Source: Escherichia coli | Lineage (GTDB): Bacteria > Pseudomonadota > Gammaproteobacteria > Enterobacterales > Enterobacteriaceae | NCBI RefSeq assembly: GCF_050320075.1 | Contig: NZ_CP190021.1 | Strand: one strand, 5' to 3' | DNA length: 64,000 bases | Position numbers and translations under genes: made by a program | In this document: positions 1 through 64,000 of the stretch, piece after piece | Layout of the letters: every line of letters begins with the position of its first letter | Numbering within the stretch: the first letter of the stretch is position 1 | The notes under the pieces: generated by a model | The model's database searches: none | Told to the model about the DNA's origin: nothing | The model's input: only the letters and a program-made list of their open reading frames with translations

Positions 1-98
1 TAACGAAGTGTGAACCAGAAACCACCCGCAAAGCAAGCCGTAAATCTGTAAAAACGCAGGAAACTGTCCTGTCTGCCCTGCTGGCGCAGACGGAGGAA

Positions 99-1952
99 GT
101 GAGCGTGCCGCTGGCCTCGCTGATTAAATCACCGCTGAATGTGCGCACGGTGCCGTATTCTGCGGAGTCCGTCAGCGAACTGGCGGAGTCCATTAAGGGC
201 GTCGGACTGCTGCAGAATCTGGTCGTGCATACCCTGCCTGGTGACCGTTACGGTGTCGCCGCAGGTGGTCGCCGACTGGCTGCACTCAACATGCTGGCAG
301 AGCGTGGCATCATTCCGGCTGACTGGCCTGTACGCGTGAAGGTTATTCCGCAGGAGCTGGCGACGGCTGCATCAATGACTGAAAACGGTCATCGTCGGGA
401 TATGCACCCTGCCGAACAGATTGCCGGATTCCGTGCGATGGCGCAGGAAGGCAAAACGCCTGCACAAATCGGTGATTTGCTGGGCTATTCGCCCCGCCAC
501 GTTCAGCGAATGCTGAAACTGGCAGACCTTGCGCCTGTCATCCTCGATGCGCTGGCAGAAGACCGCATCACCACAGAGCACTGTCAGGCGCTGGCGCTGG
601 AGAACGACACCGCGCGTCAGGTGCAGGTGTTTGAAGCCGCCTGCCAGTCGGGATGGGGCGGTAAACCGGAAGTACAGACCATTCGTCGTCTGGTGACCGA
701 AAGTGAAGTGGCGGTGGCAGGTAACAGTAAATTCCGCTTCGTGGGGGCTGATGCTTTCTCACCTGACGAACTGCGTACTGATTTGTTCAGCGATGACGGG
801 GACGGTTATGTCGACCGCGTGGCGCTCGATGCTGCCCTGCTGGAAAAACTCCAGGCTGTCGCTGAACACCTTCGGGAAGCCGAAGGCTGGGAATGGTGCG
901 CCGGACGCATGGAGCCTGTCGGTGAGTGCCGTGAGGATGCCGGAACATACCGCTGTCTGCCGGAGCCGGAAGCGGTGCTGACGGAGGCAGAAGAAGAACG
1001 CCTGAACGAACTGATGACGCGTTACGACGCGCTGGAAAACCAGTGTGAGGAATCCGACCTGCTGGAAGCAGAAATGAAGCTGATGCGCTGCATGGCGAAG
1101 GTCAGGGCGTGGACGCCGGAGATGCGTGCCGGAAGTGGCGTGGTGGTGTCCTGGCGTTATGGAAACGTATGTGTCCAGCGTGGTGTGCAGTTGCGCAGTG
1201 AAGATGACGCGACTGATGACGCTGACCGCACGGAACAGGTGCAGGAGAAAGCGTCAGTGGAGGAAATCAGTCTGCCGTTGCTGACGAAAATGTCTTCCGA
1301 ACGCACGCTGGCAGTCCAGGCAGCACTGATGCAGCAACCGGACAAATCTCTGGCACTGCTGGCATGGACGCTCTGCCTGAATGTGTTTGACAGCGGAGCG
1401 TACAGTAAACCAGCACAAATCAGCCTGGAATGTAAACATTATTCGCTGACCAGCGATGCGCCGTCAGGGAAGGAAGGTGCCGCATTCCTGGCGCTGATGG
1501 CAGAAAAAGCCCGTCTTGCGGCCCTGTTACCGGAGGGATGGTCACGGGACATGACGACGTTCCTGTCACTCAGTCAGGAGGTGCTGTTATCCCTGCTCAG
1601 TTTCTGCACCGCATGCAGCCTTAACGGTGTCCAGACCCGCGAGTGTGGTCGCACGTCACGCAGTCCGCTTGACTCACTGGAGAGCGCCATCGGTTTTCAC
1701 ATGCGCGACTGGTGGCAGCCGACGAAAGCAAACTTCTTCGGACACCTGAAAAAGCCGCAGATTATCGCAGCCCTGAATGATGCCGGACTGTCCGGTGCCG
1801 CACGGGACGCAGAGAAGATGAAGAAAGGCGATGCCGCTGAACATGCAGAGTTCCATATGAAAGACAACCGCTGGGTGCCTGGCTGGATGTGTTCACCACG
1901 TCCACAGACGGATGCCACTGAACGCGCCGATAACCTGGCTGATGCCGCCTGA
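99..1952 (+). CDS. ParB-like nuclease domain protein of the plasmid leading region; the frame is open to the window start, so the 5' end may lie outside the window
   Basis: 617-aa ORF with ParB N-terminal-like motif GGRRLAALNM and HTH-like segment; sits immediately upstream of psiB as in F/IncI leading regions; no stop codon upstream in frame back to position 3. Confidence 0.75.
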   Translation: MSVPLASLIKSPLNVRTVPYSAESVSELAESIKGVGLLQNLVVHTLPGDRYGVAAGGRRLAALNMLAERGIIPADWPVRVKVIPQELATAASMTENGHRRDMHPAEQIAGFRAMAQEGKTPAQIGDLLGYSPRHVQRMLKLADLAPVILDALAEDRITTEHCQALALENDTARQVQVFEAACQSGWGGKPEVQTIRRLVTESEVAVAGNSKFRFVGADAFSPDELRTDLFSDDGDGYVDRVALDAALLEKLQAVAEHLREAEGWEWCAGRMEPVGECREDAGTYRCLPEPEAVLTEAEEERLNELMTRYDALENQCEESDLLEAEMKLMRCMAKVRAWTPEMRAGSGVVVSWRYGNVCVQRGVQLRSEDDATDDADRTEQVQEKASVEEISLPLLTKMSSERTLAVQAALMQQPDKSLALLAWTLCLNVFDSGAYSKPAQISLECKHYSLTSDAPSGKEGAAFLALMAEKARLAALLPEGWSRDMTTFLSLSQEVLLSLLSFCTACSLNGVQTRECGRTSRSPLDSLESAIGFHMRDWWQPTKANFFGHLKKPQIIAALNDAGLSGAARDAEKMKKGDAAEHAEFHMKDNRWVPGWMCSPRPQTDATERADNLADAA

Positions 1953-2003
1953 TGAACAACCACACCGCCCCGCCGGAGACGGGGCGGCAGAGGGAGAAAT
2001 ACG

Positions 2004-2441
2004 ATGATGAATACCGAACTGACACTGAATGCCCTGCAGTCCATGAATGCCCAGGAATATGAAGAAATCCGTGCTGCGGGAAGCGATATGCGCCGTAATC
2101 TCACTCACGAGGTGATGCGTAAAGTGGACGCACCGGCTAACTGGATGATGAACGGAGAGTATGGCAGCGAGTTCGGGGGCTTTTTCCCCGTCCAGGTTCG
2201 TTTCACGCCAGCCCACGAACGTTTCCACCTGGCATTATGTTCGCCGGGAGACGTCTCTCAGCTCTGGATGCTGGTTCTGGTGAATGGTGGTGGACAGCCT
2301 TTCGCCGTCGTTCAGGTGCAACATATCTTCACGCCTGCCGCGATCAGTCACACGCTGGCGCTTGCCGCGACACTGGATGCGCAGGGATACAGTGTTAACG
2401 ACATCATCCATATCCTGATGGCAGAAGGAGGTCAGGCATGA
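2004..2441 (+). CDS. psiB: plasmid SOS inhibition protein PsiB
   Basis: 145-aa product closely matches recalled PsiB sequence ([40 protein letters not shown]); correct size and position. Confidence 0.9.
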
Positions 2442-3157
2442 GCGCACGTTCACGGGCACTGATCCCCCTCAGCGCAGAACAACAGGCCGCCATGCAGGCG
2501 GTGGCTGTCACAGAACAACGTCGTCGTCAGGGACGCACACTTTCAGCATGGCCTTATGCCACCGCTTTCTTTCGCTGCCTGAATGGCAGTCGCCGGATTT
2601 CGCTGACCGATCTCCGCTTTTTTGCCCCTGCGCTGACGAAGGAGGAATTTCATGGCAACCGTCTCCTGTGGCTGGCTGCCGTGGATAAACTGATTGAAAG
2701 TTTTGGGGAAGTCTGTGTTCTTCCCCTGCCATCCGATGCGGGGCACCGTCTGTTCCCGTCCGTGCCTTTTCGTGAAGGTGAGCGTCGTCGTCAGAAAACC
2801 ACGCTGACAGAGCAGAAATACAGCCGCCAGCGGGAACGTGAGGCAGAACGACGGGAACTGGAATACCAGACATGTTTTGCTCAGGCGCAGATTGACCTTG
2901 CGTTTCATACTCCCGCCACGGTCGGAAGCTGGTTGTCCCGCTGGTCTGGTGTTGTTGAGGAGCATGATCTGGAAACGATTTTCTGGGGGTGGTGCGGGCG
3001 TTTTCCATCACTGTCATCATTTGACCGGTTTTTCTGGCAGGAGGAACCACTCTGGCGGCTGATTTTTGAAGCCGGTGAGGCCGGTCGTGGTGCACCGGTA
3101 CAGGTACGTGCACTTGAGCAGTGGATGATCCCGAACAAGCTGGAGAACGTAATATGA
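2438..3157 (+). CDS. psiA: PsiA protein
   Basis: 239 aa, start overlaps psiB stop (coupled), typical psiB-psiA arrangement and size. Confidence 0.8.
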
Positions 3158-3750
3158 TGAAATCAGACGAAAAATACCAGGTTCCCGCGTGGATGCGACC
3201 TCTGTTGCCGTTGCTCTGCAACACCGGGGGGAACGATCCGGAAGAACTGCTGAATGATACAGAAACCACTGCCAGTGCGAATGTTGTCCGTTATGTACTG
3301 ATAGTTGCTGTGCGGTCGCAGGTTGATCTGCTGCAGCTTCTGTACAGGAAAGGGCTGTTGCGCACAGAGATACCAGGTGGCTTTTCACCGGAAGAAGCGC
3401 AGGCACTCCTGGATAATCTGGTGCGCAGCCATATCAGCAAGGCGCTGTCGGGCGAGCGAATGGCAGCCCGTGACAGAAATGCCGATCTGGCCTGGATTGG
3501 ACAGCAACTGGTCGATGACGCCTGGTTTGTCCGTGCCACACTGGAAGCGCATGGGATGAGCGTCGGAAATGAGAGTCCCCCTGCTCCGCCGGAGACAATG
3601 CCGGACATACAGACACGGGAACTGGTGATGTTGATCAAGCGACTGGCATCATCGCTGAAAGCGGTGAAACCGGACAGTTGTGTGGTGCGTGAAGCGCAGG
3701 ACTGGCTGCGCGACAGAAAACTTGTGGATATCACAGATATTCTCCGGTGA
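3154..3750 (+). CDS. hypothetical leading-region protein, translationally coupled to psiA
   Basis: ATGA overlap with psiA stop at 3154-3157; GGAG RBS upstream; 198 aa; no recognisable motif. Confidence 0.55.
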   Translation: MMKSDEKYQVPAWMRPLLPLLCNTGGNDPEELLNDTETTASANVVRYVLIVAVRSQVDLLQLLYRKGLLRTEIPGGFSPEEAQALLDNLVRSHISKALSGERMAARDRNADLAWIGQQLVDDAWFVRATLEAHGMSVGNESPPAPPETMPDIQTRELVMLIKRLASSLKAVKPDSCVVREAQDWLRDRKLVDITDILR

Positions 3751-4211
3751 ACCAGGCATGTATATTTTACGCAGGGACACGCCGATCATGATCGTTTCAT
3801 ATCAGGGGTGGTCTGGAGGTCATGCGGCGTGTCCTCTGCACTCGCCGGAATAAGGAAGTCGCCGGCGGCTCCGCTTTTACCCGGCCATGCGGGGCATGGC
3901 CTTGTGGGGTTTCAGCTCTGTGGCCTCAGCGTCGTGTGCGGGCTGTGCCGTGCCTCCATCTTAGCCGGGCTGGCAGGGATGCAAGGGTACGCTTCGCCGC
4001 TGCGGTCACCCGGTCCCTCCTTCCCGTCTGCCGTGATTTTCCGGTCGTTCGTCCGCTCAGGTTTCGCGGCCTCACCCTGCAACTCCCGTCAGCCGTGTGC
4101 GTCAGGCTGCGGCTTCCCTTGCGCCCCTGCATCCCCGCCTTATCGCCCGGCTTTTATGGAGGCACGGCACCGCCCGGTGTCGCAGAACATGTGACTATGG
4201 AGGATTCGGGA

Positions 4212-4712
4212 ATGTCTGTTGTTGCACCTGCTGTATACGTTGGAACCTGGCACAAATACAACTGTGGAAGCATCGCCGGACGCTGGTTTGACCTGACCAC
4301 GTTTGATGATGAGCGCGACTTTTTCGCCGCCTGCCGTGCTCTTCACCAGGATGAAGCCGATCCTGAACTGATGTTTCAGGATTATGAGGGATTCCCGGGG
4401 AATATGGCCTCTGAATGCCATATCAACTGGGCCTGGGTTGAAGGCTTCCGCCTGGCACGGGATGAAGGCTGCGAAGAGGCTTATCGTCTCTGGGTGGAGG
4501 ATACCGGTGAGACGGATTTTGACACCTTCCGCGATGCCTGGTGGGGCGAGGCTGACAGTGAGGAGGCTTTTGCGGTTGAGTTCGCCAGTGATACCGGCCT
4601 GCTGGCTGACGTGCCGGAGACGGTGGCGCTCTATTTTGACTATGAGGCGTATGCGCGGGATTTATTCCTGGACTCCTTCACCTTTATTGACGGTCATGTG
4701 TTCCGTCGGTGA
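4212..4712 (+). CDS. ardA: antirestriction protein ArdA (166 aa, acidic DNA-mimic family)
   Basis: Start at ATG 4212 after GGAGGA RBS; sequence [36 protein letters not shown] and acidic composition match ArdA; the longer track ORF 3822-4712 is an Arg/Pro-rich artefact of the GC-rich leader. Confidence 0.85.
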
Positions 4713-5078
4713 TTTACTCCCCCGCTCCGGCGGGGGTATGGCCTGCCAGGCCGCCGGAAAACCCTGGCAGGCTTACGCCTGCCTGAAATGCAGGAGGGCC
4801 GCGCCTGCGGCGCTGCCCTTCCTGCCCGTCATGGTGTGAGGCATTTTTCTGTTATGTCGTTTCTGTTGTTCTGATTTCCGGAGGCGGGGACACCTTCGGC
4901 TCCCGGCTGCCTGGCGGCATCCGGTCGTCAGGCCCGACTCCGACAGGCAGCTGCTGGCGCACCCGCCAGTCTCCGCCGAACCCGCTGGCGCGGTTTCGGG
5001 CTGCCGCTACGGTCCGATGTCTGAAAAACCAGGCTTGCAGCGACCGTTCCGGTCGCGCCGCCCCTGTCGCGCCGGAAA

Positions 5079-5395
5079 CGGCGCTCCCTGCACACCTGAC
5101 GGTGTGTAAGGCCACTGCGCCTGATGGCGCAGTCAACCCTTCCGCCGCCACCCCTGCGGCCTGTTTCCCGCTGTGGACTTTCCGGGGGCTGGAGTAACCA
5201 CATCCCGTTTCAGCAGTCCAGGGGAAGATATACCGTCCACAAAATTTTTAGCCATAAACCCGGCAAAAAATTTTGCGTCCGCCCCCGGACAGCTGCCCCG
5301 TGACGTGGTGACGGACGCCCCATCGGAAAGGTCCACTGCGGGGAGAAACCCCGAAGAAGTGGACGGCAGAAGGGGCTTTCGCCCCTCCGGGGAGC
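5079..5395 (-). promoter_or_regulatory. conserved structured non-coding element, copy 1 (candidate single-strand promoter / ssi-type element of the transferred strand)
   Basis: About 320 bp that align at roughly 80 percent identity with 7957-8275; frameshifting indels between copies argue against coding; lies directly upstream of ORF 5441. Confidence 0.5.
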
Positions 5396-5440
5396 AACCG
5401 GTCGGCCCGGCGACCTGATTCAGCAGAAGGAGACGTTTTC

Positions 5441-5875
5441 ATGACAGTCAGCAGCACGATTTCCGTTTTTTGCCGCGACGGGGTGTTCCGTACCGTTTAC
5501 TGCCACCTGCACGGGGAGCCGACCTGGAACGGTCGCATCCTGCATACCCACTATGCCACCGGTCAGCAGGCCGAAGCCCTGGTTGAACACGGTGATATCC
5601 GTTGCCTCGGTCCCCGTTGCGACAAACCCGCCGGGCATACGCTTCAGAACCCGGTGGACGGTGTGACGGCTTATTACGGACGTGACAGTGGTTTCCGGAT
5701 GGACAGTGAGGCGCGTGAGTACCGTTCTTTCAGGGAGGCTATTGCCACTGAAAGCACTGAAGAGGTGCGCTTCCATTATGTGTTCATCGACGGCTACTGG
5801 AAGGTGATGTACCGCACGCCGGAAGGCTGGAAGATGAAAGCGCTCGCGCTGGCACTGCGTCGCTGTCCGAAATGA
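5441..5875 (+). CDS. hypothetical protein (144 aa), first gene downstream of conserved element copy 1
   Basis: ORF with AGGAGA RBS (aagGAGAcgttttcATG); Cys/His-containing, no recognisable family. Confidence 0.6.
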   Translation: MTVSSTISVFCRDGVFRTVYCHLHGEPTWNGRILHTHYATGQQAEALVEHGDIRCLGPRCDKPAGHTLQNPVDGVTAYYGRDSGFRMDSEAREYRSFREAIATESTEEVRFHYVFIDGYWKVMYRTPEGWKMKALALALRRCPK

Positions 5876-5968
5876 AAAAAAGGCAGGGCGATAAACCCTG
5901 CCTCTCTCCGCCGGCGCTTCCCCGCCAGGAAGTCCGGCATCTCAATCACTATCTATGGAGATTATGCC

Positions 5969-6235
5969 ATGAGACCATCAATTATCTTCGCAACCGCCGA
6001 GTATGTAAAGCGTCTGCGTGAAGAGTGCCTGCGGGAGAATAAACCCCTGCACCGCCATACCCGCTTCAGACGTCAGGAGCTGGCACAGGATGAGATTAAC
6101 CCGGACGTCCTGGCGATGAGCGGCCATATCGCCAGACGCTGCAGTGAGCAGAAGCGGGTGCGTATCCCCGCTATGAAAGTCAGCGAATGGGGCCACCTGC
6201 TCCGCGCGCTTGAAATTGAGCGGGTCTGCCACTGA
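5969..6235 (+). CDS. hypothetical small basic protein (88 aa)
   Basis: ORF with GGAG RBS 9 nt upstream; Arg-rich; co-oriented directly after ORF 5441. Confidence 0.45.
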   Translation: MRPSIIFATAEYVKRLREECLRENKPLHRHTRFRRQELAQDEINPDVLAMSGHIARRCSEQKRVRIPAMKVSEWGHLLRALEIERVCH

Positions 6236-6299
6236 TTAACCCTTGCCGTCTGCCTGTGCAGGCGGCAGGATACGTTCAGACATCTCACCAGGAGGAACC

Positions 6300-7238
6300 G
6301 TGAGTCAGAAGAAAACCACCACGACGCCCACGCCGCATGATGCCGCGTTCCGGTCGTTCCTGGCGAATCCCGACGTCGCCAGAGATTTTCTGGAACTGCA
6401 TCTTCCGGCGGAGTACCGGCAGTTGTGCGACCTGTCCACGCTGAAGCTGGAACCCGCCACCTTTGTTGAGCCGGACCTGCATCAGTACGCCAGCGATATC
6501 CTCTGGAGTGTGAAAACCACCGGGGGTGAAGATGGCTATGTTTATACGCTCATCGAGCACCAGAGCACCGAAAATCTGTACATGCCTTTCCGCATGTTAC
6601 GTTACAGTGTGGCGGCGATGCAGAGACATCTGGAGCAGCACAAAACGTTGCCACTGGTGATTCCTGTACTGTTCTATCATGGTGAGCGCAGCCCGTACCC
6701 GTACAGCATGAACTGGCTGGACTGTTTTGAGAATCCGGCACTTGCGGCTAAAATATACACAAAGCCGTTTCCGCTGGTTGATATCACTGTCGTTGATGAC
6801 AATGAAATCATGAACCATCGCCGGATGGCCGCACTGACGCTGCTGATGAAGCATATCCGCCATCGTGACATGATGGAGCTGCTGGACAAACTCCCGCAGG
6901 TCATGGTGGAAATTTCAGACGAGCAGGTGCGTGTTCTGATTCATTACATCGTTAACGCAGGGGACTCTGTATCACCGGAATTTATGCGGGCGCTGGCTGA
7001 GCGTCTGCCGCAGCATGAGGATAAACTGATGACTATCGCAGAACGTCTTGAGCAAAAAGGTCGCCAGGAGGGCAGGATGGAAGGACGCATGGAAGGACGC
7101 ATGGAAGGACGCATGGAAGGAGCGCTTGAAAAAGCCCTGGCTATTGCGTGCCAGCTTCAGAAAATGGGGATGACGCCGGAGCAGATTAAGCAGGCTACCG
7201 GACTTTCCGATGACGAACTGAAGAAAATCACTCACTGA
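6300..7238 (+). CDS. Rpn-family (YhgA-like, PD-(D/E)XK) recombination-promoting nuclease / putative transposase
   Basis: GTG start after AGGAGG RBS; N-terminal HDAAFRSFL..ARDFL and core motifs typical of Rpn/YhgA proteins; C-terminal tail domain after a GRME tandem repeat. Confidence 0.8.
   Translation: MSQKKTTTTPTPHDAAFRSFLANPDVARDFLELHLPAEYRQLCDLSTLKLEPATFVEPDLHQYASDILWSVKTTGGEDGYVYTLIEHQSTENLYMPFRMLRYSVAAMQRHLEQHKTLPLVIPVLFYHGERSPYPYSMNWLDCFENPALAAKIYTKPFPLVDITVVDDNEIMNHRRMAALTLLMKHIRHRDMMELLDKLPQVMVEISDEQVRVLIHYIVNAGDSVSPEFMRALAERLPQHEDKLMTIAERLEQKGRQEGRMEGRMEGRMEGRMEGALEKALAIACQLQKMGMTPEQIKQATGLSDDELKKITH
7071..7118 (+). repeat. in-frame 12-bp tandem repeat x4 (ggacgcatggaa) encoding (GRME)4 in the Rpn linker
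   Basis: Three perfect units plus one imperfect unit read directly from sequence. Confidence 0.9.
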
Positions 7239-7249
7239 GTAAACATCAC

Positions 7250-7276
7250 AGCCCGGCAAAATGCCGGGCTTTTTTG
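7250..7276 (+). terminator. Rho-independent terminator after the Rpn gene
   Basis: Hairpin agcccggc-aaaat-gccgggct followed by a T-run. Confidence 0.7.
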
Positions 7277-7299
7277 TCAGCAGGAGCAGAGCAAATAGC

Positions 7300-7458
7300 A
7301 TGACGATTGCAGAACGTCTTATTCAAAAAGGCGCACTTGAAGTGGCGCGGGAAATAGCCTGCCGGCTGCGGGATATGGGCTGGACGCCGGAACGGATTCA
7401 GGAGGCAACCGGACTTTCCGGTGAAGAACTGAAAAAGCTGTTTCCTGATGAGCAGTAG
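7300..7458 (+). CDS. free-standing Rpn C-terminal tail-like small protein (52 aa)
   Basis: MTIAERLIQKG..GWTPERIQEATGLSGEELKKL parallels the Rpn tail MTIAERLEQKG..GMTPEQIKQATGLSDDELKKI; GGAG RBS upstream. Confidence 0.6.
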   Translation: MTIAERLIQKGALEVAREIACRLRDMGWTPERIQEATGLSGEELKKLFPDEQ

Positions 7459-7488
7459 CCTGGCATTCAGCCAGGCTGTGAATCACGC

Positions 7489-7740
7489 TCACACATCCTC
7501 TGCCGTTTCCCCCAGTTCATTTTCCAGTCGCCTGATGATATCTGCCTTACGCATCCCCTGCATGTGAGGCAGCAGGTCACGGACTGAAAGTGCCTGGGTG
7601 GTCCTCCAGACGGTGACGTCCACCTGTTCCGCATTTTCCCAGGCGTGCCATGTTCTCTGCGTCACGCCAAATTCTCTGGCCGCTTTTTCGCGTGACCAGA
7701 GCATGCTTTTTCGCCAGATTCGCAGTTCCCAGCCGGTCAT
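7489..7740 (-). CDS. small HTH DNA-binding regulator (83 aa)
   Basis: HTH-like segment REKAAREFGVTQRTWHAWE; promoter region carries twin palindromes. Confidence 0.6.
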   Translation of the reverse strand: MTGWELRIWRKSMLWSREKAAREFGVTQRTWHAWENAEQVDVTVWRTTQALSVRDLLPHMQGMRKADIIRRLENELGETAEDV

Positions 7741-7754
7741 AAAACACCTTTGAA

Positions 7755-7775
7755 AAAGTGAAAAAACTTCACTTT
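7755..7775. promoter_or_regulatory. palindromic operator-like site AAAGTGAA-N5-TTCACTTT (copy 1)
   Basis: Perfect 8-5-8 inverted repeat just upstream of the HTH gene start. Confidence 0.6.
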
Positions 7776-7821
7776 ATTTTATCATCACAATTGCCAAATC
7801 AGCGCGATAAATAAGTGTAAA

Positions 7822-7842
7822 AAAGTGAAGAAATTTCACTTT
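7822..7842. promoter_or_regulatory. palindromic operator-like site AAAGTGAA-N5-TTCACTTT (copy 2)
   Basis: Second identical 8-5-8 inverted repeat 67 bp from copy 1. Confidence 0.6.
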
Positions 7843-7956
7843 TTTTGCTTGTAAATGTCGTGCGGTTTTCTCTGTTTTCACCTGTGCGGGAGTGGTGTGC
7901 CAGTGACCACCACATGCCATTGTTGTGCCGTCGTTTTTCTTCAGTCGCGCCGTATG

Positions 7957-8275
7957 CGGCGCTCCCTGCACACCTTACGGTGTGTAAGGCCACTGCGCCT
8001 GATGGCGCAGCTGTCTCTGCCTGTCTGCCGCCGCACTGCGGCCTGTTCTCCGCAGACGGACTTTCCGGGGGTACATACATGACCACATCCCGTTTCAGTC
8101 GTCCAGGGGGGAGATGTACCAGCCACAAAACTTTTTGCCGCAGGCGTCAAAAACTTTTGCGTCTGCCCCCGGACAACTGCCCCGTGACGTGGTGAGCGTC
8201 CCCCGTCGGAAAGGTCCACTGCGGGGAAATCCCCGAAGACCCGGACGGCAGAAGGAGCTTCGCTCCTCCGGGAAA
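7957..8275 (-). promoter_or_regulatory. conserved structured non-coding element, copy 2
   Basis: Homologous to 5079-5395; directly upstream of ORF 8317. Confidence 0.5.
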
Positions 8276-8316
8276 TGACCTGGCTGTCCCGGCAGTCGTG
8301 ACGATGAGGAGACAAT

Positions 8317-9168
8317 GTGATGAATCAGACTTTACCCACTGCTGACCTGAATACTGCCGGCACGACAGATGTTATTCCGTCTGTGGCTATCGACCGCATC
8401 ATCGCGCAGCGTAACGAAGGTATTGCACTGTTCATGCAGGCGATGGAATGCCTGGCGACAGCGCGCAAGATTCTGCTCGATGCGTCAGGTGATATTTTTC
8501 TTTACGGGTTTGAAGACTGCGTGACTGATTCCGTTCGTCGCATAGATAAACCGGAAGAAGCGAAAAGGAATATCACCCGTCTTGCCGACCGGAAAATCTG
8601 GGACCGCCTGATGACAGATACGGGCATGTACACCTTCATGAGTTCATGCCAGCGTGATGAGTGGAACAGCCAGCTGATGAGCGACACCTGTCCTGAAATC
8701 ACCCTGGACAATGTACTGGCAACATTCCGCCATCTGAATGCCTGCAAGATGCAGACATTTGAACAGGGACTGATTGATGTCTACCGGAAATTGTCATGGG
8801 ATTACAGAACCAATAATCCCTGCCGTCTGGGTAAGAAAATCATTATTGAAAACCTGCTGTACCGCTGGAGTAACGGGCGTGTGACGCTGGACTGCAGCGG
8901 ACGGGAGGCACTGGATGACCTGGTACGTCCGTTTTATCTGCTGGAGGGGCGCAACGTTCCTGACTTCAGGAACAGTATCGGGGCGCAGTATGGTGAATTT
9001 CTCGGGAACGGCGACAATGTCGGTAAGCTGTTAGAAGGGGAATATTTTACGGTGCGTGGCTACCAGAAAGGGACCGTACACATTGTCTTTAAGCGTTCTG
9101 ACCTTGTTGAAAAACTGAATGATATTATTGCACGGCATTATCCAGGTGCATTGCCGCCACGAGTCTGA
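8317..9168 (+). CDS. hypothetical protein (283 aa), last + strand gene of the leading region before oriT
   Basis: ORF with AGGAGA RBS; adjacent GTG and ATG candidate starts at 8317 and 8320; no confidently recognised domain. Confidence 0.6.
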   Translation: MMNQTLPTADLNTAGTTDVIPSVAIDRIIAQRNEGIALFMQAMECLATARKILLDASGDIFLYGFEDCVTDSVRRIDKPEEAKRNITRLADRKIWDRLMTDTGMYTFMSSCQRDEWNSQLMSDTCPEITLDNVLATFRHLNACKMQTFEQGLIDVYRKLSWDYRTNNPCRLGKKIIIENLLYRWSNGRVTLDCSGREALDDLVRPFYLLEGRNVPDFRNSIGAQYGEFLGNGDNVGKLLEGEYFTVRGYQKGTVHIVFKRSDLVEKLNDIIARHYPGALPPRV

Positions 9169-9180
9169 TTAAACAGAAAA

Positions 9181-9210
9181 GCCCTGGTATTTATGCCGGG
9201 GCTTTTTTTT
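9181..9210 (+). terminator. Rho-independent terminator after ORF 8317
   Basis: Hairpin gccctgg-tatttat-gccggggc followed by T8. Confidence 0.7.
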
Positions 9211-9253
9211 CTGTAATCATCATAATCTCAGAACACGATGTGACATTGTCACA

Positions 9254-9595
9254 TCAATTGTTGTTCATATCGATGCCATCTTTCCTGCCTGAATCTGTCT
9301 TTTTAGGTGCTGTTTTAGAGGAAGAACGGCGGGATGGTTTTTTCGATTCTGCTTCCCGAATAATGTCACGAAGTGCCTTCTCTCCTACTTCATACCCTGC
9401 ATTTTTGAGCGTGTCACGAACATCTGCCAGTGTATAACCCTTTGTCCTTACCAGGACAATAATGTCATCACGAATGGCATCAAGAAAATCACGCAATGTT
9501 TTCCGTTGAGCGGTGAGATCTGGCAATTCCGATAAAGCAGCTTTTGCCAGCTGGATGTCATCATCTGAGTAAAATTTTTTAGAAGCCATTGGCAC
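9254..9595 (-). CDS. hypothetical protein with Lys/Arg/Ser-rich basic C-terminal tail (113 aa), possible DNA-binding protein, directly beside oriT
   Basis: ORF on the opposite strand to the other leading-region genes; basic tail ESKKPSRRSSSKTAPKKTDSGRK. Confidence 0.5.
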   Translation of the reverse strand: MPMASKKFYSDDDIQLAKAALSELPDLTAQRKTLRDFLDAIRDDIIVLVRTKGYTLADVRDTLKNAGYEVGEKALRDIIREAESKKPSRRSSSKTAPKKTDSGRKDGIDMNNN

Positions 9596-9647
9596 TTTCT
9601 CTCCGTTTCATGTTGAAGTCTGATTTTATCATCAAAAACTGACTCCT

Positions 9648-9776
9648 GGCAGGGCTGCGCCCTGCCTCTGCCGTCTGCATAAGACTATGATGCACAAAAA
9701 TAACAGGCTATAATGGCCTGAAAAACGGGACAGGATGTGCAATTGTATAACCGCGCACGCGCGATTATACAATTGC
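9648..9776. promoter_or_regulatory. oriT: origin of transfer (oriT) with predicted nick site on the - strand
   Basis: Inverted repeat ggcagggc-tgc-gccctgcc (9648-9666); 12-bp inverted-repeat arms gcaattgtataa/ttatacaattgc (9739-9776); minus-strand core CATCCTG/TCCCG resembling IncP/IncI nick regions, placing the nick near 9730/9731. Confidence 0.7.
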
Positions 9777-9821
9777 CTCCTGGTCAGGGCTTCGCCCCGA
9801 CACCCCAGTAAGGAGCTGACC

Positions 9822-10154
9822 GTGAGTGATAAACGTCAAAGAAGTGGTAGTGAAAGACGGCAAAAGACGATCCTGAGAGCGGTCCGGTTCTCACCGGATG
9901 AGGATGAAACTATCTGTAAGAATGCTGAAGATTCCGGACTTACTGTATCTGCTTACATCCGAAATGCAGCACTGAATAAGCGAATTAACTCCCGTACAGA
10001 TGATGCTTTTCTGAAGGAGTTAATGAGACTGGGAAGGATGCAGAAGCATCTGTTTGTTCAGGGAAAAAGAACCGGTGACAAGGAATACGCAGAAGTGCTT
10101 GTTGCCATAACCGAACTTACAAATACATTGCGTAAACAGTTAATGGAAGGTTGA
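9822..10154 (+). CDS. nikA: relaxosome accessory protein NikA (ribbon-helix-helix, 110 aa)
   Basis: GTG start after AAGGAG RBS, next to oriT and upstream of the relaxase; expected size. Confidence 0.8.
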   Translation: MSDKRQRSGSERRQKTILRAVRFSPDEDETICKNAEDSGLTVSAYIRNAALNKRINSRTDDAFLKELMRLGRMQKHLFVQGKRTGDKEYAEVLVAITELTNTLRKQLMEG

Positions 10155-10164
10155 GGATTCTCCG

Positions 10165-12864
10165 GTGAATGCAGTCATTCCGAAAAAGAGAAGGGACGGC
10201 AAGTCTTCGTTCGAAGACCTGGTATCCTACGTCTCTGTCCGGGATGACATGACCGATGAGGAACTGGATTTATCTTCTTCTTCGCAGGCTGAACAACCGC
10301 ACCGAAGCCGTTTCAGTCGCCTTGTTGATTATGCGACACGTCTTCGAAATGAGTCATTCGTGGCGCTGGTTGATGTCATGAAGGACGGCTGCGAATGGGT
10401 CAACTTTTATGGTGTCACCTGCTTTCATAACTGTACTTCTCTTGAAACTGCCGCTGCAGATATGGAGTACATTGCCCGGCAGGCACACTATGCAAAAGAT
10501 GACACTGACCCTGTTTTTCACTACATCCTTTCCTGGCAGTCACATGAAAGCCCGCGTCCGGAACAGATTTATGACAGTGTACGTCATACGCTGAAATCAC
10601 TCGGCCTTGCCGACCATCAGTATGTCTCTGCCGTGCATACTGATACAGATAATCTGCACGTCCATGTGGCTGTTAACCGGGTACACCCTGAAACGGGTTA
10701 TCTGAACCGGTTATCATGGAGTCAGGAAAAACTCAGTCGTGCCTGCCGTGAGCTTGAACTGAAGCATGGTTTTGCTCCGGATAACGGTTGCTGGGTCCAT
10801 GCGCCGGGAAATCGTATCGTTCGCAAAACTGCCGTTGAACGTGATCGCCAGAACGCCTGGACACGCGGAAAAAAACAAACTTTTCGTGAGTATGTTGCGC
10901 AGACAGCGGTCGCTGGTTTACGCAGTGAACCTGTACATGACTGGTTATCCCTGCATCGTCGTCTTGCGGAAGATGGTCTGTACCTGTCTCAGATGGACGG
11001 AAAATTTCTGGTGATGGATGGCTGGGATCGCAACAGGGAAGGTGTACAGCTTGACTCGTTTGGTCCCTCCTGGTGTGCAGAAAAACTCATGAAAAAAATG
11101 GGTGACTACACGCCAGTGCCAAAAGACATTTTCAGCCAGGTGGAAGCACCAGGACGCTATAATCCGGACTTCATTGCAGCTGATGTTCGCCCGGAAAAAA
11201 TCGCTGAAACAGAAAGTCTGCAGCAGTATGCCTGTCGTCATCTTGGAGAACGTCTGCCGGAAATGGCACGGGAAGGACGGCTGGAAAACTGCCTGGCTAT
11301 TCACCGCACACTGGCTGAAGCGGGATTATGGATGCGTGTTCAGCATGGTCACCTGGTTATCTGTGACGGTTATGATCATAACCAGACTCCCGTTCGTGCT
11401 GACAGCGTATGGTCACTGCTGACGCTCGACAATGTGAATCAACTCGATGGTGGCTGGCAGCCTGTACCAACAGATATTTTCCGCCAGGTTACGCCAACAG
11501 AACGCTTCCGTGGTCGTCGTATGGAGAGCTGTCCTGCGACCGATAAAGAATGGCACCGTATGCGTACAGGTACGGGGCCGCAGGGGGCTATCAAACGCGA
11601 ACTGTTTTCTGACAAAGAAAGTCTGTGGGGATACAGCATCAGCCATTGTAGCCCTCAGATTGAAGAAATGATCACACAGGGTGAGTTTACCTGGCAGCGT
11701 TGTCATGAGTTGTTTGCACAACAGGGACTGATGCTACAGAAACAACATCACGGGCTTGTTGTCGTTGATGCTTTTAATCATGAGCAAACGCCGGTGAAAG
11801 CCAGCAGCATTCATCCTGATCTGACACTGGGGCGTGCGGAGCCACAGGCCGGACCTTTTGTGAGTGCTCCAGCAGATTTGTTTGACAGGGTGCAACCTGA
11901 AAATCGCTATAACCCGGAGCTGGCTGTCAGTGACAGGTACGGGGTCAGCAGTAAACGTGACCCAATGCTGCGCCGGCAGCGACGTGAAGCCAGGGCTGAG
12001 GCCCGTGCTGACCTGCGTGCCCGCTATCTGGCATGGCGTGAACAATGGCGTAAACCGGATCTGCGTTATGGGGAACGTTGTCGGGAAATTCATCAGGCAT
12101 GCCGTCTGCGGAAGTCACACATTCGTGCGCAGTACGATGATCCGGCATTACGTAAGCTGCATTATCACATTGCAGAAGTTCAGCGAATGCAGGCATTGAT
12201 CAGGCTGAAAGAAGACATCAGGGATGAGCGACAGAAACTTATTGCTGACGGGAAATGGTATCCACCCTCTTACCGTCAGTGGGTCGAAATTCAGGCTGCT
12301 CAGGGAGACAGGGCTGCTGTATCGCAGTTGAGAGGCTGGGATTATCGCGATCGCCGTAAAGACAAGTCACGCACAACGACGACAGACCGCTGTGTCGTGC
12401 TTTGTGAACCGGGCGGAACGCCGGTATACGGTAATACCGGTGATCTCGAGGCCCGTCTGCAGAAGAACGGGAGTGTTCGTTTCCGTGACCGTCGGACGGG
12501 AGAGTTTGTCTGTACGGATTATGGTGACAGAGTTGTTTTCCGTAATCACCATGACCGCAATGCGCTGGCAGATAAACTGGATTTGATTGCACCGGTATTA
12601 TTCGGGCGTGATCCACGCATGGGGTTTGAACCAGAAGGAAACGACAAACAATTTAACCAGGTCTTTGCTGAAATGGTTGCCTGGCATAATGTGACAGGCC
12701 GTACCGGTCACGAAGACTACAGGATTACGCGACCGGACGTGGATCATCACCGTGAAGGAAGTGAACGCTACTACCGCGATTATATCGCGGCGAACAGCAA
12801 CGATGACGCATCACTGCCTCCGCCGGAGCAGGATAAACGCTGGGAACCGCCTTCTCCAGGTTAA
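10165..12864 (+). CDS. nikB: conjugative relaxase NikB (899 aa)
   Basis: Relaxase histidine triad HTDTDNLHVHVAVN; size and position match the IncI1 relaxase. Confidence 0.9.
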   Translation: MNAVIPKKRRDGKSSFEDLVSYVSVRDDMTDEELDLSSSSQAEQPHRSRFSRLVDYATRLRNESFVALVDVMKDGCEWVNFYGVTCFHNCTSLETAAADMEYIARQAHYAKDDTDPVFHYILSWQSHESPRPEQIYDSVRHTLKSLGLADHQYVSAVHTDTDNLHVHVAVNRVHPETGYLNRLSWSQEKLSRACRELELKHGFAPDNGCWVHAPGNRIVRKTAVERDRQNAWTRGKKQTFREYVAQTAVAGLRSEPVHDWLSLHRRLAEDGLYLSQMDGKFLVMDGWDRNREGVQLDSFGPSWCAEKLMKKMGDYTPVPKDIFSQVEAPGRYNPDFIAADVRPEKIAETESLQQYACRHLGERLPEMAREGRLENCLAIHRTLAEAGLWMRVQHGHLVICDGYDHNQTPVRADSVWSLLTLDNVNQLDGGWQPVPTDIFRQVTPTERFRGRRMESCPATDKEWHRMRTGTGPQGAIKRELFSDKESLWGYSISHCSPQIEEMITQGEFTWQRCHELFAQQGLMLQKQHHGLVVVDAFNHEQTPVKASSIHPDLTLGRAEPQAGPFVSAPADLFDRVQPENRYNPELAVSDRYGVSSKRDPMLRRQRREARAEARADLRARYLAWREQWRKPDLRYGERCREIHQACRLRKSHIRAQYDDPALRKLHYHIAEVQRMQALIRLKEDIRDERQKLIADGKWYPPSYRQWVEIQAAQGDRAAVSQLRGWDYRDRRKDKSRTTTTDRCVVLCEPGGTPVYGNTGDLEARLQKNGSVRFRDRRTGEFVCTDYGDRVVFRNHHDRNALADKLDLIAPVLFGRDPRMGFEPEGNDKQFNQVFAEMVAWHNVTGRTGHEDYRITRPDVDHHREGSERYYRDYIAANSNDDASLPPPEQDKRWEPPSPG

Positions 12865-12870
12865 AAAAAA

Positions 12871-12895
12871 GGCCGCGCCAGAATCCGGCGCGGCC
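12871..12895 (-). terminator. terminator hairpin between convergent nikB and trbC
   Basis: GC-rich hairpin ggccgcgcc-agaatc-cggcgcggcc preceded on the + strand by an A8 run (a T-run on the - strand). Confidence 0.65.
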
Positions 12896-12900
12896 ACTGT

Positions 12901-15192
12901 TCAGTACATTCCGTCCCAGTCCGGACGGTTGGTTTTTTTATGATGAAACCCGTTTACAGGACGCCCTGTCGGGTGGTTATTGTCCTGTGGAAGCGTTAAC
13001 AGGTTTATACCTGCTCTTTCTGCTCTCACTGATATCTGATTTTCCTCTTTTGTTTCAGGTAGTTCTGGTCTGTTCAGCGTGATATAGCGAATTCGTCGCT
13101 CTTCCCGTGTGGTCGTTTTAAGCGTATTCACCGCTGTTTCCCACAAGGCACTTTCACGTGCGTTGATATCTGTGTCGTACTCTTCCAGCATTGCCATAGC
13201 CGCCTGACGTCCTGCAATGCGTTGCTGAAATGTATCCACGATCGTGTGCGGCTCTGTGCGAATTTTTCGTCTTTTTCTGGAGGGTTTTGCAGTCAGGACG
13301 CCAATGATGGCACTGACATTTTCCGGTGACGGTATTCGACGTTGAGTAGTACGGGGAACAAGACGGCGGAGACGGTCCAGGCGTGGCGCATCCACGCTGA
13401 TATACCTGTTTATAACAACGGGATCGCTGCTGCAGCTTTTCTCATCGTCAGGGATGAAGAATGATGCTGATGGTACGGTTTCTCCCCGGAAAATAGAAAA
13501 GAACTCGCCAGGATGAAGTTCAATCAACTCCTGAACATTTATCTTGCTTTCCATCAGGATGCTGATTTGTGGGCTGTCAATCCATGATTCACCAAATATG
13601 CCGTCCTGACGCTGCAGGTTGTTCATTCTCGCCCTGGCTTCTTCACCGGCGGCGCTTTTCAGCGTTCTGGCCGTACTACCCTCGCTGACAATCCTGCCGG
13701 CAAATTTTGTCCCCGTGTTCTGCATCAGTGTTGCAGTATTCGTGGCTGTTGTCTGTCCTTCTATACGTTCCTGGTCCTGTGCCATCAAAATCAGAGCAAA
13801 ATCCAGTGAACGCACCTGAGTGGCTTCCACAGCAATACGGTCCGTATAGTATGCCCCTACTTCATCAAGGAAACACAGATAAGGGAAACGCCCCTTATAT
13901 TTTTTGACTTCCAGTGCATCGGAATCAGTTCCTTCGAGGCGGTAGCCCAAATCACGGGCGAGAATCATACTTTTCTGGGTGATAAACATTCGTCCAAGAG
14001 CAGACGTTGTATGCGCTGATGTATCCAGAGCGGGGATCATTACCATCAGAATCCTGTCGCTGTGAATGCTGTCACGGATATCGATATCACCGGAATCTTC
14101 AGCAAAAATATCCCCGAATGCTTCCGTGAATGTGCTGAAAGTTTCAGAAAACTGCCCGGAGAGATAAGCATGTTGTTTTCTGGGTTCTTCCGTCCAGGCT
14201 GATGGTGTCCTGACCAGCGACAGGTCGAAACCGGGAACGTCCTGAAGGTAGTTACGTAACGGTGCGATAGCTTCTTCCGGCCACTGATCATCGAGGCCAC
14301 GACAGTAAAGTTTGGCCATCCCTTCGAGAGTCATATGTTCACGGAGCATCTGCAGCGACATTGTTTTGCCTTCGCGCACACACCAGAATTTAGTACCAAA
14401 TACCAGTGCCTTATTCATGGCAATGGCCCGGGACTGCCACTCGCCCCCCTGGACGTTCTGGGGCAGCATTGACTGCATTGTCTCCGCTGTGAATGCCTCG
14501 GTGCTGTAACAGAAGGGATTCCAGGTATTTGACTGAGGACGCGTTTTTTCACCACTCAGAATGATTTCACTGCGGGATTTTCCTCCGTTCATGAAGTTAA
14601 TGACTTCCACATCGTCTTCACGTCCAAAGCGTCTGGCCAGATACCAGATCGTTCTTGCCGTATCATTCTGTGCCTTGCCATCGACAAGGGTGAATCCTCT
14701 TGCCCAGCAAAGTGGGTTAATCGCCCAGGCAAAGATGGTTTCCGTTTTACCGCCACCGGTGGTGGCGAAAAACATTATATGGCGGGTCAGATCGTCCATA
14801 CTCAGCCATAACTCCCTGCCAATATCCCTGACGCGTTGATAACCAACATAGAATATGCCGCTGGCCGGTGATTCCAGAATGACCTCATACTGGAACAGGG
14901 TTGGCCAGAAGCTGAAAAGACTTCTTTTAATCATTCTGTCCTGTGACGGGTCAGCACATTCCAGCGTCATGGGCATACGAAGAGGGCAGCGCCATCGCTG
15001 CAGACTAAATACCAGCATTGTTATCAGTGTGAACAACAGACATGCCGGTAATGCAAGTGGCCAGATAAAACTGGCCACAAGACTTGCCACCAGGCAAAAG
15101 CCATAGATATTGAGACTCTGGAGTGCATTCCAGACAGGATTTCCCCAGGCTGTACGATGTAAAAGCTCGGGGTTAACGCGATGTTCACTCAT
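12901..15192 (-). CDS. trbC: TrbC, coupling-protein-like ATPase (DotL/IcmO-like, 763 aa)
   Basis: Walker A FFATTGGGKTE; N-terminal transmembrane segments; size matches IncI1 TrbC. Confidence 0.85.
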   Translation of the reverse strand: MSEHRVNPELLHRTAWGNPVWNALQSLNIYGFCLVASLVASFIWPLALPACLLFTLITMLVFSLQRWRCPLRMPMTLECADPSQDRMIKRSLFSFWPTLFQYEVILESPASGIFYVGYQRVRDIGRELWLSMDDLTRHIMFFATTGGGKTETIFAWAINPLCWARGFTLVDGKAQNDTARTIWYLARRFGREDDVEVINFMNGGKSRSEIILSGEKTRPQSNTWNPFCYSTEAFTAETMQSMLPQNVQGGEWQSRAIAMNKALVFGTKFWCVREGKTMSLQMLREHMTLEGMAKLYCRGLDDQWPEEAIAPLRNYLQDVPGFDLSLVRTPSAWTEEPRKQHAYLSGQFSETFSTFTEAFGDIFAEDSGDIDIRDSIHSDRILMVMIPALDTSAHTTSALGRMFITQKSMILARDLGYRLEGTDSDALEVKKYKGRFPYLCFLDEVGAYYTDRIAVEATQVRSLDFALILMAQDQERIEGQTTATNTATLMQNTGTKFAGRIVSEGSTARTLKSAAGEEARARMNNLQRQDGIFGESWIDSPQISILMESKINVQELIELHPGEFFSIFRGETVPSASFFIPDDEKSCSSDPVVINRYISVDAPRLDRLRRLVPRTTQRRIPSPENVSAIIGVLTAKPSRKRRKIRTEPHTIVDTFQQRIAGRQAAMAMLEEYDTDINARESALWETAVNTLKTTTREERRIRYITLNRPELPETKEENQISVRAERAGINLLTLPQDNNHPTGRPVNGFHHKKTNRPDWDGMY

Positions 15193-16255
15193 GGCCAGAC
15201 TCGCTGTCGGTGGTTTTCAGGAATAAATTAAGCGTGCCAGTTTCCTGCAGAATTCCTGTAGGCAGATGCCAGCCGGTGTCGGACAGCACCCATGGGGTAC
15301 CGGCAAATCCGAACTTACGGAAGGCGACATTGTTAACATCAATCGCAGCTCTGGCTGCTTTCAGGCATGTTTCATCTGCAGGCGTTGTTTCTTCTGATGG
15401 CGTCATCATTCCGTTATCTGCGGAATACAGTCGGTGCCAGCCGGCAGCACGTTTCTGAGCATCTTTTTCACACAGCAGTGGTGCCACACGGTCGGTGGAT
15501 TCCTCTCCACCAATAACTGAAACCGGGTAGATAACGACATTGAAGTCGCTGGCCAGGCGTTTTAAGGCCGGCTCCAGAAGTCTGCAGTTAGGACAGGCAG
15601 GATCGAGAAATGCGAACAGGGTTCGTTCATGACCGGATGACAGGTTGATGGTAAACATGCCCCGATCGGCGTTCCGCTTCAGAACAGTAGCCAGATTATG
15701 TCGCGCAGCTGCGGCTTCCGGATTTTTGCTTGTGATTGTTTTCTCCGGTACCTGGACGTCTTTTTTCGGGGGAACCGGGAGTTGAATGCCTTCATTTAAT
15801 GGCACAGTGTGATTCAGGTGAGGGGGAAGCAGTCGTGGCTCACCTGCTGTCTGTACTGCTTCAGGCGTTGTATCATCCCAGAATACACGATCAACATAGC
15901 GGAACAGAGAGAAGCCAATCGTTGCCATTACGAACAGCACAACGCTGGCGATTATGCCACGGAACAAAGGTGTTCTGCTGAAGCGGCGTTCCATCAGATA
16001 TTCAAGGCGCAGGCAGGAATCAATAGCTGTAAGTATCTGGTCAGCGTTATGCTCCTGTTTATCAATCAGGACGGTTTCTCTGTTACGGGTGCCCATGGCG
16101 TCAAAGGCTATATGAATCAGTTGATTATTTCGTGTTACCAGCCCTGACAGGGCATCCCGTGGAAGGACGGCAATAATTTCTGTCCTGCCATCCGGCCAGA
16201 TTGCCTGCACGGAAATATGTTTTGCAATACGTGTTGCAAAGTACTCGATTGTCAT
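15185..16255 (-). CDS. trbB: TrbB, periplasmic thiol-disulfide oxidoreductase-like protein
   Basis: CPNC thioredoxin-type motif; position between trbC and trbA. Confidence 0.75.
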   Translation of the reverse strand: MTIEYFATRIAKHISVQAIWPDGRTEIIAVLPRDALSGLVTRNNQLIHIAFDAMGTRNRETVLIDKQEHNADQILTAIDSCLRLEYLMERRFSRTPLFRGIIASVVLFVMATIGFSLFRYVDRVFWDDTTPEAVQTAGEPRLLPPHLNHTVPLNEGIQLPVPPKKDVQVPEKTITSKNPEAAAARHNLATVLKRNADRGMFTINLSSGHERTLFAFLDPACPNCRLLEPALKRLASDFNVVIYPVSVIGGEESTDRVAPLLCEKDAQKRAAGWHRLYSADNGMMTPSEETTPADETCLKAARAAIDVNNVAFRKFGFAGTPWVLSDTGWHLPTGILQETGTLNLFLKTTDSESGHE

Positions 16256-16273
16256 TTTCAGTTCTCCGGATAA

Positions 16274-17482
16274 TCAGAATTCGTTGTCTGTAGCAGGTGT
16301 GCGGGGCAGGATGTCGTCGGTGAGGGACCAGTTGGTCAGGATGCGGCGTTTCCGGTCGCGATCTGGTTGTGGTTCATCCCAGATAAGACCGAGACTGAGC
16401 ATATCCCGCCGTAAGCCTTCCACCGCTTCATCAACACAGGGTTCAGGGCAGGGAAGGCCAAAACGCATGGCTTCGGCCTCTGCACGTGCAACGGCCACCA
16501 CGCCAGCGCCTTCAATAAATCCTTTCGTGGTATTGGCGCGGTGTAATGCATAAAACAGCGTCCTGTCCACGCCTTTCAGCCAAATCCAGTTGGGTGGCGT
16601 AAGCCGCAGGTCATGTGCATACAGCCAGACCAGCCCACTGCGGACGTAGCGATGTTGTTTCAGCCATTGCTGTGCTCCGTTGCTTTTAATCACTCTCTGG
16701 AAAGCTGATTTGGCCAGTGAATAAACAGGGGTACAGAATTTCCCACTGTCCCGTTTGCTTTTAATTCTGCATGAGAGGTTCAGTGTATCCATGAGCTTTA
16801 ATGCTGCCTTACGATCATCCAGGAAATACTGAAGACCAAATATGGCAAAGAGCGCTTTTTCATGTGGTGCCATGTCTTTCCAGGACGTTAAAGGTTTACC
16901 CAACTGGGCCATGAAACATCGTCTTGCAGCTGCAACATCGAGCTGCATATTGGTGATGAGAGTATGCTGCTCGACAAATGCTTCCGGGGTGAGAGCAACC
17001 CGCCGTTCAGGTCGTTTGCCACCATGAAAGAGTTTTTCCGGATCACCATCTGCCAGTACAGGGGCGATAGCAGGGGACAACGAAGCAAAGATGTATGGCA
17101 GGCGGGTAATATCTACTGGTCTGCGGGTGAAACGACTTTGTCCCGGATGTTGATACCACTCCCACAAACACCAGAGTGTCACAGGTAAGAGGTACATCCA
17201 CAGAATACCTATGGTCTGCTCCATGACGTTAACCCACTGGCTATAGCTTATGTTGGCGGCGTTGTTACCGGTCATGGCAAGCAGGTTGTATCGTGGTGCT
17301 GCATAGTTATGAAATGGTCCCCAGTCAACCAGTCCCCATAAGGTATGAAGAATCAGGCAGCTGGCGTAAACCACTTCCGGCAAGAATAACCATATAACGA
17401 ATAGCAGCAGGATAAGAAGGACACCAACAGCGCCCCATATCTGCATAGGATCTTCTGCGACAGGCTGTCGATTGTAAGACAT
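16274..17482 (-). CDS. trbA: TrbA inner-membrane protein (DotM/IcmP-like)
   Basis: 402 aa with N-terminal transmembrane helices; synteny. Confidence 0.75.
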   Translation of the reverse strand: MSYNRQPVAEDPMQIWGAVGVLLILLLFVIWLFLPEVVYASCLILHTLWGLVDWGPFHNYAAPRYNLLAMTGNNAANISYSQWVNVMEQTIGILWMYLLPVTLWCLWEWYQHPGQSRFTRRPVDITRLPYIFASLSPAIAPVLADGDPEKLFHGGKRPERRVALTPEAFVEQHTLITNMQLDVAAARRCFMAQLGKPLTSWKDMAPHEKALFAIFGLQYFLDDRKAALKLMDTLNLSCRIKSKRDSGKFCTPVYSLAKSAFQRVIKSNGAQQWLKQHRYVRSGLVWLYAHDLRLTPPNWIWLKGVDRTLFYALHRANTTKGFIEGAGVVAVARAEAEAMRFGLPCPEPCVDEAVEGLRRDMLSLGLIWDEPQPDRDRKRRILTNWSLTDDILPRTPATDNEF

Positions 17483-17770
17483 GACAAAGTCTCCATTTCT
17501 GGAATTTAAATCAAACGGAAAGGTTAAAAATTTATTTGCAGGCGATAAGAGCTAACCAGAGGAATTAGCCGTGTGATAAAAGGATTGTTGCAGATACGAA
17601 AGTCGTTAGAATAGCTGCGGGCGCTTGAGGCTGTATGCCGAAAGCGTTTTGTGGACGGTATACAGCAGAAAGCCCCTGGAGATTTTTTTATCAATCAACC
17701 AAGGGCTCTACTGTAATGCCTAGACAACATTATAGTAGCCCGATAACCGCCGTAAGGCAATGGAGGGGCT

Positions 17771-17926
17771 ATGATGCCACAGCGAACGTTTTTAATGATG
17801 TTAATCGTCATCTGTGTGACGATTCTGTGTTTTGTCTGGATGGTGAGGGATTCGCTTTGCGGACTCCGGCTCCAGCAGGGAAACACAGTGCTTGTGGCAA
17901 CGTTAGCCTACGAAGTTAAACGTTAA
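17771..17926 (+). CDS. pndA: Hok-family type I toxin PndA (51 aa), absent from the ORF track because it is under 60 aa
   Basis: Translation MMPQRTFLMMLIVICVTILCFVWMVRDSLCGLRLQQGNTVLVATLAYEVKR has the Hok/PndA architecture (transmembrane helix plus conserved Cys); GGAGG RBS; an overlapping upstream frame (17635-17919) fits a mok/pndC-like reading frame. Confidence 0.85.
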   Translation: MMPQRTFLMMLIVICVTILCFVWMVRDSLCGLRLQQGNTVLVATLAYEVKR

Positions 17927-17938
17927 CGGGCAACACGG

Positions 17939-17966
17939 CGGCAGGTTTTCTGCCGCCGCTTTGTTG
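17939..17966 (+). terminator. hairpin at the 3' end of the pnd transcript
   Basis: cggcggcag-gttttc-tgccgccg hairpin followed by cttt. Confidence 0.5.
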
Positions 17967-18402
17967 CGAAGGCTGACCTCATTGCGCCCTTTCTTCTTCA
18001 ATGAAGCGTATCCGGTATTGTTTCATTTCCCCTGAAGCCGATTAGCTCCAGCCGAATGCCTTTGCCATCCGGGGCCACGTTCTGCATTTCGCAGATACCA
18101 CGTCGGGTCATGAGTGTGAAGGCTGTCATTGCCAGCATGGCTAACGCATTTTCCTCGCTTCCGCTGCGTTTCTCGAGAGCATCGGCAATTTATTCTATGC
18201 TCCCCACCTGAAAGCAAGAGTCGAATTCTTTACTCCACTTTTCTGACATCGGATTTTCTCTCTGTATTTATGGGTAGTTATCGAACTGAATGTGCCAGTT
18301 TTTTCAGGAGACGGCAAAGTTGAGATGGTTGGTTCTGATTCAAAGCATGAGTTTCCCCGGTGTGACGGGCATGTCGGGCGGATTTTGAGAAACAACAGAT
18401 GT

Positions 18403-18433
18403 AAAAAAACCGACTGGTGAGGTCGGTTTTTTT
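18403..18433. terminator. bidirectional Rho-independent terminator
   Basis: A-run, hairpin aaccgac-tggtgag-gtcggtt, then T7. Confidence 0.7.
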
Positions 18434-18457
18434 ACTGTTCCGTTACAGAGTGGGTGG

Positions 18458-18489
18458 CTCTGGTCGGAAAAGAACTGTCTATAACTGAC
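18458..18489 (+). repeat. 32-bp direct repeat, copy 1 (ctctggtcggaaaagaactgtctataactgac)
   Basis: Matches 18646-18677 at 31 of 32 positions. Confidence 0.9.
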
Positions 18490-18548
18490 CTGTAGATAGT
18501 ACGTCTGGAATTATATTTCTGCAAGTACTGGATAAGTGTATACTCGGC

Positions 18549-18845
18549 ATGTCAGCTCTGAGGCATGTTCTGTCCGGCATATTGTTCAGCGGGAAGAACA
18601 GGTTACAAGTCCTGGCCAAAACATCAGGTGGTGCTGGTTTTGGTGCTCTGGTCGGAGAAGAACTGTCTATAACTGACACTATAGAAACCGTTGTGACAGG
18701 CAGTGTAAGAGCGAACAACGGGGTTCTTTCTCCAGTGATGGAGAAGCGGATGATTAATCTGTTAATCATCGTTCTCAGGGCAGTAGTTGCCGTTGCAAAC
18801 GCGCTGATTGCTGTTCTGGAACTGATCCGGGAACTTATCGACTGA
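18549..18845 (+). CDS. possible small protein with hydrophobic C-terminal helix (98 aa); uncertain
   Basis: ORF ending in a helix-like INLLIIVLRAVVAVANALIAVLELI; weak RBS; overlaps direct repeat copy 2. Confidence 0.3.
   Translation: MSALRHVLSGILFSGKNRLQVLAKTSGGAGFGALVGEELSITDTIETVVTGSVRANNGVLSPVMEKRMINLLIIVLRAVVAVANALIAVLELIRELID
18646..18677 (+). repeat. 32-bp direct repeat, copy 2
   Basis: Matches 18458-18489 at 31 of 32 positions; 188 bp spacing. Confidence 0.9.
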
Positions 18846-18909
18846 TAAGCCTGGAAACGTAACTAAGGGCAGGGAGTTACCGCTTCCTGCCCTTTAACAA
18901 AAAGAGATC

Positions 18910-19086
18910 TCACGTTAAAAATTTGTACCCTTCTTTAACTTCCAGTGCCTGCTCCTTTGACTCAAACATCAGTCTTGTTTTCCCGGGAACGCCCCATGAA
19001 ATGTATTCAACATCTATCCACCATTTTCCATATTCTTTATATGGCCCGGATATTACTTTTTTGACAAAGGCATCTACCAGATTCAT
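18910..19086 (-). CDS. hypothetical small protein (58 aa from the internal ATG)
   Basis: ORF MNLVDAFVKKVISGPYKEYGKWWIDVEY.. in an AT-rich segment; the long track version has an implausible N-terminus. Confidence 0.4.
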   Translation of the reverse strand: MNLVDAFVKKVISGPYKEYGKWWIDVEYISWGVPGKTRLMFESKEQALEVKEGYKFLT

Positions 19087-19471
19087 TGTTTTTTCCTTTT
19101 TGTGTTGAAAATAATTAATGCCAGAGCACAGCGAAAATAATGAATGCGCTGGCTGTGATAATTGCGATTTTCTCCCATATGATATTTTTCTCATGGGGGT
19201 TTCTACGGAGATTATTTCTTCGCATTGAGATACCGGTATTCATGTTTTATCTTGGACTTTTGTTTTGTTGTCTGTCTGGCAGGCTGTTCTGCGCCCGTTT
19301 GTGACAAGGTTAGCTTATGGGGTTAAATGGTCACGGACATCATGCGGACGGTTCCCTGTCACATGCCATCTGGTTTTTTCATTCAAATTGAGAGATATTG
19401 CTAAGTTGAGTCGCTTGCGATAGTGGACTCCTGTTTGTAAGTGAGTGCCATTGTTTATTTCATGAAGAGGA

Positions 19472-19687
19472 TTGATTATGAGCATGCCTCCTGCGATAGC
19501 TAATACTTTCTTGTTTGAAATGATGAAGAGTAAATCAAAAGACGTTACACTTGCTGCGATCTATGCATTAGGTGAAGGCCGGTGTCAGGCGGAGAACATT
19601 ACTCGTGAATTACATAGATTGAGTCAAAGTGATGATATGGAAATAAAAATTGCTGCGATTAAAGCACTTGGTCGAATTTATCGGTAA
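19472..19687 (+). CDS. small HEAT-repeat-like protein (71 aa)
   Basis: Two helix-pair motifs AAIYALGEG and IKIAAIKALGRI resembling HEAT/PBS-lyase repeats; GAGGA RBS. Confidence 0.4.
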   Translation: MIMSMPPAIANTFLFEMMKSKSKDVTLAAIYALGEGRCQAENITRELHRLSQSDDMEIKIAAIKALGRIYR

Positions 19688-19758
19688 CGGCATAAGTTAT
19701 CTGTTGTAATGAACAAAAGCCGGCTCATTTGAACCGGCTGTTATGGAGGGAGCTTATC

Positions 19759-20421
19759 TTAAAATACTTCGGCTACAGGCATGCCTGCAATCTGCTCCCA
19801 CTCCTTACGCTTCTCCTGAATCAGGCGAGGAAAGTCGACAGGGTAATCATATCCTCGACTTGCCATAGCGTGCATGGTGTTTGATGCGGTTTCTGGATGA
19901 GTACACCATGATGGAATAGGAACCATTGGCAGGTTGATGTATTTCGTATGAATTTCCAGTGTTTTGTCGTCTGTTACAGTACGAGTGAAATTATGAATGT
20001 CAAAACCGATAACATCCATAATGTTGCCTGGATAGATACGGACATACAACATTGTGCCATTTTTAAGGTCAATACCGAAATAAGCTCCCTGAGTTAAAGA
20101 TAATCCTTCATACCCCTTCTCTGGAGAGTAGAAGCCTGACTCTTTTATTGTTTGTACAACTTTTCTTATCTTTTCTCTCCTTGTTTTTGCACGTGAATAC
20201 ATCCATATACCTGGCGCAAGTAATAAGAACCAACTACCAAAAGTGACAACATAATCTTCAATGTTGTCACCATAATAACGAGAACTAAATAACATCAGTG
20301 TAGATGTCAGTGCGCAAAATAAAAAGAAAGGTATTCCTAAAAAGAAGTAAGCCTTCCTTAATACATAATATAACAACCACCAAGTTGGAAATCTGTCAGG
20401 TGTCTCTTTTTTATCTTTCAT
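19759..20421 (-). CDS. excA: entry-exclusion inner-membrane protein ExcA-like (220 aa)
   Basis: Membrane protein of expected size in an AT-rich segment between trbA and traY. Confidence 0.65.
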
Positions 20422-20485
20422 ACAATGCCTCCCCTCGTACTATCTATTATTTTAATGCCGATGGGGAGGTTGTGCAATATTTATA

Positions 20486-22717
20486 TTATCCTTTTATTCC
20501 GTCCTTGTCGTCACTTCCTTTATCTTTAAGACGATCTGTTTTCATTCCAGGAGTATGTCGGATATTGCGACTTCCTCCAATAAATATTTCTTTAACAGAA
20601 TTTGCCATGCTGCCAAGAGTGTTGGCTCCCTCACGCCCACCAAGGAAATTAATAACATGATCAGGTAGGTAGGCCTGAAGGGCAAATATGGCAGCTACAG
20701 AGGTTGTACAAATTCTGGCGTATATCAGCAAGAAACCAGCAAGACTGAAAATACCGGTCAGCGAATTGAACTGTACGTTAACCAGGGCAGCGCCAAATAA
20801 TGCATTCAGTATTGTGCCTACGGCGATGATGGCAACAGAAGCAAAGAAAAAACCAAAGACCATGATGGGCGGCCTTATCATACTATCAATTAAGTATATA
20901 TAACCGTAGGCTGCCCGACTTCCTCTATCTTCTGATGTTCCGAGATGTGTTGCAGCCCACAGAGGTCCGGCGGTACATCCTATTAATACACTGACTATCC
21001 AGTTCCCAATGCCTGTCATCCAGAAAATGAATGGTATAAATGGTAGGTAAATTGATAAGGAAAAACCCGCACAAAACAACAGGAACAACAAGAAATATAT
21101 TGGGGGAGCTGCAGCATCCAGCAGAGCAACTAATCCTTTAGGTAATCCAGAGAATAAATTGGCAACCTTTCCGAAAATAGAGTTATCACCTACTGTCGCG
21201 AGAACTCTAACTGTTGTATATCCACTCCAGAGAATCTCTGTTGTTCCTAATGTATAATCACCAATATTTTTCATCTTTATCAATGGATTGACCTGATCGC
21301 TTGTTGTTCCTGTGCCACTTATCTCTGTTGCTATCCAGTTGGTTCGATAGACAAAGAAGCTCATCATTTCAGATAAGGCAGACTTAGGATCTTGCGCATT
21401 GGCCATTCGTTGCTCATTGGCTGATGTAACAGTGCCCAGAGGTGGTGTATAGGTGGTGTTCTGTAATTGAGTCTTGTAGGCACTCATGACTGCACTGAAT
21501 AAGTCAGTATCACCAACTTCTCCCAGTGATGACATTGAAGTTACAGCTGGAGCTCTGTCAGCCAGCTCGGCCAGACGCTGGTTAGCAGTGGCAAAGGTCT
21601 GATACCATGCGCCAAGCGTTACCCACCCGTAGGTTGTGAGATAAGATTTAAGAGCCTCTTTTCTGGATTGCTCTCCGTTATCAGTGGGTAGCGATTTTTG
21701 TACAGCACGTTCATACTCGTCGGCTGCTCTCTGAATCCGTGTCTCGATATCCGGCAATGTTCCGTTGCCAGAATTTCTTTTTTCCAGAAATGTTGTCACA
21801 AACTCACTGGCAGCGTTGTCCATGTCGCTAATCATATTATCCATGGCTGCACGTTGTGCTGAGATAACACCGCTGTATTCGTTTTTACTGAAGGGATTAA
21901 AGAATTTTCCAATCGTCGATTGATCTGTTGTTCCGTTTCCTTCTACTGACAGGCTGGCTGAACCACAGATACCGCTGCCATTGGATACCGTGACAGTGTA
22001 ATTACCACTGGCGGTTTTAGCTGATTCTGTCATCAGTGAAGTCGAGGATTTGGCCGTCTGATTAAAATCATTTAGTCCTGCGTTAACCGCATACTTACAC
22101 AGTTCCATTTCAAAAATGCCACGCGCTGCTGTTTGTGTGGATGCCTGAACTGGCTGTACAGTCATTGAATAACCATTTGCGATATTATCAGCGGCAAGTT
22201 GCACCATCACATTGGCGGACCCAACCCCCATTATCGATGCGCCCCATAACATAATGAGCTGAGCGATACTCCAGCCATTTCCGGTTGGAACGATCATCAG
22301 AAAACCTGCAACGACACTCAGTGTGCCGACGATATCGCGTCCGGTGCTGAATACCTGTCCCTGATGCCCCGAACGCACAACATGACGGATACCAATGAAC
22401 ATAAACCAGACAACGGCAAGTACGGCGATGATACTGTTGAACGCCCCGAACATGCTTCCGATCAGAGTGGGGGCGCTGGTTGACAGTGGATTGGTGACTA
22501 CATCACCGAATATCGTGACCAGCGCCTGGCGAGACAGATCGTCAGGATTGGTTGCGGCAGACACAATATCCTGATAGGTCACTGAAGCCATTGCCGGCAG
22601 TGAGGATATAGCAAGGCCTGCACAGAGTGCGCGAAGTAAAATTTTCACAGTAACTCCGGAATAGAATTGCGTATGGGCAAAGGCCACACAGGATTTAATT
22701 AAGGGGGATGGCGACAT
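20486..22717 (-). CDS. traY: TraY polytopic inner-membrane protein (DotA-like) of the type IVB secretion system
   Basis: 743 aa with many transmembrane segments; synteny and size. Confidence 0.8.
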   Translation of the reverse strand: MSPSPLIKSCVAFAHTQFYSGVTVKILLRALCAGLAISSLPAMASVTYQDIVSAATNPDDLSRQALVTIFGDVVTNPLSTSAPTLIGSMFGAFNSIIAVLAVVWFMFIGIRHVVRSGHQGQVFSTGRDIVGTLSVVAGFLMIVPTGNGWSIAQLIMLWGASIMGVGSANVMVQLAADNIANGYSMTVQPVQASTQTAARGIFEMELCKYAVNAGLNDFNQTAKSSTSLMTESAKTASGNYTVTVSNGSGICGSASLSVEGNGTTDQSTIGKFFNPFSKNEYSGVISAQRAAMDNMISDMDNAASEFVTTFLEKRNSGNGTLPDIETRIQRAADEYERAVQKSLPTDNGEQSRKEALKSYLTTYGWVTLGAWYQTFATANQRLAELADRAPAVTSMSSLGEVGDTDLFSAVMSAYKTQLQNTTYTPPLGTVTSANEQRMANAQDPKSALSEMMSFFVYRTNWIATEISGTGTTSDQVNPLIKMKNIGDYTLGTTEILWSGYTTVRVLATVGDNSIFGKVANLFSGLPKGLVALLDAAAPPIYFLLFLLFCAGFSLSIYLPFIPFIFWMTGIGNWIVSVLIGCTAGPLWAATHLGTSEDRGSRAAYGYIYLIDSMIRPPIMVFGFFFASVAIIAVGTILNALFGAALVNVQFNSLTGIFSLAGFLLIYARICTTSVAAIFALQAYLPDHVINFLGGREGANTLGSMANSVKEIFIGGSRNIRHTPGMKTDRLKDKGSDDKDGIKG

Positions 22718-22744
22718 GCCAGTGGTACTGGCATCTGGACGTGA

Positions 22745-23329
22745 TCAGTATTGTTTACTGGTTACGGCAATTAACGTGGCATTGCGCCAGCCATTGCGGT
22801 CGTTCAGAAAATCACGGAAAGTCCCCTGCTCGGGTTCGCTGACTTTTCGTTCATGCAACTGCCAGAGGCGGTATGTAACAATCAGTGCTCTGGAAGCACA
22901 AAGAGCGACGCCTGACAGTATCAGCACAAGAGTGCTGATGGCGCGTACCAGAGTCGTAAGAGGTAATGAAGAGGCGGCAAAGAGCATACCACTGAGAAAC
23001 AAAGCGATGGCCAGCAGACTCCAGCAACAGAATCGCCATACTGTTCTGCGCCGGCGGAAACGACGATCCAGATCGTCTACTGACATATGGCTGGCCTGCA
23101 GAGCTTCTTCCCACGTGAGGTGGAGTTGCGCCTTTTTATTATTTACCTGACGAAATCTGTCCAGTCTGCGTTTTTGTTGTTCCAGCATATGCTGTACAGA
23201 ATTCGTTATCAGGCGAGTCTCCATCAGAGGAACAAAAATGTTAATAATCCCCCGGGTGGCTATGCGGGTTATGGATGGTGATTTTTTGACGTTTTTCGTC
23301 TGGTCTGAATTTTCCGGTAACTTATTCAT
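22745..23329 (-). CDS. traX: TraX membrane protein
   Basis: 194 aa, transmembrane segments, synteny. Confidence 0.65.
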   Translation of the reverse strand: MNKLPENSDQTKNVKKSPSITRIATRGIINIFVPLMETRLITNSVQHMLEQQKRRLDRFRQVNNKKAQLHLTWEEALQASHMSVDDLDRRFRRRRTVWRFCCWSLLAIALFLSGMLFAASSLPLTTLVRAISTLVLILSGVALCASRALIVTYRLWQLHERKVSEPEQGTFRDFLNDRNGWRNATLIAVTSKQY

Positions 23330-23357
23330 TTTTTCAGTCCTGTTCTGACGTCAGCTT

Positions 23358-24560
23358 TCAACGTGCGTTTGCCTGATTGATTGTTTTCTCAAGGCTACCG
23401 AGTTGTTTTTCATAATACTGGCGGGCGGTCAGAGCCAGTTGCTGTCCAGAGATGACATTACCCTGGCGGATCTGTTCTTTCAGGTCGTTCAGTTGCCAGT
23501 TCATTTGCGCAGTGATTCTTACCAGTTCACGGAGCAGGTTATCTCCCTGCATTTCCTGTAAATCCACCAGGTATGCTGTGTTGGCGTAGCGCCGGCCAGC
23601 CTCAAAAGCTTCAAACTCACGGGTACTCATATATCCCCGTGCTTTTGCTTCTGGTGAAGCCACCTGGTCGAAGTAAGCGGCCGCTGAGTCTGACTGCAGT
23701 GTTTCAGCCAGTGCTTTACGTGTGCTTTCATTAGGCGTGCTGTCAGCAATCAGCGTCAGTTGGGGATTCGACGCAGAATCAATGATGCCGTTGTATTCGT
23801 TCTGGAGTCCGACGTAGGTTCGCCCACTCTGGGTATTCACTTCTCCTTTACCCAGAGCACGACCGGCAGAGGGGCGGGAAGTGTTTTTCATGTAAGCCGT
23901 CGCTGCATCTATTTGCTTCTGATCCCATGTCAGTGCTGCAGGTGTGTCCGCTGTACCTGCGCCGTGGTAAATCGAGCGTACCTGACTGTCTCCACCTGGT
24001 ATTTCGCCCACAGAAGGACAAACGGCGGTTCCTCCAAAACGTGCATATTCTGCTTCTGTACAGTAACTGGCGTGTATGGCCGCGCCATCATAAGCTTCCC
24101 GCACGGGAGAGTTTGCTGCGCTGGCCAGACGGTCGCGGATGCTACGGTTGCTCACACCGCCACCTTTACTGAGTTTTGAGGCTGCGGATGCTGAGGCACT
24201 TTTGCTTTCTGTTGCAATCCCTGATGCGGATTCACTGCAGATGGAGTCTGGCACGGTGAAGCTTTTCCGTGCCTCCTCGAGGCGCTGAGTTTCATTACTG
24301 AAAATCATCTGCTGACGTGTCGCCTGTCCGTTCTGGGCAATGACACTTGCCAGCTTTTCAGAGTTCTGATTGATAGCGGTACCCGTGGCTGTCTGGGTAC
24401 TCAGTATGTTGCCAAGGACATCTTTGATGGCTTCCATTCTGGGGATGACCTGCTCTTCAACAGGCCGGCTGGCGACGACGGTGACTGAATAAGCATGAGC
24501 CTGGCATGCCGTTCCACTCAGGGTGGCTATAAGGGCTGCGAGTAATGTTTTTCTTTGCAT
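23358..24560 (-). CDS. traW: TraW lipoprotein
   Basis: 400 aa with signal peptide and lipobox-like LSGTAC; synteny. Confidence 0.75.
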   Translation of the reverse strand: MQRKTLLAALIATLSGTACQAHAYSVTVVASRPVEEQVIPRMEAIKDVLGNILSTQTATGTAINQNSEKLASVIAQNGQATRQQMIFSNETQRLEEARKSFTVPDSICSESASGIATESKSASASAASKLSKGGGVSNRSIRDRLASAANSPVREAYDGAAIHASYCTEAEYARFGGTAVCPSVGEIPGGDSQVRSIYHGAGTADTPAALTWDQKQIDAATAYMKNTSRPSAGRALGKGEVNTQSGRTYVGLQNEYNGIIDSASNPQLTLIADSTPNESTRKALAETLQSDSAAAYFDQVASPEAKARGYMSTREFEAFEAGRRYANTAYLVDLQEMQGDNLLRELVRITAQMNWQLNDLKEQIRQGNVISGQQLALTARQYYEKQLGSLEKTINQANAR

Positions 24561-25141
24561 TTTATTGTCTCCTGCTCGGGATGGAGCACAAGGTCAGGAA
24601 GGCTGTCGTATTTTCTGTTTTCAGGTAGTGGGGCCAGTGGGAAACACTGAAATCGCCTGGTGATATAACCTTTCCTGTTCCGGTTATCGATGATGCTGAA
24701 AGAACGACGTCTGACGCGCCGTAAGGTGGAAGGGTCAGTATCCATAACAGGCCAGTCACCGGCACTCAGTGCCGGCGTTCCGGGAACGGATGGCCATAAC
24801 CAGGTATCATCGGACATCAGCGAAGCCAGCGGTGAAGGGAGTATCCACTGGATGACATGCTGAACGTCGAATGGTGCTTCATCCGGGACAGAAACCTGCC
24901 ATATTGCCGTTGTTATCAGCTCATCTGTGCTGGACGGCAACAACAACCGCATGCCTGTAACCTTTCCCTGTGTTCTGGCATCCGAGGCGTATATCACTCT
25001 GGGATTGGGGGCCGGATGTAACCTGAAGACACGTGACGGCAGAGTGAATGAGAAACTGTCACCTTTTACCTCAAGTTTTTTAAGAAATACCTGCCCTCTG
25101 GCAGGTCTCCGGCAGCGTGGGGTGATATGAATTGTACACAT
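24527..25141 (-). CDS. traV: TraV
   Basis: 204 aa, overlapping coupling with traW and traU. Confidence 0.65.
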   Translation of the reverse strand: MCTIHITPRCRRPARGQVFLKKLEVKGDSFSFTLPSRVFRLHPAPNPRVIYASDARTQGKVTGMRLLLPSSTDELITTAIWQVSVPDEAPFDVQHVIQWILPSPLASLMSDDTWLWPSVPGTPALSAGDWPVMDTDPSTLRRVRRRSFSIIDNRNRKGYITRRFQCFPLAPLPENRKYDSLPDLVLHPEQETIKCKEKHYSQPL

Positions 25142-28100
25142 CAGAGATTGTATCCCTGTTTTCGGATGAGCTCCGAGGCCAGTTCTTCAATAACATTGTC
25201 ACTGTTATGTTGGCCCGCCCGGTGCTCAATTAATGACGTTGCAGAACCTCTGGGGAAGTTTTCGGCCAGAATCTTACGTGCCCGAACTGAACCTAACTTA
25301 TTTGTCAGTGTTTTACGCAGGGCACTGTCTTTTGGCGATGAGTTCAGCGCCCATAGCTCCAGTGGACCGACGGTAAATTTGAGTATTCTCGCAAGCGTGC
25401 CACTTTTTACCCTGAATACTCCCAGAACAGGAACACCACTACCATCTGGTGCCGGGCCTTCCGGCATTTTCAGGAAGCGTTTCAGCATAAATTCAGGAAC
25501 GTTGAAGTTATCCCTCAGTACGGGGATATCTTCGGGTTTGTAGCGCAGTAACCAGAGAGTATTTGCTGACTTAAGAACGCTTTCCGGGTAGTCCCTCAGA
25601 TACTGCGTACTCAGAACCGTGCGGATAGCAAACTTGCGTTGCTCACGCTCCTGGGTATCCAGATTTTCCCAGATGAAGTCAATGCCCCGGGCGTTATGCA
25701 GTTCATCATAAACTTTTGTCTTAACCTCCTGATCAAGTTGGTTAATACGTTTAAGAGCGATTTCATGGTATTCCCGTGGAAGCTGCTTTAACACTTCATC
25801 CCTGTATTGTGGCAGGGTGAAGTCACCACCGGCGATCTGACCTGCAAGCAGGTACATGATGCCGGTTTTAAGCCTGCCTGCAGGCGTTTTGTCACCGGCA
25901 ACATTATTCAGATCGACAGCGATGACCCGGGTTTCCGGGTTGATCATAAACCGGGTATACCCGGATATCATGGGGTAGTCGTTATGTCCCTGCTCCAGGG
26001 CGCGGCGGATGTAGTCCAGCAGAAGCTCGTTTGAACCATCACGCTGAACAGTACCGAAAACATCCCTGAGACTGGTATGGCCCAGCATCGAGGACACTTC
26101 GGGAAGCTGGGGCATTGCCTGATAATGTGCCCGCTGAGCCGCCATGATATACCCGGCATTGTGGAGCATATCCCGGACTTCGAACCAGGTTGATCTGGCC
26201 CACCAGGTTGCATCATGTTTTTCATACAGTCCCGAGTCCTGCAGTGCTGAATCCACCAGTTCTTCCGTTGAGGCGCGATAAAGTCGCGGATTATTTTCAC
26301 CGTACTCTTTAAAAGCCAGCTCGATAAGCTGGTTGATAATTTGTCGGGTGTCTCCGGGGTTACAGGGTTGACCGGTACCGGTATCGACACAGAGAGCACA
26401 CAGCACCGATGACATGAAATTCTTTTCCGGCGTAATAGGCTTTTTAGCGCCGTACATCACGTCAAAAAGGTTACGGGTGTATTCCGGATCATTGCTCAGA
26501 ATAATACCGACAGCTTCGTCTTTTCTTTCCGGAGGAAGACTGTCGCGAATAAGCTGAACCAGTCCCTGAGCACTGTATCCCTTATCGATATAGGCAATGA
26601 AGGGCAGGTTTTTCTGAGCAGATGATATCTGTATTTCCGACAATGTATTAATCAGAACTGATTTACCCAGTCCCGGATCGCCTGGTGCGAGTTCTGTATG
26701 TTTATTTTGTTGGGATGACGCCAGACCAACCTCAATTGCGGAACCGTCTTCTGTATGTAACATCAGATTCCCTTTGCCTCGCCAGACAGAGCCTGCCCTG
26801 TTAAGCGGGAAAAGCGAGATGGCATGTGACAACGGGGGATACAGGGGAACCGGGCCGGAGCCTCCGGATGCCGCGAGAATGGTATTCACCCAGGCGCGTC
26901 GGGGATCGCCAAATGTTGTCGTGGTGCCACATACGCCCCAGCCTTCAATGGCTGATTTCAGAATGGCCTGGTTTCGTGTGCATATTTCACGTGTTTTTCC
27001 CCACGTGGAGGCCATGATGGTCATTATGCAGACAGGTTCTTTTTCATCCGTTGCCGCCAGGGCCATAACGGATTCATACATTGGACGAACGGCAGAAATG
27101 AAACTGCTGTAAGTCAGAAGCGTTTTCTTCAGATTAAGAGCCTTCATCCCGCCGGGCATCAGATCCATTCTGATGCGCCAGGGGACTGCGCGTGGGACGG
27201 CACGGACCAGTTCGTTAAACGTCTGCAGATTTTGCGGAGGTAAAGTAATCGATACCATTCCGTGCCAGAGTCCGCCCGCCTGAACCAGGTTGCCCTGTGT
27301 GGTCACCTGAGTGTTGAATAACTGCAAATGCAATGAAGGAGCATGTAGTACGGATTCATCGTCAGTCCAGCGATATCCCGCTGGCTGGGCATCTTCAGGC
27401 AGGTGGGGTTGCCAGTTACGCGGTGTGCTGTGCCGTTCTGTCTGACGACGTATTTCACGCCCGACCTCGTGTATATCCAGTAGCCGGAGAATCAGGCCAT
27501 CAGATGAATGTCTCAGTGCCTGTTCCACATTATCAAGAAAAGCTTCGTGGCGGATTTTCAGTGCAGATAAGGTCCACTGCCAGGGGGACTGGGCAAAGCG
27601 TGCTTTCGGTACCCGTTCAGCCAGTCTTCTGACAAGCTCATCATGGGCGGTACGATCGCTGTTGCTGATAAGGTCGGGTCCACTCCAGATCGCCAGCCAG
27701 CAACGCTCCCGGACCAGCCATGGGGACAGTGTTGTGACTTTCTCATCGACCACATCCTGTAACTGGATACCTGTATTAGCCAGTGAGCGCTTTTGTGGGG
27801 CGACCATGTCTTCGATTTCTTCTTTCCCCATGTCAGGATCACGCTCAAAAACGAAGCTGATTTTATGACCGCTGTTTTTATATGCCGTATTCAGGCTGTC
27901 ACTCATGCTGGTGATCAGCGATTCCAGTGAACCTGGGCCAGTCTGGTCGGATGCTTCATCCATTTCCCTGAAAGCACCGCTGACTTCAAAGACAGAGAGA
28001 TATTCTCCACGCTTTGTGGCTGCAATATAGGGCGAATTCAGCCATGGGCGACGTTCACGATCCTGTCTGTCCAGACCTATTACAGTACGTAAATCGCAAT

Positions 28101-28185
28101 ACTCAACAAAACTGCTTGCGACAGAGAAACGGGATAGCGTGTTCAGACAGTCTTCGATAGTGAAGATTAAACGGTTTATGTTCAT
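25141..28185 (-). CDS. traU: TraU, VirB4/DotO-like conjugative ATPase (1014 aa from the internal ATG at 28185)
   Basis: Walker A GDPGLGKS; length from the MNINRL start equals the recalled 1014 aa of IncI1 TraU. Confidence 0.9.
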   Translation of the reverse strand: MNINRLIFTIEDCLNTLSRFSVASSFVEYCDLRTVIGLDRQDRERRPWLNSPYIAATKRGEYLSVFEVSGAFREMDEASDQTGPGSLESLITSMSDSLNTAYKNSGHKISFVFERDPDMGKEEIEDMVAPQKRSLANTGIQLQDVVDEKVTTLSPWLVRERCWLAIWSGPDLISNSDRTAHDELVRRLAERVPKARFAQSPWQWTLSALKIRHEAFLDNVEQALRHSSDGLILRLLDIHEVGREIRRQTERHSTPRNWQPHLPEDAQPAGYRWTDDESVLHAPSLHLQLFNTQVTTQGNLVQAGGLWHGMVSITLPPQNLQTFNELVRAVPRAVPWRIRMDLMPGGMKALNLKKTLLTYSSFISAVRPMYESVMALAATDEKEPVCIMTIMASTWGKTREICTRNQAILKSAIEGWGVCGTTTTFGDPRRAWVNTILAASGGSGPVPLYPPLSHAISLFPLNRAGSVWRGKGNLMLHTEDGSAIEVGLASSQQNKHTELAPGDPGLGKSVLINTLSEIQISSAQKNLPFIAYIDKGYSAQGLVQLIRDSLPPERKDEAVGIILSNDPEYTRNLFDVMYGAKKPITPEKNFMSSVLCALCVDTGTGQPCNPGDTRQIINQLIELAFKEYGENNPRLYRASTEELVDSALQDSGLYEKHDATWWARSTWFEVRDMLHNAGYIMAAQRAHYQAMPQLPEVSSMLGHTSLRDVFGTVQRDGSNELLLDYIRRALEQGHNDYPMISGYTRFMINPETRVIAVDLNNVAGDKTPAGRLKTGIMYLLAGQIAGGDFTLPQYRDEVLKQLPREYHEIALKRINQLDQEVKTKVYDELHNARGIDFIWENLDTQEREQRKFAIRTVLSTQYLRDYPESVLKSANTLWLLRYKPEDIPVLRDNFNVPEFMLKRFLKMPEGPAPDGSGVPVLGVFRVKSGTLARILKFTVGPLELWALNSSPKDSALRKTLTNKLGSVRARKILAENFPRGSATSLIEHRAGQHNSDNVIEELASELIRKQGYNL

Positions 28186-28274
28186 AGGTGAGGGAACTCC
28201 GGACTTACAGGAGGGAGGTTTGTGCAGTTTGATTTTTTTAATGCCACCCCGCGCTGGAGTGGCATGAAGAAAAA

Positions 28275-29075
28275 TCAATCAACGTATTCTTTTTTGATGA
28301 ATGAATCTGGTGTCAGAATCAGGGCAATCCCGTTCATTTTTTCACGCAGGGGCGAACGACCGGAAGGTGGATAGCGACGAAAAACGTCAGCGAAATCGGC
28401 CGGGCGGAAACTGCGGAATTTATCCTCAACCGCCAGTCTGTTTTGCATCAGTGCAGAGAGCGCTTCCCGTCCCCGCCGGACCCGGAACTTATCATTACTG
28501 AAAACTTCCTGTAATGAACGACGGTTAAGGGCCACGACCGTGGATGGATGAAGGTCGGGTAGCCACACCATAACGCCCTGTGCTGCGGCATAACCATTCA
28601 GTGAATGCCAGGCGTGGCAGAAAGCACATAAGCTGTAAGGCGGGCCGTCTTCATGAAACAGTTCCTGCTCTTTCTCTGACAACGACTCTGTACTGGTGAT
28701 TTCAGCTTTCTGTACATGGCGGAGTGAAAGACGTCTGGCAGACAGACGGGCCTGCTCAAGCGCCCGTTCAGCGGCTTTTACTGCCGTGTTGTACTTTTCC
28801 TTTTCGCCGGTTGCGACTGGTTCACCACGCTTTTTTAACTTATCCAGATGTTCTGTGGCCTTATTAAGACGAACTCGTGTGTCACTGATTGTGTCGGTAA
28901 GCTGTCTGAGTGGCCATGAGTCATCCAGTCTGAAACGGTGCCTGACGTTTTGCCGGCAGCAGATACATCGACCGGGCGTTGTTAATTCCGGTTCCGGTAA
29001 CAGTGGCTCCTGTGTATGAACCACATCAATTTCTGGAAAGGGATACAACCACAAGTCTTTAATGCTGTGTTGCAT
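28275..29075 (-). CDS. traT: TraT
   Basis: 266 aa, synteny. Confidence 0.65.
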   Translation of the reverse strand: MQHSIKDLWLYPFPEIDVVHTQEPLLPEPELTTPGRCICCRQNVRHRFRLDDSWPLRQLTDTISDTRVRLNKATEHLDKLKKRGEPVATGEKEKYNTAVKAAERALEQARLSARRLSLRHVQKAEITSTESLSEKEQELFHEDGPPYSLCAFCHAWHSLNGYAAAQGVMVWLPDLHPSTVVALNRRSLQEVFSNDKFRVRRGREALSALMQNRLAVEDKFRSFRPADFADVFRRYPPSGRSPLREKMNGIALILTPDSFIKKEYVD

Positions 29076-29247
29076 GAGCAGGCTCCGTACTGGTGTAACG
29101 TTTCACGGCTTCCAGAATGATGTTTGCGATTTCATCGGAACAGCATTCTGCAAAAATGAATTCCTGATCGTCCCGACTGTCGTGGGCAATCACATTGCCG
29201 TTTTCTGTTCGTCGTAACGTTATGTGCTCCGGGCTCCAGGCAGACAT
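29059..29247 (-). CDS. traS: TraS small protein
   Basis: 62 aa, coupled to traT. Confidence 0.5.
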   Translation of the reverse strand: MSAWSPEHITLRRTENGNVIAHDSRDDQEFIFAECCSDEIANIILEAVKRYTSTEPAHATQH

Positions 29248-29310
29248 ATGTGCCTCCTTGTATTGCCGAACAGGAAGGGCACCGGATAAATGCCAGTGCC
29301 CTGGACAGGA

Positions 29311-29715
29311 TTAGCCAATGGAAATTGAGGAAATCCCCAACTGTTTCTGGCTGCGACTCATCATTTCAGGTCCGGCGGCAAGTAGCGCCCCAATGACGAT
29401 AGATAGAATGCAACCAGCCAGTCCCATCCCCCCTTGTTTCCCAACTTTTTTCAGCCCAATCAGGCCCCCGAGAAACGCAATTACGCCGATGAACTGCGCA
29501 ATAGTCAGTGATGATGACTGTGCTGTTTTGGCACCTTGTTCGACATTGCGAACCATATCGGCAAGATCTCCATCGGCAAGAACGGCTTTGGGCAGCAACA
29601 TCATGGGAATGAGCAGCAGGAACTTAGTCAGTTTGCTCCGGCATGACATTACAAACAGTTGTGCGTGGATAAATGCGGCGTACAGACGGGCCGCTACGAC
29701 ACGAATACGTGACAT
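29311..29715 (-). CDS. traR: TraR membrane protein
   Basis: 134 aa, transmembrane helices. Confidence 0.65.
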   Translation of the reverse strand: MSRIRVVAARLYAAFIHAQLFVMSCRSKLTKFLLLIPMMLLPKAVLADGDLADMVRNVEQGAKTAQSSSLTIAQFIGVIAFLGGLIGLKKVGKQGGMGLAGCILSIVIGALLAAGPEMMSRSQKQLGISSISIG

Positions 29716-29765
29716 AGTTTCTCCTTAAATGGATATATCAGTGGTTTATATGAAGGTGAAAAAAA

Positions 29766-30293
29766 TCAGAAGACGATTCCAATGCTTGCCAGCAGGGCAT
29801 TGAGGACACGATCGATAAAGACCAGCAGGACGCCGGCAATAAATTTGACGTTTCCCTTACTGACGGATTCACTGGCACTCAGTGCGGTATGTCCATCGAG
29901 TCCGGCCTTGCGCCAGATGGATATCCCGTTCATTACAAATCCAACACCGGCCAGCTTGGCCAGCGACAGAACTGCATTTGCTGCGCCAGCAGCAGCGCCA
30001 AACGTCTGAGGTTGTACATATGCAATCGGGCCAAATGAGTCAGCCCTGAATCCCATTTGTACGCCTCCGGCGTTAATCATTGCCGGGAGTGATACGAGCA
30101 TGCAGCTGGTTAACATCCCCGCAATAAATTTTCCGGGAGACATTTTTACCGGACCGGCTGAACGGGCGCGGGCAAACAGGGTAATCATGCTGATCACCCC
30201 GATGAATTCTCCCCAGGTAAACAGGAAATCCATTCCGGCACTGAAAATACTGCTGGCAAAGTTCTCAATGGCGGTCAGGGCATCCATGTTCAT
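29766..30293 (-). CDS. traQ: TraQ membrane protein
   Basis: 175 aa, hydrophobic. Confidence 0.7.
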   Translation of the reverse strand: MNMDALTAIENFASSIFSAGMDFLFTWGEFIGVISMITLFARARSAGPVKMSPGKFIAGMLTSCMLVSLPAMINAGGVQMGFRADSFGPIAYVQPQTFGAAAGAANAVLSLAKLAGVGFVMNGISIWRKAGLDGHTALSASESVSKGNVKFIAGVLLVFIDRVLNALLASIGIVF

Positions 30294-30997
30294 CAGCGTA
30301 ACGTCCCTGCACTGGTGATGATGGTCCGGGTAGTCGGATCAATCCGCTGGATCACCACATTGCCCAGCGTCTGACCTTCTCTGACAGCCCAGGTACTACC
30401 CTGCCAGCGAATCCAGGCCATACCAGTTTCCATCGACATGATTTTCATTCCGTTAAGTACAGACGACGTTTTTTTCTTTGCTGGATGCGGTGTGGAAGAG
30501 GATTCAGTGACGCTTTTCTGTGTCATTATTCCGTTCAGGCGGCTCCGGATATCATCCAGCTGACGGCGTGTTTCCTGTGCGTATTCTTCATCCTTTTTTA
30601 TAGCTTCGCCCAGCTTGTTAATGCTGTCGTGAAGCATATTCAGTGTTGCCTGAATTTTTTCATCGCGGTTATCCAGCTCTGTTTTTACATCCCGGGCAAG
30701 CTGGCTCATATCTTCTCCTGTCCGGACAGTCATAGTCTCAGTGGACTGAACGGAAGGTGATGATTCTTGTGTGGTTTGCCAGGTCTGTACGCCAGCATCC
30801 GCATCATTAAACGGAGGCATGCCTGTTTCCGATGGCGCTCTCAGGAACAGATACCATATGGCTGCGAGCAACACGACTGCACATAGCCCCCATGTTGCTA
30901 CAGATATCCCCCAGACGGAACGTTTCCAGAAGGGGGCGGGTTTCTCTTCGGGTTCACCGAAGCTGCCGGTTTCATCTATTTCTGTTTCAGGTTTCAT
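30293..30997 (-). CDS. traP: TraP
   Basis: 234 aa, one transmembrane helix plus coiled-coil region. Confidence 0.7.
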   Translation of the reverse strand: MKPETEIDETGSFGEPEEKPAPFWKRSVWGISVATWGLCAVVLLAAIWYLFLRAPSETGMPPFNDADAGVQTWQTTQESSPSVQSTETMTVRTGEDMSQLARDVKTELDNRDEKIQATLNMLHDSINKLGEAIKKDEEYAQETRRQLDDIRSRLNGIMTQKSVTESSSTPHPAKKKTSSVLNGMKIMSMETGMAWIRWQGSTWAVREGQTLGNVVIQRIDPTTRTIITSAGTLR

Positions 30998-32286
30998 TAT
31001 GGTGTCTCCGGTTGTTCATCATACCGACGTTGCATCACAGCTTTTCTTTGCTCCATGGCTGTCTGCATTCGTGCCTGCGAGCGTTGTTCCGCCTGTGATG
31101 TACGATTAACTGAAGGGGAAATGCCACTGGAAAGGGAAGATGACCTGGCGTCGTTTGTCATTACCGGGTCAACAAACAGAATTGATACGACTTCATGCTG
31201 ATACACTTCTACCTGTTTATAGGGCTCACTTTCTGCCTGGCGGGTTAATATCTGACTTCCTCTTTCCGCCATACCACCGGCAATAACGCCCGCAACAGCT
31301 TCACCACTGGGCATTCCCACGCGTCCGGTAACCGTGCCATAGTTACCCTGAATAACCTGCGTGTTGGCATCTTTATAAAGTGTGCCAATACTGCCCACAC
31401 CTCCTAACACTGACGGCAGAATGATATGTTTAAACCAGCGTGTATTCACATTGCTGGCCACGGATGACATCAGGTTGTCTTCCCGTTGAGCATATGCATT
31501 GACCTTAAGGTCCATGCCGTTCCAGCTCATCCGGTCGAAATGGATCTCCACGCCGTTACCCACCAGTTTGACTCCCGGACTGAACAGCGTTGCCCCTGCC
31601 CAGGGGCCAGCGGGAATGGTTGCGATAACCTTGGATGACGGGTTATCAGAATCCACTGCAGTATCAATATATGCCGGTATACGGGTCAGGGCAGGTATCA
31701 GTTGTATCCCTTTTTCTGCTACAGGCGTGGACAGGCTGGCATTCTGTAATGCGAATTGCTGCGTACCATTCTGCCCTGTTGTTTCTGCCGGAGATTTATT
31801 CCACATAGTCGTTGCTATGGTTGGTGTACTACCGGCAGGATGCTGATCTTTTATTCTTACAATCAGCTTTTGCAGCCGTTCCATACGCTTTTCACTGGCT
31901 GCTCGATCCTCCTGTGGTGTGCCGGAAGCCTGGCGATAAGCATAGTTTTCCGGTTTTGCTGCAGGCTGTTGTTGCTTTTCCGGAGTGTCCGGAATATCAA
32001 GCCCCTGCGGAAGACTGGCAATGAACGTCTGATTATTGCGGGCTGCCGCCGCAGCCCCTCGTTCATTATCCGCTCTTAACAGTTCACGATAGTGAGGCGT
32101 TTCGGTAACGCTGCGCGTACCGCCACTTGCAGCACTGTTTATGTTCACGGCTGACTGCATATCGCTGTTACTCCCTGATACTTTGGAAAACGCGATATAG
32201 CTGCCGCCAAATAAGATGATGCTGCTCAGCCCAAGCAGGGCAGCCAGTTTCTTTCCGGATTTACCGGCATCCTGTTCAGCACTCAT
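30997..32286 (-). CDS. traO: TraO (DotG-like core component)
   Basis: 429 aa, synteny and size. Confidence 0.75.
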   Translation of the reverse strand: MSAEQDAGKSGKKLAALLGLSSIILFGGSYIAFSKVSGSNSDMQSAVNINSAASGGTRSVTETPHYRELLRADNERGAAAAARNNQTFIASLPQGLDIPDTPEKQQQPAAKPENYAYRQASGTPQEDRAASEKRMERLQKLIVRIKDQHPAGSTPTIATTMWNKSPAETTGQNGTQQFALQNASLSTPVAEKGIQLIPALTRIPAYIDTAVDSDNPSSKVIATIPAGPWAGATLFSPGVKLVGNGVEIHFDRMSWNGMDLKVNAYAQREDNLMSSVASNVNTRWFKHIILPSVLGGVGSIGTLYKDANTQVIQGNYGTVTGRVGMPSGEAVAGVIAGGMAERGSQILTRQAESEPYKQVEVYQHEVVSILFVDPVMTNDARSSSLSSGISPSVNRTSQAEQRSQARMQTAMEQRKAVMQRRYDEQPETP

Positions 32287-32288
32287 GA

Positions 32289-33272
32289 TTACTCCAGTTC
32301 TGGTGTCACGTGAACGGACTGGCCATTCACAGAGAAAGTCAGTAGTGGGGTGACGGGAAGCTTCCAGAGATGAGTTCCGTCGGCAGAGGACAAGGTCTGT
32401 TCAAATTCATCGCGCAATATCGCCCGGGAACGAACCAGAAGGTCATCGCCGTGTTGCCAGATCGTTGTATCCGGGACATTACCTGTGAATTTCAGCCTCT
32501 TAACTGAAGGGTCCCGGGGAGGAATACCATCCAGAAATGCCTGTAATGTTGCATCATGCAGGGCGATTTTATCCGTCGGGATGGAGACAACCGGGCTGGT
32601 TGGTCCCTGCCGTGGTATTCGCAGATCCAGACGACTGTCCATTTCCTGACTGGATGACGGCGTATCTGTTTCGCCACTGGTTACGTTCAGGATGACCGGT
32701 ACCGACAGACCTTTCAGGTAGACAGAAATGTTTCCGGATGCCCATGGCCGCAATGGTGTGATTGTCACCATGTTCTCGTTGTACTGCACATCAAAGAGTT
32801 TTGGTGCCGCGTTATAAGGAGGATCGGATTGTGGCCATGGTGAACCGTTGATATCGGTAAATGTCACTACGCTCAGGTTGTTCATGGCTGTGCGAACAAG
32901 AGGAAGGCTGGCACCGGGGGACAGATTAACTGTCAGAGAGCTGATACGGGGTACAACACTGGTGATGGGCGCATTGATGGCCCGCTCGTTATCCGCCATG
33001 AGACTGCGTAGTGAGCGAATCTCATCGGCGGAGAGCTCAGAATCAAGTCTTGCCGCATCCTGTACCAGCGGGCTGGCCTGCCCGGGGGCAGGCAGCTCAC
33101 CTTTTACCAGTGTTGCCGGAACACCTCCGGTGTTTTGGGAGGCGTTCTGAACGTGATCGCTGGCAGAATTTGTCGTTTGTGGTGTGCGTGCGTTCTGCCA
33201 TCCTGCGTTATCGGCAGACGTGGCGGCGCTGCACACCAGGAGCAGTGTGCTCAGTAAATAACGTGATTGCAT
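32289..33272 (-). CDS. traN: TraN periplasmic/outer-membrane component
   Basis: 327 aa with signal peptide. Confidence 0.75.
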   Translation of the reverse strand: MQSRYLLSTLLLVCSAATSADNAGWQNARTPQTTNSASDHVQNASQNTGGVPATLVKGELPAPGQASPLVQDAARLDSELSADEIRSLRSLMADNERAINAPITSVVPRISSLTVNLSPGASLPLVRTAMNNLSVVTFTDINGSPWPQSDPPYNAAPKLFDVQYNENMVTITPLRPWASGNISVYLKGLSVPVILNVTSGETDTPSSSQEMDSRLDLRIPRQGPTSPVVSIPTDKIALHDATLQAFLDGIPPRDPSVKRLKFTGNVPDTTIWQHGDDLLVRSRAILRDEFEQTLSSADGTHLWKLPVTPLLTFSVNGQSVHVTPELE

Positions 33273-33282
33273 ATTACTTATC

Positions 33283-33975
33283 TCAGGAGTTCGGTCCGGC
33301 GTTACGGGAGATCATCTGCCGGATTTCCATACCGGATGGTTTCAGTCTGGGGTCAACACGCTGGATGGTGATTTCGAAAACAAAAGACTGTTCTGGCTTG
33401 CTGGTTGTCTGGCCGACCAGACGCATACGGACAGGATACTGAAATGTCCAGAACCATACGCCGTCGGACATTTGTCCCTGTCGTACCAGAACGCCAGCGC
33501 CTGTCGTGGCGGTCAGATTCATCTTCTCTTTCTTGATCGTCTCCAGAATGTTAGATGCCTGTAATGCATTCACATATCCGGCAAAACCTTCGTCAGAAAA
33601 ACGCGGAGACAGGGAGGAAATCTGTGAACGATAGTGCACAAAATCCAGGTTGAATGCGGTCGCCAGTGCCTGGCTGCCAAAGGCCATTGCGTCATTCTGA
33701 CTCCATGCTGGCTGATTTGTTGGTGCCAGCCTGACCAGACGACCATTGTCTGTAGCGAAATATTCGCGCTCCACATTCGTTGAGTGCCAGTACTGAATGG
33801 CGTTGCCAGTAATACTGATAAGAAGACATGTGCCCGTACATAAAAGCGCTTTTATCAGCGCAGGGACATTATTTGCCCGCTGTTCTGACTGCTTCATAGC
33901 CCTGATTGTGCTCTTCAGTATTTCCGGGTCAGGTGCCGGATGTGATGGCGAGGATAGCTCGGTATTTTCGGTCAT
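33283..33975 (-). CDS. traM: TraM
   Basis: 230 aa, transmembrane helix, synteny. Confidence 0.7.
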   Translation of the reverse strand: MTENTELSSPSHPAPDPEILKSTIRAMKQSEQRANNVPALIKALLCTGTCLLISITGNAIQYWHSTNVEREYFATDNGRLVRLAPTNQPAWSQNDAMAFGSQALATAFNLDFVHYRSQISSLSPRFSDEGFAGYVNALQASNILETIKKEKMNLTATTGAGVLVRQGQMSDGVWFWTFQYPVRMRLVGQTTSKPEQSFVFEITIQRVDPRLKPSGMEIRQMISRNAGPNS

Positions 33976-34319
33976 AGGTTGTAGTCCTTCCAGGGATCAA
34001 TATTCCCCGGCAGCTTTTCATTCACCTTGTCCACGACCGCGTCGCAGACCTGGTTTTCCAGCTGCGACAGAATGTCGTCAAGGCTGGGGAACTGGGGGAG
34101 GTTTATGCTGATTTTTTTGATTCGTGACAGACAGGACTGCAGGGATGAGGAAACATCGTTTTCACGTTGTGACCATGCATCCGCAGCTGCACGTGCTCGC
34201 TCATATCCTGTATTACTACCGGCCTGTGCCGCGCTACCCGCACGACAGGTTGCAGCACTTGCCGTGGATGAAATCAGGATAAGGCCGAGCACGGCAACCA
34301 GAGACTTATGCATGTTCAT
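33972..34319 (-). CDS. traL: TraL periplasmic protein
   Basis: 115 aa with signal peptide, coupled to traM. Confidence 0.65.
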   Translation of the reverse strand: MNMHKSLVAVLGLILISSTASAATCRAGSAAQAGSNTGYERARAAADAWSQRENDVSSSLQSCLSRIKKISINLPQFPSLDDILSQLENQVCDAVVDKVNEKLPGNIDPWKDYNL

Positions 34320-34336
34320 ATGGCTTCCTTACCGGC

Positions 34337-37300
34337 TCATCGGCCGGGGCTGTGGGAGAGATCCTGATGCAGAGTTTTTTCCTGCCTGTCCTCCGGCTTT
34401 TGGCTGTTGGACCACTGCTGCCATGACTGCTCGAAGCCCAGGTTCCGGTACAACGCATCAGGTTGTTTTTCCGGCGTGTAGACAGCAGCAAAAAGCGGTT
34501 CTTCCCGGGTTTTCAGATGAAACTGCATAAGCTCCGGTGCGGGGCGATTCGTGCTGTCAGCATCGTGGTTTACCGCTTCACCATAACCTGCAAAGCGTAA
34601 ACCTTTGTCGGTCAGCGCATTGATAACCAACTGACTGTTGTCGGCCGATGGGGTGGCCAGTGCCGGATACAATGTGCCGTTCAGCCGGACCACACCCTGC
34701 AGATGTTCATCGGCACTCTGGACAAGTAGCAGGTTGAGTTCACGCGTATCCTTATCCACTGATCCCAGAACAGGTGTCAGCTTGTCAGGGGCTGCGCTGG
34801 TTATTTCTGTTACCTGATTTGCGTTCTGTGGCGCGGAGACCGGATGTCGGTCTTCACCGATAAACAGATGTGAGCCGACGTTTTCTGGCATACGTAACGC
34901 TTTCATCTCTTCGGGCCACCCCTGGCTGATTTGCGCAGCCACTTTCATAAAGGTTTCGACCGGAATCGCCTGAATACGCTGACCTTTATCCGGATTATCA
35001 TGTGATACCGAGATCCCGTTGGTAACTGACTCCATGGACCACTTATTCCGGAAACGTGCTTTTTGCTCACCAGGGAGAATGAATTGTTCGCGGTTCTGAA
35101 GTGTCAGTGTCACCACGTCACCTTTCTGATGGTTTTTGACCAGACTTTCCAGTTGTTCCCCCCAGTAGAGTTTGCTGCCACTGCGGTTTTTAAGCTCAAC
35201 AAAGAAACTCTCTCCTTTGCCGGGTGCATATTCAGCACGACCAAAATTGTGCAGTACGGCAGTCACGCTCTCTCCCGGGCGAAGTTTTCCTGGTGGTTCT
35301 TCACCTTGTGCCGCATCTGCCGTTTTGCCAGGTTCAGCCGGTGATGATGCAGGGACGGTGCTGACGGTTGATGCTTCAGGGGCAACTGGGGACGCCGGGG
35401 ATTGTGTGGCTTCTTTTTCCTGAACGGGGTCAGGGACAACCGGTTGTTCAGGGGTATTCCGGTTAAGTTCCGGCGTTGGCTGATGGGTGACAACAGCATC
35501 CTTACCGACAGCCATTTCCTTACGTAATGTATCGAGCTCCAGACGCTGATCAGCGTGTTTCATGCGCACATTGATGTTGTGCTCGATAATCAACCGCATC
35601 GCTTTTTGCTTAAAGGCATCACTGCCTGTCAGCTCAATGACGCCACCATAGAAATTAGTGGCCACAGCAAGTGCGGCCAGAACACTGCGATCGTCATTGC
35701 TGGCACCGTCGACCATTTCCAGCCGGTTTACCCGGTCAATGAAGGCTGGTTTGCCATCCAGCTTGTACAGGACGGTTCTGTCTGCTCGTTTTTCACCCTT
35801 CAGTGATTTTATGATTTCGTCCAGATTAAGCGATATCGGTGCATCAGGACGTTCCGGGGCGTAGACAATACTGTCAGGTGTCGGTGTGGTCGTCGTGGTT
35901 TCCGGTGAGGGCGTGGGATCACTGTTCTCATGTGCCTGTGAATCCGTTTTTTTACGCGTAAAAAAGCCACGCGCTTTGTCGAGAAACGATGAAGTATTAT
36001 CAGAAGGTGATGTGCTCTGAACAGGTTGCTGTGGATTGGGTTCATCCCGGACAGCCGGTTCTGCAGTATCTGTTGTGGCCTGAAGTTCTGACTCATCTGC
36101 CTGAACGTGGTCTGTGTCCGGTTGCGACGGCATATCACTGTTTTCCTGCAGATGCTCAGGATTTTCATTGTTCATCAGCTCCTGATATGCGCTGTAGTTT
36201 TCGTATTCTTCGGGGCCATCTGACTCAGGAAGGAACGGCTCTGGCTGAAGGGGAATGTCTTCAGTTACATGGCTGACCGCCTCTTCCCGGGGAGTATCCG
36301 GGGATATTCCGGTGCTTTGTTTGTCATCAGGCTCCGTCATCACGGTCATTTCCTCTTTGACTGCATCAGGGGAAGGTGATGGCTCGGCTGATTCATTCAT
36401 GGTTTCAGATGAGGGACTGTCTTCAGGGGATGCGGGGGCGGCAGCAGGGGCCGGTATTTCAGGTGAAGTGCCGGATTCCTGTTGTGACTCGTTTTTTTCC
36501 GGTTGTGACAGTTCGGCTTCAAATTCACGCCAGTCTTTATCTGTGGCCACCGAGACAACTTTTTCCGGAGGTTCCGCCGGATGAGCGGGTTCATCAGGGG
36601 CAGATGCCGTTGTACTTTCCGGGGACGCCGGTGATTCTGCAGGGGAGTCCTGAACTACAGAGCTTTCCGTTTGCGCCTGAACGTTATCAGCGTGCCGCTC
36701 ATCTTTGCCGTTATTTTCAGTGGCGTGACTGGTAAATGACTGTGTTTCGTCAGCAATGTTACTGCTGGAAGCAGCTGGTTGTTCCTGCTGCGTGGCGGAC
36801 GGCAGAGAAGGTCCCTGGTCATGGCTGTGCCCTGTATCGGGTGATGTTTCAGGATATTCTGTCGGAGTCATGGTTTTTTCCTCAGTGTGGACCGGTGTAA
36901 AAACGAGGTTGCCGATCACCAGTGCCTCGCGGATTTCCGGGGTGTTACTGTTGGGGGTGGAAACCCCGATGTGTTCTAACTGGGCGTTGATGACATGCTG
37001 AAAAGCGGCCCGTCCCCGGCTTGCGTCCAGGTCATTGAAATCGGTCAGCCCCTGCGCTTTTTCGGCATCGGTGAACGCAGGAAAGATGACCGTTCCTCCT
37101 GTCAGTTCTGCGGCTTTTGTTGCACTGACGATACCTTTGTTAACCCGGATTGCATGATCGTTGTCGGCACAGAAGATAAAGGGGCTTTGCGTCCACTTTT
37201 GCCGGGCATTTTCGGCAACGGCAATCATGTTGCCTCCATCCACCGTCATCAGTACCGGAAGGCCCGTGGCTTCGTGCAGGGAGGCCGCAGTGGCATAGCC

Positions 37301-38140
37301 CTCGGCAAACAGTACCGGCTGACCGTTGCGCGGTGTGCCCAGCGCAAACCAGTTACCGGTTTTCTCTGAATCTTTCAGGATGCGGGCATCCTTCCCCCCG
37401 GTGACCGGAATACGCTGGTAAGAGCGTATCGCGCCGTTACGGTTACTGAAGGGAATAACCAGTTCATTTTTGTTGTTTACCCGCACCCCCGGTGCAGCCT
37501 GAATGCCTTTCCGGGTCAGGTATTCATGTGCTGTGGCCTGCGGCCATTTGTTGACATAGCGGCGGGCATACGCGGCCTGTCGGTTGTACTGTGCTTTCAG
37601 TTCCCGCTCCGCGTCCTCCCTGCGTTGCATTGAATGCGCTTTCAGGTGGAGTCTTGCGCGGGGATCTGTCTGTTCTCCGCCGGAGAAGGTCCAGGTGATC
37701 GGCGAATCATCCGCGCTGCGATAATCCCTGTACCAGCCGGCAGGTCTGCCGTCCAGGAATCCGCGATATGCGCCACTTTTTTGTCCTTTTTTGTCATCGG
37801 CAGTCGGGACACGGTGGATTTTCCCGTCCATGACCGGCAGTTCTTTCAGAACCAGTCCGGCATTCTCCAGAACCTGGGCAAACTCGGTGACCGGATCACT
37901 GCCGTTCATGGAGACGTCCTGTGGCCGGGGCAGCCAGCGGTCCAGCCTGGACAGGTCCGCCCCCGGGCGGGCGAACCAGAGTTTGTGCTCCTTGTCCCAG
38001 ATGACGGGCGTGTGCCCGTTCATCGGGGGATGTGCTTTTTTGAGATCTTCTATTTCATCTGCAGGCACGGCAAGCCAGGTGCGGTAGCGGGATACAGACG
38101 GCATGAGTGCTTCTCCTGAAAAAAGACGGAAAAAAACCAC
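34337..38140 (-). CDS. sog: Sog DNA primase (SogL, 1267 aa) with Toprim primase domain and long acidic Pro/Ser/Thr/Glu-rich linker
   Basis: Primase motifs (LFAEGYATAASL, DGGNM, CADNDHA); about 450 aa of low-complexity acidic sequence; position between traL and traK. Confidence 0.9.
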   Translation of the reverse strand: MVFFRLFSGEALMPSVSRYRTWLAVPADEIEDLKKAHPPMNGHTPVIWDKEHKLWFARPGADLSRLDRWLPRPQDVSMNGSDPVTEFAQVLENAGLVLKELPVMDGKIHRVPTADDKKGQKSGAYRGFLDGRPAGWYRDYRSADDSPITWTFSGGEQTDPRARLHLKAHSMQRREDAERELKAQYNRQAAYARRYVNKWPQATAHEYLTRKGIQAAPGVRVNNKNELVIPFSNRNGAIRSYQRIPVTGGKDARILKDSEKTGNWFALGTPRNGQPVLFAEGYATAASLHEATGLPVLMTVDGGNMIAVAENARQKWTQSPFIFCADNDHAIRVNKGIVSATKAAELTGGTVIFPAFTDAEKAQGLTDFNDLDASRGRAAFQHVINAQLEHIGVSTPNSNTPEIREALVIGNLVFTPVHTEEKTMTPTEYPETSPDTGHSHDQGPSLPSATQQEQPAASSSNIADETQSFTSHATENNGKDERHADNVQAQTESSVVQDSPAESPASPESTTASAPDEPAHPAEPPEKVVSVATDKDWREFEAELSQPEKNESQQESGTSPEIPAPAAAPASPEDSPSSETMNESAEPSPSPDAVKEEMTVMTEPDDKQSTGISPDTPREEAVSHVTEDIPLQPEPFLPESDGPEEYENYSAYQELMNNENPEHLQENSDMPSQPDTDHVQADESELQATTDTAEPAVRDEPNPQQPVQSTSPSDNTSSFLDKARGFFTRKKTDSQAHENSDPTPSPETTTTTPTPDSIVYAPERPDAPISLNLDEIIKSLKGEKRADRTVLYKLDGKPAFIDRVNRLEMVDGASNDDRSVLAALAVATNFYGGVIELTGSDAFKQKAMRLIIEHNINVRMKHADQRLELDTLRKEMAVGKDAVVTHQPTPELNRNTPEQPVVPDPVQEKEATQSPASPVAPEASTVSTVPASSPAEPGKTADAAQGEEPPGKLRPGESVTAVLHNFGRAEYAPGKGESFFVELKNRSGSKLYWGEQLESLVKNHQKGDVVTLTLQNREQFILPGEQKARFRNKWSMESVTNGISVSHDNPDKGQRIQAIPVETFMKVAAQISQGWPEEMKALRMPENVGSHLFIGEDRHPVSAPQNANQVTEITSAAPDKLTPVLGSVDKDTRELNLLLVQSADEHLQGVVRLNGTLYPALATPSADNSQLVINALTDKGLRFAGYGEAVNHDADSTNRPAPELMQFHLKTREEPLFAAVYTPEKQPDALYRNLGFEQSWQQWSNSQKPEDRQEKTLHQDLSHSPGR

Positions 38141-38193
38141 CGCCGGAAGCCGGGGGTGGCTGGGGGGATAGAAAATCGGGGGAGAAATGTTTG

Positions 38194-38745
38194 TCAGGGT
38201 TTCCAGTCTGTACCCTTATTCCAGCGATCCTGCCAGTGTTCAAGATATTGTGCGGCTACATCCGGCATATTCTTGAGCACAACGACATTCTCTGAATTCT
38301 TGCGTGCAGCAGCACGAGAGAAGTTATAGGAGCCAGTTTCAACCGTGTTTCCGTCAACAATGATGACTTTGTCGTGATGGATGGGGAAGGCATCTACAGT
38401 CCGGAGAGGAATGTCCAGCAGGTTGATATATTTCATCGCTTCCTGACTTGCCCGGTTCGTATTCCCCTTGTCATCAACAACAATACGGACGTCCACTCCG
38501 CGTTTTTTCGCTTTTGCCAGCGCATGCATTACATCCGGGTCGGTGAAGGAATATGCCATCATCCTGATGGAGCTTTCCGCACTGTTGATTGTGTCAAGCA
38601 CCAGAGCGGATGCGCTTCCTTCAGGAGAAAAGCCGACCTTCACGGATGGCGTGTCGATCATTGCAAACGATGGTGTCGTGAACAGTAACGGGCATGCCAG
38701 TAGCGATACCCGGAGCAGAGTAACGATAGTTTTTTTACCTGACAT
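38194..38745 (-). CDS. nuc: phospholipase-D-family endonuclease (Nuc-like), secreted
   Basis: Start at internal ATG 38745 giving signal peptide MSGKKTIVTLLRVSLLACPLLFTTPSFA; HKD motif HHDKVIIVDG..GSYNFS. Confidence 0.8.
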   Translation of the reverse strand: MSGKKTIVTLLRVSLLACPLLFTTPSFAMIDTPSVKVGFSPEGSASALVLDTINSAESSIRMMAYSFTDPDVMHALAKAKKRGVDVRIVVDDKGNTNRASQEAMKYINLLDIPLRTVDAFPIHHDKVIIVDGNTVETGSYNFSRAAARKNSENVVVLKNMPDVAAQYLEHWQDRWNKGTDWKP

Positions 38746-38759
38746 AAAGACTCCAGAAT

Positions 38760-39050
38760 TTAATCGAGGCCAGTCCAGTCTCGTGGTGATTCCGTATGGT
38801 GGCGATACCACCATGGACGACCGGAGGCGATGGCCCCTCTCAGAATGCTGAAAATGCGTGTACAGATAGTCCTGACAGTCCAGCCTGAACGGTCGAGAAT
38901 AACGAAAAATAAAATGATGCCGGTGCAAATCCAGAAGGTTGTTTTGGAGGGAAAGGGGCATATAAACAGATAAATCATGGTGAACGGCAGAGGTACGCCC
39001 TGGATGTTGACTGGCGGTGTTGCATATCGCCAGAAACCTTCTCTTTTCAT
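38760..39050 (-). CDS. traK: TraK small membrane protein (IcmT-like, 96 aa)
   Basis: 96 aa with transmembrane helix, ATGA-type overlap with traJ stop; alternate frame to the spurious N-extension of nuc. Confidence 0.6.
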   Translation of the reverse strand: MKREGFWRYATPPVNIQGVPLPFTMIYLFICPFPSKTTFWICTGIILFFVILDRSGWTVRTICTRIFSILRGAIASGRPWWYRHHTESPRDWTGLD

Positions 39051-40195
39051 GACCGTAACTCCCCTGGCGGGATAAAAAGAATCGCTTCTCTTCGGTCAAC
39101 TTCATTCCGGATATACATTTCCAGAATCTGGTCCCGGATACGGCGCTTCTCCTGCCGGATTATGGCATCAATGTGATGCCCCCACTCTGCATGCGGCATT
39201 CCGGAAAGATTGTCGCGAAGCTCATCGTTAATGACGATATATTCCCGGACGGCTTTACGACCACCGTCATTTGTTCTGACCAGAACCTGAACCAGAATGA
39301 ACTGCAACAGTGACAGGACAGCCCAGGCCATCGAATCCCTGATGACAGGGGGAAACAGCCCAAGAAGACGTGCCAGCGTTTCACCAGGAGATTTCGTATG
39401 CATGGTGCTCAGGCAGTAATGCCCGGTGTTGCCTGCCTGTACCGCTGCGTCGGCGGTTTCGTTATCCCTGATCTCACCAACACCGATAATTTCGGGATTA
39501 CGTCGTACAGCAGAACGCAGTCCGGCAGCAAAACTGACCACATCACGCCCGATTTCTGCCTGATGCGGTGGGAGCAGATCGTTTTCATTTCCCAGGATAT
39601 ATTCCACCGGGTCTTCATATGTCACGATTTTGGCGTCGGGGAAATTGTCCATAATGTAACGGTACAGTGCTGAACACAGCGTTGATTTTCCTGACCCGGT
39701 TTCACCACATACAAATCCCAGACCGCTTTTGCAGACCATTGCTTCAAGCAGGTCTGGTTCAATGTTCATGGAGAGAATGTCCGGTATTTCTGTCGGGATG
39801 ACACGCATGGTTATTGAGATTGCTTTCTCCTCCGCACCAGATGTGCCCTGAATGAGGTGAGAGCGTAACCGGATGCGTTCTCCGCGTTTAAGACCATAGC
39901 GCCCGGATGCATCCCCGTTAATCTGTATCGTCCTGTCAACCGGATTGCCTGCCAGAACGCGGGGAATGACTTCCCGACCGAACAGTTCATCAATCAGGGA
40001 GGACATGAGTGTGGTTGGTAACGTTGCACTGGAACAACGCACCCGTCGGCCAAAGCGACTGACAGATACAGGTGACCCGCCGGTCAGATCCACATCACTG
40101 ACTTTATGTGCGGCACACCAGACAAAGAAATGCCGTAGTTCATCTGCAGTGAAACGCTGAAACGGAAAAAGACCAAACTCATCAGGAATATTCAT
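39047..40195 (-). CDS. traJ: TraJ, VirB11/DotB-like secretion ATPase (382 aa)
   Basis: Walker A GETGSGKST; size matches. Confidence 0.9.
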   Translation of the reverse strand: MNIPDEFGLFPFQRFTADELRHFFVWCAAHKVSDVDLTGGSPVSVSRFGRRVRCSSATLPTTLMSSLIDELFGREVIPRVLAGNPVDRTIQINGDASGRYGLKRGERIRLRSHLIQGTSGAEEKAISITMRVIPTEIPDILSMNIEPDLLEAMVCKSGLGFVCGETGSGKSTLCSALYRYIMDNFPDAKIVTYEDPVEYILGNENDLLPPHQAEIGRDVVSFAAGLRSAVRRNPEIIGVGEIRDNETADAAVQAGNTGHYCLSTMHTKSPGETLARLLGLFPPVIRDSMAWAVLSLLQFILVQVLVRTNDGGRKAVREYIVINDELRDNLSGMPHAEWGHHIDAIIRQEKRRIRDQILEMYIRNEVDRREAILFIPPGELRS

Positions 40196-41010
40196 CGGGA
40201 GCCTCCTTCAGTGCCTATAAGCGGACGCCAGTGAGATTTCTGAAGATTGAATTCCGCATGATTTTTAAGGCGACGAACACGATCTCCAGTGACCAGTTTT
40301 TTCCCGTCACCTGTAACGGTTTGCATTTGATCAGAAACATCCGGACGGGTGATCATGCCCTGACGCCAGAGAAGTGAGTACAGCATCATGCCCCGGTAAT
40401 CACGGGTGAGGGTTTTCTGGTTGGCTTCAAGCGTCAGGTCGGCGTTTTGTCTTCCTTCCTGCCATCCCTGCCGTAATGCGGTTTCCCACACTTTTCGTTG
40501 CACGCTGTCTTCTGGAACGACGCTGCCTTCTGTACCCGGAGTGGCTGTTGTTGAAAGCCCCCGGAGAAGCCAGTCACGCCAGCCCGGTGGATTGCTGACA
40601 AAGCGTTCAGGGCGAATGATGGTCCAGACCCGGGAAGAGGTCCGGATTTGATCTGGCGTGATATGAGCTACGTCCTGTGCTTCATCAATAACCGGTGGTA
40701 GCCAGCCTTCCGGGCTAATCAGTGGCCGGAAATCGTATAAGGCATTAAGTGTGCTTTCCCGGGCGTTGAGCGCCTGAATCAGCTCCCATGAACGCTGAGC
40801 CTTGCCACCACGAAATCCAAGCGTTTTACCTGCGTCTGTCAGCATTTTCCAGCGTGTTTCTGACAGACTATCCGGCTTTTCACTTCGTGGTTTAAGCCAT
40901 GCATTAATGTCAGGTGGTGGCGTATTGACACCACCTGGCGAGATGGTAGGGGAAGAAGAACAACCAGTAAGCAGTATTACTGGCAAAAGGAGAGAGGTGA
41001 GTGCTTTCAT
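40192..41010 (-). CDS. traI: TraI lipoprotein (DotC-like)
   Basis: Lipoprotein signal LLTGCSS; 272 aa. Confidence 0.8.
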   Translation of the reverse strand: MKALTSLLLPVILLTGCSSSPTISPGGVNTPPPDINAWLKPRSEKPDSLSETRWKMLTDAGKTLGFRGGKAQRSWELIQALNARESTLNALYDFRPLISPEGWLPPVIDEAQDVAHITPDQIRTSSRVWTIIRPERFVSNPPGWRDWLLRGLSTTATPGTEGSVVPEDSVQRKVWETALRQGWQEGRQNADLTLEANQKTLTRDYRGMMLYSLLWRQGMITRPDVSDQMQTVTGDGKKLVTGDRVRRLKNHAEFNLQKSHWRPLIGTEGGSR

Positions 41011-41465
41011 TTTTTCCGGTTCTCCGGCTGCATGAAGCTGACCTGTAACAAGCCCGGATATTGATGGATTGTTGCTCTCCAGGCTGTCTGGGCTTCAATA
41101 AGTCTCAACGTATTGGAAAACGTCATATCCCGGACGTGAAGGTTGACTGGTAACGGCAGGCGGACACCATTGTAGTTAAACTGCATCCCCCTGACTCTGG
41201 CCAGTTCGTTCAGTAATTCAATTGCATCACCTTCCCAGTCAAAGGAAAGGCGATCGCTGTTAGCTGTCAGAAGATGAGACCCCGTTGAAACCGGAAGTTG
41301 GCCGGAAAATACACCTTTGTCCCATAATGTGTACTGAGTGTGCCGGGTAACCGCCACATCAGAGGCAGCACCGTAGTTACGCGGAACAGGAGTATGCTGA
41401 GAAGGGGAGTTGCAGCCAGCCAGAAAAAGGGCGGCAAGACACCCCGCAGGTATAATACGGTTCAT
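41007..41465 (-). CDS. traH: TraH lipoprotein (DotD-like)
   Basis: Lipoprotein signal FLAGCNS; 152 aa. Confidence 0.8.
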   Translation of the reverse strand: MNRIIPAGCLAALFLAGCNSPSQHTPVPRNYGAASDVAVTRHTQYTLWDKGVFSGQLPVSTGSHLLTANSDRLSFDWEGDAIELLNELARVRGMQFNYNGVRLPLPVNLHVRDMTFSNTLRLIEAQTAWRATIHQYPGLLQVSFMQPENRKK

Positions 41466-41671
41466 AATAATTCCTGAGCAGTTAAATCAGAATGGGATAT
41501 ACCGGTGCTCCGGTACAGACAGGATGATGTTTGTTTCCGGCTATACTTGCGTTACCGGAAATAAATGCCAGTGTGGCCAGGTAAATAGCCTCATAGTTTA
41601 CTGAAGGTGATTATTCCTGATACTGGCTGGTTGATGTGTCGTCAGACATAAAACGAATATGAGCGTAATCT

Positions 41672-41798
41672 TTAACGCTCCGCGCCGAATCGATCCATGA
41701 TGGATGACTCGACGATTTATGAATCGAACGTACCGGCGCTTGTCCCTGAAACAGTTCCCGGCCCTCGTCCGGATAACCTGCAATTCAGACAGGCACAT
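41672..41798 (-). promoter_or_regulatory. bipartite conserved leader element, copy A, upstream of traH
   Basis: Box 1 ttaacgctccgcgccgaatcgatccatgatgg and box 2 ctgcaattcagacaggcacat recur at 62169-62292 and 63231-63361. Confidence 0.5.
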
Positions 41799-41859
41799 GT
41801 GCCCGTACACTCTTGTATCTTACTGAGTATATCAGAATTTATGTAAATTCAAATATCCT

Positions 41860-42444
41860 CTATGCCTCTTTGTTGTATTTTCCGTCAAGTATGAGCCGGG
41901 TACCATCGTAATGCATGATCAGGGCATCAAGGTACGCCGGTTTGAATTTCTTGCCGAGCCTATCTCTGGCCAGAAATGATAAACAATGATTATGTGTCAT
42001 TATTACTATGTTCCTTTTATGAGATTCTCTTGCGATTGATTCAAGCGTCTTATAAAGATCATTATTGCAGTCTGATAAACTGTCCATAACGACGGGTTCT
42101 TTACCGGAGAAGAATTTTGCAGTTTGTATGGTTCTTACCGCATTGCTGGAGTAAATATCATATTCACTGAAGATTGTTGCGAACTTAATACCTTCCTGCT
42201 GTGCTTTCTCTGTACCGGTAATAGTGATTCCGCTTTTATCCGAATAGCATGGCATATCTGAACGGTCGCAACGTTCTCCATGGCGGAAAAGGAAAATAAC
42301 GGTGTTATCAGCATTAATTTCTTTTGCCTGTTCCAGGGTGATATCGGGAAGCGAGCTTTTTGCTTTTGTCACTGCCGCTACCAGGAAAACAGAAAATAAA
42401 AGAATGAATGCTGTTTTTGAATAAGAAGAACGTGGTTTCATCAT
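41860..42444 (-). CDS. traG: histidine phosphatase (phosphoglycerate-mutase-like) family protein with signal peptide, at the traG position
   Basis: RHGER catalytic motif (LFRHGERCD); N-terminal signal peptide; symbol is positional only. Confidence 0.55.
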   Translation of the reverse strand: MMKPRSSYSKTAFILLFSVFLVAAVTKAKSSLPDITLEQAKEINADNTVIFLFRHGERCDRSDMPCYSDKSGITITGTEKAQQEGIKFATIFSEYDIYSSNAVRTIQTAKFFSGKEPVVMDSLSDCNNDLYKTLESIARESHKRNIVIMTHNHCLSFLARDRLGKKFKPAYLDALIMHYDGTRLILDGKYNKEA

Positions 42445-42503
42445 GTTATTTAAACTGAATATAAAAATACCCCCGGGTTTAGTGCCGGGGGCGGGGACAG
42501 TAA

Positions 42504-43706
42504 TCAGAAAGTGAACTGAAGTTGTGCCATTGCACCGTAATCGTGGTCAGTTCCTACCAGGCCGGAAACATCGATATGTACGACGTCAAATGGAGAGATA
42601 CCAACGCCAGCGGTGAAGGCGCTTCCGGAGTTTGATGCCATGTTCTGACGATAACCGGCACGCAATTGCGCCCATTTCCATGCGTTAAATTCAGCACCAA
42701 CACTTGCAAACTGACGTTTGCTGTCAGAAGTGAAGCCACTGGCAGGAGTCAGATCAATGTCAAGAGCAGTGGTAAACAGGTCATTATGCCAGGATACACC
42801 GGCGGTTGCCTGCGGACGAACTTTGAAGGTTTCTTTAAAGCCATTGACGACTTTAGTATCAATACTGCGTGGAATGATGTTCTGGGCAACAAGACCGACA
42901 GTCCAGTTGTCATTCAGGTCTGTATAAGCACCAATATCGGCGTTGAATCCGTTTTTCGTGTTGTGGTACTTGTCACCGTCAAAATCGTCTTTGTCGTAAT
43001 CACGAACCGTTACGTTGTAGTTAAACAGGTCCACACGCTGATATTTTGGTGTGACGCCAAGAGACCATTTTTGTCCGGCCGTTTCCAGTTCTTTGGCAAA
43101 TGAAATTCCGACGTCGGTAATTACAGCTGCACGCCCGAATGCGCGTGAGGTCAGGGCATTCTTATCGACGTCGGTAATTGTTCCATTGGCAACTTTGTCC
43201 AGATAATCCAGGTCTGCATCGTTTACTTTTCCGTTTACGCTGACAGTTCCGTAAGACTTGACCATAAGGGCAAACGGCAGAGTGTCATTTGCCATGGCTG
43301 CTACAGCTGATACACCTACCTGAGCATCTGCATTGATATTGCGGAATTCCTGCAGACGATGTTTAAGATTTGCCGCTGCCTGTTGTACGCCATGCTGGTT
43401 ATCTACAGCACTGTCAAACAAATCCCAGTCATCTTTAACATCATCAGCTTTATTTGATACATCATCAGGATCAGCAACTTGTGCCCCAACAGACGGCAGA
43501 AGAAGGCTGAAATCATCATTGCTGTTGTGCTTTGTCAGTAAAGCCGGGTTTGCCAGAGGTGCCACACCATAATGGGAAGATGCTACCCCGGTACCACCCA
43601 TTGCATCGTTACGCGCTTCAAAATATGACGTCGCTGCTGCAGCGTTAAAGGAAAATAATACAGCAGATGCAATGATGGTGCGGGTAATATGATTTTTCTT
43701 CATCAT
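42504..43706 (-). CDS. traF: TraF outer-membrane beta-barrel-like protein
   Basis: Signal peptide, alternating beta-strand pattern, C-terminal aromatic LQFTF; 400 aa. Confidence 0.7.
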   Translation of the reverse strand: MMKKNHITRTIIASAVLFSFNAAAATSYFEARNDAMGGTGVASSHYGVAPLANPALLTKHNSNDDFSLLLPSVGAQVADPDDVSNKADDVKDDWDLFDSAVDNQHGVQQAAANLKHRLQEFRNINADAQVGVSAVAAMANDTLPFALMVKSYGTVSVNGKVNDADLDYLDKVANGTITDVDKNALTSRAFGRAAVITDVGISFAKELETAGQKWSLGVTPKYQRVDLFNYNVTVRDYDKDDFDGDKYHNTKNGFNADIGAYTDLNDNWTVGLVAQNIIPRSIDTKVVNGFKETFKVRPQATAGVSWHNDLFTTALDIDLTPASGFTSDSKRQFASVGAEFNAWKWAQLRAGYRQNMASNSGSAFTAGVGISPFDVVHIDVSGLVGTDHDYGAMAQLQFTF

Positions 43707-43790
43707 TTAATTTCCTGTTTATCAGAATTTAGACAAAACAACGCTATGACACGGATGTGCCGTAATTTTTACTTTGGTACTATCTGGTAT

Positions 43791-44615
43791 TTACCAGGGT
43801 AATAAAGACGTATTAAATAAGCTAACAGGTAGTATTTGCCCTGTAATAAGGTTCCCGGCAAGGCCAGGTCTCAACGTGACGCGTCGCAAAGACATTGTTG
43901 TATTCTGCCTGGTTGTATATTCAGTTAACCATTTTCTTTTTTCATCGTTCAGAAGTGTTGGTGATAATGATAGTGCCGGATATATTACAGAGCCATTTAT
44001 TTCTTTTTTCTGTCTCAATATTACCCCGCAATATTCTCTTTTCGTATTTCCTGCGAAGGGGAAACTATGCCAGAAAATAACTTCAGTGTTGCTGCTATCA
44101 CTAATAAGCATTCTGAAATTATCAGCAGTATCTGGCCATTCACCGGACAACGCTATCGGATAGTTTTCATGGCCATTCAGCCAGTCCGGATTGAGATTAA
44201 AACATTCAGCAAGATGTTCGAGAGCGTCAGCTGAAAGATAGTCTGCAAGTCTGGCCGGGTCCTGTATAACCGTGGAGCGGATATTCCATGGCGACAGCAA
44301 TGTTGCCAGTAATGGCGCATTTATATCATGCGACAGCATGATGTATTCAATTCTGCTTATTATGTTTCCTGTGGTGTTATCCGCAGGCATAAACATATTA
44401 TGAAGAGCATCCTCAAGCAGGATTCGGGTTAAATCAGCGGTGGATATGGCTAATTGTTCGCTCATTATCCCCAGAACTTCTCTTACCCCTTGGGGGTAAC
44501 GGACCTGCAGAGGTGTCGGGTTTATCTGACGACCGTTGATGAGTTTTTCGCCGATTGCTTTTTTGTCCAGCGAGAGCATCATTCGGGCCGCAATACCGGT
44601 CGTATTCAGTCTCAT
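43791..44615 (-). CDS. traE: TraE
   Basis: 274 aa; last tra gene before rci; synteny only. Confidence 0.6.
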   Translation of the reverse strand: MRLNTTGIAARMMLSLDKKAIGEKLINGRQINPTPLQVRYPQGVREVLGIMSEQLAISTADLTRILLEDALHNMFMPADNTTGNIISRIEYIMLSHDINAPLLATLLSPWNIRSTVIQDPARLADYLSADALEHLAECFNLNPDWLNGHENYPIALSGEWPDTADNFRMLISDSSNTEVIFWHSFPFAGNTKREYCGVILRQKKEINGSVIYPALSLSPTLLNDEKRKWLTEYTTRQNTTMSLRRVTLRPGLAGNLITGQILPVSLFNTSLLPW

Positions 44616-44765
44616 TGTTCCTCCGACTGAAAAAGTCTTTTCAGCTCATGTGGTTATTGTATCTTCGGTGTTTTTTCTGGTGAAACGAATAATTTCGATC
44701 ATGCAGATCGAATGTGTTTGGCGAGTTGTTGCAACTCGCCTTTCTGTATGTGTTTTGAATGATGT

Positions 44766-45920
44766 TTACAGCGGGGTGCTGCCCGGGTTCAGAGGGCAAA
44801 TCATAATGTAGTCAGGGTCGTTAACAGGTAACGCTCCGGGAGATGGGACACGTTCGCCTTTCTGTGCTGCAATGGCCAGTGTACGCAACAAAACCTCACT
44901 GGCGCGGTGAACTGCTTCCTCTTTCGTTGTGGCAGTGACGTGAAGGTTATCAAAATCACCGATCTCAATACGATGCGCTTTCTGCCCATTTTCTTCATCG
45001 ATGGTCGTGATATGGGCAGGATACGGCACAAACCATGCTGCTACTTTTTGTGTCTGCCGCCGGCGGGCATCAAGCTTACTGACCAGTTGCCATGCACGAA
45101 GATGAGTATACCGTTTCAGCATATTCATGGAACGATGTCCTGATATTGCAGCAATCTCCATTACATTCAGGCTACCCAGTTCGAAGAAGCGGCTTATTGC
45201 TTCATGCCGTAGATCGTGAAAATGCAGGTCCTCGATGCGAAGTCGTTGTGTGGCTATTCTCCAGGCATTTTTAAAGCCGGATGCGGTGTAATCAAAAACA
45301 TTGCCGTGGAGATTAACGGGCATCATCTGAAGAAAGTTACGGGCACGTCTGGACAGAGGAACATCCCGTGAGTGACCGTTTTTGGTTTCAGGTAAATGAG
45401 CCACACCGTGGCGCAAATCAATGTGCTCCCAACGTAAGGCCAGTATTTCGCCCTGCCGCATGGCTGTCTCAAGGGCAAGATGGAAAATGACATACAACAT
45501 CAGATTTTTTTCGCGGAAATAGCGAGAAAGGCGACGTTCTTCTGAAGACGTTAGCCGGCGATCTCGTCCCGAGGATACTTTCGGCTTGCGAACCAGTTCA
45601 ACCGGGTTAGTACGACAGGTTCCCCATTCAACACGAGCAATATTGAACAGAGATGACAGAAGGGCGAGTTCAAGACGTACAGTATTACCTGTAATGGGTT
45701 TACCCGTTCGGGGGTTGATTTCTGCTAAACGAACGTCTCTGTATGTAGCAATATCAACGGTTGTTATTTCGTCCATATTCCGAAGGGCAATGGGATATCG
45801 CTTGATAACATTGCTCCGGTAAAACTCCTGTTGATGCCCTTTCTTGTGAACAGAAACTGTTTTCAGGTACTTATCCAGTGCGCGTGACAGGGACATTTTA
45901 CGGATGCGTGGAGACGGCAT
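44766..45920 (-). CDS. rci: shufflon-specific tyrosine recombinase Rci (384 aa)
   Basis: Start [19 protein letters not shown]; tyrosine recombinase motifs (R..HDLRH..Y); directly adjacent to the 19-bp shufflon repeats. Confidence 0.92.
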
Positions 45921-45971
45921 GCTAACCTCAAAAGAGGCAAAAAATAATGCCAACAATCATTCTCTGCAAGC

Positions 45972-45990
45972 GTGCCAATCCGGTACCTGG
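45972..45990 (+). repeat. shufflon sfx repeat 1
   Basis: gtgccaatccggtacctgg. Confidence 0.9.
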
Positions 45991-46446
45991 GGCGCTCCTA
46001 AAATTCAATTCACAACGCAGACCTACAACATAGCTAAAAACACTCGTAATTTAAGGCTCGGGGTCCATGCATATTGCTCATGGACTTACCTGAATGGCTC
46101 ACCCTTTGGTGGTTTTCAACAGGTATATTCCGACCAAAACAACGTTTGGTATGTGAGTAATTATGCTTGGGGAAATTATGAGTCTGGTGGGACCATATCA
46201 GTCACATGCCTCAATCTTCCTGGTGCTGGAGCTTAATTAAAGGGGCAACAGTAGGCATCGACATGTTCCTCATCAACACCATCACCAATACCGTACATGC
46301 GTGTTCCAGTCATAATGTATCCAGTCGGACATTGAATCGGCTTGTAATAGATCGAACCACCACTCTTACCGCCGATAAAGTGATTCATTGCTACGGATGA
46401 TTTGTACCAATTACATGCTGAGTAATTAATTTTATTACCCCCTGAC

Positions 46447-46465
46447 CACCGACCGGATTGGCACG
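46447..46465 (-). repeat. shufflon sfx repeat 2
   Basis: reverse complement gtgccaatccggtcggtgg. Confidence 0.9.
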
Positions 46466-46472
46466 TAGGCCA

Positions 46473-46491
46473 GTGCCAATCCGGTACTTGG
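46473..46491 (+). repeat. shufflon sfx repeat 3
   Basis: gtgccaatccggtacttgg. Confidence 0.9.
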
Positions 46492-46801
46492 CGTAAAAGC
46501 AATTCTGGTAGTACGGTGATAACTGGTCGTATAGCAAATGGTCAGCAAATACCGCTGCCAACAGGATTTTCTGCCAGTCAGTGCTCATGGAGTGTGAGCA
46601 ATGCAGAAAACCCTCAAGGTTGGAAGCCGAATTACTTTGCAGGATCAGTTGCAACTTATGATGCAAATCGAATTGTTAAATGTGGTTTTTATGATGAATA
46701 CAATTTCCATAAAGGGACATTTAGAGCTGATTTAACCGGAAAATGTAGTTATGTCGTCGCGTGTCAGAACTGAGATTAAATTGCTGGCGCTGCTGGCCTA
46801 C

Positions 46802-46820
46802 GTGCCAATCCGGTACCTGG
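46802..46820 (+). repeat. shufflon sfx repeat 4
   Basis: gtgccaatccggtacctgg. Confidence 0.9.
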
Positions 46821-47307
46821 AGAAAGGTAGGATCTGGTGAGCTTCAAATTGCTACAGCACAGGCCACAGGTTGGCGCTTTCCTGGAGCAACAGCTACTTG
46901 TCCAACTGGAAAACGTGTTACAGGTGGCGGCGGAATATGCACCTCACGAACTGGTTACATATGGCTTACCAGGTCATTCCCATCAGCCAATAACTCATGG
47001 TCGGCTGCGTGCGATACAACCGAAGATCAGAATGGTTCAATAACTGTATATGCCATTTGCCAATAAGCTATTTCAAGCAAGTAATCTTCATAAAGTAGGA
47101 CGAATACTGTGTGTAGTTTTTGGCTTGCCAAGTCATCTCGCCGTTAGAGTCAGGCATGTCAATAGGAACGACTTCTGTTTCTGCCATTTCACGCCCGTCA
47201 ATACGATAGGTGTTAATACACAGTTTAAACCTCCCTAAGACCTGTGTGTTTTTGGGATATAACGTAAATGTTTTTATATTCGTCCATATCGACGCTGATG
47301 ATGATTT

Positions 47308-47326
47308 CCAGGTACCGGATTGGCAC
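47308..47326 (-). repeat. shufflon sfx repeat 5
   Basis: reverse complement gtgccaatccggtacctgg. Confidence 0.9.
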
Positions 47327-47334
47327 GTAGGCCA

Positions 47335-47353
47335 GTGCCAATCCGGTACGTGG
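47335..47353 (+). repeat. shufflon sfx repeat 6
   Basis: gtgccaatccggtacgtgg. Confidence 0.9.
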
Positions 47354-47685
47354 AAGACTTCTGGTTCGCTCAATGGTTCTTACACAAACTTAGGTTCACA
47401 TAGAGGTTCATTCTCAGGGCGGAATTCAGGGGGCAGTACATTGTTTATTTATGCATCTGGAGGTAATGGAGGATCTGCCGGAGGTGCATGTGCAAATACA
47501 TCCCGACTGCAGGGATATGTTGGTGGGACGCTAATTAGCGTGAATGCCAGCAATAACCCTGCATATGGAAAAACAGCCTTTATCAGCTTTGCTGTACCTG
47601 CAGGTACTTCCTATCAGATAACATCCTATCCAACAGAAAATACATCATGTGGTGCCGGGGTATTTTCAGTATTTGGATATCAAAC

Positions 47686-48990
47686 TTAATTGAGCGTTAC
47701 ACACGACGCAATACAACCTGTCTTATGCTCGTATTTGTACCATTTGCGTGAACCTGCTGGGCTCTCAACTACCTGGCAGTAGTGGGCATCCTCTGCGTTG
47801 CCCATTCTGGCAATGGCACAGAAGTCGAATTGCCCCAGATAACCTGTGGTGGAAAGCTGAGTAACTTTGAGTTTTCCACCTATTGTCCCCCACGTACCGG
47901 ATTGGCACGAAAGTATTGCCCCTGTATTATCGCGGCCTACAAGGCCGTTAGGCGAACATGATGCGCCAGCAACGGCAGTTCTTTCCAGTTGTAAGTATTC
48001 ACCAGTATAAAGGCGACCATCAGCCCGAACAGTACCGCCTTTCACCTGACCGCCGGTATAGATGCCCTTGTTGTTTACACTTCGAACCCATGATCCATCG
48101 GACATATAAAATCCGCCACCGTGAGTTTCATTGAGCCAGCCTTTACTGTTACGAGTAATTAACCAACCATTATTACTTCTGATATCACCGCCAGCGGTGA
48201 CATTTACGTCAAAGTTTCCGCTATTGCCTTTTACCTGACCGCTGAAAGTGCCATTTACACCATTCACATTGCCGCTGAAATTACCTGTCTGGGCATTTAC
48301 TGCCCCAACGTTATTCAGGTTATTTGATCCCATATCAATGGCCGTGTGCATTTTGTTTAAGTCAGGGCGACCATTGACCTGGAATCTGTAAAGACGATCA
48401 GTGTCCTCAGCTGCACCACTAAGTTCATCTGTCGATAACAATACGGCAATATGCCCGTTACCGCTTTTGGCACCATAATTACTTAAAGCTACTGACCAGG
48501 AACGTAATGCACCTGTGGCTGTTTTGCCGTCCTGGATATATCCACCAAGACCAGTGGTAATATCCTTAGCCATCTGGATAAGTGCTTTCACTGGATAAGG
48601 TGTGCCACCACTGGATACAACCATTGCCTGTAGTAATTCCGGGTTTTGGGCGTTTCGAACCACATATGCCTGTAACCGCTGCCCCTCGCTGTTTGTCTCA
48701 GTAAACCCGCTGGACAAAAAGCCGGTATTTTTCAGCATGGTTGTCGTGATAACGGCAGGAGTTGTTGTGGTACTACTGCCCTGGAGAGTCGTGTAGTTTT
48801 TCCCTATATAAGAGCGGGCCGCACTGGTCCAGTTGCTGACAAGACGTGCTTCAGTTTGCCATCCTTTTGTTTGAATATAGTCCTGCCATATGCCCGCTCC
48901 CCAGGCAATCAGGAGCATAACAATCAGTAAAGCCGCGCCAGTTTCCAGCGATGCCCAGCCTCGGTCATATTTTTTCATCAGATTACCCAT
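47686..48990 (-). CDS. pilV: PilV thin-pilus adhesin / minor pilin with shufflon-selected C-terminus
   Basis: Type IV pilin-like N-terminus; CQSGTW junction encoded by sfx repeat 7. Confidence 0.9.
47889..47907 (-). repeat. shufflon sfx repeat 7, inside pilV at the constant/variable junction
   Basis: reverse complement gtgccaatccggtacgtgg. Confidence 0.9.
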
Positions 48991-49661
48991 AGTGGTTGAT
49001 AAAGATTATCCAGCAGCAAAAGGACATGGCCAAAACATAGCCATGGACCCAGAGGGCCTTCTTTATGCCCTTTTATGCACCATGTTGAATGCCATAAGAC
49101 AAATCCTCCTGTGCCCAGCAACACACACCATATGGCGTTATATAACCCTGACCATGCGGTAATACCTGCAATAAGCCACAGGTCTCCAGTGCCAATATTA
49201 AGACGATGGCGGTTAACTAATTTATGAAGGCAGAATAAGACAATTGCAGCAGTGGCAAATTCTGTTGTACGGAACCACCATATATCAGTCGTGATTTGTG
49301 ATAGCATTCCTGCAATTAAAAAACGTCGGGTGAATGTTCCTGGTAATAAACCTGTCAGTGCATCCGTTACCGCCATTTGCAGTATGAACGAAAGAATAAG
49401 GACAGCATGAATACGGTAGAGCAGTGGTGATGATGATAAAATAATTAACGCCACAGCTATACTGTATAGCCATATTCCTGACAGAACAGCAGGGTGTGTC
49501 TTATACCAGAGATGTCCCGTATCAGATAAAAAATAACGAACTCTGAATAGCAGAGTTCGTCCAATAATGGAAAATGTGAACATCAATGGCAGTATATAAA
49601 CAGGGGATAGACTTATGCCTACGATTGTCTGCATTGCCTGCCTCCCTGTCCGGGAAGACAT
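48978..49661 (-). CDS. pilU: PilU prepilin peptidase (A24 family)
   Basis: Polytopic membrane protein with prepilin-peptidase-like core; synteny. Confidence 0.8.
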
Positions 49662-50179
49662 ATCCCTTTCATGTCACGATAAATTCTCCATATTTTATTG
49701 GCATATTGCTCTCTTGTTTCATGTCTGTCCTTACGGAATCCGGCATTGTATGACCCAAGGCAATTCCAGCTGACGCCACATATCTGAAAATGTCTTGCCA
49801 GTATCCAGCTTCCTATATGGATATTAAGGCATGGTTTGGTAATTAAATCCTCAGACTTTTTTATTACGCCCATATTTATCAGCTTTGGAATATGGGTTGA
49901 GTTTATTTGCATCAACCCATAATCCGTGCTACTGGCTTTACCTGTTTTTTTGTCCTTATTTATATTAATTGCGCCCGGCCTCAACGAAGATTCCCCGGCA
50001 GAAATAGCCTTCAATAATAATGGTTCAATTTGATAGCGCGCGCCGGCAGCGGCAAAGCAATTGTCCCACTTGTTGGTCCAGATCTGTTTGGGAGCTACGT
50101 ATGAAGCTCGGGCGGGTGGAATAAGAGAAAAAAGCAGGATTAATGAAATAAGTCTGAGGGGTACTGTACCCCCTGACAT
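49619..50179 (-). CDS. pilT: PilT lytic transglycosylase
   Basis: SLT-domain motifs AGESSL and GLMQIN; signal peptide. Confidence 0.8.
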   Translation of the reverse strand: MSGGTVPLRLISLILLFSLIPPARASYVAPKQIWTNKWDNCFAAAGARYQIEPLLLKAISAGESSLRPGAININKDKKTGKASSTDYGLMQINSTHIPKLINMGVIKKSEDLITKPCLNIHIGSWILARHFQICGVSWNCLGSYNAGFRKDRHETREQYANKIWRIYRDMKGICLPGQGGRQCRQS

Positions 50180-50188
50180 TAAAACTCC

Positions 50189-50803
50189 TTAACCATTGAT
50201 GGTGAAGATAAGTTTGTTTGTACCAGTGCTGCCATTATCTGCCTTGCATTGCGTACTGGCTTCTTCAGTAGTGACTTTTCCATCACTGTGAGCAGTACTG
50301 TTCAGGGTAATGCCGTTAGTTAAACCAGTTTTACTGATTCGTGTGGCAATCTGGATACAGGCATCCTGTGGGACTTTATCATAGGTAACGGTAAAACCGT
50401 TGTTGAACCCTGATGTTGAAGCCGGGGCAACAGTTACAGCACCGCCCCATGCGTTATAGAGCGTTGCTGTACCAGATGTTTTGTCGCCCTGTACGGTCAT
50501 CCCAGAGGGAATGACACCCATCTGAATGAGGGCACCTGTCATTTTGGCACTGCTGGTAAATGTATATCCATCGCTACCTTTTAGCAGGCTCTGGGCACTT
50601 GTGATAATTGTTTGTATATTTGCGGTTTCAGTTGCCACATTGGCTCTTGTACGCAACGCATACAAACTACCCAGAACAACGACTATAACAAAAAGAACAA
50701 CGAGCGCTATTGTTCCCTGCTCCAAAATTGCCCATCCTTTATCATGAGGCTCATTCTTCTTATTATTTCCAGTTAAAGTGGTATTAATATTTTCTACTAA
50801 CAT
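50189..50803 (-). CDS. pilS: PilS type IV prepilin (major thin-pilus subunit)
   Basis: Long leader followed by hydrophobic pilin helix GWAILEQGTIALVVLFVIVVVLG. Confidence 0.8.
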   Translation of the reverse strand: MLVENINTTLTGNNKKNEPHDKGWAILEQGTIALVVLFVIVVVLGSLYALRTRANVATETANIQTIITSAQSLLKGSDGYTFTSSAKMTGALIQMGVIPSGMTVQGDKTSGTATLYNAWGGAVTVAPASTSGFNNGFTVTYDKVPQDACIQIATRISKTGLTNGITLNSTAHSDGKVTTEEASTQCKADNGSTGTNKLIFTING

Positions 50804-50820
50804 AAATATCCTCGTTTTGT

Positions 50821-51918
50821 TTAAAAGTTACCCATGCTGTTGTCACTAATAGACTGAATATCCATAATGGCAAAAACCAGTAACATGAGAGACATGACAA
50901 GAAATATCAGCATAATTAAACGAATCACGTTTGCCCGTTTCTTTACACGTTGAAGTGTTTGACTAAGCCATCGTTGACCATAATTGCTGATTAGCTCTGT
51001 TGCGCCATCTCCCTGTAATAAAGACAGGAAGTTGGCTGCTTCCCTGGATGGGAACTGATAACCGCACTGACGCAAAGCCAGTCCAAGATGATCCCCCTGG
51101 CGGACGCGGTAAATAATGCTGTCAAGACGTGTGCTTAACCATGGTGATGCAAACTCCTGAAGAATGTTTAGCGAGTTGAGCGTCGTCATTTTGGCTTTCA
51201 GAAGTGCAGCCATATTCAGGAGAAATGTTGCTCCCTGTATATCCTGATAAATACTCCATGGCATTATCTTGTCGGCAAAAGTACGAACACTGTCAGGGCT
51301 TTTCCAGTTTGGAAGAGACCATGATATTAAACCTGTGATCACTGCAAAAAGAACGGCACATATAGCGCCGTAATTATCGACAAAAACAGATAATCCATAA
51401 AGAAAACCAAGAGCACCACTCCATGAATCGGGGGAGCTTATTTTGCTCAGTTCAGGTATTAGCTCTGTATTCAGAACATATAATGTCCCCGTCATCATGA
51501 TTAACAATCCCACCGGATAAATAGCCATTTGCCATATAGCCTGATGGATTTGTTCTTTTGCATCTGTAAGAGTGGTGGCGAATTGCAGTGCATCCACAAT
51601 TGAACCACTTCTTATCCCGGCGCTGATTACTGCGGCCTCTTCCTGAGGAACCCATAAACTAAGAGTATATTCCAGAGAGTTTTCGCCACTGTTTTCACGA
51701 AGAGACTCAATGCAGTCTGTGGCCAGTTCAGCAAAGGGATGCCATTTTCGTCCAAAGTCTGTCCAGGCATCCCGCATCTGTTCCAGTGCGGTCTTTAATG
51801 GCTGTTTATTTTCCAGCAGAAAACGCAGGGCTTCGTAAAACTGCACCCTGTAGGGGGCGCTGAACGTTTTTCTGACAATGAAACGCCTCAGCCGTTGACT
51901 GAAATTCATTTCACGCAT
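50821..51918 (-). CDS. pilR: PilR inner-membrane platform protein (GspF/PilC-like)
   Basis: 365 aa polytopic membrane protein; synteny. Confidence 0.8.
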   Translation of the reverse strand: MREMNFSQRLRRFIVRKTFSAPYRVQFYEALRFLLENKQPLKTALEQMRDAWTDFGRKWHPFAELATDCIESLRENSGENSLEYTLSLWVPQEEAAVISAGIRSGSIVDALQFATTLTDAKEQIHQAIWQMAIYPVGLLIMMTGTLYVLNTELIPELSKISSPDSWSGALGFLYGLSVFVDNYGAICAVLFAVITGLISWSLPNWKSPDSVRTFADKIMPWSIYQDIQGATFLLNMAALLKAKMTTLNSLNILQEFASPWLSTRLDSIIYRVRQGDHLGLALRQCGYQFPSREAANFLSLLQGDGATELISNYGQRWLSQTLQRVKKRANVIRLIMLIFLVMSLMLLVFAIMDIQSISDNSMGNF

Positions 51919-51930
51919 GTTGTTCTCCTG

Positions 51931-53484
51931 TTAGACATCATCGATGCTGAGGCGCTCGTCTTCGTCCAGAGGGATGATTCTGTCGGCTTCAAGAGGGTCT
52001 ACCAGACCTTCATTGATACGGCGAAGAAGATGCTCTACACGACTGATGCCTTTCATGTTTTCCAGCCAGTATTTACGTGCTGCAACTTTGCCGCGTGTTT
52101 TCAGAATCTGAAATAAGCGGTTATCAGGTTCTATCACCTCAGCAATTACAGTCCTGCCGGTGAGGCCTTTACCTATTTCACCGCGCTTTCTGCCGTTAAT
52201 GATTACGTCGTGATTACATTCAGAGCATCCGTGATGATTTCGGAACCAGATATTATCTGTACTGCAGAGTGAATCTTTATTGCAGTGCCGCTCAAGGTAA
52301 TCACGCTCGTCGTCGCTAAGTTCAGGTGCTCGCTTTTCCCATGGAATACGGCAGGAGGGACACAGAGTTGGTACAAGGCGCTGGCTGATCATCCCAATCA
52401 GTAATTGCGCATCGCAAATAAGATCGGCATTCATACCCATCGTAATCATTCGCTCCGGTATACCCAGAGCTGAGTTTGTATGTAATGTCGTCAGAACTAT
52501 GTGCCCGGTCTGTGCCGCGTAGGTGGTTGACATCATCGAGATAAGATCGCGCATTTCCCCTTCCATGATGGCATCAGGGTCAAGTCGCATTGCCGATGAA
52601 ATAGCCCGACTCCATGCCAGTTTGACGGCATCTTCGTCGGATTTGTCGCAGATAATCGGAGTCTGTGTTGCTCCCAGTATCTGTCCTTCCAGCGGATCTT
52701 CGATTGTTAGCAGGTGTCGCCCCTGATTATCGTCAAGATATACACGGCAGGCGCTGCGTAACGTTGTCGATTTACCGGAACCGGTTGGACCTGACAGGAC
52801 TATTTTTCCTTCCGGGCGGCGCAGCATTATGTTCAGCAACCGGATTTGTTCCGGGATAAAGCCCAGTTGTTTAAACGTGGGAACTTTATCTCCGTCATCG
52901 GGTATCAGGCGCATAACTGCAATCAGACCGTCTCCCGTAGGTCTGTGACTGTAGCGTGCACCAAATATTCCTATTTTTCGCATTAATTGTGGGGACAGGC
53001 GCGCATCCTGCTCCCTTTGAGGGAAGAAACTGGTTTCAGTGACATCAGCCATTGACAGAATGGCTGTTGCGCAAAGTGAATAGCCCAGTGCTGGTTGATC
53101 TTCATCTACAGTCTGCAGTTCACCGAATATTCTCATGCGAACTTTGAAAATAGACTCTGAAATTAAGAAATGAATATCTGAAGCACCAAGTTTTCTGGCA
53201 GTTTCAAAATAAGATAGAACTTTCTTCTCACTTTCACTGACATCAGCAAGGTCTTTCAGATGAATAATTCGTTCTTTCGGGCCTCTGTTTTTCTCATCCT
53301 GACCTGCCTCCTGTAACTCCGACAACGAGACTACTTTTGGGTTGATATCCGGATATAATTTTAGCAGCTCCTGGAGATTACTTTGTACGTCAGGCCTTGT
53401 CCGCTGGTTTGTTTCTATAAGAATTTCATGGGTGTCTCCCCTGGATATAAAAAGGAGAGCATCCTTCAGATTATATTTATCCAT
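51931..53484 (-). CDS. pilQ: PilQ secretion NTPase (GspE/PilB-like)
   Basis: Walker A GPTGSGKSTT; C-terminal Cys-rich region; 517 aa. Confidence 0.9.
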   Translation of the reverse strand: MDKYNLKDALLFISRGDTHEILIETNQRTRPDVQSNLQELLKLYPDINPKVVSLSELQEAGQDEKNRGPKERIIHLKDLADVSESEKKVLSYFETARKLGASDIHFLISESIFKVRMRIFGELQTVDEDQPALGYSLCATAILSMADVTETSFFPQREQDARLSPQLMRKIGIFGARYSHRPTGDGLIAVMRLIPDDGDKVPTFKQLGFIPEQIRLLNIMLRRPEGKIVLSGPTGSGKSTTLRSACRVYLDDNQGRHLLTIEDPLEGQILGATQTPIICDKSDEDAVKLAWSRAISSAMRLDPDAIMEGEMRDLISMMSTTYAAQTGHIVLTTLHTNSALGIPERMITMGMNADLICDAQLLIGMISQRLVPTLCPSCRIPWEKRAPELSDDERDYLERHCNKDSLCSTDNIWFRNHHGCSECNHDVIINGRKRGEIGKGLTGRTVIAEVIEPDNRLFQILKTRGKVAARKYWLENMKGISRVEHLLRRINEGLVDPLEADRIIPLDEDERLSIDDV

Positions 53485-53494
53485 ATCACGTTAC

Positions 53495-53947
53495 TCAGAA
53501 AGTAAGGGTGGTGCCATCACTTAACGTGACGCCAGACAATGAGATCGACTTCACTGTGACGGATGTGCCTGGAAGCTGGCTGCCAGTGGTGACGCTTGTC
53601 TGACGTCCATCAGCCATGCGAAGAACGGCATTAAGACGTTTATCTTTGCCGTTTATTTCCATAATAACGGGCAATTCCTTTCTGTTTTTAGATGTCGGCT
53701 GCTCTGAAACTGATGGCAAAGAGGCAGTCACACCAGAGAAACCTGAAACAGTTTCAGATGATGAAGTAACATCTGATTCTTCGAGTTGTTTCTGTAGCTG
53801 TGCGCCCTGAACTTTTGCCTGTAAAAGAATATTCCGGTTTTGTTGTGCTTCAAGTTCTCCTATTGTGACAAGAGGTTGTGTTGTTGCAAATGAAAAACCG
53901 GAGAAGAAAAATATGGATGGAATAATGAGTAATTTACCTGGACGCAT
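53495..53947 (-). CDS. pilP: PilP
   Basis: 150 aa with signal peptide, synteny. Confidence 0.65.
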   Translation of the reverse strand: MRPGKLLIIPSIFFFSGFSFATTQPLVTIGELEAQQNRNILLQAKVQGAQLQKQLEESDVTSSSETVSGFSGVTASLPSVSEQPTSKNRKELPVIMEINGKDKRLNAVLRMADGRQTSVTTGSQLPGTSVTVKSISLSGVTLSDGTTLTF

Positions 53948-55229
53948 AAATATGACCTTCTGAGGAATAACTGAAAGTACCGCCGTTTAATTCAAAATGG
54001 ATATTGCTCAGACGAACGCCGGTATCCTGAAATAAAGGGAACAACTCATCAGGATTTACAGGCGTTGATAAACTGAACTGATATTCTTTCCATTTCTGAA
54101 CAGGGGCTGGTTCACCATCGTTACCTGGTAATGGTTCCGGTATGGCTATTTCATTAATGGCCGGCGTTAACTGTTTTTTCTGAAACCACGTGAACACCCG
54201 CATCAGTTGTTCTGAGGGGGTAGGGACTGCCTCATCCCTGCGGGGCAGGGAAGGCAGTGGCCGGGTTACAGAAGCCAGGCGTGCACCATCTTTAAGGTTA
54301 AAGTCAGGAATAACATTAAAGATTTCTTTGCTTCTTGCCAGAAAGCCTTCAATAGTTCCTCCTGGCTGTCGTTCGTAAATCAGTGTGAATGTCTCGGGAG
54401 TACATGTTCCACCGGTAAGTTTCCAGCCTTCTAGCGCGACCGGTGATGGTTTTCGAAGGTCCGCGCAGGCTTTCAGAAAATCACTGATTACAGGTTGTGA
54501 TGCCCATGGATGCGGGAGTTCTGGCGGTGGATCGGGCTTTTTAAACTGCAATCTTGCCCGTGCAGCTATCTCCTCGGGCGTCGGTACGACATCCGGCTCT
54601 GGCTGAGTCATCCAGAATACAGTGCCTGCGCTGGCTGCTACTAAAAAAAGTACGGCAGGCAGTGTGAATTTGCTGCGATTGCCGACAGTAAGTTTGCAAC
54701 GGCGGAGATCTGCTGATGATAACCGGGTAATAATACTTTCCCAGTTATCAGGATGTTCCAGAGGAGATACGACCTGCCATTTTTCGGGGGGCTCTTCGTT
54801 CATCGTCAGAAAAAGACTGACCTTTTGAGCAACATCAGCATCATTTCCTGACAGATCAGCCATAACGGCAGGCTGGCCATTAATGGAGGCAAGGAATAAA
54901 AGCTCCTTATCGCTGTACCGGAAGACGCCGTATCCATTTCTCACCCATGAGCAGAAAGCCAGAGCAAGGGAAAAATAATGATTGCGCTCCGGCCTGGCCA
55001 GTATTCCTGTGCCGGTAATGCGGCTGATCTTCCCACGGGAACTTCTGCTGCCTACAGTCACTTTCAGAGAGGTAAGCCGTCTGGATTTTACATGGGGCTT
55101 GTGTTTCTGATGAGAAGGGACTCGCTGTTTTTTTACGACAGGACTCCATTTAAGACAGGCTGCCCACACGCGATGATTTACTTTAGGATCTGCGAGAAGT
55201 ACAACCGGGTTGATATCTTCATCAGCCAT
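53934..55229 (-). CDS. pilO: PilO
   Basis: 431 aa, synteny. Confidence 0.7.
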   Translation of the reverse strand: MADEDINPVVLLADPKVNHRVWAACLKWSPVVKKQRVPSHQKHKPHVKSRRLTSLKVTVGSRSSRGKISRITGTGILARPERNHYFSLALAFCSWVRNGYGVFRYSDKELLFLASINGQPAVMADLSGNDADVAQKVSLFLTMNEEPPEKWQVVSPLEHPDNWESIITRLSSADLRRCKLTVGNRSKFTLPAVLFLVAASAGTVFWMTQPEPDVVPTPEEIAARARLQFKKPDPPPELPHPWASQPVISDFLKACADLRKPSPVALEGWKLTGGTCTPETFTLIYERQPGGTIEGFLARSKEIFNVIPDFNLKDGARLASVTRPLPSLPRRDEAVPTPSEQLMRVFTWFQKKQLTPAINEIAIPEPLPGNDGEPAPVQKWKEYQFSLSTPVNPDELFPLFQDTGVRLSNIHFELNGGTFSYSSEGHIYASR

Positions 55230-56904
55230 TGTTGCCTCCTGACGGGAAAGTCGGGGTAATGATGATTACAAGCGTGCTGCGTTCATTTTTCCCGGTTTGT
55301 GAACCACCAAATAATGGATTTGCTGGCGTAAACGTACCGGCTTTACTTGTCGTCGTATTGTTCTGATCGAAACCAGTAACGACAAGTGATTGCCCTTCTT
55401 TCAGATTGACCTTCTGGCTCAGTGAACGCAGTTTGGTATACGGCATTTCGATGTAACTGTTTCCGTCTTTTGACGTAAAGCTACGGATTGTTGGGGGATC
55501 TGACAGATTAAAATTCATCTGCAACTGGAGATTGCCCGTTTTCTGAATTAAAGGCAGCAGGGTCATATTGAATCCGGTGGTGATCATGCCCGGCGTTAAT
55601 GTTGTTGTTGCTCCTACATCCGTAGTCGTTGTTGTTGCTGACTGGGCGACGTAAACCGTCTGATCTGCCATCTGGATAGGTACCGGCGTCAGGTTTGTGA
55701 CAGTGCTTTCTTGTGAAGTCACAACACTGACATCGCCCTGTTCACTCAGCGCTTTAATCAGAAGACTGGAACCGCTGAATTTGGCGGCATTCCCTGTTGC
55801 CGTATCCAGAATTGATACGCCTGCAGATGTAGCGCCTGTAAAATCTCCGCTTGCATTGTTCAACGTTGCTCCGGCGGAATGTAGCGATTTATAAACAAGG
55901 TTCCAGTCCAGACCGAACTGTTCGTTTCTGGTATTGCTGACGCTCAGAACCTGTACGTTCAGGGCTACCTGGCGGTTCATAATACTGTTTTGTTCGTCCA
56001 CATATCGTGCGACGGCTTCCTGGACAGCTGGAGTATCAGTGACAGTCAGCGTTGAGCTCGATGCAGATAACCAGTAACGGCCTTTTTCTGGTGTCAGCAT
56101 TGCTTCAATAGTTTTCCGGATGTCTTCATACAGATCGTATTCCTGACCAACGGTTGTGCTCTGAGAGGACGTTGCATCACCGGATGCTGAGTTATCCTGG
56201 CCTCCTGTTGCCCCCATTGTGCTTGTTGAGCCAGAGCTGACACTGGAACTGCTGCTGGTTTTGGTGTTCAGCATATGAAGTGGATACGTTCTGGTTTCAG
56301 TCAGATAGAATACAATCCGACCATTATCCATGCGCCAGTACAGACCACTCCGGCTGGCCATCAGATCCAGAAGACCATTGATATCTCCCTGCCACATGAG
56401 GTTATTCAGCGTTAATGGCTGAGTGGAGGTAGTCATTGTTGTGCTGCCCAGGCTGCTTAACGGTAGACGCCCATTTTCATCTGGTGCTGGTAGTGTTCCT
56501 GTCATCTGGCGGGTAGCGCCTCCTTCAAGAGTTGAATTGGCTGCGTCAGGCGTGATGATCACAGGGATGCCGCATACGGCAGTAATACGTTGCCCCAGTT
56601 CCTGCAGAGTGATCTCTCCTTTTCTTGCCTGCGTGATGTAGCAGGCCGGAGCTGTTTGTTTTTTCTCTCTTGATACCTGAGCGACCGGAACAGGGTTTAT
56701 CCATTGATTATCGAGCCAGGTAAGAGCCTGCGATTTACGGGCCGAAAGGGCTGATACCTTTTCCCGTGCATGTGCTGAGTCTTCCTGTGCTTTTTTCTGC
56801 ATTTTGTTGATTTCGCTGAAAGTACATCCGGAGATGGAAAGAGCGACGGCGATCATGCAGGGGAGCACCGCCAGCTTCATTGAACGCTGGTGTGATTTTT
56901 TCAT
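55222..56904 (-). CDS. pilN: PilN secretin-family outer-membrane lipoprotein
   Basis: Lipoprotein signal SISGCT; secretin-like C-terminal domain; 560 aa. Confidence 0.85.
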   Translation of the reverse strand: MKKSHQRSMKLAVLPCMIAVALSISGCTFSEINKMQKKAQEDSAHAREKVSALSARKSQALTWLDNQWINPVPVAQVSREKKQTAPACYITQARKGEITLQELGQRITAVCGIPVIITPDAANSTLEGGATRQMTGTLPAPDENGRLPLSSLGSTTMTTSTQPLTLNNLMWQGDINGLLDLMASRSGLYWRMDNGRIVFYLTETRTYPLHMLNTKTSSSSSVSSGSTSTMGATGGQDNSASGDATSSQSTTVGQEYDLYEDIRKTIEAMLTPEKGRYWLSASSSTLTVTDTPAVQEAVARYVDEQNSIMNRQVALNVQVLSVSNTRNEQFGLDWNLVYKSLHSAGATLNNASGDFTGATSAGVSILDTATGNAAKFSGSSLLIKALSEQGDVSVVTSQESTVTNLTPVPIQMADQTVYVAQSATTTTTDVGATTTLTPGMITTGFNMTLLPLIQKTGNLQLQMNFNLSDPPTIRSFTSKDGNSYIEMPYTKLRSLSQKVNLKEGQSLVVTGFDQNNTTTSKAGTFTPANPLFGGSQTGKNERSTLVIIITPTFPSGGNNG

Positions 56905-56917
56905 GAATATATCCAGA

Positions 56918-57355
56918 TTAGTTAACGTAGACGACAGAACCAGCAGTAATGCCTGCCGGGGGTGTCAGACCGGTTGCAGTTCCTGATAGCCAGGTGAGTT
57001 GCCCGTTTTGGAAGATCCCTATTAGTGCAGAACCACGACTTTTTGAACGCAAAGTTTCAACAAGACCTGGTTGTTCAGGCATCCATACCCACAGACGCCC
57101 CTGTTGTAACTGATGTTTAATTCGGGAGTCCGGAGTGACAGGGAGAGCCAGTTTATCTGAGGAAATTACTCCGTCCTGCTGGCCTGATACGTATCTGATA
57201 TCATTGATTCTGTTAGCAATCATCAGTATCTGACTTGCCCATACAGACGCACTTGCATATTGCTGGGCGTTTGTGGTTTCAGACATCTTCTGATTCTGGT
57301 AGCTACCAGTGATAATCAGAATGGTCAGGCCGACGGCCATGACCAGCCATCCCAT
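56918..57355 (-). CDS. pilM: PilM
   Basis: 145 aa with N-terminal transmembrane helix; synteny. Confidence 0.65.
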   Translation of the reverse strand: MGWLVMAVGLTILIITGSYQNQKMSETTNAQQYASASVWASQILMIANRINDIRYVSGQQDGVISSDKLALPVTPDSRIKHQLQQGRLWVWMPEQPGLVETLRSKSRGSALIGIFQNGQLTWLSGTATGLTPPAGITAGSVVYVN

Positions 57356-58422
57356 TAGCGACCATCCCTTGTATCAGAAACTGTAATGATGCACTGCATG
57401 CGAGAAGCCTGTGCGTATAAAGGTTTTTGCGCAGTCCGATATAACTCAAATACCTGCTCCATGGCTGATTCAAATGATCCCCGGAACATTAAAGGCGCAT
57501 CCAGACGGTAATCGGTTACAGAAAGTGGCCATATGACCATCCAGTGCGTTGATGCCATGCTTTCGCATTTTGTTTCTTCTGCCCACTTGATAATGTTCTC
57601 TCTTAATGTGGTGCCTGCCGGCGCACGCCACTCTTTACCCTGAGATACCGGTTTAACAGGCGTTCCGGTCATGAGCGGGATAGACTTGACTGTGGAGCCG
57701 GTTGGAGTCGGGGTGGCGGCGGGGGTTGACGAAGATACGCTGTTTCCTCTGAATGGATTTCGTGGTTTGTTCTGGCTATTTGCTGTTGTTGGAGATTCAG
57801 GGGAAGTGGATGTGGTTACCATGGCTGCTGGCGAGATAGTGGTTGCCGTGTCCTGTGCCGGTGCAGCAGCTGATGTTGTGACGGTCAACGTTTTATTATC
57901 CCAGTCCAGATGGCCCCATAGGTGTTGTTCTTCCAGCAACCGATTCAGAGAACGGGTCCACTGATCATTGGCAGACCATGAAACCAGTTTGGTATTCAGC
58001 TTGGGCGTGGCTGCATTCTCTTGTCTGAATTTCCATCCTTCCGGTAGTAATGTTTTTATCCACTGACTGACGGTCCGGTTACGGGCCGTCGGCGATAGTG
58101 TTACAGGGGCGCTACCAGGCTTGCCTGTAATGATTAACCGGGAGAAATTCTGACTTATTGTTGGTGAAGGTAACGGTCGGGATTCGCTGACTGGATGTGC
58201 TGTTTTTACTGTCTCTGGCACGCTGACTCTCGGGGGGGGAGTTATTTTAGGTGGAGAAAGACGTTGTTGCGTAAGTGCCAGAACGCCAGCACTCTCACTG
58301 ATTTGTCCGTCAACAAAAACCAGAGCAGGCGTATCTGATGGTGCCACGTTATTGCTGCCGGAAATTCCGGCACAGCCGGACAATAATGACGGCAGTATAA
58401 GTGTCAGATAGTTTTTTTTCAT
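57355..58422 (-). CDS. pilL: PilL lipoprotein
   Basis: Lipoprotein signal LLSGCAG; 355 aa. Confidence 0.8.
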   Translation of the reverse strand: MKKNYLTLILPSLLSGCAGISGSNNVAPSDTPALVFVDGQISESAGVLALTQQRLSPPKITPPPRVSVPETVKTAHPVSESRPLPSPTISQNFSRLIITGKPGSAPVTLSPTARNRTVSQWIKTLLPEGWKFRQENAATPKLNTKLVSWSANDQWTRSLNRLLEEQHLWGHLDWDNKTLTVTTSAAAPAQDTATTISPAAMVTTSTSPESPTTANSQNKPRNPFRGNSVSSSTPAATPTPTGSTVKSIPLMTGTPVKPVSQGKEWRAPAGTTLRENIIKWAEETKCESMASTHWMVIWPLSVTDYRLDAPLMFRGSFESAMEQVFELYRTAQKPLYAQASRMQCIITVSDTRDGR

Positions 58423-58455
58423 AACGGAGACTCCGTGTTCGTATATACGTGTTTG

Positions 58456-59046
58456 TTAATTGGTGTGAGGCGGCTGGAGAGGACGAATGACGACTGTCAT
58501 TCCGTCCGAATGCAAATGCGGGAGAGACCACTGAAATAAGAGATATACAAAAGGAATTGATAATCTTTCATACAGACTTGTTTTCCGTGGGCATGTAATA
58601 ACAGAGAAATTCAAACCATAAGATTCCAGTCTCTTTATAAGTTTATTTATTCTTGCAGGAGTAAAGAGATGTGAATGCATAACAATGGTTTCATCATTAT
58701 TAATTGCTTTTGATATCAGAGAAAGTAACACATCCCAGTGTTTCCTCATTGACTCCGGGCAACGTGTATCGGCATAGGGGCTAAGATGTATGCTTGATTC
58801 TTTACTGCCATTTTTTTTCGCAAAGAATGTGAAGTTGTATTTAGATACAGACCTTACGATAAGAAGCACGCATCTGAAAAGTAGTGGGGAAAAGCAGATA
58901 ATAACCACTATACAGAAATATAATATATAAGATAGTGATATGTGGTCAGTGTATAGATAACGGAAGTATTGCCACGGGGTAGTGATGTACAGGCAAAACG
59001 TACACCAAAGTAACCATAGATATAATGGTACGTTATTATTTTTCAT
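58456..59046 (-). CDS. pilK: PilK-like membrane protein; paralogous to the product of 60113-60739
   Basis: N-terminal transmembrane helices; C-terminal region similar to ORF 60113-60739; AT-rich; symbol positional. Confidence 0.55.
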   Translation of the reverse strand: MKNNNVPLYLWLLWCTFCLYITTPWQYFRYLYTDHISLSYILYFCIVVIICFSPLLFRCVLLIVRSVSKYNFTFFAKKNGSKESSIHLSPYADTRCPESMRKHWDVLLSLISKAINNDETIVMHSHLFTPARINKLIKRLESYGLNFSVITCPRKTSLYERLSIPFVYLLFQWSLPHLHSDGMTVVIRPLQPPHTN

Positions 59047-59095
59047 GTTAGTTGATGCCGGCGACTAAGATAACAGAGTAAGGGGGATTAACTGT

Positions 59096-59548
59096 TTAAT
59101 TCTTTGGAACGAAAAAATGCAGTTCCTGAACATCACACACCATTATTTCCACAGGCTTACCATTTTTATCCAGTAAATTTGAATTGGTTTCAAAAGATTT
59201 GCAGTTGTTTTTACTTTTAAATGAATCAAGGTACAGGGTGTTAATGTCAGATTCGTCATCTGTTGTTTCTCTTGAAATAATACTGTTTTTTATCACCACA
59301 TTTTCATGTATCTCATTTGGCATTTTGTACTGTTGCAAATATTGTTGGCGGCGGATGCGTGCCTGTTCACTGCTTTCTATGAACACCACCGTGATGATTG
59401 CCCCGTACATGATAATCAGGAAAACCCAGAAATCTTTTGGTATCTTCCAAAAAAGTGCGGACAGTTTGTTATCTGATGAAATTAAAATCGGAAAAAGGAT
59501 TGCAAAGACAATCAAAATCGCGATGGTTAATTTAAATAAAAACGACAT
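59096..59548 (-). CDS. pilJ: PilJ-like small membrane protein
   Basis: 150 aa, two transmembrane helices, AT-rich; symbol positional. Confidence 0.5.
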   Translation of the reverse strand: MSFLFKLTIAILIVFAILFPILISSDNKLSALFWKIPKDFWVFLIIMYGAIITVVFIESSEQARIRRQQYLQQYKMPNEIHENVVIKNSIISRETTDDESDINTLYLDSFKSKNNCKSFETNSNLLDKNGKPVEIMVCDVQELHFFVPKN

Positions 59549-59590
59549 GGTCCCCTCCTGTTTTGACGAGGTCTTTTGTTTTTGTTGTTT

Positions 59591-59845
59591 TTACGACAGC
59601 CAGTCCTGCAGGTGCTGATGGCGGGAGCGGCTACCCTTGCGCCAGCGGCAGTGGCTACCGGGTGCACGTTCCAGGCGGAACAGAAATCGGTTGTTGCATA
59701 GTACCACCACAAGGCAGTTATCCGGCGTGCAGAAGCGTCGGGCAAGCTCATCGGGATCTGTCTGTGTTTTCGTTGAAAACAGCTTGCGTTTGCAGTGCGT
59801 GTCGACGACCAGTACCTGTAGTCGTCCGGGATGTTGCTGTGGCAT
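59591..59845 (-). CDS. pilI: PilI-like small protein (84 aa from ATG 59845)
   Basis: ORF of expected size at the head of the pil operon; symbol positional. Confidence 0.45.
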   Translation of the reverse strand: MPQQHPGRLQVLVVDTHCKRKLFSTKTQTDPDELARRFCTPDNCLVVVLCNNRFLFRLERAPGSHCRWRKGSRSRHQHLQDWLS

Positions 59846-60112
59846 CAAAGACTCCTTTCGGAACGGGAAAAGAAGCAGCTGTACCGTCGTAACTGCACGT
59901 ACCGGTTGCGAAAAAACGGCACAAGCGAGTAGTGACAGAAAGAATCCCGGGAACGGCAGAAAGGGTGGTACAGGCTGCGAAGACGGGTCACGGGGTGTGT
60001 CGGGAATTAACGCACGTGAGGCGTAATGAGAGCGAAGCTCTTTTTGCCAGGGTCATCTACGTTGATTTTCATGTATGTTTTCCTGTCGGAAATCGTGGTG
60101 CTCTTATAACTG

Positions 60113-60739
60113 TTATTCCCTGTTTCCAGAATCGTTTTTCAGGGTCAGAATGACAATACCACAGCGGGGATTTATGTGAGGCACTTTCCACTGAGATAAG
60201 ATTCTGCTGACGATGAGGATGCGGAACATGACGCTATTCATGGCGGATTCCCTTCGTTCCGCTGTTACATCCAGCCCTTTTCGGCGCAGAGAGCAAATCA
60301 GCTTTTGTGTCCTGGCTTCAGTCAGAAGATGGGATTTCATGTAGATACGTTTCTTCTGGCGTAATAAGGGGGGCAGCTTTTCGAGTAATTGCTTGAAGTG
60401 TTTTTTTATCGCCTTCTTTGAGGAAGTATCTGCGAGTGCGCTCAGGAAAACACATACTGTGTGATTGTCAGACATGTCTTTGGTTTTAAAACTATTTTTC
60501 CTAAATATTATTCTAAGCAGAATGAAAAACGGACGGACTAACAGCGGGAGAGCTATCATCCCCAATATCTCTACTAGCGTCCATATGTTCATCTGGTACA
60601 AGCCATCCTTGCAGAGCAAAATCGCTATAATGCACCAGACGCTATATATAGCTAATGGAATACGATATTGGAGTTTCATGTATTGCTCTTCCTCAGTGTA
60701 ATGTGATAGTCGTCTGCTCCTGTGTTGCACCCCAGACAT
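60113..60739 (-). CDS. traD: TraD-like membrane protein, paralog of PilK
   Basis: Transmembrane N-terminus; C-terminal similarity to the 58456-59046 product; start may be the internal Met; symbol positional. Confidence 0.5.
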   Translation of the reverse strand: MSGVQHRSRRLSHYTEEEQYMKLQYRIPLAIYSVWCIIAILLCKDGLYQMNIWTLVEILGMIALPLLVRPFFILLRIIFRKNSFKTKDMSDNHTVCVFLSALADTSSKKAIKKHFKQLLEKLPPLLRQKKRIYMKSHLLTEARTQKLICSLRRKGLDVTAERRESAMNSVMFRILIVSRILSQWKVPHINPRCGIVILTLKNDSGNRE

Positions 60740-61376
60740 CTTCTGGCAGGCTGGGCAGCCCGATAAATAAGGTGTGAAAGAGGGTTTCTCTGCGTTCGAT
60801 CCCGAATTGATGTTCGTATCCTCTCACCACCTGAAATCCTTCGTCGGAGAATATTAACTCTGCCGCTTCCAGAAGCTGCATAGTTTTGCGGTGTAGTGGA
60901 GTGATCAGCTGCAACGTAACTGGTGCCCTCATATCGCCTGTCGGTAGAAAACACTCTTCGGTGCGACTTAGTTGTAGCAGATGACGTTTCCCGGAACAGG
61001 CCCGTTCAATGGATTCATTGAACACCCTCTCAGGCCATGGGCAGACATATGTGCGCCAGCCTGCTTTCTGTAATTTACCCAGTGCAGCCCGAAAACGAAA
61101 CAACGGACATTCCCCGACAGTGGCAGAGCTGAGAAAGAGCGTATTCAGCGTTCCGATGATGGGAATATTGCGATCTTTTTCGGTCAATGCTTTTAACGCC
61201 ATGATTTCGCCAGGGAGACTACGGAACTCAGGATGTCTGCTGGCACCAGAAAGCCATTCAAGCAGGTAATGCCGTAATCCGGTTTCACTGGTTATATTGT
61301 GGTTTTCCTGTGCCGTTTTCAGGGCATTCAGTGCACACCAGAGCAACTGGCGCACGGGATGTTCTGTCGTGGTCAT
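60693..61376 (-). CDS. traC: TraC-like putative transfer regulator
   Basis: 227-aa ORF between the NusG-like gene and traD; symbol positional. Confidence 0.55.
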   Translation of the reverse strand: MTTTEHPVRQLLWCALNALKTAQENHNITSETGLRHYLLEWLSGASRHPEFRSLPGEIMALKALTEKDRNIPIIGTLNTLFLSSATVGECPLFRFRAALGKLQKAGWRTYVCPWPERVFNESIERACSGKRHLLQLSRTEECFLPTGDMRAPVTLQLITPLHRKTMQLLEAAELIFSDEGFQVVRGYEHQFGIERRETLFHTLFIGLPSLPEDVWGATQEQTTITLH

Positions 61377-61629
61377 GCGAATGTCCTACTGTGAGATGAA
61401 AAGAAGACCGGTATCCGTTCTCTCCGCCACACGTGATGGCACGGGCCGGCCTTTGATAAAACGAATCAATACTCTGGGGTGAAGCCTTTTATTTCTTTCG
61501 CCATTAAGAAATACACGGTTCCATCAAAAGACAGGGGGAGTCCATGGTGGGGATGGCTTCGTGCAGGCTTCACTCCGGAATATTCTCTTGAATTGAAAAA
61601 AGCCCGGCCCGAAGGCCGGGAAATACTGG

Positions 61630-62184
61630 CTATGGGATGTTTACAAGGCGCTCCATAAAGCCGTGATGTTCGGCATTTGATACCAGTTCCAGGAGCAGGG
61701 ATATCCTCGACTCAGGCTGGAGAGTATTTTCCATTCTGAGGAGATACTGATATTGTGCTTTTGTCAGCCATATGCTGGAAGCCGCATTCAGCTCTTCCCT
61801 GGCTCCCGGATTTAGCACAGGGTCCGGGTAAATCTTCATTAATCCATCAACAATATCTTTATTGACGGGTTTTATTTCACCGCCAAACTTCACGAAATCA
61901 ATGAAGGCGCTATGTCGACGTAATGCTGATACTGGGTGAATGTCAAAATTAGCCAGAATAAAAAAGTACCCTGGAAAAATAGCGAATATTCTTTCACGGT
62001 AACAGCACCTGGAGTCTGCCCGTCTTATCTTTCTTGTTATTAATGGAGTCCATGGTACGACGTTTTGCTCATTCAGCCATGAGAATAAAGATTCTCTGTT
62101 TTTGCCGGCTGTATTATATTGCGCAAGATACCAGTTCCGGTTATTCAGGTGTTCTATATTCACGAAGTTCAACGCTCCGCGCAA
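61630..62184 (-). CDS. traB: NusG/RfaH-family specialised transcription antiterminator (TraB/ActX-like)
   Basis: NusG N-terminal-like NWYLAQYN..PGYFFILANFD..FVKFGGE; the track start is a TTG, and a GTG at 62163 with a GGAG RBS is a more likely start. Confidence 0.75.
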   Translation of the reverse strand: MRGALNFVNIEHLNNRNWYLAQYNTAGKNRESLFSWLNEQNVVPWTPLITRKIRRADSRCCYRERIFAIFPGYFFILANFDIHPVSALRRHSAFIDFVKFGGEIKPVNKDIVDGLMKIYPDPVLNPGAREELNAASSIWLTKAQYQYLLRMENTLQPESRISLLLELVSNAEHHGFMERLVNIP

Positions 62185-62292
62185 AACCGATCCATGATGG
62201 ACGATTTTGCGATGTCAGGCGAATATGCTAAATCATATGTCTGAAGCAGTGTCCAGCCCATATCTGGATAAACTGCAGTTCTGACAGGCATA
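62169..62292 (-). promoter_or_regulatory. bipartite conserved leader element, copy B, at the traB start
   Basis: Box 1 tcaacgctccgcgcaaaaccgatccatgatgg, box 2 ctgcagttctgacaggcatat. Confidence 0.5.
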
Positions 62293-62604
62293 TAACCAGC
62301 AGACTCTAGTACGTTCTGTATCGGTGATTTGGCGAACTCACAGATAAAGAACGGCTAAGCACTAATATCAGCAATACAGTGGCACAGTATTGTGATACGC
62401 GAAATAAAACATCAGCACGTCAGTTCAGAGTAAGGTCGCCATATATCGGGCATGAGCCAGATACAAATAACTGGGACACCGTCTGAAGTGATTTGCTTTA
62501 TTAAAGTAACTTGTGCTTGGTGTTTATGTTTATCAATTTGGGATCGCCTGTAAAGTGCAAAATGCAATTTCCATGAAAGTGTCCCCTTTAATGGGGACAC
62601 CTGT

Positions 62605-62892
62605 TCACATTTTTTCGTTTTCTTTAGCTGTATTGCTAATCATGAAAACGAAAGTTCGCATCAGCACAGCAGAGCGAAGTGCATCATATCCTTCCAGATT
62701 TAAATTCTTCAGGCTTCGCTTCAGGTAGGTTCGTACCGTTTCGGGAGAAAGCCGACAGTTCTGAGCAATGGCGTCGTAAGGAACACCCATTGCGTAAAAA
62801 ACGCAGACTTTAAGCTGGTTTGTTGATAGCTCGGGAAACATGCCTTCCAACAGAGTGATGGCCGGGAGTTTCTGTATCAGTTGAGGTGACAT
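62605..62892 (-). CDS. traA: LuxR/FixJ-type HTH transcriptional regulator (TraA-like)
   Basis: C-terminal HTH pattern LSTNQLKVCVFYAMGVPYDAIAQNCRLSPETVRTYLKRSLKNL; ATG 62892 with GGAG RBS preferred over the TTG at 62913. Confidence 0.6.
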   Translation of the reverse strand: MSPQLIQKLPAITLLEGMFPELSTNQLKVCVFYAMGVPYDAIAQNCRLSPETVRTYLKRSLKNLNLEGYDALRSAVLMRTFVFMISNTAKENEKM

Positions 62893-63230
62893 AGCAAAGG
62901 TCTCCGATGACAACTAAAAACGCTATCACCGAGTTCCTACGCTCATTGGTGATAGCCCAGACGGGGGTAGGAATACCGGCGTCATCGGAAACCGGCCAGG
63001 CTAATGCCTGCCCCGCCTGAGCTACCATAGATGACGACAAGAAATACAAGTTCCTGTCTTTATGGTATGGCAAAAAACGACGCCAAATGAAGAAATTAAC
63101 TTCTGCGCCGACGATGACTACGCGGGTTCCTACGCCCGATCACAGTTTTGCCTGTGACCAGTAAAGGGTACTTAGTATAACGCACCGAGTCAACTAACAG
63201 CTTAAAAAACATACAAAAAAGCGTCAAAAC

Positions 63231-63361
63231 TTAACGCTCCGCGCCGAAGCGATCCAGGCATGATGCTTCTGCTTTGTGGCGTTCGAACATGCTGGTCCAT
63301 ATGCACGAAACGGTGTCTGACCCTCGTCCAGACAATCCGCAGTTCTGACGAACATATGAAC
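63231..63361 (-). promoter_or_regulatory. bipartite conserved leader element, copy C, upstream of traA
   Basis: Box 1 ttaacgctccgcgccgaagcgatcca, box 2 ccgcagttctgacgaacatat. Confidence 0.5.
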
Positions 63362-63884
63362 AAATATGCTCTTGTAGAGGCTGTTGTTACACAATTGGCG
63401 GGTTGTGTAACAAATGGTTTTATCATCTAAGAATCATTCTATTTACGATCGAATGATCTACAAAATGATTTTTTAAAGGTTATTTAGATCGTTTAATTGC
63501 ATTAAAACAGAATATTATTCTGTTAGGTAGATCGGTTGTAAGATAAATGATCGTGAGTAGGATAAAAGTCGATCTTTTAATCCAAAAGAAAGATCTAAAG
63601 CAGAAAAATCTGCTTTTAAAAATAGATTTTATTTTTTTGACGCAGGTCAAGATTAACTTATTAGAGGTATCAGTGAGGAGGCACTGGAAGAGAAGAGATC
63701 GTTGTAATGCTTTTCAAATTAACGTAAAGCGGGTATATTTCGGCTGTTATTAGCTGTGCAGAGGGTGGCACTCTGTGGAGCAAAGCGGCGAAAGCCGGAC
63801 GGCAGAATGCGCCATAAGGCATTCAGGAGAGATGGCATGTACGGGCAGTAAGTCAGAAGACTGAAGATGTTCCGGAAGCCATAA

Positions 63885-63950
63885 AAGGAAAACCCCCACT
63901 ATCTTTCTTACGAACTTGGCGGAACGACGAAAGATAGTGGGGGCCTCACA
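63885..63950 (-). ncRNA. candidate antisense Inc RNA of an IncI/IncB-type replicon, complementary to the repZ-leader stem-loop I; rep genes would lie beyond the window end
   Basis: + strand stem cccccactatcttt / aaagatagtggggg (63893-63943) with a 23-nt loop containing TTGGCG, the recalled target-loop motif of ColIb-P9-type copy control. Confidence 0.4.
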
Positions 63951-64000
63951 GAATACGGGTAAAGTATAATGAAACCGTACCAGAGATTCAACCCTGTGCA

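Follow-up and report, generated by a model that had tools for sequence, protein, structure and literature searches.

The window analysed here, a stretch of 64,000 nucleotides of Escherichia coli DNA (NZ_CP190021.1), is collinear at 99.5% over positions 1-11749 with pND11_107, where the gene order reads ssb, DUF905 (ykfF), a ParB-like gene, psiB, psiA, the ygaA open reading frame (ORF), ardA, small ORFs and nikA-nikB. This collinearity and the shared gene order identify the window as an IncI1 leading region, with its genes reading towards oriT. As nikA and nikB lie downstream on the same strand, with psiB and ardA co-oriented, ygaA is transcribed towards oriT and has the transferred strand as its template. 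The first of the relevant genes, all on the + strand, is the ParB-like gene (99-1952; Pfam ParB_N and HTH_ParB), an upstream cistron of the same operon as ygaA, whose 5' end as given is perhaps an ORF-caller start. In pND11_107 the annotation reads ParB/RepB/Spo0J family protein, and the gene sits at the operon position of F YfjB/'HerB' (PMC13370423), an equivalence that is positional. It is followed by psiB (2007-2441; NF010255, 2e-79; PF06290), the stop of which overlaps the psiA ATG (ATGA, 2438-2441), and by psiA itself (2438-3157; NF010258, 4.6e-113; PF06952). The NCBIfam and Pfam profile matches bear out the names that an earlier note, made from the sequence alone, had given to these two genes. 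Beyond ygaA (3154-3750, + strand) the next gene is ardA (4212-4712; PF07275, 2.8e-29), which has its own promoter.

The 3' end of psiA reads GAG AAC GTA ATA TGA TGA AA (LENVI*), with the TGA stop at 3155-3157. The start codon of ygaA, ATG 3154-3156, overlaps this stop by 4 nt (ATGA), and a second ATG (3157-3159) follows directly. From 3154 the frame translates into 198 aa plus a TGA stop at 3748-3750, so the overlap and the protein length claimed in the earlier note are both correct. A Shine-Dalgarno sequence, GGAG (3142-3145, + strand), is located inside the 3' end of psiA, 8 nt upstream of ATG 3154. ORF calling lengthens the frame to GTG 3121 (209 aa); ATG 3154 is nevertheless preferred as the start on account of the RefSeq annotation, the position of the Shine-Dalgarno sequence and the N-termini of homologues, which begin where ATG 3154 does (MSKS.KELYAVP.WM...).

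The 597 nt of ygaA are 100% identical in many conjugative plasmids of the IncI type from E. coli and Salmonella, and DNA-level matches are found in 1,722 PLSDB plasmids. In pND11_107 the product is the 'hypothetical protein' WP_000977997.1 (RefSeq; 100% identity). The name YgaA, which is the R64 gene name, was taken from the source annotation of the homologue P0059 and from the pESBL re-annotation (O3K_25907, 'Hp15'). The YgaA of the IncI1 plasmids R64, ColIb-P9 and pESBL is this very gene: it too lies between psiA and ardA and belongs to the published operon, and what is on record for it is a name and a Tn-seq verdict of 'non-essential', while function, family and structure are missing from its entry. 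The literature naming ygaA comprises the pESBL Tn-seq study of 2014 (PMC4288162) and a preprint by Benz et al.; searches of the literature, including by accession and locus tag, returned no functional study of the gene. In the pESBL study, ygaA was non-essential for both maintenance and transfer, with a probability of 1.00 (PMC4288162), and in a TraDIS study of pMS7163B it is absent from the list of conjugation genes. The pESBL matings were carried out with laboratory strains of E. coli. Earlier publications hence already contain the ORF with its name, its membership of the operon and its dispensability. The description of ygaA as an unknown gene in the earlier note therefore holds for its function, which the literature lacks, and fails for its name and its place in a published operon. 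The identity of ygaA, its reality as a gene and its placement in the operon can be stated with high confidence.

With regard to transcription, a scan of the + strand from window position 1 to the ygaA stop at 3750 gave no sigma-70-like promoter and no terminator. Moreover, ygaA is co-oriented with psiB and both the psiB/psiA and the psiA/ygaA junctions are -4 overlaps, so that co-orientation, overlaps and the lack of an intervening promoter or terminator place ygaA in the same transcription unit as psiB. The coupled, co-oriented arrangement with psiA that had been read from the sequence is borne out, and the overlap is kept in all five of the IncI alleles compared. Benz et al. (bioRxiv 10.1101/2022.07.06.498992) have described an 'ssi3 operon' composed of ykfF, parB-like, psiB, psiA, ygaA and ygbA. 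In the 461-nt gap between ygaA and ardA, inverted-repeat arms are found at 3939-3970/4145-4176 and 3963-3987/4116-4140, forming part of a long imperfect hairpin (3852-4204) on the - strand, that is, the template and transferred strand. As single-stranded DNA (ssDNA), the template strand of this gap folds with an energy of -79.7 kcal/mol (z = -4.67). Segment 3852-4204 is 93% identical to a segment upstream of a klcA-like gene in a locus of the same plasmid family (L001), a likeness that fits the 'class 2' ssDNA promoters reported to lie 5' of ardA and klcA (PMC12672017). This hairpin, as the ssDNA promoter of ardA, marks the end of the ygaA operon. Given this promoter and the lack of an internal promoter or terminator, ygaA is the last cistron of an ssb-ykfF-parB-like-psiB-psiA-ygaA unit, and ardA opens a new one.

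Two further window elements, at 4894-5387 and 7944-8272, are homologous to an element upstream of ssb in L001 (3398-3894); with the first of the two, a class-1 copy, it shares 90% identity. Judged by their sequences, these three elements fit class-1 promoters of the ssi/Frpo type; an Rfam search of window positions 1-12000 gave no match. The presumed promoter of the ygaA operon, ssi3, would lie upstream of the window, and transcription would read through to ygaA. Six ssDNA-promoter operons have been reported to be induced up to ~500-fold in recipients 15 min after mating (PMC12672017). This induction is read per operon, and from its operon membership ygaA would be expected to share it.

Several lines of evidence indicate that ygaA is a real coding gene. 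Its 597-nt frame, the ATGA overlap and a C-terminal ...D(I/V)LR are intact in five of five IncI alleles, which diverge by up to ~8% at the protein level. Pairwise Nei-Gojobori comparisons of these alleles yielded dN/dS values of 0.16-0.56 for ygaA, and synonymous changes exceeded non-synonymous changes per site in every informative pair; on the same plasmid pairs, the values were 0.07-0.16 for psiA, 0.05-0.14 for psiB and 0.16-0.26 for ardA. It follows that ygaA is under purifying selection, which is looser than that on psiAB and similar to that on ardA. The distributions of identity agree with this looser selection, as PsiA is at least 99% identical to that of the window in most IncI plasmids and YgaA only 90-95%. 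Additionally, a full-length gene, defined as at least 80% of ygaA, is kept in 1,692 of the ~1,727 close plasmid copies in PLSDB. The possibility that the ORF is a chance open frame from which no protein is made has nothing in its favour apart from the missing family assignment, and it conflicts with a dN/dS below 1, with a Shine-Dalgarno sequence at the right spacing from the ATG and with hundreds of homologues of each part of the protein in independent genomic contexts. The homologues and the dN/dS values together leave this reading effectively refuted.

The earlier note recognised no motif in YgaA, and searches with the single sequence and with profiles agree, since no family match was obtained in Pfam, NCBIfam, PADLOC or PDB sequences. 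The best matches were sub-threshold noise (TilS_C, E 0.045-0.085; 1cqd, E 1.1). Nor was homology to PsiA (PF06952/NF010258) or PsiB (PF06290/NF010255) detected in profile searches in which both neighbours match strongly. A phmmer search of 1.84 billion cluster representatives, however, retrieved 255 relatives, among which there was no full-length relative outside IncI plasmids. The hits cover separate parts of the protein (for 212 of the 255: N only 81, M only 52, M and C 16, N and C 3, C only 10), and YgaA can thus be divided into three independent modules, here called N, M and C.

The N module (aa 1-70; 3154-3363, + strand) has the motif P.WM....L..NTGGN..EEL..D.....N..R..LIV.V.SQ..LL, and its N-only homologues include many free-standing proteins of ~70-100 aa from diverse bacteria. 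The M module (aa 71-133; 3364-3552, + strand), with the motif LPGGF.IE.AKEL...LV.SHIS.ALSGEKM...D.DADL.WI...IV.AAWFVKA, is usually a C-terminal or internal block of longer proteins. It is separated from the C module by a proline-rich linker (aa 134-153; 3553-3612, + strand) that is predicted to be disordered and is unconserved, with 5 prolines in 20 residues. The C module (aa 154-198; 3613-3747, + strand; motif ELTMLVK.L...LK..KP...LPD.A..YL....LI...D.LR) is always found at the extreme C-terminus, where it also ends the prophage proteins P0076 and P0094-P0098. It is the sole part of YgaA that matches PHROGs, namely phrog_660 (6e-8) and phrog_924 (2.8e-6), both of 'unknown function', as are all the PHROGs related to YgaA modules. 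Across distant bacteria, the motif positions of the modules are at least 90% conserved. Variants of YgaA that lack the C module exist, such as P0032 on 32 contigs, which implies that some plasmids manage without at least a portion of it.

For structure prediction, AF2 was given a query-anchored, X-padded alignment (A2) whose rows are real phmmer-aligned residues, the padding being a technical device. The N module is predicted as a three-helix domain (pLDDT 87-96 for residues 11-60 and 82 for residues 61-70) and the M module as a helical hairpin (pLDDT 51-74). Values fall below 50 at residues 134-157, which include the linker, and confidence is low for the C module (37-56). In these models YgaA is predicted to be all-helical and built of three modules, with no catalytic or DNA-binding signature.

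Other ideas about the protein were considered and rejected. An internal duplication of N and M was suggested by a MAFFT alignment that paired 'NTGGN..EEL' with 'PGGF..EEA', and was discarded because the two module profiles, compared with hhalign, aligned over 10 columns at a probability of 2.6%. A lipoprotein or secretion signal around 'LLPLLC' was dismissed, the Cys being unconserved in homologues and the N-terminus unlike a signal peptide. DNA mimicry of the type seen in the anti-restriction proteins ArdA and Ocr does not apply either, as the net charge is merely -4 over 198 aa and PF07275 is not matched.

The modules recur in prophages and in other plasmids. In a Qin-like lambdoid prophage, a gene with the M and C modules (P0076) belongs to the nin-type region, at a place between the replication genes and rusA/Q; Ead/Ea22-like genes surround it, a 4-nt overlap joins it to the gene upstream, and hok comes next downstream. 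An N-module gene (P0111) is found in the same kind of prophage region, overlap-coupled to a ParB-HTH gene, the two nin-region contexts being loci L002 and L004. In the exo-xis region of the Stx phage P13374, a module is contained in ORF12, beside two ead/Ea22-like genes, and phage PhiR5_1 annotates its own M-containing gene as Ea22. The M module shares 53-60% identity with blocks in genes bearing an Ea22 or DUF551 annotation. The longer M-bearing proteins begin with an Ea22-like N-terminal block and end with DUF551 or the C module; P0098, P0104 and P0110, for instance, have as their N-terminal halves the block typical of Ea22-like proteins ('MTTITKERL...IALASLEAEP'). In L015, where DUF932 and SprT-like genes lie nearby, a further N-module gene is coupled to one of DUF2786/DUF7168 type. 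With regard to plasmids, ~500 more match YgaA at less than 60% identity; among the matches listed these are mostly IncI2 plasmids of ~60 kb, and the matches span the M module only. In the IncI2 gene examined, which lies near mobC and the relaxase gene, the encoded protein of 108 aa consists of an Ea22-type N-terminal helix and the M module. These contexts in prophages and IncI2 plasmids show YgaA to be put together from blocks in circulation between those accessory genes of phages and plasmids that are expressed earliest.

A known group close to YgaA are the mosaic Ea22-like and DUF551 proteins of lambdoid and Stx prophages, which share its M block, and in some cases also its C block, at 45-60% identity, so that YgaA and the Ead/Ea22-like proteins have exchangeable modules in common. 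Both groups are modular and densely overlap-coupled in operons, and both are expressed early, YgaA presumably so. Notwithstanding, YgaA matches neither the Ead_Ea22 profile PF13935 (in a search at E < 0.1) nor PF04448, and it has neither the N-terminal domain of Ea22 nor its central coiled coil, the AF2 model showing short helices and a disordered linker. Its N module is a different block from Ea22, found mostly as small stand-alone proteins. The best match of an M-module partner to PF13935, that of P0102, reached 20.5 bits, which is below the cut-off of 27. A link to the studied Ea22 of phage 933W was also sought and rejected, as the first 12 kb of 933W, which cover the exo-xis region, contain neither N nor M nor C.

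Taken together, the preferred reading is that of ygaA as an operon-end gene encoding a mosaic, helical early adaptor, to which as a whole we assign a probability of roughly 0.4. Under this reading, the ssi3 ssDNA promoter on the incoming strand would drive transcription of the operon in the first minutes after conjugative entry, and the translation of ygaA can be coupled to that of psiA through the ATGA overlap and the internal Shine-Dalgarno sequence. YgaA would be made transiently in the recipient just after DNA entry and, as a non-enzymatic helical binding or adaptor protein, could bind, neutralise or redirect a host factor, which may be a defence component or a physiological regulator. Its effect would be to help plasmid establishment in a manner conditional on the recipient. 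Of the neighbours of ygaA, PsiB has RecA as its target and ArdA has type I restriction enzymes. The ParB-like YfjB/HerB of F has been reported to reprogram host transcription and thereby lower the cost of plasmid acquisition (PMC13370423), and it is because these operon neighbours act on the host that a host-directed role is proposed for YgaA. By this analogy, YgaA may be an early host-factor binder that favours establishment, a suggestion that is tentative and held with low confidence. Leading regions have been found to be enriched in anti-defence genes (PMC11541004), and YgaA resembles leading-region anti-defence proteins such as ArdA, KlcA/ArdB and Acr (Samuel et al. 2024) in its small size, in the type of region that encodes it, in its presumed early expression from an ssDNA promoter and in evolving faster than core neighbours. 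It differs from them in that it has no homology to any of them and, with its charge of -4, is no DNA mimic. The null results in Tn-seq and TraDIS are compatible with a conditional role of ygaA, and equally with no role.

The earlier note had placed ygaA as a possible third component of the psi operon, made stoichiometrically with the SOS-inhibition proteins. In such a case YgaA would bind or tune PsiA, PsiB or RecA, and SOS inhibition in IncI conjugation would require it or be modulated by it. PsiA itself has a poorly defined role, so that partners are conceivable, and ygaA shares with the PsiB/PsiA pair an operon, a strand, overlap coupling and presumably zygotic induction, its overlap-coupled start lying directly after psiA in five of five IncI alleles. 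However, YgaA is unrelated in sequence to that pair and far narrower in its distribution. In PLSDB, psiA is known from at least 5,000 plasmids, of which at least 3,149 carry it at 60-80% identity, IncF plasmids throughout among the matches listed, whereas the 1,692 plasmids with full-length ygaA all belong to the IncI complex. What comes after psiA in IncF is either hok (L018) or an unrelated ORF of 172 aa (L009), which abuts psiA and matches no family. The co-occurrence with psiB-psiA across plasmid families that a Psi component should display is thus not seen, and the narrower distribution of ygaA together with the IncF arrangements shows that the position after psiA is a variable slot, of which ygaA is an exchangeable occupant and not a conserved Psi partner. 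The modules of YgaA are, furthermore, present in prophages and IncI2 plasmids devoid of psi genes, and YgaA evolves faster than PsiA within IncI (90-95% against at least 99% identity). Nor does the 4-nt overlap single out this pair, since this leading region has -4 overlaps at 3 of its 17 same-strand junctions, and genes with YgaA modules in prophages and other elements overlap unrelated upstream genes by 4 nt in five of five loci (L002, L004, L015, L016 and L017); it is the normal packing of such gene arrays. From the sequence, the overlap can allow translational coupling to psiA; it fixes no ratio, and the claim of stoichiometric synthesis is not sustained. The claim of a third Psi component also loses its footing on these grounds, and we regard it as distinctly improbable. 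The earlier note had named the lack of a deletion phenotype as evidence against its proposal; transposon insertions in pESBL go part of the way towards this, as they affected neither maintenance nor transfer, the readouts of that study.

Two other explanations compete with the early adaptor. YgaA could be an Ea22-type early modulator of host physiology or of the developmental state of the element, as opposed to a defence inhibitor. The M module is common to Ea22, Ea22-like and DUF551 proteins of Stx-phage exo-xis regions, and Ea22 proteins have been described as modular products of early genes that promote survival of the host and lysogeny (PMC7093339, PMC10834534), while the neighbouring HerB lowers acquisition cost through host reprogramming. 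The missing PF13935 match, the lack of a long coiled coil and the lack of any YgaA module in the studied exo-xis region of 933W speak against this explanation, and the analogy predicts little, as the mechanism of Ea22 is itself obscure; we consider it unlikely. YgaA could equally be a dispensable mosaic passenger put together from prophage fragments, with little or no contribution to fitness. Its mosaic build, the chimeric, truncated or internally deleted variants (P0032, P0038, P0023, P0047) and the absence of a Tn-seq phenotype would all be expected of a passenger, and in some hosts deletions in the leading region, psiAB included, come about easily (bioRxiv 10.64898/2026.02.20.706986). Against it, ygaA is under purifying selection (dN/dS 0.16-0.56), the full-length frame persists in nearly all of the close copies (1,692/~1,727) and each module is conserved in distant bacteria, with motif positions at 90% or more, which makes an inert passenger an improbable account as well. 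The Psi-partner, Ea22-like and passenger explanations are not sharply separable from one another.

As for the early adaptor, a bolder form of this reading would take the N, M and C blocks as undescribed families of host-targeting effectors and YgaA as a multi-headed early inhibitor, which on present grounds seems rather unlikely. If true, it would mean that modules are exchanged between the leading regions of plasmids and the earliest-expressed regions of lambdoid prophages, and that each module binds a different target, for example a defence system or a factor linked to recombination or SOS.

The finding itself is an ordinary one in that the ORF and its operon membership were already in print. 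What is added here is the three-module architecture, as delineated by homologue coverage, and the sequence link to IncI2 plasmids and to the Ea22-like, DUF551 and nin-region proteins of prophages; no description of a link between ygaA and the Ea22-like or nin-region mosaic genes was found in the literature searched. Among the carriers of ESBL and AmpC resistance, IncI1 plasmids rank as major ones, and establishment and anti-defence functions are now considered to be concentrated in the leading region. Within the strongly induced psiB operon, ygaA is among the few genes to which no role has been given, and it seems a reasonable candidate for a new family of early effectors. Since its modules are shared, one functional assay on YgaA or on its modules could serve to annotate hundreds of phage and plasmid ORFs.

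In the gap between ygaA and ardA, the template strand carries a long hairpin (window 3852-4204), which folds as single-stranded DNA with -79.7 kcal/mol (z = -4.67) and is 93% identical to positions 1752-2105 of the pND11_107 locus, upstream of a klcA-like gene. In pESBL, 'class 2' ssDNA promoters were reported for both ardA and klcA (PMC12672017), and the ygaA-ardA hairpin corresponds to these elements. ORF calling gives two small plus-strand ORFs that overlap this hairpin, at 3680-3853 and 3808-4194. Neither ORF is annotated in RefSeq and both are probably not genes, one of them being possibly the 'ygbA' of R64-style annotation.

Further along the leading region, a repeated element is present in two copies (4894-5387 and 7944-8272) that share 82% identity. 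The copy at 4894-5387 is also 90% identical to positions 3398-3894 of the pND11_107 locus, upstream of ssb. The two copies probably represent ssi2 and ssi1, single-strand promoters of class 1 (ssi/Frpo type), and the minus-strand ORFs called across them are probably spurious. Between the two copies lies an ORF of the Rpn family (recombination-promoting nuclease-like; 6243-7238), which encodes (MEGR)n as a tandem peptide repeat and is followed by a small ORF at 7261-7458. The final 109 nt of the Rpn-family ORF (7117-7225) recur within this small ORF, at 7328-7436, with 75% identity. At the other end, the operon of ygaA includes a ParB-like gene with ParB_N and HTH_ParB domains (99-1952). Its operon position is like that of YfjB of the F plasmid, a putative, positional equivalence; a July 2026 preprint gives YfjB the new name HerB and describes it as zygotically induced and as reprogramming host transcription (PMC13370423).

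YgaA has several natural variants. The variant P0032, found in 32 contigs, has lost the C module and reads through into the ardA hairpin region instead. P0038 joins a KlcA-like N-terminus to YgaA residues 64-198. In P0047, the N module is mostly substituted (about residues 20-66), P0023 has an internal deletion of 30 aa, and P0035 is a further variant; some of these proteins may be assembly artefacts. Matches to YgaA below 60% identity add about 500 more plasmids, which, among the matches listed, are M-only and mostly IncI2. In the IncI2 plasmid pNB4833-NDM-13, a 108-aa protein (4863-5189 of its locus), encoded near mobC and the relaxase gene, combines an Ea22-type N-terminal helix with the YgaA M module. 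Transcription of this gene leads away from the presumed oriT, and expression from the incoming strand may therefore be lacking.

A variable cargo site lies directly after psiA, and IncF plasmids fill it in either of two ways. In pRHB01-C18_3 it holds a 172-aa ORF (locus positions 4220-4738) that overlaps psiA by 1 nt, its first base being the last of the psiA stop codon, and that carries an E-V-K motif, with no match in a Pfam search; in another IncF plasmid (locus L018) it holds a hok toxin gene (3533-3658). This psiA-hok order resembles that of two lambdoid prophages, where the array with YgaA-module genes is followed by a hok/gef gene (8936-9148 in L002 and 10767-10919 in L004), in L002 immediately 3' of the M+C gene. 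The likeness between the prophages and the IncF plasmids may reflect a common recombination history.

Follow-up and report, generated by a model that had tools for sequence, protein, structure and literature searches.

The window analysed here, a stretch of 64,000 nucleotides, is, judging from its sequence, the leading region of an IncI1-type conjugative plasmid. At its left it holds ardA, encoding a protein of 166 amino acids, whose ATG at 4212 was assigned by reading and agrees with the PGAP coding sequence; a ribosome-binding sequence, GGAGGA at 4199–4204, stands 7 nt before it. Non-coding DNA lies on both sides: 461 bp upstream (3751–4211), back to the stop codon of orf209, and 728 bp downstream (4713–5440), up to a gene that begins at 5441. 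The first-pass annotation had given the upstream length correctly, as about 460 bp, but set the downstream one too short, at 370 bp. It ended at 5078, which falls 15 nt inside the element called ssi2 below, leaving that element almost wholly outside.

A sequence resembling an oriT nick region, as judged by the nick consensus attributed to Furuya and Komano (1991), lies on the minus strand at 9726–9739, and nikA and nikB sit to its right. This placement would make the minus strand the transferred strand (T-strand) and everything to the left of the match the leading region. Here, the minus strand would be the one that enters the recipient, and would be the template for all leading-region genes. 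The features are as follows.

up to 3750: orf209, ending with its stop codon; the upstream neighbour of ardA
3751–3851, no strand assigned: IncI1-specific spacer after orf209, with hairpin arms 3771–3784 and 3825–3839, outside the conserved promoter element
3852–3878, minus: conserved terminal motif of the class 2 element, T-strand GCGGAGC-N-GCGAC[A/T]TCCTT
3883–3901, minus: small accessory hairpin, GGCCATGC-GGG-GCATGGCC, from folding
3939–4176, minus: class 2 ssDNA-promoter hairpin of 238 nt, from homology, fold and covariation
3958–3963, minus: −10-like hexamer TAAGAT, in the non-template arm
3979–3984, minus: −35-like hexamer TTGCAT, in the non-template arm, read from sequence and fold
4164–4211, plus: predicted ardA leader
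4212–4712, plus: ardA
4719–4736, no strand assigned: 7-bp hairpin just past the ardA stop codon, specific to the ardA context, from folding
4741–4817, plus: conserved block A, with the invariant hairpin GGCAGGC-loop-GCCTGCC (4766–4783) and a second hairpin around GCCGCGCCTGCGGCGC
4889–5063, minus: conserved block B, 175 nt, a structured stretch that extends class 1 promoters upstream
5064–5389, minus: ColIb-P9 ssi2, a class 1, Frpo-type ssDNA promoter, 99.7% identical to AJ238399:4353–4678
5441–5875: orf144, which would be driven by ssi2
7942–8270, minus: ColIb-P9 ssi1, class 1, 98.8% identical, with direct repeats D3, D4, D6, D7 and D9
9726–9739, minus: oriT nick-region-like sequence, CACATCCTG/TCCCG

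The G+C content is 0.655–0.66 over 3801–4200 and 0.63–0.715 over 4701–5100, with 0.53–0.58 inside ardA. Hairpin density was scored by folding the DNA as single strands and comparing it with dinucleotide shuffles. This gave z scores of −5.2 (plus strand) and −5.5 (minus strand) for 3751–4212 and of −10.1 and −9.3 for 4713–5440, with no shuffle folding equally well in either stretch. The GC-rich, hairpin-dense, non-coding flanks that the first-pass annotation described are therefore real (66–71% G+C, z from −5 to −10, no credible gene), and the inverted repeats it cited are indeed present, cccccgc/gcggggg at 4719–4725 and 4730–4736 and gcctgccagg/cctggcaggc at 4741–4750 and 4763–4772.

Open reading frames can, of course, be found mechanically in such DNA. 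These include an in-frame N-terminal extension of ardA (3822–4712), a plus-strand frame of 128 amino acids (3808–4194) and a minus-strand frame (4852–5151). The last, in the form 4852–5136, is listed as the hypothetical protein WP_021013251.1 in pFORC44_1; it is absent from the annotations of pESBL-EA11 (99.9% identical there) and ColIb-P9, its paralogous copy is annotated on the opposite strand, and Ala, Arg, Gly and Pro make up 48% of it. A Pfam search with eight open reading frames returned no match at E ≤ 0.1, and homologues of the upstream flank differ by insertions and deletions of 1, 2, 4 and 5 nt across the hairpin and terminal motif. An Rfam 15 covariance-model scan of 1–12000 returned no match near the flanks at E ≤ 1, and a scan of 3500–5600 on both strands for sigma-70 duplex promoters found no site with 16–18 spacing. 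An intrinsic terminator scan of the same interval and strands left the hairpins at 3771–3839, 4719–4736, 4766–4783 and 4790–4825 all unflagged, its two terminator-like matches lying within ardA and within the apex of ssi2. Thus, the flanks are explained neither by a small gene or an Rfam family nor by a sigma-70 duplex promoter or an intrinsic terminator.

What does explain the upstream flank is its membership in the class 2 family of ssDNA promoters. The element is 99.1% identical over 462 nt to pESBL-EA11 63856–64317 (the flank downstream of ardA is 99.9% identical to the same plasmid), 93.5% identical over 355 nt to F 56395–56747, which lies upstream of yfgB and is ssp2, and 84% identical to candidate 4 of the Frpo′ set (Samuel et al., Nature 2024, PMC11541004). 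The comparison with ColIb-P9 that the first-pass annotation had proposed gave 99.2% identity in the ardA-flanking region, with homology beginning at 3802, beside a TnpB gene, so that the spacer hairpin is truncated there. The spacer is found in close IncI1 relatives only, and the homology with F has its left edge at 3852.

The core of the element is an inverted repeat whose 32-nt arms, 3939–3970 and 4145–4176, are 88% complementary. This repeat, larger than those cited, was absent from the examples in the first-pass annotation. The minus strand of 3939–4176 folds at −75.8 kcal/mol (z −6.4) and the plus strand at −66.6 kcal/mol, which makes the minus-strand fold more stable by 9.2 kcal/mol.

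Class 2 promoters are described in pESBL (Wen et al., NAR 2025, PMC12672017), six leading-region operons of which show inductions of up to about 500-fold. The class 2 name was given there to the hairpins of ardA and klcA, and 5′ RACE was used to map start sites. For the ardA element, transcription is reported to begin within the hairpin base in early transconjugants, and activity to cease on conversion to duplex. The upstream element resembles the class 2 promoters in sequence, in standing directly upstream of an anti-restriction gene on the same strand, and in forming a long hairpin with candidate promoter hexamers in its stem. Class 1, with the named members Frpo/ssiD of F (Masai and Arai, 1997), Frpo1 and Frpo2 (Couturier et al., 2023) and ssi1–3 of ColIb-P9 (Bates et al., 1999), works by the same principle, a T-strand hairpin that rebuilds a promoter active only on single-stranded DNA. 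However, a BLAST comparison of 3751–4211 and 4713–5063 with class 1 sequences gave no match except the tail of block B, and the class 2 hairpin folds without the A+T-rich stem that class 1 has at its apex. In F, moreover, the class 2 element blocks complementary-strand synthesis rather than priming it. The ardA-flanking elements are, then, already known, as described ssDNA promoters and as ColIb-P9 ssi2. The present plasmid, typed IncI-gamma/K1, carries another copy of the class 2 promoter, and nothing substantive sets this copy apart from those described.

A BLAST search of plasmids for distant relatives gave, among the matches listed, only sequences at least 88% identical and hence no diverged homologues, and a pattern scan of species-representative genomes was used instead. 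About a third of its matches were chance ones in unrelated GC-rich genomes, which were removed by requiring the partner arm, and 32 homologues from about 20 genera were obtained. Since part of the 3′ arm, with TA...T, is prescribed by the search pattern, the invariance of those columns is circular.

These thirty-two diverged homologues retain the upstream hairpin with compensatory changes. Paired cells make up 97.6% of the alignment when the true partners are used and 33–46% when the partners are slid. Both sides have changed in 16 of 43 pairs, against 2–6 after sliding, many of the compensatory counts going back to a single divergence of two clades. The true partners score 0.268 for covariation and slid partners no higher than 0.064, and none of 500 shuffles reached the true value. 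The pair tables further hold about 76 G·T cells and 6 A·C cells, an excess from which it follows that the structure has been selected on the minus strand. The flanks are thus constrained, as a conservation check suggested by the first-pass annotation brought out, and its other check, for a missed small gene, turned up none to account for them; both outcomes favour function.

A candidate promoter geometry can be read from the fold. The −35-like hexamer TTGCAT is base-paired in the stem. It occurs in 24 of the 32 homologues, two more have the close variants TTGCAG and TTGTAT, and three have TTTTCT in place of TTG at this position. The −10-like hexamer TAAGAT has its middle three bases in a 3 × 3 internal loop, opposite a template-arm counterpart (4152–4157) that reads TTTTAT, and its centre is unpaired in 31 of the 32. 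Between the hexamers are 15 nt on the non-template arm, which is outside the sigma-70 norm, and 19 nt on the template arm, an asymmetry kept in 30 of the 32. It is possible that the published class 2 figures already show the asymmetry, the unpaired −10 centre and the terminal motif.

From these observations we infer the exact promoter boxes, the start and the logic of the spacers. When single-stranded, 3939–4176 of the minus strand would snap back into the 238-nt hairpin, whose stem would rebuild a sigma-70-type promoter. Here, the 3′ arm would be the non-template strand, with TTGCAT, 15 nt and TAAGAT in that order, and the 5′ arm would be the template. RNA polymerase would start near A4164, a position deduced from that of the −10 hexamer, leave the hairpin at its base and run into ardA, so that ArdA would be made before the complementary strand exists. 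Two features would confine the promoter to single-stranded DNA. One is that the −10 hexamer would have its three central bases, the −11A position among them, permanently unpaired. The other is that, with spacers of 15 and 19 nt, neither strand of a duplex would offer a usable spacing of 16–18 bp, while the folded form would average 17. The asymmetry may be a geometric switch that restricts class 2 promoters to the folded form.

By homology with ssp2 of F, which holds up complementary-strand synthesis as a roadblock until UvrD clears it (Fraikin et al., bioRxiv 2026), the hairpin probably has a second effect. A complementary strand growing from the left would stall until the hairpin is melted by UvrD, and ardA and the elements beyond would stay single-stranded for longer. 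Transcription from single-stranded DNA, the mapped start and the roadblock are, for the upstream element, carried over from papers on elements 99% and 93.5% identical to it.

Downstream of ardA the situation is different in kind: 4713–5063 holds no promoter hairpin, but conserved accessory blocks that precede ssi2. Thus, where the first-pass annotation proposed single-strand initiation or promoter sites on both sides, the proposal fits the upstream flank directly, as a class 2 element, and the downstream stretch only indirectly, through what it precedes. In order, ardA is followed by the ardA-specific hairpin, block A, a T-rich spacer, block B and ssi2; homology with the klcA paralogue begins only at 4741. 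The minus strand of ssi2 folds at −104.6 kcal/mol (z −9.3) and the plus strand at −92.9 kcal/mol, a difference of 11.7 kcal/mol in favour of the minus strand, and its folded hairpin (5136–5374) has a 12-bp A/T stem at the apex. Its −35 and −10 boxes were sought by eye, with no convincing assignment. By its identity with the ColIb-P9 element, ssi2 would be the hairpin promoter of the next operon, and its transcripts could also prime complementary-strand synthesis, as those of ssp1/Frpo do in vivo in F (Fraikin et al., bioRxiv 2026).

The accessory parts are conserved in their own right. Block A is 75–86% identical in 18 other loci, F among them, always in the same orientation and 0.5–3 kb downstream of a class 2 hairpin, and its primary sequence is conserved beyond pairing alone. 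Block B is 97% identical to a copy upstream of ssi3; in F, both Frpo copies have its last 40 nt conserved on their upstream side, and distant copies of the block occur in Siccibacter and Rahnella. The terminal motif (AAGGAAGTCGCC..GGCTCCGC on the plus strand) lies 40–95 nt 3′ of the hairpin in most of 61 family members, two loose regular expressions matching 58 and 50 of them. Beside it, the small accessory hairpin is replaced by other self-complementary sequences in the Klebsiella grimontii, Entomohabitans and Erwinia dacicola copies. Two readings of the motif were dropped. A ribosome-binding site with start codon was rejected because of a 5-nt indel and of an ATG that is not conserved, and a nick-like site for a relaxase because the same motif occurs in F-type plasmids with a different relaxase.

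One may propose, tentatively and at well below even chances, that block A, block B and the terminal motif are cis-acting parts of a single-stranded establishment programme, each with its own job, and that the spacer asymmetry is the switch of class 2 promoters. The three parts could act as stop or insulator signals for transcription from a single-stranded template, on which ordinary terminators might fail, or could load replication or repair proteins of the host.

The same three parts might, of course, do nothing, and simply hitchhike in repeated cassettes spread by recombination between ssDNA-promoter repeats. Both flanks are common to the ardA and klcA cassettes, related plasmids have lost or gained a 9.7-kb segment containing ardA by recombination between Frpo repeats, and the near identity of the two block B copies in one plasmid fits gene conversion. 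However, passengers would not be expected to keep what these have kept: the core of block A is nearly invariant although flanks have diverged to 75% identity, the terminal motif survives across subfamilies with different hairpin lengths, and the distant copies of block B retain long invariant runs and some compensatory pairs. Hitchhiking is, on this evidence, unlikely.

Very unlikely is the view that the structures act as RNA or as duplex DNA, with single-stranded DNA uninvolved: upstream as a leader or attenuator of ardA, downstream as terminators or as stem-loops that stabilise RNA. Hairpins do lie directly past the stop codons of orf209 and ardA, as do the short G+C-rich stem-loops of Rho-independent terminators and REP-like sequences. 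Two alternative pairings of block A compete for GGCAGG in the manner of an attenuator, the longer of which needs G·U in the plus (RNA) sense in most homologues. The ardA-flank hairpins, unlike terminators or REP sequences, have no T-run after them on the coding strand and are confined to plasmid leading regions; the terminator scan flagged none of them on either strand, and no Rfam family covers them. In the large hairpin, G·T exceeds A·C on the minus strand, whereas a plus-sense RNA structure would give the reverse. A start at the hairpin base, as predicted, would exclude the hairpin from the ardA mRNA. Finally, leading-region genes are reported to be switched on from single-stranded DNA and off upon conversion to duplex.

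A third view holds that the hairpin clusters are PriA-type (phiX174-type) primosome sites or primase-type ssi, which load DnaB and DnaG without RNA polymerase. The first-pass annotation had raised a primosome assembly site, and the suggestion is a natural one. The phiX174-type (PriA/n′) and G4-type primase signals are likewise hairpin-rich signals on the incoming single strand, found historically with the same assay as the ssi elements. The transferred strand carries many small stable hairpins in the ardA flanks, and both blocks, like the terminal motif, are conserved without an assigned role. AAGCGG is a hexamer common to n′ sites, and in the window it is included in the T-strand terminal motif. 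However, this lead was dropped: only 27 of the 61 family members contain AAGCGG, and the window shows no enrichment, with 32 copies against an expected 30. There is no consensus for PriA sites that could be tested, and no paper in the open literature ties the hexamer to primosomes. The ssi elements were, according to a paper citing Nomura (1991), originally defined as priming signals. In F, nevertheless, priming and early conversion at class 1 elements are abolished by rifampicin and therefore depend on RNA polymerase, and the class 2 homologue delays synthesis. The F elements homologous to the ardA flanks thus differ from PriA sites in that in vivo data point to RNA polymerase. A primosome site finds no support here and is highly improbable.

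Scarcely credible, finally, is the idea that the flanks encode missed small proteins (the ardA extension from 3822, the 128-amino-acid frame, the minus-strand frame from 4852), for although such frames exist and one is annotated, its composition and inconsistent annotation, the empty Pfam search, the frame-breaking indels and the ribosome-binding sequence that ardA has of its own all argue against it.

Thus, it is very probable that ssDNA promoters flank ardA, like the elements of pESBL, F and ColIb-P9. Sequence identity, fold, covariation and strand asymmetry were all directly observed here. The present copy adds nothing new to the picture of ssDNA promoters, although the feature proved recognisable from raw sequence. 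The comparison across genera, in turn, gives the class 2 structure independent evolutionary support, in its compensatory changes and strand-specific G·T pairs, where earlier support came mainly from folding prediction and 5′ RACE in one plasmid. Promoters of this kind allow genes for anti-restriction and SOS inhibition to be switched on within minutes of entry, before the incoming DNA is double-stranded, and such early protective expression helps to explain the ease with which resistance plasmids move between strains.

The unusually GC-rich, hairpin-dense flanks that the first-pass annotation saw around ardA are real. GC content peaks at 0.66 upstream of the gene and at 0.715 downstream, with values of 0.53-0.58 inside it. 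As single-stranded DNA, both flanks fold better than every one of their dinucleotide shuffles, on either strand:

3751-4212, upstream of ardA: z -5.2 (plus strand), z -5.5 (minus strand)
4713-5440, downstream of ardA: z -10.1 (plus strand), z -9.3 (minus strand)

The gap upstream is, as had been claimed, some 460 bp long (461 bp, 3751-4211), with ardA starting at 4212 behind a GGAGGA at 4199-4204. The gap downstream is 728 bp long and runs to 5440, making the earlier end at 5078 (about 370 bp) arbitrary. Both inverted repeats singled out earlier are present where they were placed; the main upstream feature is a far larger inverted repeat, with 32-nt arms at 3939-3970 and 4145-4176.

The setting is a conjugative leading region. 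By megablast, 3600-5500 matches pFORC44_1 (an E. coli plasmid with an IncI-gamma/K1 replicon, MOBP relaxase and MPF_I) at 100%, and also thousands of related IncI and IncF plasmids. The plus strand carries, in order, genes for a ParB-like protein, psiB, psiA, orf209, ardA, orf144, an Rpn-family protein and DUF4942, then oriT and nikA-nikB. On the minus strand, at 9739-9726, stands CACATCCTG|TCCCG, which matches the IncI1/IncP nick-region consensus (Furuya and Komano, 1991). This makes the minus strand the transferred (T) strand: it goes in 5'-first, from about 9730 leftwards, and is the template of every leading-region gene, an arrangement described in general by Samuel et al. (2024).

By identity to described elements, the upstream stretch is a class 2 single-strand promoter, one of the possibilities that the first-pass annotation had raised. 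Its relatives are:

3751-4212: pESBL-EA11, upstream of ardA, 99.1%, gapless
3802 onwards: ColIb-P9, 99.2%
3852-4204: paralogous element before klcA in IncI1 plasmids, 93-95%
3852-4204: F plasmid, upstream of yfgB, 93.5%
3851-4192: Frpo' 4, from an insect-gut metagenome, 84%

Frpo' 4 is a candidate single-strand promoter in Samuel et al. (2024). In pESBL, six leading-region operons are strongly induced; the hairpins before ardA and klcA were there named class 2, and their start sites mapped by 5' RACE (Wen et al., 2025). The F copy, ssp2, drives yfgB, and the end of its stem arrests complementary-strand synthesis until resolved by UvrD (Fraikin et al., 2026). In ColIb-P9 (locus L096, 32482-33693), a TnpB gene replaces orf209 and homology begins at 3802, cutting a hairpin at 3771-3839; that hairpin is thus dispensable for the ardA induction known from this plasmid.

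Near-identical copies of class 2 elements from E. coli and Klebsiella plasmids also occur in assemblies labelled Streptomyces morookaense and in Oscillibacter, Oscillospiraceae, Collinsella and Lachnospiraceae MAGs (L004, L005, L007, L009, L022, L050, L054). These are probably contamination or mis-binned plasmid contigs.

Comparison across genomes supports the hairpin independently. A scan of species-representative genomes with a 3'-arm pattern gave 91 stretches; removal of chance matches left 32 long-hairpin homologues (mean identity 76% in alignment) from Escherichia, Klebsiella, Yersinia, Salmonella arizonae, Pantoea, Erwinia, Cedecea, Mixta, Lelliottia and others. In the 43-pair consensus hairpin, part of one arm of which was fixed by the search pattern, pairing is kept in 97.6% of cells, against 33-46% with slid partners. 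Two-sided changes occur in 16 of the 43 pairs, against 2-6 with slid partners, many of these compensatory counts reflecting a single two-clade split. The covariation score (0.268) compares with at most 0.064 for slid partners, and was reached by none of 500 shuffles. About 76 cells hold G.T but only six hold A.C, the would-be G.T of the opposite strand, and the minus-strand fold in the window is 9.2 kcal/mol better than the plus. This, in turn, means that the structure is selected on the transferred strand.

How might such a hairpin work as a promoter? For transcription towards ardA, the T-strand hairpin would have its 5' arm (4065-4176) as the template and its 3' arm as the non-template strand. 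The non-template arm carries TTGCAT (3984-3979), 15 nt, and TAAGAT (3963-3958). The -35-like TTGCAT lies within a perfect 13-bp duplex. Bases 1, 5 and 6 of the -10-like TAAGAT are paired, and bases 2-4 lie opposite TTT in a 3x3 internal loop; these middle three are unpaired in 31 of the 32 homologues. Between the two hexamers (window 3958-3984 and 4127-4157), 30 of the 32 have a spacer of 15 nt on the non-template arm but 19 nt on the template arm (20 and 15 in the two exceptions), and the mean of both arms is always 17-17.5. Thus, neither duplex strand offers a 16-18-bp spacer, and a promoter scan of 3500-5600 found no sigma-70 site. The folded form, with its average spacing of 17 and pre-opened -10 region, would account for activity confined to single-stranded DNA. 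The predicted start, placed from the -10 position, lies near A4164 and would give a 48-nt leader. This assignment of boxes and start is tentative; it is weakened by the short spacer of 15 nt and by the TTTTCT that three homologues carry in place of the -35 hexamer.

A terminal motif, GCGGAGC-N2-7-GCGAC[A/T]TCCTT (minus strand, 3852-3878), stands 40-95 nt 3' of the class 2 hairpin in most of 61 family members, among them a subfamily with short hairpins in Pantoea and Erwinia.

Downstream of ardA, the stretch is built of four pieces, a short hairpin, block A, a T-rich junction and block B, with ssi elements beyond them:

4719-4736: 7-bp hairpin following the stop codon of ardA and confined to that gene's setting
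4826-4888: T-rich junction
5064-5389: ColIb-P9 ssi2, 99.7% identical, directly after block B
7942-8270: ColIb-P9 ssi1, 98.8% identical

On the minus strand the ssi2 fold reaches -104.6 kcal/mol (z -9.3), compared with -92.9 kcal/mol for the plus strand. Block A (4741-4817) recurs at 75-86% identity in 18 other enterobacterial plasmid loci, F included; its orientation never varies, and each time a class 2 hairpin stands 0.5-3 kb upstream of it. Its core, GCCTGTCAGCCCGCG.GAAAACCC.GGCAGGC-loop-GCCTGCCGG, is nearly invariant; the conserved hairpin GGCAGGC-loop-GCCTGCC (4766-4783) competes with the 10-nt repeat quoted earlier. In a scan of 3500-5600, no T-run followed the small downstream hairpins, and on neither strand does block A form a canonical terminator. 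Block B (4889-5063) is 97% identical between its copies upstream of ssi2 and ssi3, although the two ssi cores share only about 87%. The final 40 nt of the block are kept upstream of both F Frpo copies, just beyond the cloned ssiD fragment, and Siccibacter and Rahnella hold distant copies of the block.

The ardA cassette (3852-5389) and the klcA cassette (L094, 5306-7448) have both flanks in common: each begins with a class 2 hairpin and has block A, block B and a class 1 (Frpo-type) ssi on its downstream side. These shared sequences suggest duplication, or that promoter repeats recombined and exchanged cargo; a 9.7-kb segment gained or lost between Frpo repeats in a published case (PMC3817090) fits this.

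Two repeats lie further along. An AT-rich block at 7742-7846, with direct and inverted 26-38-nt repeats, separates a minus-strand helix-turn-helix gene (7489-7740) from ssi1; it may serve this gene as promoter or operator. In the Rpn-family nuclease gene (6243-7238), tandem 12-nt repeats at 7057-7121 encode (MEGR)n close to the C-terminus.

The flanks might instead be a PriA-type primosome assembly site. The T-strand terminal motif does contain AAGCGG (3871-3876), a candidate hexamer for such sites. However, this hexamer appears in only 27 of the 61 family members, is not enriched within the window, and has no link to primosomes in the open literature; we know of no consensus for PriA sites usable as a test. 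Further, early conversion from the class 1 elements of F is sensitive to rifampicin, and its class 2 element holds synthesis back. The priming that occurs therefore depends on RNA polymerase and falls to ssi2, not to the coordinates first proposed. The reading as single-strand initiation or promoter sites is right for the upstream stretch. As for a missed small gene, none was found: mechanical ORFs span both gaps (an in-frame ardA extension from 3822; a minus-strand ORF, 4852-5136, annotated by PGAP in pFORC44_1 as hypothetical protein WP_021013251.1 and overlapping block B and ssi2), but no ORF crossing the flanks matches Pfam, and indels of 1, 2, 4 and 5 nt separate homologues across the region, breaking frame. 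The WP_021013251.1 ORF, 48% Ala, Arg, Gly and Pro, is annotated in neither pESBL-EA11 (99.9% identical) nor ColIb-P9, and is probably spurious.

Every major element has a prior description. The ssi sites date from 1999 and the class 2 candidate from 2024; class 2 was named, and its start sites mapped, in 2025, and the roadblock role followed in 2026. The accessible literature yielded no description of block A, block B, the terminal motif or the conserved 15/19 spacer asymmetry. These amount to no new kind of system; they are modest leads.

Follow-up and report, generated by a model that had tools for sequence, protein, structure and literature searches.

The window analysed here (the whole stretch of DNA, 64,000 nt in length) is an IncI1 plasmid, and its region 4800-9800 is 100% identical to that of many IncI1-type plasmids, e.g. 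pSH1148_107. The leading-region genes annotated by RefSeq, i.e. ssb, a ParB-like gene, psiB, psiA, ardA, a 144-aa ORF, an 88-aa ORF, an Rpn-family gene and a DUF4942 gene, are all located on the + strand and run towards oriT. An oriT-like inverted repeat at about 9730-9775 is followed on its right by nikA and nikB (nikA/nikB and oriT together spanning 9730-12864), and the genes starting at 5441 and 8320 point towards this origin. The motif CATCCTG/T (the slash denotes the nick) occurs on the - strand at 9731/9730 and is what we take to be the nick-region motif common to IncP and IncI1 origins, for which a consensus was reportedly defined by Furuya and Komano in 1991. From this motif we infer a nick between 9731 and 9730, such that the - strand would be transferred, with the lower coordinates entering the recipient first, and such that + strand genes would be read from the incoming strand towards oriT. 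When nt 1 of the ColIb-P9 record AJ238399 is set to 9730, its interval 1459-1787 falls at 8272-7944, the exact blastn boundary of the repeat copy B described below; the transferred strand and the nick position are thus independently supported, because coordinates counted from oriT map exactly. An earlier note on this DNA, which had placed the oriT nick near 9730 on the - strand and had taken this strand as the template, is in agreement with both the motif and the coordinate mapping.

The features of the leading region are the following, in order of position.

3945-4170, - strand: predicted class 2 single-strand promoter hairpin upstream of ardA (ATG 4212); fold -67.3 kcal/mol, z -6.7
5060-5400, - strand (transferred strand): copy A of the repeat, assigned to ssi2, an IncI1 class 1 single-strand promoter, from its identity to ColIb-P9 and its fold
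5069-5132, - strand: three short hairpins of copy A (5115-5132, 5091-5106 and 5069-5084), in a block that is 94% identical between the copies
5137-5374, - strand: main imperfect hairpin of copy A in the minimum-energy structure
5371-5386, - strand: small hairpin of copy A, AGGGGCGAAAGCCCCT, between the main hairpin and the ribosome-binding site (consensus helix 2)
5441-5875, + strand: 144-aa ORF, the first gene downstream of ssi2 (ORF list and RefSeq)
5969-6235, + strand: 88-aa ORF, after the 144-aa ORF
6300-7238, + strand: Rpn-family gene, after the 88-aa ORF
7938-8280, - strand: copy B of the repeat, the copy nearest oriT, assigned to ssi1, an IncI1 class 1 single-strand promoter
7947-8010, - strand: three short hairpins of copy B (7993-8010, 7969-7984 and 7947-7962), from the conserved block and the fold
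8024-8252, - strand: main imperfect hairpin of copy B, with the architecture of copy A
8320-9168, + strand: DUF4942 gene (282 aa) downstream of ssi1; Pfam DUF4942, E 3e-50
9726-9739, - strand: putative oriT nick region, CACATCCTG/TCCCG, from the sequence and the IncP/IncI nick consensus

Additional repeats were observed between the two copies. The Rpn-family gene carries a 12-nt tandem repeat, ggaaggacgcat, in four units (about 7079-7126), and a 65-aa ORF that follows it (7261-7458) duplicates its C-terminal end (direct repeat 7117-7225 / 7328-7436, 75%). The interval 7741-7860, between a - strand helix-turn-helix gene (7489-7740) and copy B, is A/T-rich with repeated aaaagtgaa(g/a)aaa(c/t)ttcac inverted motifs, and contains a promoter-like site at 7758-7785 (+) and a weak, sub-threshold AgrB-like Rfam match at 7774-7848 (E 0.82). 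Elsewhere in the window, Rfam matches at gathering score were obtained for a sok-type antitoxin (antisense) RNA (17619-17776), an AgrB-type antisense RNA (18401-18488) adjoining a DinQ-like toxin gene of the RefSeq annotation, a C4 antisense RNA (62945-63032) and a repZ pseudoknot (63885-64000), which the end of the window truncates. At 46452-46491 and 47314-47353 a 40-nt sequence occurs twice; it forms an inverted repeat centred on GTGCCAATCCGGT and resembles the recombination sites of the IncI1 shufflon.

The repeat pair and its counterparts in other plasmids

The two copies, about 330 bp each, are in direct orientation. Local blastn of each copy against the window aligned 5066-5391 (copy A) with 7944-8272 (copy B) at 82.1% identity over 336 columns (E 2e-75), each copy being the single other match of its counterpart, and a profile built from both copies detected no third copy in the 64 kb window. 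The earlier note had estimated the identity of the two segments at about 80% and had judged the similarity not to be protein-coding, as indels shift the frame; both statements are corroborated, since the MAFFT alignment of copies A and B contains short indels (5, 2, 2, 1, 1 ... nt), many of which are not multiples of three and disrupt a shared reading frame. The conserved blocks quoted in that note are likewise present in this alignment, where the shared blocks lie at 5081-5132 / 7959-8010 and 5283-5311 / 8167-8195, while a repeat search returned best-conserved stretches of 67 nt at 94% and 60 nt at 87%. Furthermore, the copies do stop 40-50 bp before + strand genes, as had been claimed: 46 nt separate the end of copy A from ATG 5441, and about 45 nt separate that of copy B from ATG 8320, the RefSeq start of the DUF4942 gene (the ORF list starts this gene at GTG 8317).

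Comparison with published plasmids identified close counterparts for both copies. On the - strand, copy A is identical to ssi2 of ColIb-P9 at 325 of 326 positions (AJ238399.1:4353-4678) and copy B to ssi1 at 325 of 329 (AJ238399.1:1459-1787), while copy A matches the complete ColIb-P9 sequence (NC_002122.1) at 341/341. In pESBL-EA11, copy A is found at 341/341 ahead of the same 144-aa ORF (10166-10506 of the pESBL locus, L011, corresponding to window 5060-5400) and copy B at 339/343 ahead of the DUF4942 gene. The supplementary table of Samuel et al. 2024 gives three ColIb-P9 elements on the transferred strand, labelled Frpo1-3, which were equated with ssi1-3 (Bates et al. 1999) by their order from oriT. 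The literature confirms ssi3 as the ssb-proximal copy in ColIb-P9, and this third repeat is located upstream of ssb just past the left end of the window, beyond position 1 (L001 7917-8260). Judged by sequence, copy B is ssi1 and copy A is ssi2 of IncI1 plasmids. They share with ColIb-P9 ssi1-3 a sequence that is 98.8-100% identical, the same positions relative to oriT, the same downstream genes and the same predicted fold, and differ by 1-4 substitutions per copy and by essentially nothing else, with ssi3 just outside the window. The same arrangement was found in every IncI-complex plasmid examined, i.e. three copies, upstream of ssb, the 144-aa ORF and the DUF4942 gene, all co-oriented towards oriT.

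The repeat pair is accordingly a rediscovery of elements already known, whose description dates from 1999, with in vitro work following in 2004 and in vivo mapping in 2025. The in vitro work on the ColIb-P9 ssi elements is reportedly that of Nasim et al. in 2004. The description of the three ColIb-P9 repeats is that of Bates et al. 1999, who reportedly put them forward as promoters in the transferred strand. The earlier note had the type of element right; what it missed is that these elements are named and published.

Relatives of the repeat extend beyond the IncI complex. The IncI profile matches F (two copies), a Klebsiella IncFIA plasmid (three) and a Salmonella IncFII plasmid (two) over profile positions 77-343 with E 1e-18 to 1e-21, the pairwise alignment to F ssiD extending over only about 100-117 nt at 75%. 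The alignments to ColIb-P9 ssi and F Frpo that the earlier note had proposed as a check show the repeats to be homologous to both (325/326 and 325/329 for the former; E 1e-18 to 1e-20 for the profile against F). Frpo1 (ssiD) and Frpo2 of F were reportedly the subject of studies by Masai and Arai in 1997. The F elements (Couturier et al. 2023) resemble the IncI repeats in their apical module GTCCGGGG, a paired A/T tract, TTGYGG, an 8-10 nt bulge TNYATYT and CCCTGGAC, as well as in their position in the leading region and in the transferred strand being the template. Conversely, the F elements have a longer lower stem, lack the three-hairpin block and the GCGAAAGC/GCGAAGC motif of the IncI small hairpin (see below), and are followed by genes unlike those downstream of ssi1 and ssi2. 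Relatives of the repeat occur in >5000 plasmid records, and Samuel et al. 2024 report 13,089 Frpo homologues in 6,006 conjugative elements.

Fold of the transferred strand and its conservation

The earlier note had suggested folding the - strand of each copy in search of a long imperfect hairpin that rebuilds -35/-10 boxes, and the first part of this expectation stands: both copies form such a hairpin, and a stable one. As single-stranded DNA, the - strand of copy A folds at -104.6 kcal/mol (z -8.8) and its + strand at -92.9, while the corresponding values for copy B are -102.3 (z -8.0) and -86.4; the + strand is therefore weaker by 11.7 and 15.9 kcal/mol, respectively, and no shuffled sequence folds as well as the - strand of either copy. 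From 5' to 3' on the transferred strand, the element comprises a small hairpin, an imperfect hairpin of ~230 nt, a short side hairpin and three short hairpins. The apex of the main hairpin of copy A is a self-paired A/T tract (GCAAAATTTTTTGCC ... GGCTAAAAATTTTGTG), after which the 3' arm continues with TTGTGG, then with nine unpaired bases that form a bulge (GTATATCTT), and then with CCCC-T-GGAC, whose T also bulges out; the 3' arm of copy B carries the bulge GTACATCTC followed by CCCCC-T-GGAC. Between the two copies, identity is 90.6% in paired columns (192/212) and 60.9% in unpaired columns (84/138).

Covariation was assessed in 17 sequences, which were drawn from six IncI-complex plasmids (IncI1, I-gamma/K1, B/O, K2/Z) with three copies apiece, two copies identical to those of the window being omitted. 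The consensus structure contains 106 pairs, in which 99.1% of cells are paired as compared with 43-49% when the partners are slid by 1-3 columns, and changes that preserve pairing were found at 12 pairs against 1-4 in the slid controls, eight of the 12 lying in helices 3 and 5-8. None of 500 shuffles reached the covariation score. Between copies A and B alone, both sides of a pair changed in a compensatory manner in five cases, a single side changed to give a wobble in seven, and pairing was lost in three. Across the family, 112 cells hold G.T and four hold A.C, a count that is somewhat biased towards G.T since the structure was predicted on the - strand with G.U allowed. As an A.C opposition is a G.T pair on the other strand, this disparity and the energy gap together indicate that it is the - strand which is under selection. 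The predicted hairpin is thus specific to the transferred strand and conserved in evolution.

This asymmetry bears on whether the structure might act as RNA, be it as a folded leader at the 5' end of the mRNA or as a small RNA transcribed from the - strand. Any transcript spanning the repeat would recreate the hairpin, and part of the 5' arm is expected in the mRNA 5' leader. Such a role is nevertheless highly improbable, as selection on the - strand (112 G.T against 4 A.C; 12-16 kcal/mol) excludes the mRNA-sense strand as the main target and no promoter-like site for a - strand RNA was found. In Rfam, the repeats had no match at the gathering threshold in a search of the entire window, and relaxing the limit to E 1 for 3800-8400 brought up nothing relevant.

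The repeat copies are mosaics. Within the IncI complex, ssi1 of an IncK2/Z plasmid (L006 15381-15722) has an ssi3-like centre, and ssi2 of four plasmids (IncI-gamma/K1, B/O and K2/Z; L003-L006 near 12001-12343) has an ssi1-like apex. These mosaics point to gene conversion or recombination between repeats as their probable origin, and Venturini et al. 2013 (PMC3817090) describe a hybrid repeat that arose by recombination between two copies. On this basis the repeats could be regarded as serving in duplex DNA, whether as recombination substrates, as sites bound by proteins or as elements that separate leading-region operons by termination or insulation, and the three short hairpins, which would form also in RNA reading in from upstream, would be compatible with such a function. 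Little probability is attached to it here: the compensatory changes and the strand asymmetry argue that selection acts on a fold within one strand and not on a duplex sequence, the + strand lacks a terminator-like T run after the hairpins, and recombination between 330-bp repeats at 82% identity is to be expected as a by-product.

The outer parts of the element differ from the main hairpin in their conservation. Nowhere is the repeat better conserved than in the three-hairpin block, which, read on the transferred strand, lies 3' of the main hairpin at the far end of the element; the stems of this block are near-invariant in the 17 copies, such that covariation is uninformative. Its first 18-mer occurs exactly three times per locus in seven of seven IncI-complex loci, inside the ssi copies where mapped, and is absent from all IncF loci examined; the window holds two occurrences against 0.08 expected by chance. 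At the opposite end, the small hairpin of copy A encloses the motif d(GCGAAAGC) (5375-5382, -) and that of copy B is built on d(GCGAAGC) (8257-8263, -), both of which we take to be very stable DNA mini-hairpin motifs. The corresponding consensus helix 2 shows one GC<->AT compensatory change (alignment columns 20/29). Further instances of the mini-hairpin motif were noted inside the class 2 hairpin (3997) and beside oriT (9795), and the two strands of the window as a whole hold 3 and 5 occurrences of GCGAAGC; as about 3.9 would be expected by our own estimate for a 7-mer, the motif shows no enrichment. The promoter model presented below leaves the three-hairpin block unexplained. It is conceivable, if rather doubtful, that the block and the GCGAAAGC/GCGAAGC mini-hairpin together constitute a functional unit of their own that is not needed for the promoter; if so, this unit might serve second-strand enzymes as an entry or arrest point, or prevent SSB from melting the promoter hairpin in the manner of a clamp.

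Candidate promoter registers and related single-strand promoters

While the long hairpin was found, the canonical -35/-10 pair that the earlier note had expected within it is absent from linear scans. No sigma-70 consensus pair was detected by such a scan in either element on either strand, and no -35/-10 pair with at least 9/12 matches combined A at position 2 with T at position 6 of the second hexamer. Our own hexamer scoring of 12 family members gave best values of 7-8/12, with no position conserved in both IncI and IncF. The missing duplex match is in keeping with a promoter that is silent as duplex, and it also leaves the rebuilt boxes not obvious. The -35 and -10 bases are consequently inferred, and two registers appear possible, each scoring at most 7/12. 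In the first, the A5T4 tract would be UP-like, TTGTGG would serve as -35 and TGGACN, 16-17 nt further on, as -10; the -10 region would then contain the bulged T together with a T.T mismatch, and the start would lie close to an AAA/GGG internal loop. In the second, TGGACN would be the -35, with five of six -35 matches in ssi3 and Frpo2, and an irregular, partly unpaired stretch (an internal loop) 18 nt on would be the -10, so that the start would fall near a conserved two-base bulge of the template arm (about 5322 and 8205).

Two further placements were considered. A -10 inside the 9-nt bulge (TATATC, TACATC, TGCATC) was dropped, as no -35-like hexamer lies at a workable upstream spacing, and is also disfavoured by the variable second-position base (A, A, G, G and T in the different copies). 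Likewise rejected was a promoter located on the 5' arm and directed towards the loop, since the TTGAGA-17 nt-CATCAC of the F-type copies is without counterpart in the IncI copies.

The hairpin at 3945-4170 offers a useful comparison. Its counterpart ahead of ardA in pESBL-EA11 is 98.7% identical and the candidate 'Frpo' 4' of Samuel et al. from an insect metagenome 85.9% identical, and these matches identify it as the published class 2 single-strand promoter. Class 2 and 3 promoters (those of ardA, klcA and the M.EcoGIX gene in pESBL; ssp2/ssp3 or 'Frpo3' in F) follow the same principle of a hairpin in the transferred strand, yet they have no detectable sequence similarity to class 1, whose profile matches nothing else in the window. 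Furthermore, class 2 has a clear box pair at the stem base on the 3' arm, while none is visible in class 1; in the window this pair is CTTGCA-16 nt-TAAGAT, reading towards the stem base. It fixes the general geometry, with the non-template strand in the 3' arm and the base of the stem as the exit of the polymerase, although the register of class 1 is not fixed thereby. More distantly, filamentous-phage minus-strand origins and 6S RNA are folded single strands that sigma-70 RNA polymerase reads as promoters; they bear no sequence relation to the repeats, and they yield a primer or sequester the polymerase instead of driving protein genes downstream.

Class 2 elements are also where a different effect of such hairpins has been described. 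The part of a 2026 preprint used here reports a stalled 3' end at the base of the F class 2 promoter hairpin, deletion of which halves PsiB production. By analogy, the hairpins of ssi1 and ssi2 might also, or instead, stall complementary-strand synthesis and so keep the leading region single-stranded for longer, the more so as the class 1 hairpins of the window are even more stable and are each flanked by four extra small hairpins. The same part of the preprint, however, attributes the roadblock to the class 2 element and calls Frpo-type elements primer sources, and stalling is considered an improbable account of the repeats.

Expression in the recipient and the genes concerned

Taken as class 1 promoters, the repeats would act as follows. 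During conjugation the - strand, nicked at about 9730, would enter the recipient with its 5' end first, and before the complementary strand is made each repeat would fold upon itself into the imperfect hairpin of ~230 nt. The hairpin duplex would resemble a promoter and be engaged by the host sigma-70 RNA polymerase, which would read the transferred strand towards its 5' end, i.e. towards oriT. In this manner ssi1 would drive the DUF4942 gene, and ssi2 the 144-aa ORF and the genes that follow it. Second-strand synthesis would then turn each hairpin into an ordinary duplex without a good promoter, such that expression stops. The identity of the elements, their conserved strand-specific fold and the gene arrangement come from the present analysis, and transcription in the recipient and priming (see below) from the literature.

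Experimental data are available for near-identical sequences. The part of Wen et al. 2025 (PMC12672017) drawn on here reports RNA-seq of recipients of the IncI1 plasmid pESBL, in which six leading-region operons were induced up to ~500-fold 15 min after mating. The same part gives a large hairpin predicted upstream of each of the six operons and start sites determined by 5' RACE for all six single-strand promoters, three of which are equated with ssi1-3 and placed in class 1. As the pESBL-EA11 copies are identical or nearly so to those of the window, these RNA-seq and 5' RACE results apply directly to the window sequences. In the F plasmid, published deletion of Frpo1/2 abolishes downstream expression. 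The reading of the repeats as Frpo/ssi-type single-strand promoters, which the earlier note had put forward, is supported by the ColIb-P9 identity, the geometry, the strand-specific covarying fold and the published pESBL-EA11 data, and the two repeats are very probably the class 1 (Frpo-type) single-strand promoters ssi2 and ssi1, acting in the incoming strand during conjugation.

Transcripts from single-strand promoters are reported to prime second-strand synthesis too. It has accordingly to be considered whether the repeats mainly prime complementary-strand synthesis, which is the original sense of 'ssi': the hairpin RNA would stay as an RNA-DNA hybrid and be extended by DNA polymerase, gene expression being secondary. 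The 2026 preprint, in the part used here, describes rifampicin-sensitive early conversion at loci beside F Frpo-type promoters, as would be expected of priming. As the main role, priming is nonetheless unlikely, in view of the location of each copy directly upstream of a co-oriented gene with a ribosome-binding site, the strong induction of the downstream genes in recipients and the loss of expression upon Frpo deletion. The priming and promoter roles are compatible, so that priming is more aptly regarded as an additional function than as a competing explanation.

The genes downstream of the two promoters had been described in the earlier note as being of unknown function, and the searches bear this out, yielding only DUF4942 and uncharacterised families. 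The DUF4942 gene is the first + strand gene to enter the recipient; its 282-aa product matches PHROG families without an assigned role, one of which is labelled DNA methyltransferase, and has no relative in the PDB. For the 144-aa protein, searches of Pfam, NCBIfam and the PDB found nothing, and its only matches are to phage families without an assigned role (PHROG 1987). Both proteins are reasonable candidates for establishment or anti-defence factors.

For the window itself, the value of these results is one of annotation, in that the first two operons to enter each begin at one of the repeats; the element itself adds nothing new to the field. Single-strand promoters allow anti-defence and SOS-inhibiting genes to be expressed within minutes of entry, before the DNA is double-stranded, and through this early expression IncI1 and IncF resistance plasmids establish well in new hosts.

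What the first reader, a model, noticed from the sequence alone, without database searches (positions are those of the whole stretch)
5441..6235. Two-gene module of unknown function immediately downstream of conserved element copy 1
ORF 5441-5875 (144 aa, several Cys/His) and ORF 5969-6235 (88 aa, Arg-rich) are co-oriented with psiB and ardA, each has a GGAG-type RBS, and neither carries a motif I can assign. Leading regions typically carry anti-restriction, anti-SOS and other anti-defence genes, so a pair placed behind a putative early promoter is a candidate new anti-defence or establishment function.
Basis: inference. Interest (0 to 1): 0.65.

Follow-up and report, generated by a model that had tools for sequence, protein, structure and literature searches.

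The report
Two uncharacterised early-entry plasmid genes
These are two real but functionally unknown genes that an IncI1 resistance plasmid switches on as soon as its DNA enters a new cell. Both are already catalogued. They are independent genes rather than a pair, and the second seems to carry a previously unnoticed antisense-RNA off-switch.

Summary
ORF 5441-5875 (144 aa, orfA) and ORF 5969-6235 (88 aa, orfB) are genuine genes on the + strand, in the leading region of an IncI1 plasmid. They sit directly behind a Frpo/ssi-type single-strand promoter.

Both are already catalogued. They are Hp16 and Hp17 of pESBL, dispensable for transfer in TnSeq. They are also families 23 and 1 of the 100 largest leading-region families in Samuel et al. 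2024. The "candidate anti-defence" idea is that paper's published hypothesis and remains untested.

New here:
- **orfA label.** The widespread "PndC" label is a misnomer.
- **orfA family.** It belongs to about 2,000 clusters in bacteria, archaea and large phages. It has enzyme-like conserved His/Asp/Arg motifs, a confident AlphaFold model and no match to any solved fold. A 52%-identical allele occupies the same slot between 96%-identical flanks.
- **orfB family.** It is the basic YdaB/YdfB family, confined to Enterobacterales plasmids and under strong purifying selection. Its upstream neighbours vary and a DNA methyltransferase gene often follows. The two genes are therefore not an obligate module.
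- **Antisense RNA candidate.** A conserved antisense promoter inside orfB, plus two covarying hairpins ending in a U-run, predict a ~100-nt RNA covering its RBS and start codon.

The biochemical function of both proteins is still unknown.

The parts
5050..5420 (+). Frpo/ssi-type (class 1) single-strand DNA promoter element, 'copy 1'. It folds in the transferred (minus) strand and drives + sense transcription into orfA.
   Evidence: It is repeated at 7944-8272 at 81% identity. It is 100% identical to pESBL 65155-65525, immediately upstream of Hp16. Its core palindrome is homologous to the F-type Frpo (PMC10912980). The ssDNA fold has z = -9.1. Promoter activity comes from the literature on pESBL (PMC12672017) and was not tested here.
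5441..5875 (+). orfA, 144 aa. Synonyms: Hp16 of pESBL, 'ygcA', 'YdfA', and the mislabel 'PndC'. It is a divergent member of a large uncharacterised family found in mobile elements and phages (PHROG 1987 / 23089).
5875..5974 (-). Candidate cis-antisense RNA of about 100 nt. The inferred start is about 7 nt downstream of the -10 box. It would cover the orfB start codon and Shine-Dalgarno sequence and contains stem-loops H2 and H1. This is a prediction only.
   Evidence: The layout is conserved in 12 sequences from IncI, IncF and other Enterobacterales plasmids.
5981..6009 (-). Antisense sigma-70-like promoter inside orfB codons 5-14: -35 TTTACA (6009-6004), 17-nt spacer, -10 GATAAT (5986-5981).
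   Evidence: It matches 10 of 12 consensus positions and is one of three promoter-like sites in 2.7 kb. The homologous site scores 9-10/12 in all 12 family loci, with a 17-nt spacer in 11 of them; in L006 a 16-nt alternative ties with it.
5910..5938 (-). Stem-loop H2 (GCCGG...CCGGC) in the orfB leader / antisense RNA.
   Evidence: 90% of cells are paired, and 5 of 9 pairs show compensatory changes. None of 500 shuffles reached the observed paired percentage or covariation score (arms listed).
5875..5902 (-). Stem-loop H1 (5882-5902) followed on the minus strand by a run of 7 T (5875-5881). This is an intrinsic-terminator shape on the strand opposite to orfB. It has no T-run on the + strand.
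   Evidence: 100% of cells are paired in 12 sequences, and 2-3 pairs show compensatory changes. None of 500 shuffles reached the observed values. The composite motif occurs once in the 64-kb window, against 0 expected.
5969..6235 (+). orfB, 88 aa, basic. Synonyms: Hp17 of pESBL, and the YdaB / YdfB / YgdA family.

Best explanation
These are two independent 'zygotic' genes of an IncI1 plasmid.

When the transferred (minus) strand enters a recipient, the ssi element at 5050-5420 folds into a promoter-like hairpin. Host RNA polymerase then transcribes orfA and orfB before the complementary strand is made. This step is shown for the near-identical pESBL by others and is inferred here from sequence identity.

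orfA is a diverged member of a very large family that spans phages and other mobile elements. Its invariant His/Asp/Arg/Tyr positions look like a small-molecule or nucleotide-binding active site. I take it to be an accessory host-interaction (counter-defence) protein, either an enzyme or a binder derived from one. It evolves by swapping its central part between alleles. This is inferred.

orfB is a small, very basic, three-helix protein of the YdaB/YdfB family. That family is the most abundant protein family enriched in leading regions. I take it to be a nucleic-acid-binding establishment factor. This is inferred from charge, conservation and position.

orfB synthesis appears to be limited to the single-strand window. 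Once the DNA is double-stranded, a promoter inside orfB on the opposite strand would make a ~100-nt antisense RNA. That RNA would cover the orfB ribosome-binding site and start codon and end at a conserved terminator, shutting off translation. This is inferred from conserved sequence and covariation. No RNA has been observed.
For: Plasmid type and position:
- nikA/nikB, psiB/psiA, ardA and the repZ pseudoknot identify the plasmid.
- orfA and orfB differ from Hp16 and Hp17 of pESBL by one residue each.
- The three ssi copies of pESBL lie before ssb, Hp16 and Hp22.
- ssi1-3 are the strongest of six 5'-RACE-mapped ssDNA promoters, whose operons are induced up to about 500-fold at 15 min (PMC12672017).

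orfA:
- Family size is 1,981 clusters.
- PHROG 1987 matches at E 5e-21.
- Homologs occur in jumbo and T4-like phages, inside blocks of small early genes.
- One homolog lies beside ArdC-like genes.
- Near-invariant positions are T3, Y20, H22, D24, H66, R81, D82, Y113 and W120.
- The AlphaFold model has pLDDT 95.9.
- A second allele at 52.5% identity sits in the same slot, with flanks about 96% identical and no DNA alignment between 5496 and 5837.

orfB:
- dN/dS is 0.06-0.07.
- pI is 9.9, and the family median is 10.7.
- The model has three helices at pLDDT 82.
- In F-like plasmids it is the first gene after the Frpo repeat.
- It is family 1 of the top-100 list, with 4,739 ORFs.

Antisense RNA:
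- The promoter scores 9-10/12 in 12 of 12 loci, with a 17-nt spacer in 11 of them.
- The H1 terminator is 100% paired with compensatory changes.
- H2 is 90% paired, with 5 covarying pairs.
- G-U pairs favour the minus strand: about 7 cells against 2.
- Every locus has a U-run.
Against: - No biochemical or genetic activity is known for either protein.
- Neither gene is needed for transfer into a laboratory strain.
- The window's orfA has lost several of the family's most conserved residues: T3V, D24H, Y26E, S54R, R83S and E85F. It may therefore not be catalytically active.
- The antisense promoter lies in codons for conserved residues (S-I-I/V and Y-V-K/Q). Part of its conservation could be a by-product of protein constraint.
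- Both hairpins would also form in the sense mRNA leader and in the transferred single strand of DNA. They do not prove that an antisense RNA exists.
- The text I could read of the pESBL RNA-seq paper does not name Hp16 or Hp17 as induced. The link rests on my mapping of the repeat.
Confidence: 0.5

Rival explanations
1. orfB and the antisense RNA form a type I toxin-antitoxin-like addiction module, similar to SymE/SymR. In this reading orfB is a toxic basic DNA-binding protein and the short, unstable antisense RNA is its antidote. Cells that lose the plasmid would be killed or arrested.
For: - The geometry matches: an antisense promoter just inside the coding region, an RNA covering the SD and start codon, and an intrinsic terminator.
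- Toxin-antitoxin genes are over-represented in leading regions (PMC11541004).
- orfB is strongly basic.
- That SymE is a basic nucleoid-binding toxin comes from my own knowledge and was not tested here.
Against: - pESBL TnSeq gives Hp17 a probability of 1.00 of being non-essential and flags no maintenance effect.
- orfB is not hydrophobic like Hok or Pnd toxins.
- The same plasmid already carries a true pnd/sok module at 17619-17776.
- Toxicity has never been shown.
Confidence: 0.15
2. The conserved A-run hairpin and second hairpin are not an antisense RNA. They act either in the sense mRNA leader, for stability, processing or translational control, or in the transferred single-stranded DNA, as a priming signal or a roadblock to complementary-strand synthesis. 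The promoter-like hexamers inside orfB would then be a side effect of conserved codons.
For: - Hairpins form equally in both strands.
- The minus strand is the transferred strand, so G-T wobble pairs would also be tolerated in ssDNA.
- The hexamers overlap invariant residues S4, I5 and V13.
Against: - A run of 4-7 A precedes H1 in all 12 loci, giving a U-run after the hairpin on the minus strand only. That is the signature of an RNA terminator and has no obvious use in DNA or in the sense leader.
- All 12 loci keep a T at the synonymous position that gives the A of the -35 'ACA'.
- All 12 loci have a site at the homologous position scoring 9-10/12 with a 17-nt spacer, though in L006 a 16-nt alternative scores equally.
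Confidence: 0.25
3. orfA is PndC, a component of the pnd (hok/sok-type) post-segregational killing system. This is how NCBI and UniProt annotate it, and Samuel et al. file it as 'Hok/Sok TA related'.
For: The name appears in many records and in the published table.
Against: - The only sok/pnd RNA match in the window is at 17619-17776, about 12 kb away.
- No RNA family matches the stretch 1-12000 at E<=1 except two chance hits elsewhere in that stretch.
- In pESBL the real PndC is a frame at 79766-79969 overlapping PndA, and Hp16 is a separate gene.
- orfA relatives occur in phages, archaea and metagenomes without any hok-like gene.
Confidence: 0.02
4. orfA is decaying or neutral cargo, a former enzyme gene with no present role in establishment. 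It would be kept only because it lies between the ssi promoter and orfB.
For: - The window copy departs from the family consensus at six of its most conserved positions.
- TnSeq shows no transfer defect.
Against: - The reading frame is intact, and the protein is at least 99% identical in 1,685 plasmid records.
- The model folds with pLDDT 95.9.
- A second full-length allele is maintained in the same slot.
Confidence: 0.15

Closest known systems
Hp16 and Hp17 of pESBL-EA11 (IncI1). In R64-style annotation the names are ygcA for orfA and, by my inference from the name counts in the Samuel table, ygdA for orfB
   Same: They are the same genes, with one amino-acid difference each. They have the same spacing and the same ssi repeat upstream.
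   Different: Nothing of substance differs. Their function is equally unknown there.
YdaB of F-like plasmids, family 1 in Samuel et al. 2024
   Same: - orfB shares 42-44% identity with these homologs.
- The invariant C-terminal motif is V-x-I-P-A-M...G...L-R-x-L-E...R.
- The position downstream of a Frpo/ssi element is shared, as is the leader with two hairpins.
   Different: - The F-type proteins are 76 aa and lack residues 19-30 of the IncI form.
- They are followed by DUF3560 and a SAM methyltransferase rather than by an Rpn nuclease gene.
PHROG 1987 / 23089 (for example GAP32 gp348, KVP40.0229 and S-PM2p016)
   Same: orfA aligns over residues 1-126 at E 5e-21 and shares the MxTRS, YCHxDGY, GHSF, YGRDRGE and EYxYxF motifs.
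   Different: - The plasmid copy has replaced T3, D24, Y26, S54, R83 and E85, and is basic (pI 8.3) where the family is acidic (median 5.2).
- The GAP32-type proteins carry an extra C-terminal domain.
SymE/SymR and FinP/traJ: cis-antisense RNAs that cover the RBS of a plasmid or chromosomal gene
   Same: The predicted geometry matches: a short structured antisense RNA that starts just inside or beside the coding region, covers the SD and start codon, and ends at an intrinsic terminator. The properties of SymR and FinP come from my own knowledge.
   Different: - There is no sequence or Rfam similarity.
- The RNA itself has not been observed.
- The target is a leading-region gene driven by a single-strand promoter. 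The antisense promoter could therefore fire only after second-strand synthesis.
ArdA, KlcA/ArdB, PsiB and M.EcoGIX: characterised leading-region establishment genes
   Same: They share the region, the orientation and the single-strand-promoter-driven early expression.
   Different: There is no sequence similarity for either protein. There is no fold similarity for orfA. No fold search could be run for orfB.

Membership tests
Pnd / Hok-Sok post-segregational killing system (the 'PndC' label of orfA) | PndC is a reading frame that overlaps the PndA/Hok toxin gene and is translationally coupled to it. | tested here: not met
   No Hok_Gef-type ORF overlaps 5441-5875. In pESBL, PndC (79766-79969) overlaps PndA (79821-79976) far from Hp16.
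Pnd / Hok-Sok post-segregational killing system (the 'PndC' label of orfA) | A Sok/PndB-type antisense RNA lies at the locus. | tested here: not met
   The Rfam sok match is at 17619-17776 only. Nothing matches at 4700-6300 even at E<=1.
PHROG 1987 / leading-region family 23 (uncharacterised) | A significant profile match over most of the protein. | tested here: met
   PHROG 1987 matches at E 5.3e-21 over residues 1-126, and PHROG 23089 at E 4.8e-19. There are 1,981 related clusters.
PHROG 1987 / leading-region family 23 (uncharacterised) | The family's near-invariant residues are retained (T3, Y20, H22, D24, S54, H66, R81, D82, Y113, W120). | tested here: inconclusive
   Y20, H22, H66, R81, D82, Y113 and W120 are kept. 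T3V, D24H and S54R are changed.
YdaB / YdfB / YgdA (leading-region family 1) | Sequence homology, including the invariant C-terminal motif V-x-I-P-A-M...G..L-R-x-L-E..R. | tested here: met
   See alignments A3 and A4. The profile search found 504 proteins, some named YdaB or YdfB by their sources. The family is listed in PMC11541004 supplementary file 3.
YdaB / YdfB / YgdA (leading-region family 1) | The gene lies in the leading region, on the strand transcribable from the transferred strand. | tested here: met
   It lies about 3.5 kb from oriT/nikA and is co-oriented with psiB and ardA. The same holds in 10 other plasmid lineages.
HU/IHF superfamily (considered for orfB) | A significant match to an HU-family profile. 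| tested here: inconclusive
   PF14908 matches 5 of 54 family members at E<=1e-3, with a best value of 1.2e-5 on 40 residues. It does not match the window copy. hhalign against canonical HU/IHF gives probability 2.4%. No HU sequence appears in the PDB profile search.
HU/IHF superfamily (considered for orfB) | The HU fold: two helices followed by a beta-sheet with DNA-embracing arms. | tested here: not met
   The AlphaFold model has three helices and no strands, at pLDDT 82.
Frpo/ssi class 1 single-strand DNA promoter (upstream element) | Sequence homology to F Frpo / ColIb ssi, and a long hairpin in the transferred strand. | tested here: met
   The element is 79% identical over the palindromic core to the pO157 Frpo and 81% to window copy 2. 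The ssDNA fold reaches -170.9 kcal/mol with z = -9.1.
Frpo/ssi class 1 single-strand DNA promoter (upstream element) | Transcription initiation from single-stranded DNA in the recipient. | not testable with these tools
   This is reported for pESBL ssi1-3 by RNA-seq and 5' RACE (PMC12672017). The window element is 100% identical to the pESBL copy before Hp16.
Type I toxin-antitoxin / cis-antisense control (considered for orfB) | A cis-encoded antisense RNA overlaps the translation start of the target. | tested here: inconclusive
   A promoter, two covarying stem-loops and a U-run are conserved in 12 loci. No transcript data are available.
Type I toxin-antitoxin / cis-antisense control (considered for orfB) | The protein is toxic when the antisense RNA is absent. 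| not testable with these tools
   pESBL TnSeq calls Hp17 non-essential. That result does not address toxicity.
Known anti-defence proteins (ArdA, ArdB/KlcA, ArdC, Acr, nucleotide sponges, Acb/Apyc enzymes) | Sequence or fold similarity to a characterised member. | tested here: not met
   - No Pfam or NCBIfam hit for either protein.
- All AFDB50 neighbours are uncharacterised.
- The published screen found no anti-CRISPR or anti-restriction hit for family 1.

The most novel reading that the evidence does not exclude
The YdaB/YdfB family (orfB) is the most abundant and still unexplained protein family of plasmid leading regions. It may be governed by a 'strandedness timer'. It would be made from a single-strand promoter only while the incoming DNA is single-stranded. 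As soon as the DNA becomes double-stranded, a conserved cis-antisense RNA whose promoter needs duplex DNA would silence it. This would be a new regulatory logic for plasmid establishment genes, and it would imply that orfB is harmful or useless outside the entry window.

Independently, orfA would represent a new enzyme-like fold, shared by plasmids and large phages, that acts on a host defence component.
Probability: 0.25. Interest if true: 0.75.

Novelty: already known. Interest (0 to 1): 0.42.

Why it matters
IncI1 and IncF plasmids are major carriers of ESBL and other resistance genes. The first minutes after entry decide whether a transfer succeeds.

orfB belongs to the largest protein family enriched in leading regions, and nobody knows what it does. 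A conserved antisense switch would give a concrete, cheap experiment to probe it. It would also explain how early genes are shut off.

orfA shows that one widely used database name, 'PndC', is wrong. That name has already led a major survey to file the family under toxin-antitoxin. orfA instead points to a large family shared by phages and plasmids, with a fold not seen in any solved structure. That makes it a reasonable target for structure determination and defence-panel screens.

None of this changes the fact that the loci themselves are common and already catalogued.

Tried and rejected
- **Library searches.** Pfam, NCBIfam, PADLOC and PDB sequence searches found nothing usable for either protein, alone or as profiles (36/40, 67, 68/75, 117). 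PHROGs gave only unnamed families for orfA and nothing for orfB.
- **Fold search of the orfA model.**
  - Foldseek against PDB gave a best E of 0.48.
  - AFDB50 returned only uncharacterised relatives.
- **HU/IHF hypothesis for orfB.** It was suggested by PF14908 hits in a minority of members. hhalign probability is 2.4% and the model is all-helical, so I kept it as a weak lead only.
- **An '80% allele' of orfA with dN/dS 0.77.** I rejected it. The difference is two compensating single-base indels in an error-prone assembly. Several 'divergent' orfB entries (P0093, P0080, P0065) have the same look and were dropped.
- **Is the gene upstream of orfB in other plasmids a hidden orfA relative?** No. 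hmmsearch with the orfA profile found nothing among 11 neighbours.
- **Are the methyltransferases downstream of orfB in different plasmids homologous?** DUF4942 and N6_Mtase are not.
- **Prior art for the antisense RNA.**
  - IesR-1/PSLT047 of pSLT is an unrelated locus.
  - The Hft region of pESBL lies between traA and repY and is unrelated.
  - No held paper links ydaB to an antisense RNA.
- **The 'ydfB' named in an R64 comparison (PMC8004404).** It is a different gene near repZ/rfsF.
Full report
**What the window is**

The window comes from an IncI1-type conjugative plasmid.
- It carries nikA (9735-10154) and the 899-aa relaxase nikB (10165-12864).
- It also carries psiB, psiA, ardA and a ParB-like gene, and the repZ pseudoknot at its far end.
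- The stretch 4800-6300 is 100% identical to many Escherichia, Salmonella and Klebsiella plasmids typed IncI/MOBP/MPF_I. At least 840 records are 99% identical or more.
- oriT lies just upstream of nikA. The genes at 1-9200 are therefore the leading region, and the minus strand is the transferred strand. This follows the pESBL map (PMC4288162; PMC12672017).

**The observation**

Both are real genes.
- orfA (5441-5875) has about 2,000 homologous 50%-identity clusters. With an alignment of 76 relatives it gives an AlphaFold model of mean pLDDT 95.9.
- orfB (5969-6235) has 504 homologs. Against two other IncI plasmids it shows dN/dS of 0.06-0.07, as low as or lower than its neighbours ardA and the Rpn gene.

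The upstream 'conserved element' is a Frpo/ssi-type element.
- It is repeated at 7944-8272.
- It shares the AT-rich central palindrome described for the F-type repeat.
- Its transferred strand folds with z = -9.1.

**These genes are already on record**

In pESBL-EA11 they are Hp16 (65546-65980) and Hp17 (66074-66340). Each differs from the window copy by one residue.
- TnSeq scored Hp16 as 0.76 non-essential, 0.24 maintenance and 0.00 transfer.
- Hp17 scored 1.00 non-essential.

pESBL has exactly three copies of the ssi repeat: before ssb, before Hp16 and before Hp22/DUF4942.
- RNA-seq of donor-free transconjugants found six strongly induced leading-region operons.
- Three are driven by ssi1-3, the strongest class, and 5' RACE mapped their starts.
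- The text I could read does not name Hp16 or Hp17. Their early induction is therefore my inference from the position of the repeat.

In the survey of leading regions by Samuel et al., orfB is family 1 of the top 100.
- The family has 4,739 ORFs and a median position of sixth ORF from oriT.
- It lies in T-strand orientation and is labelled 'Uncharacterized'.
- Its members carry the names YdaB, YdfB and YgdA.

orfA is family 23 in the same table, with 2,203 ORFs, filed as 'PndC (Hok/Sok TA related)'. That paper also states the general hypothesis that such families are probably anti-defence genes.

**orfA**

The 'PndC' name is wrong.
- The only sok/pnd RNA in the window is at 17619-17776.
- Nothing in 1-12000 resembles it.
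- The true PndC of pESBL is a frame overlapping PndA about 14 kb from Hp16.

orfA belongs instead to a large family with no Pfam or NCBIfam model.
- The family matches PHROG 1987 and 23089, both of unknown function.
- Members occur in jumbo phages (GAP32, Serratia BF, Erwinia phages), in T4-like vibriophages and cyanophages, and in bacterial, archaeal and metagenomic sequences.
- In phages they sit within runs of small hypothetical genes.
- One enterobacterial relative lies next to ArdC-like genes. Another lies between a DNA ligase gene and DHFR.

The family alignment shows near-invariant polar residues. The motifs are MxTRS, YCHxDGY, GHSF, YGRDRGE and EYxYxF. This pattern looks like an active site or a ligand pocket.

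The model matches no solved structure.
- Foldseek gives a best E of 0.48.
- All AlphaFold-database neighbours are uncharacterised.

The window copy is an outlier. It has replaced T3, D24, Y26, S54, R83 and E85. It is basic where the family is acidic.

A second allele, P0113, is 52.5% identical and occupies the same slot in other IncI plasmids.
- The DNA on both sides is about 96% identical.
- No nucleotide alignment exists between 5496 and 5837.

This is allele replacement of the core of the gene. It fits a protein under pressure to change partner, but it proves nothing about which partner. An apparent third allele proved to be an assembly artefact.

**orfB**

The protein is small and very basic, and is predicted as three helices. 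It is confined to Enterobacterales plasmids.

Homologs at about 40% identity occur in F-like plasmids. There it is YdaB, the first gene after the Frpo repeat. Homologs also occur in Enterobacter, Serratia, Pantoea, Paramixta and other plasmids, always in the leading region.

Its upstream neighbour differs between lineages and is never an orfA relative. The two genes of the finding are therefore adjacent, not a co-inherited module.

Its downstream neighbour is often a DNA methyltransferase gene, from unrelated families:
- N6_Mtase in five loci.
- DUF4942 directly adjacent in two loci.
- DUF3560 plus a SAM methyltransferase in pO157.

In the window, about 2 kb separates orfB from the DUF4942 gene at 8317-9168. 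That stretch holds the Rpn nuclease gene, small ORFs, an XRE gene and the second ssi copy.

A weak HU-domain signal in a minority of members did not hold up.

**An unannotated feature: a candidate antisense RNA**

Between orfA and orfB lies a run of seven A followed by a 7-bp GC-rich hairpin (5882-5902). A second hairpin follows at 5910-5938.

I compared 12 loci of the family, including IncF types at about 40% protein identity. All have the same layout upstream of the orfB homolog.
- **First hairpin.** It is paired in 100% of cells, with compensatory changes at two to three positions. RNAalifold predicted it independently.
- **Second hairpin.** It is paired in 90% of cells, and five pairs covary. 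I chose the arms of this hairpin myself, so those counts lean towards the structure.
- **Strand.** The A-run becomes a U-run after the first hairpin on the minus strand only. That is the shape of an intrinsic terminator. G-U pairs favour the minus strand by about seven cells to two.
- **Promoter.** On the same strand, inside codons 5-14 of orfB, there is a -35/17-nt/-10 promoter-like site. It reads TTTACA...GATAAT and matches 10 of 12 consensus positions. The homologous site scores 9-10/12 in all 12 loci.
- **Predicted transcript.** It would start at about 5974 and cover the start codon and Shine-Dalgarno sequence. It would form the two stem-loops and end at about 5875.

Its template is the + strand, which does not exist in the recipient until the complementary strand is made. 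The RNA could therefore appear only after conversion to double-stranded DNA.

This suggests a simple timer. orfB would be translated only in the single-strand window and then shut off.

The caveats are real.
- The promoter overlaps conserved codons.
- The hairpins also exist in the sense leader and in the transferred DNA strand.
- No transcript has been seen.
- I found no description of such an RNA in the held literature.

**Verdict**

The finding is correct as an observation. As an interpretation it is ordinary, because the genes and the anti-defence hypothesis are already published.

What remains open is the actual function of two very common early genes. I put about 0.35 on at least one of them acting against a host defence, and about 0.5 on the whole picture given under 'best explanation'. 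I put about 0.25 on the antisense 'strandedness timer' being real and functionally important.

Noticed in passing
window 5875-6009, minus strand: A candidate ~100-nt cis-antisense RNA to the orfB translation start. It has a promoter inside orfB, two covarying stem-loops and a U-run terminator. The layout is conserved in 12 loci of the YdaB/YdfB family, including IncF plasmids. I found no description of it in the held literature.
   Followed up: yes
window 5441-5875; true pnd/sok at window 17619-17776: The name 'post-segregation killing protein PndC' attached to orfA in NCBI and UniProt is a misnomer. It was carried into a published leading-region table as 'Hok/Sok TA related'.
   Followed up: yes
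window 5496-5837 compared with L008/L009/L010 6056-6394: The core of orfA exists as two alleles at 52.5% amino-acid identity, with no DNA alignment between them. The flanks are about 96% identical, which points to recombinational replacement of the gene core.
   Followed up: partly
window 6236-8316; L015 4001-5202; L022 3001-4163: In Serratia and E. marmotae plasmids of the NikA/MOBP type, the orfB homolog is directly followed by the DUF4942 gene. In the window, about 2 kb lies between them. That stretch holds Rpn nuclease 6300-7238, small ORFs, an XRE gene at 7489-7740 (minus) and ssi copy 2. It looks like an insertion that brought or duplicated an ssi element.
   Followed up: partly
L006, L007, L019, L020, L023, L015, L022, L005: orfB-family genes are very often immediately followed by a DNA methyltransferase gene. 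The families are mutually unrelated: N6_Mtase, DUF4942, and DUF3560 plus a SAM methyltransferase. This hints at a functional link between orfB and early methylation.
   Followed up: partly
window 7117-7225 and 7328-7436: A direct repeat at 75% identity. The C-terminal part of the Rpn nuclease gene is duplicated in the small ORF 7261-7458 (65 aa).
   Followed up: no
window 3822-4712, 4852-5151 (minus), 5173-5418: Long ORFs run through the GC-rich palindromic ssDNA-promoter elements. One is a 296-aa frame fused to ardA that some records call 'DUF1472'. Some GenBank records annotate these as proteins. They are probably artefacts of the repeat structure.
   Followed up: no
L024 6001-6435; proteins P0022, P0093, P0080, P0065: Assemblies with single-base indel errors create compensating frameshifts. 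These appear as 65-85%-identical 'alleles' in the protein collection and inflate dN/dS.
   Followed up: yes
window 18401-18488 (minus), 62945-63032 (minus), 63885-64000: Other Rfam matches above gathering score: AgrB antisense RNA, C4 antisense RNA and the repZ pseudoknot. The pseudoknot is cut by the window end.
   Followed up: no
L018 6170-8267: A CBASS-like gene set (SMODS, bacterial HORMA, AAA ATPase) lies a few kb from the orfB homolog on a Pantoea/Enterobacter plasmid. A defence system therefore sits next to the leading region.
   Followed up: no
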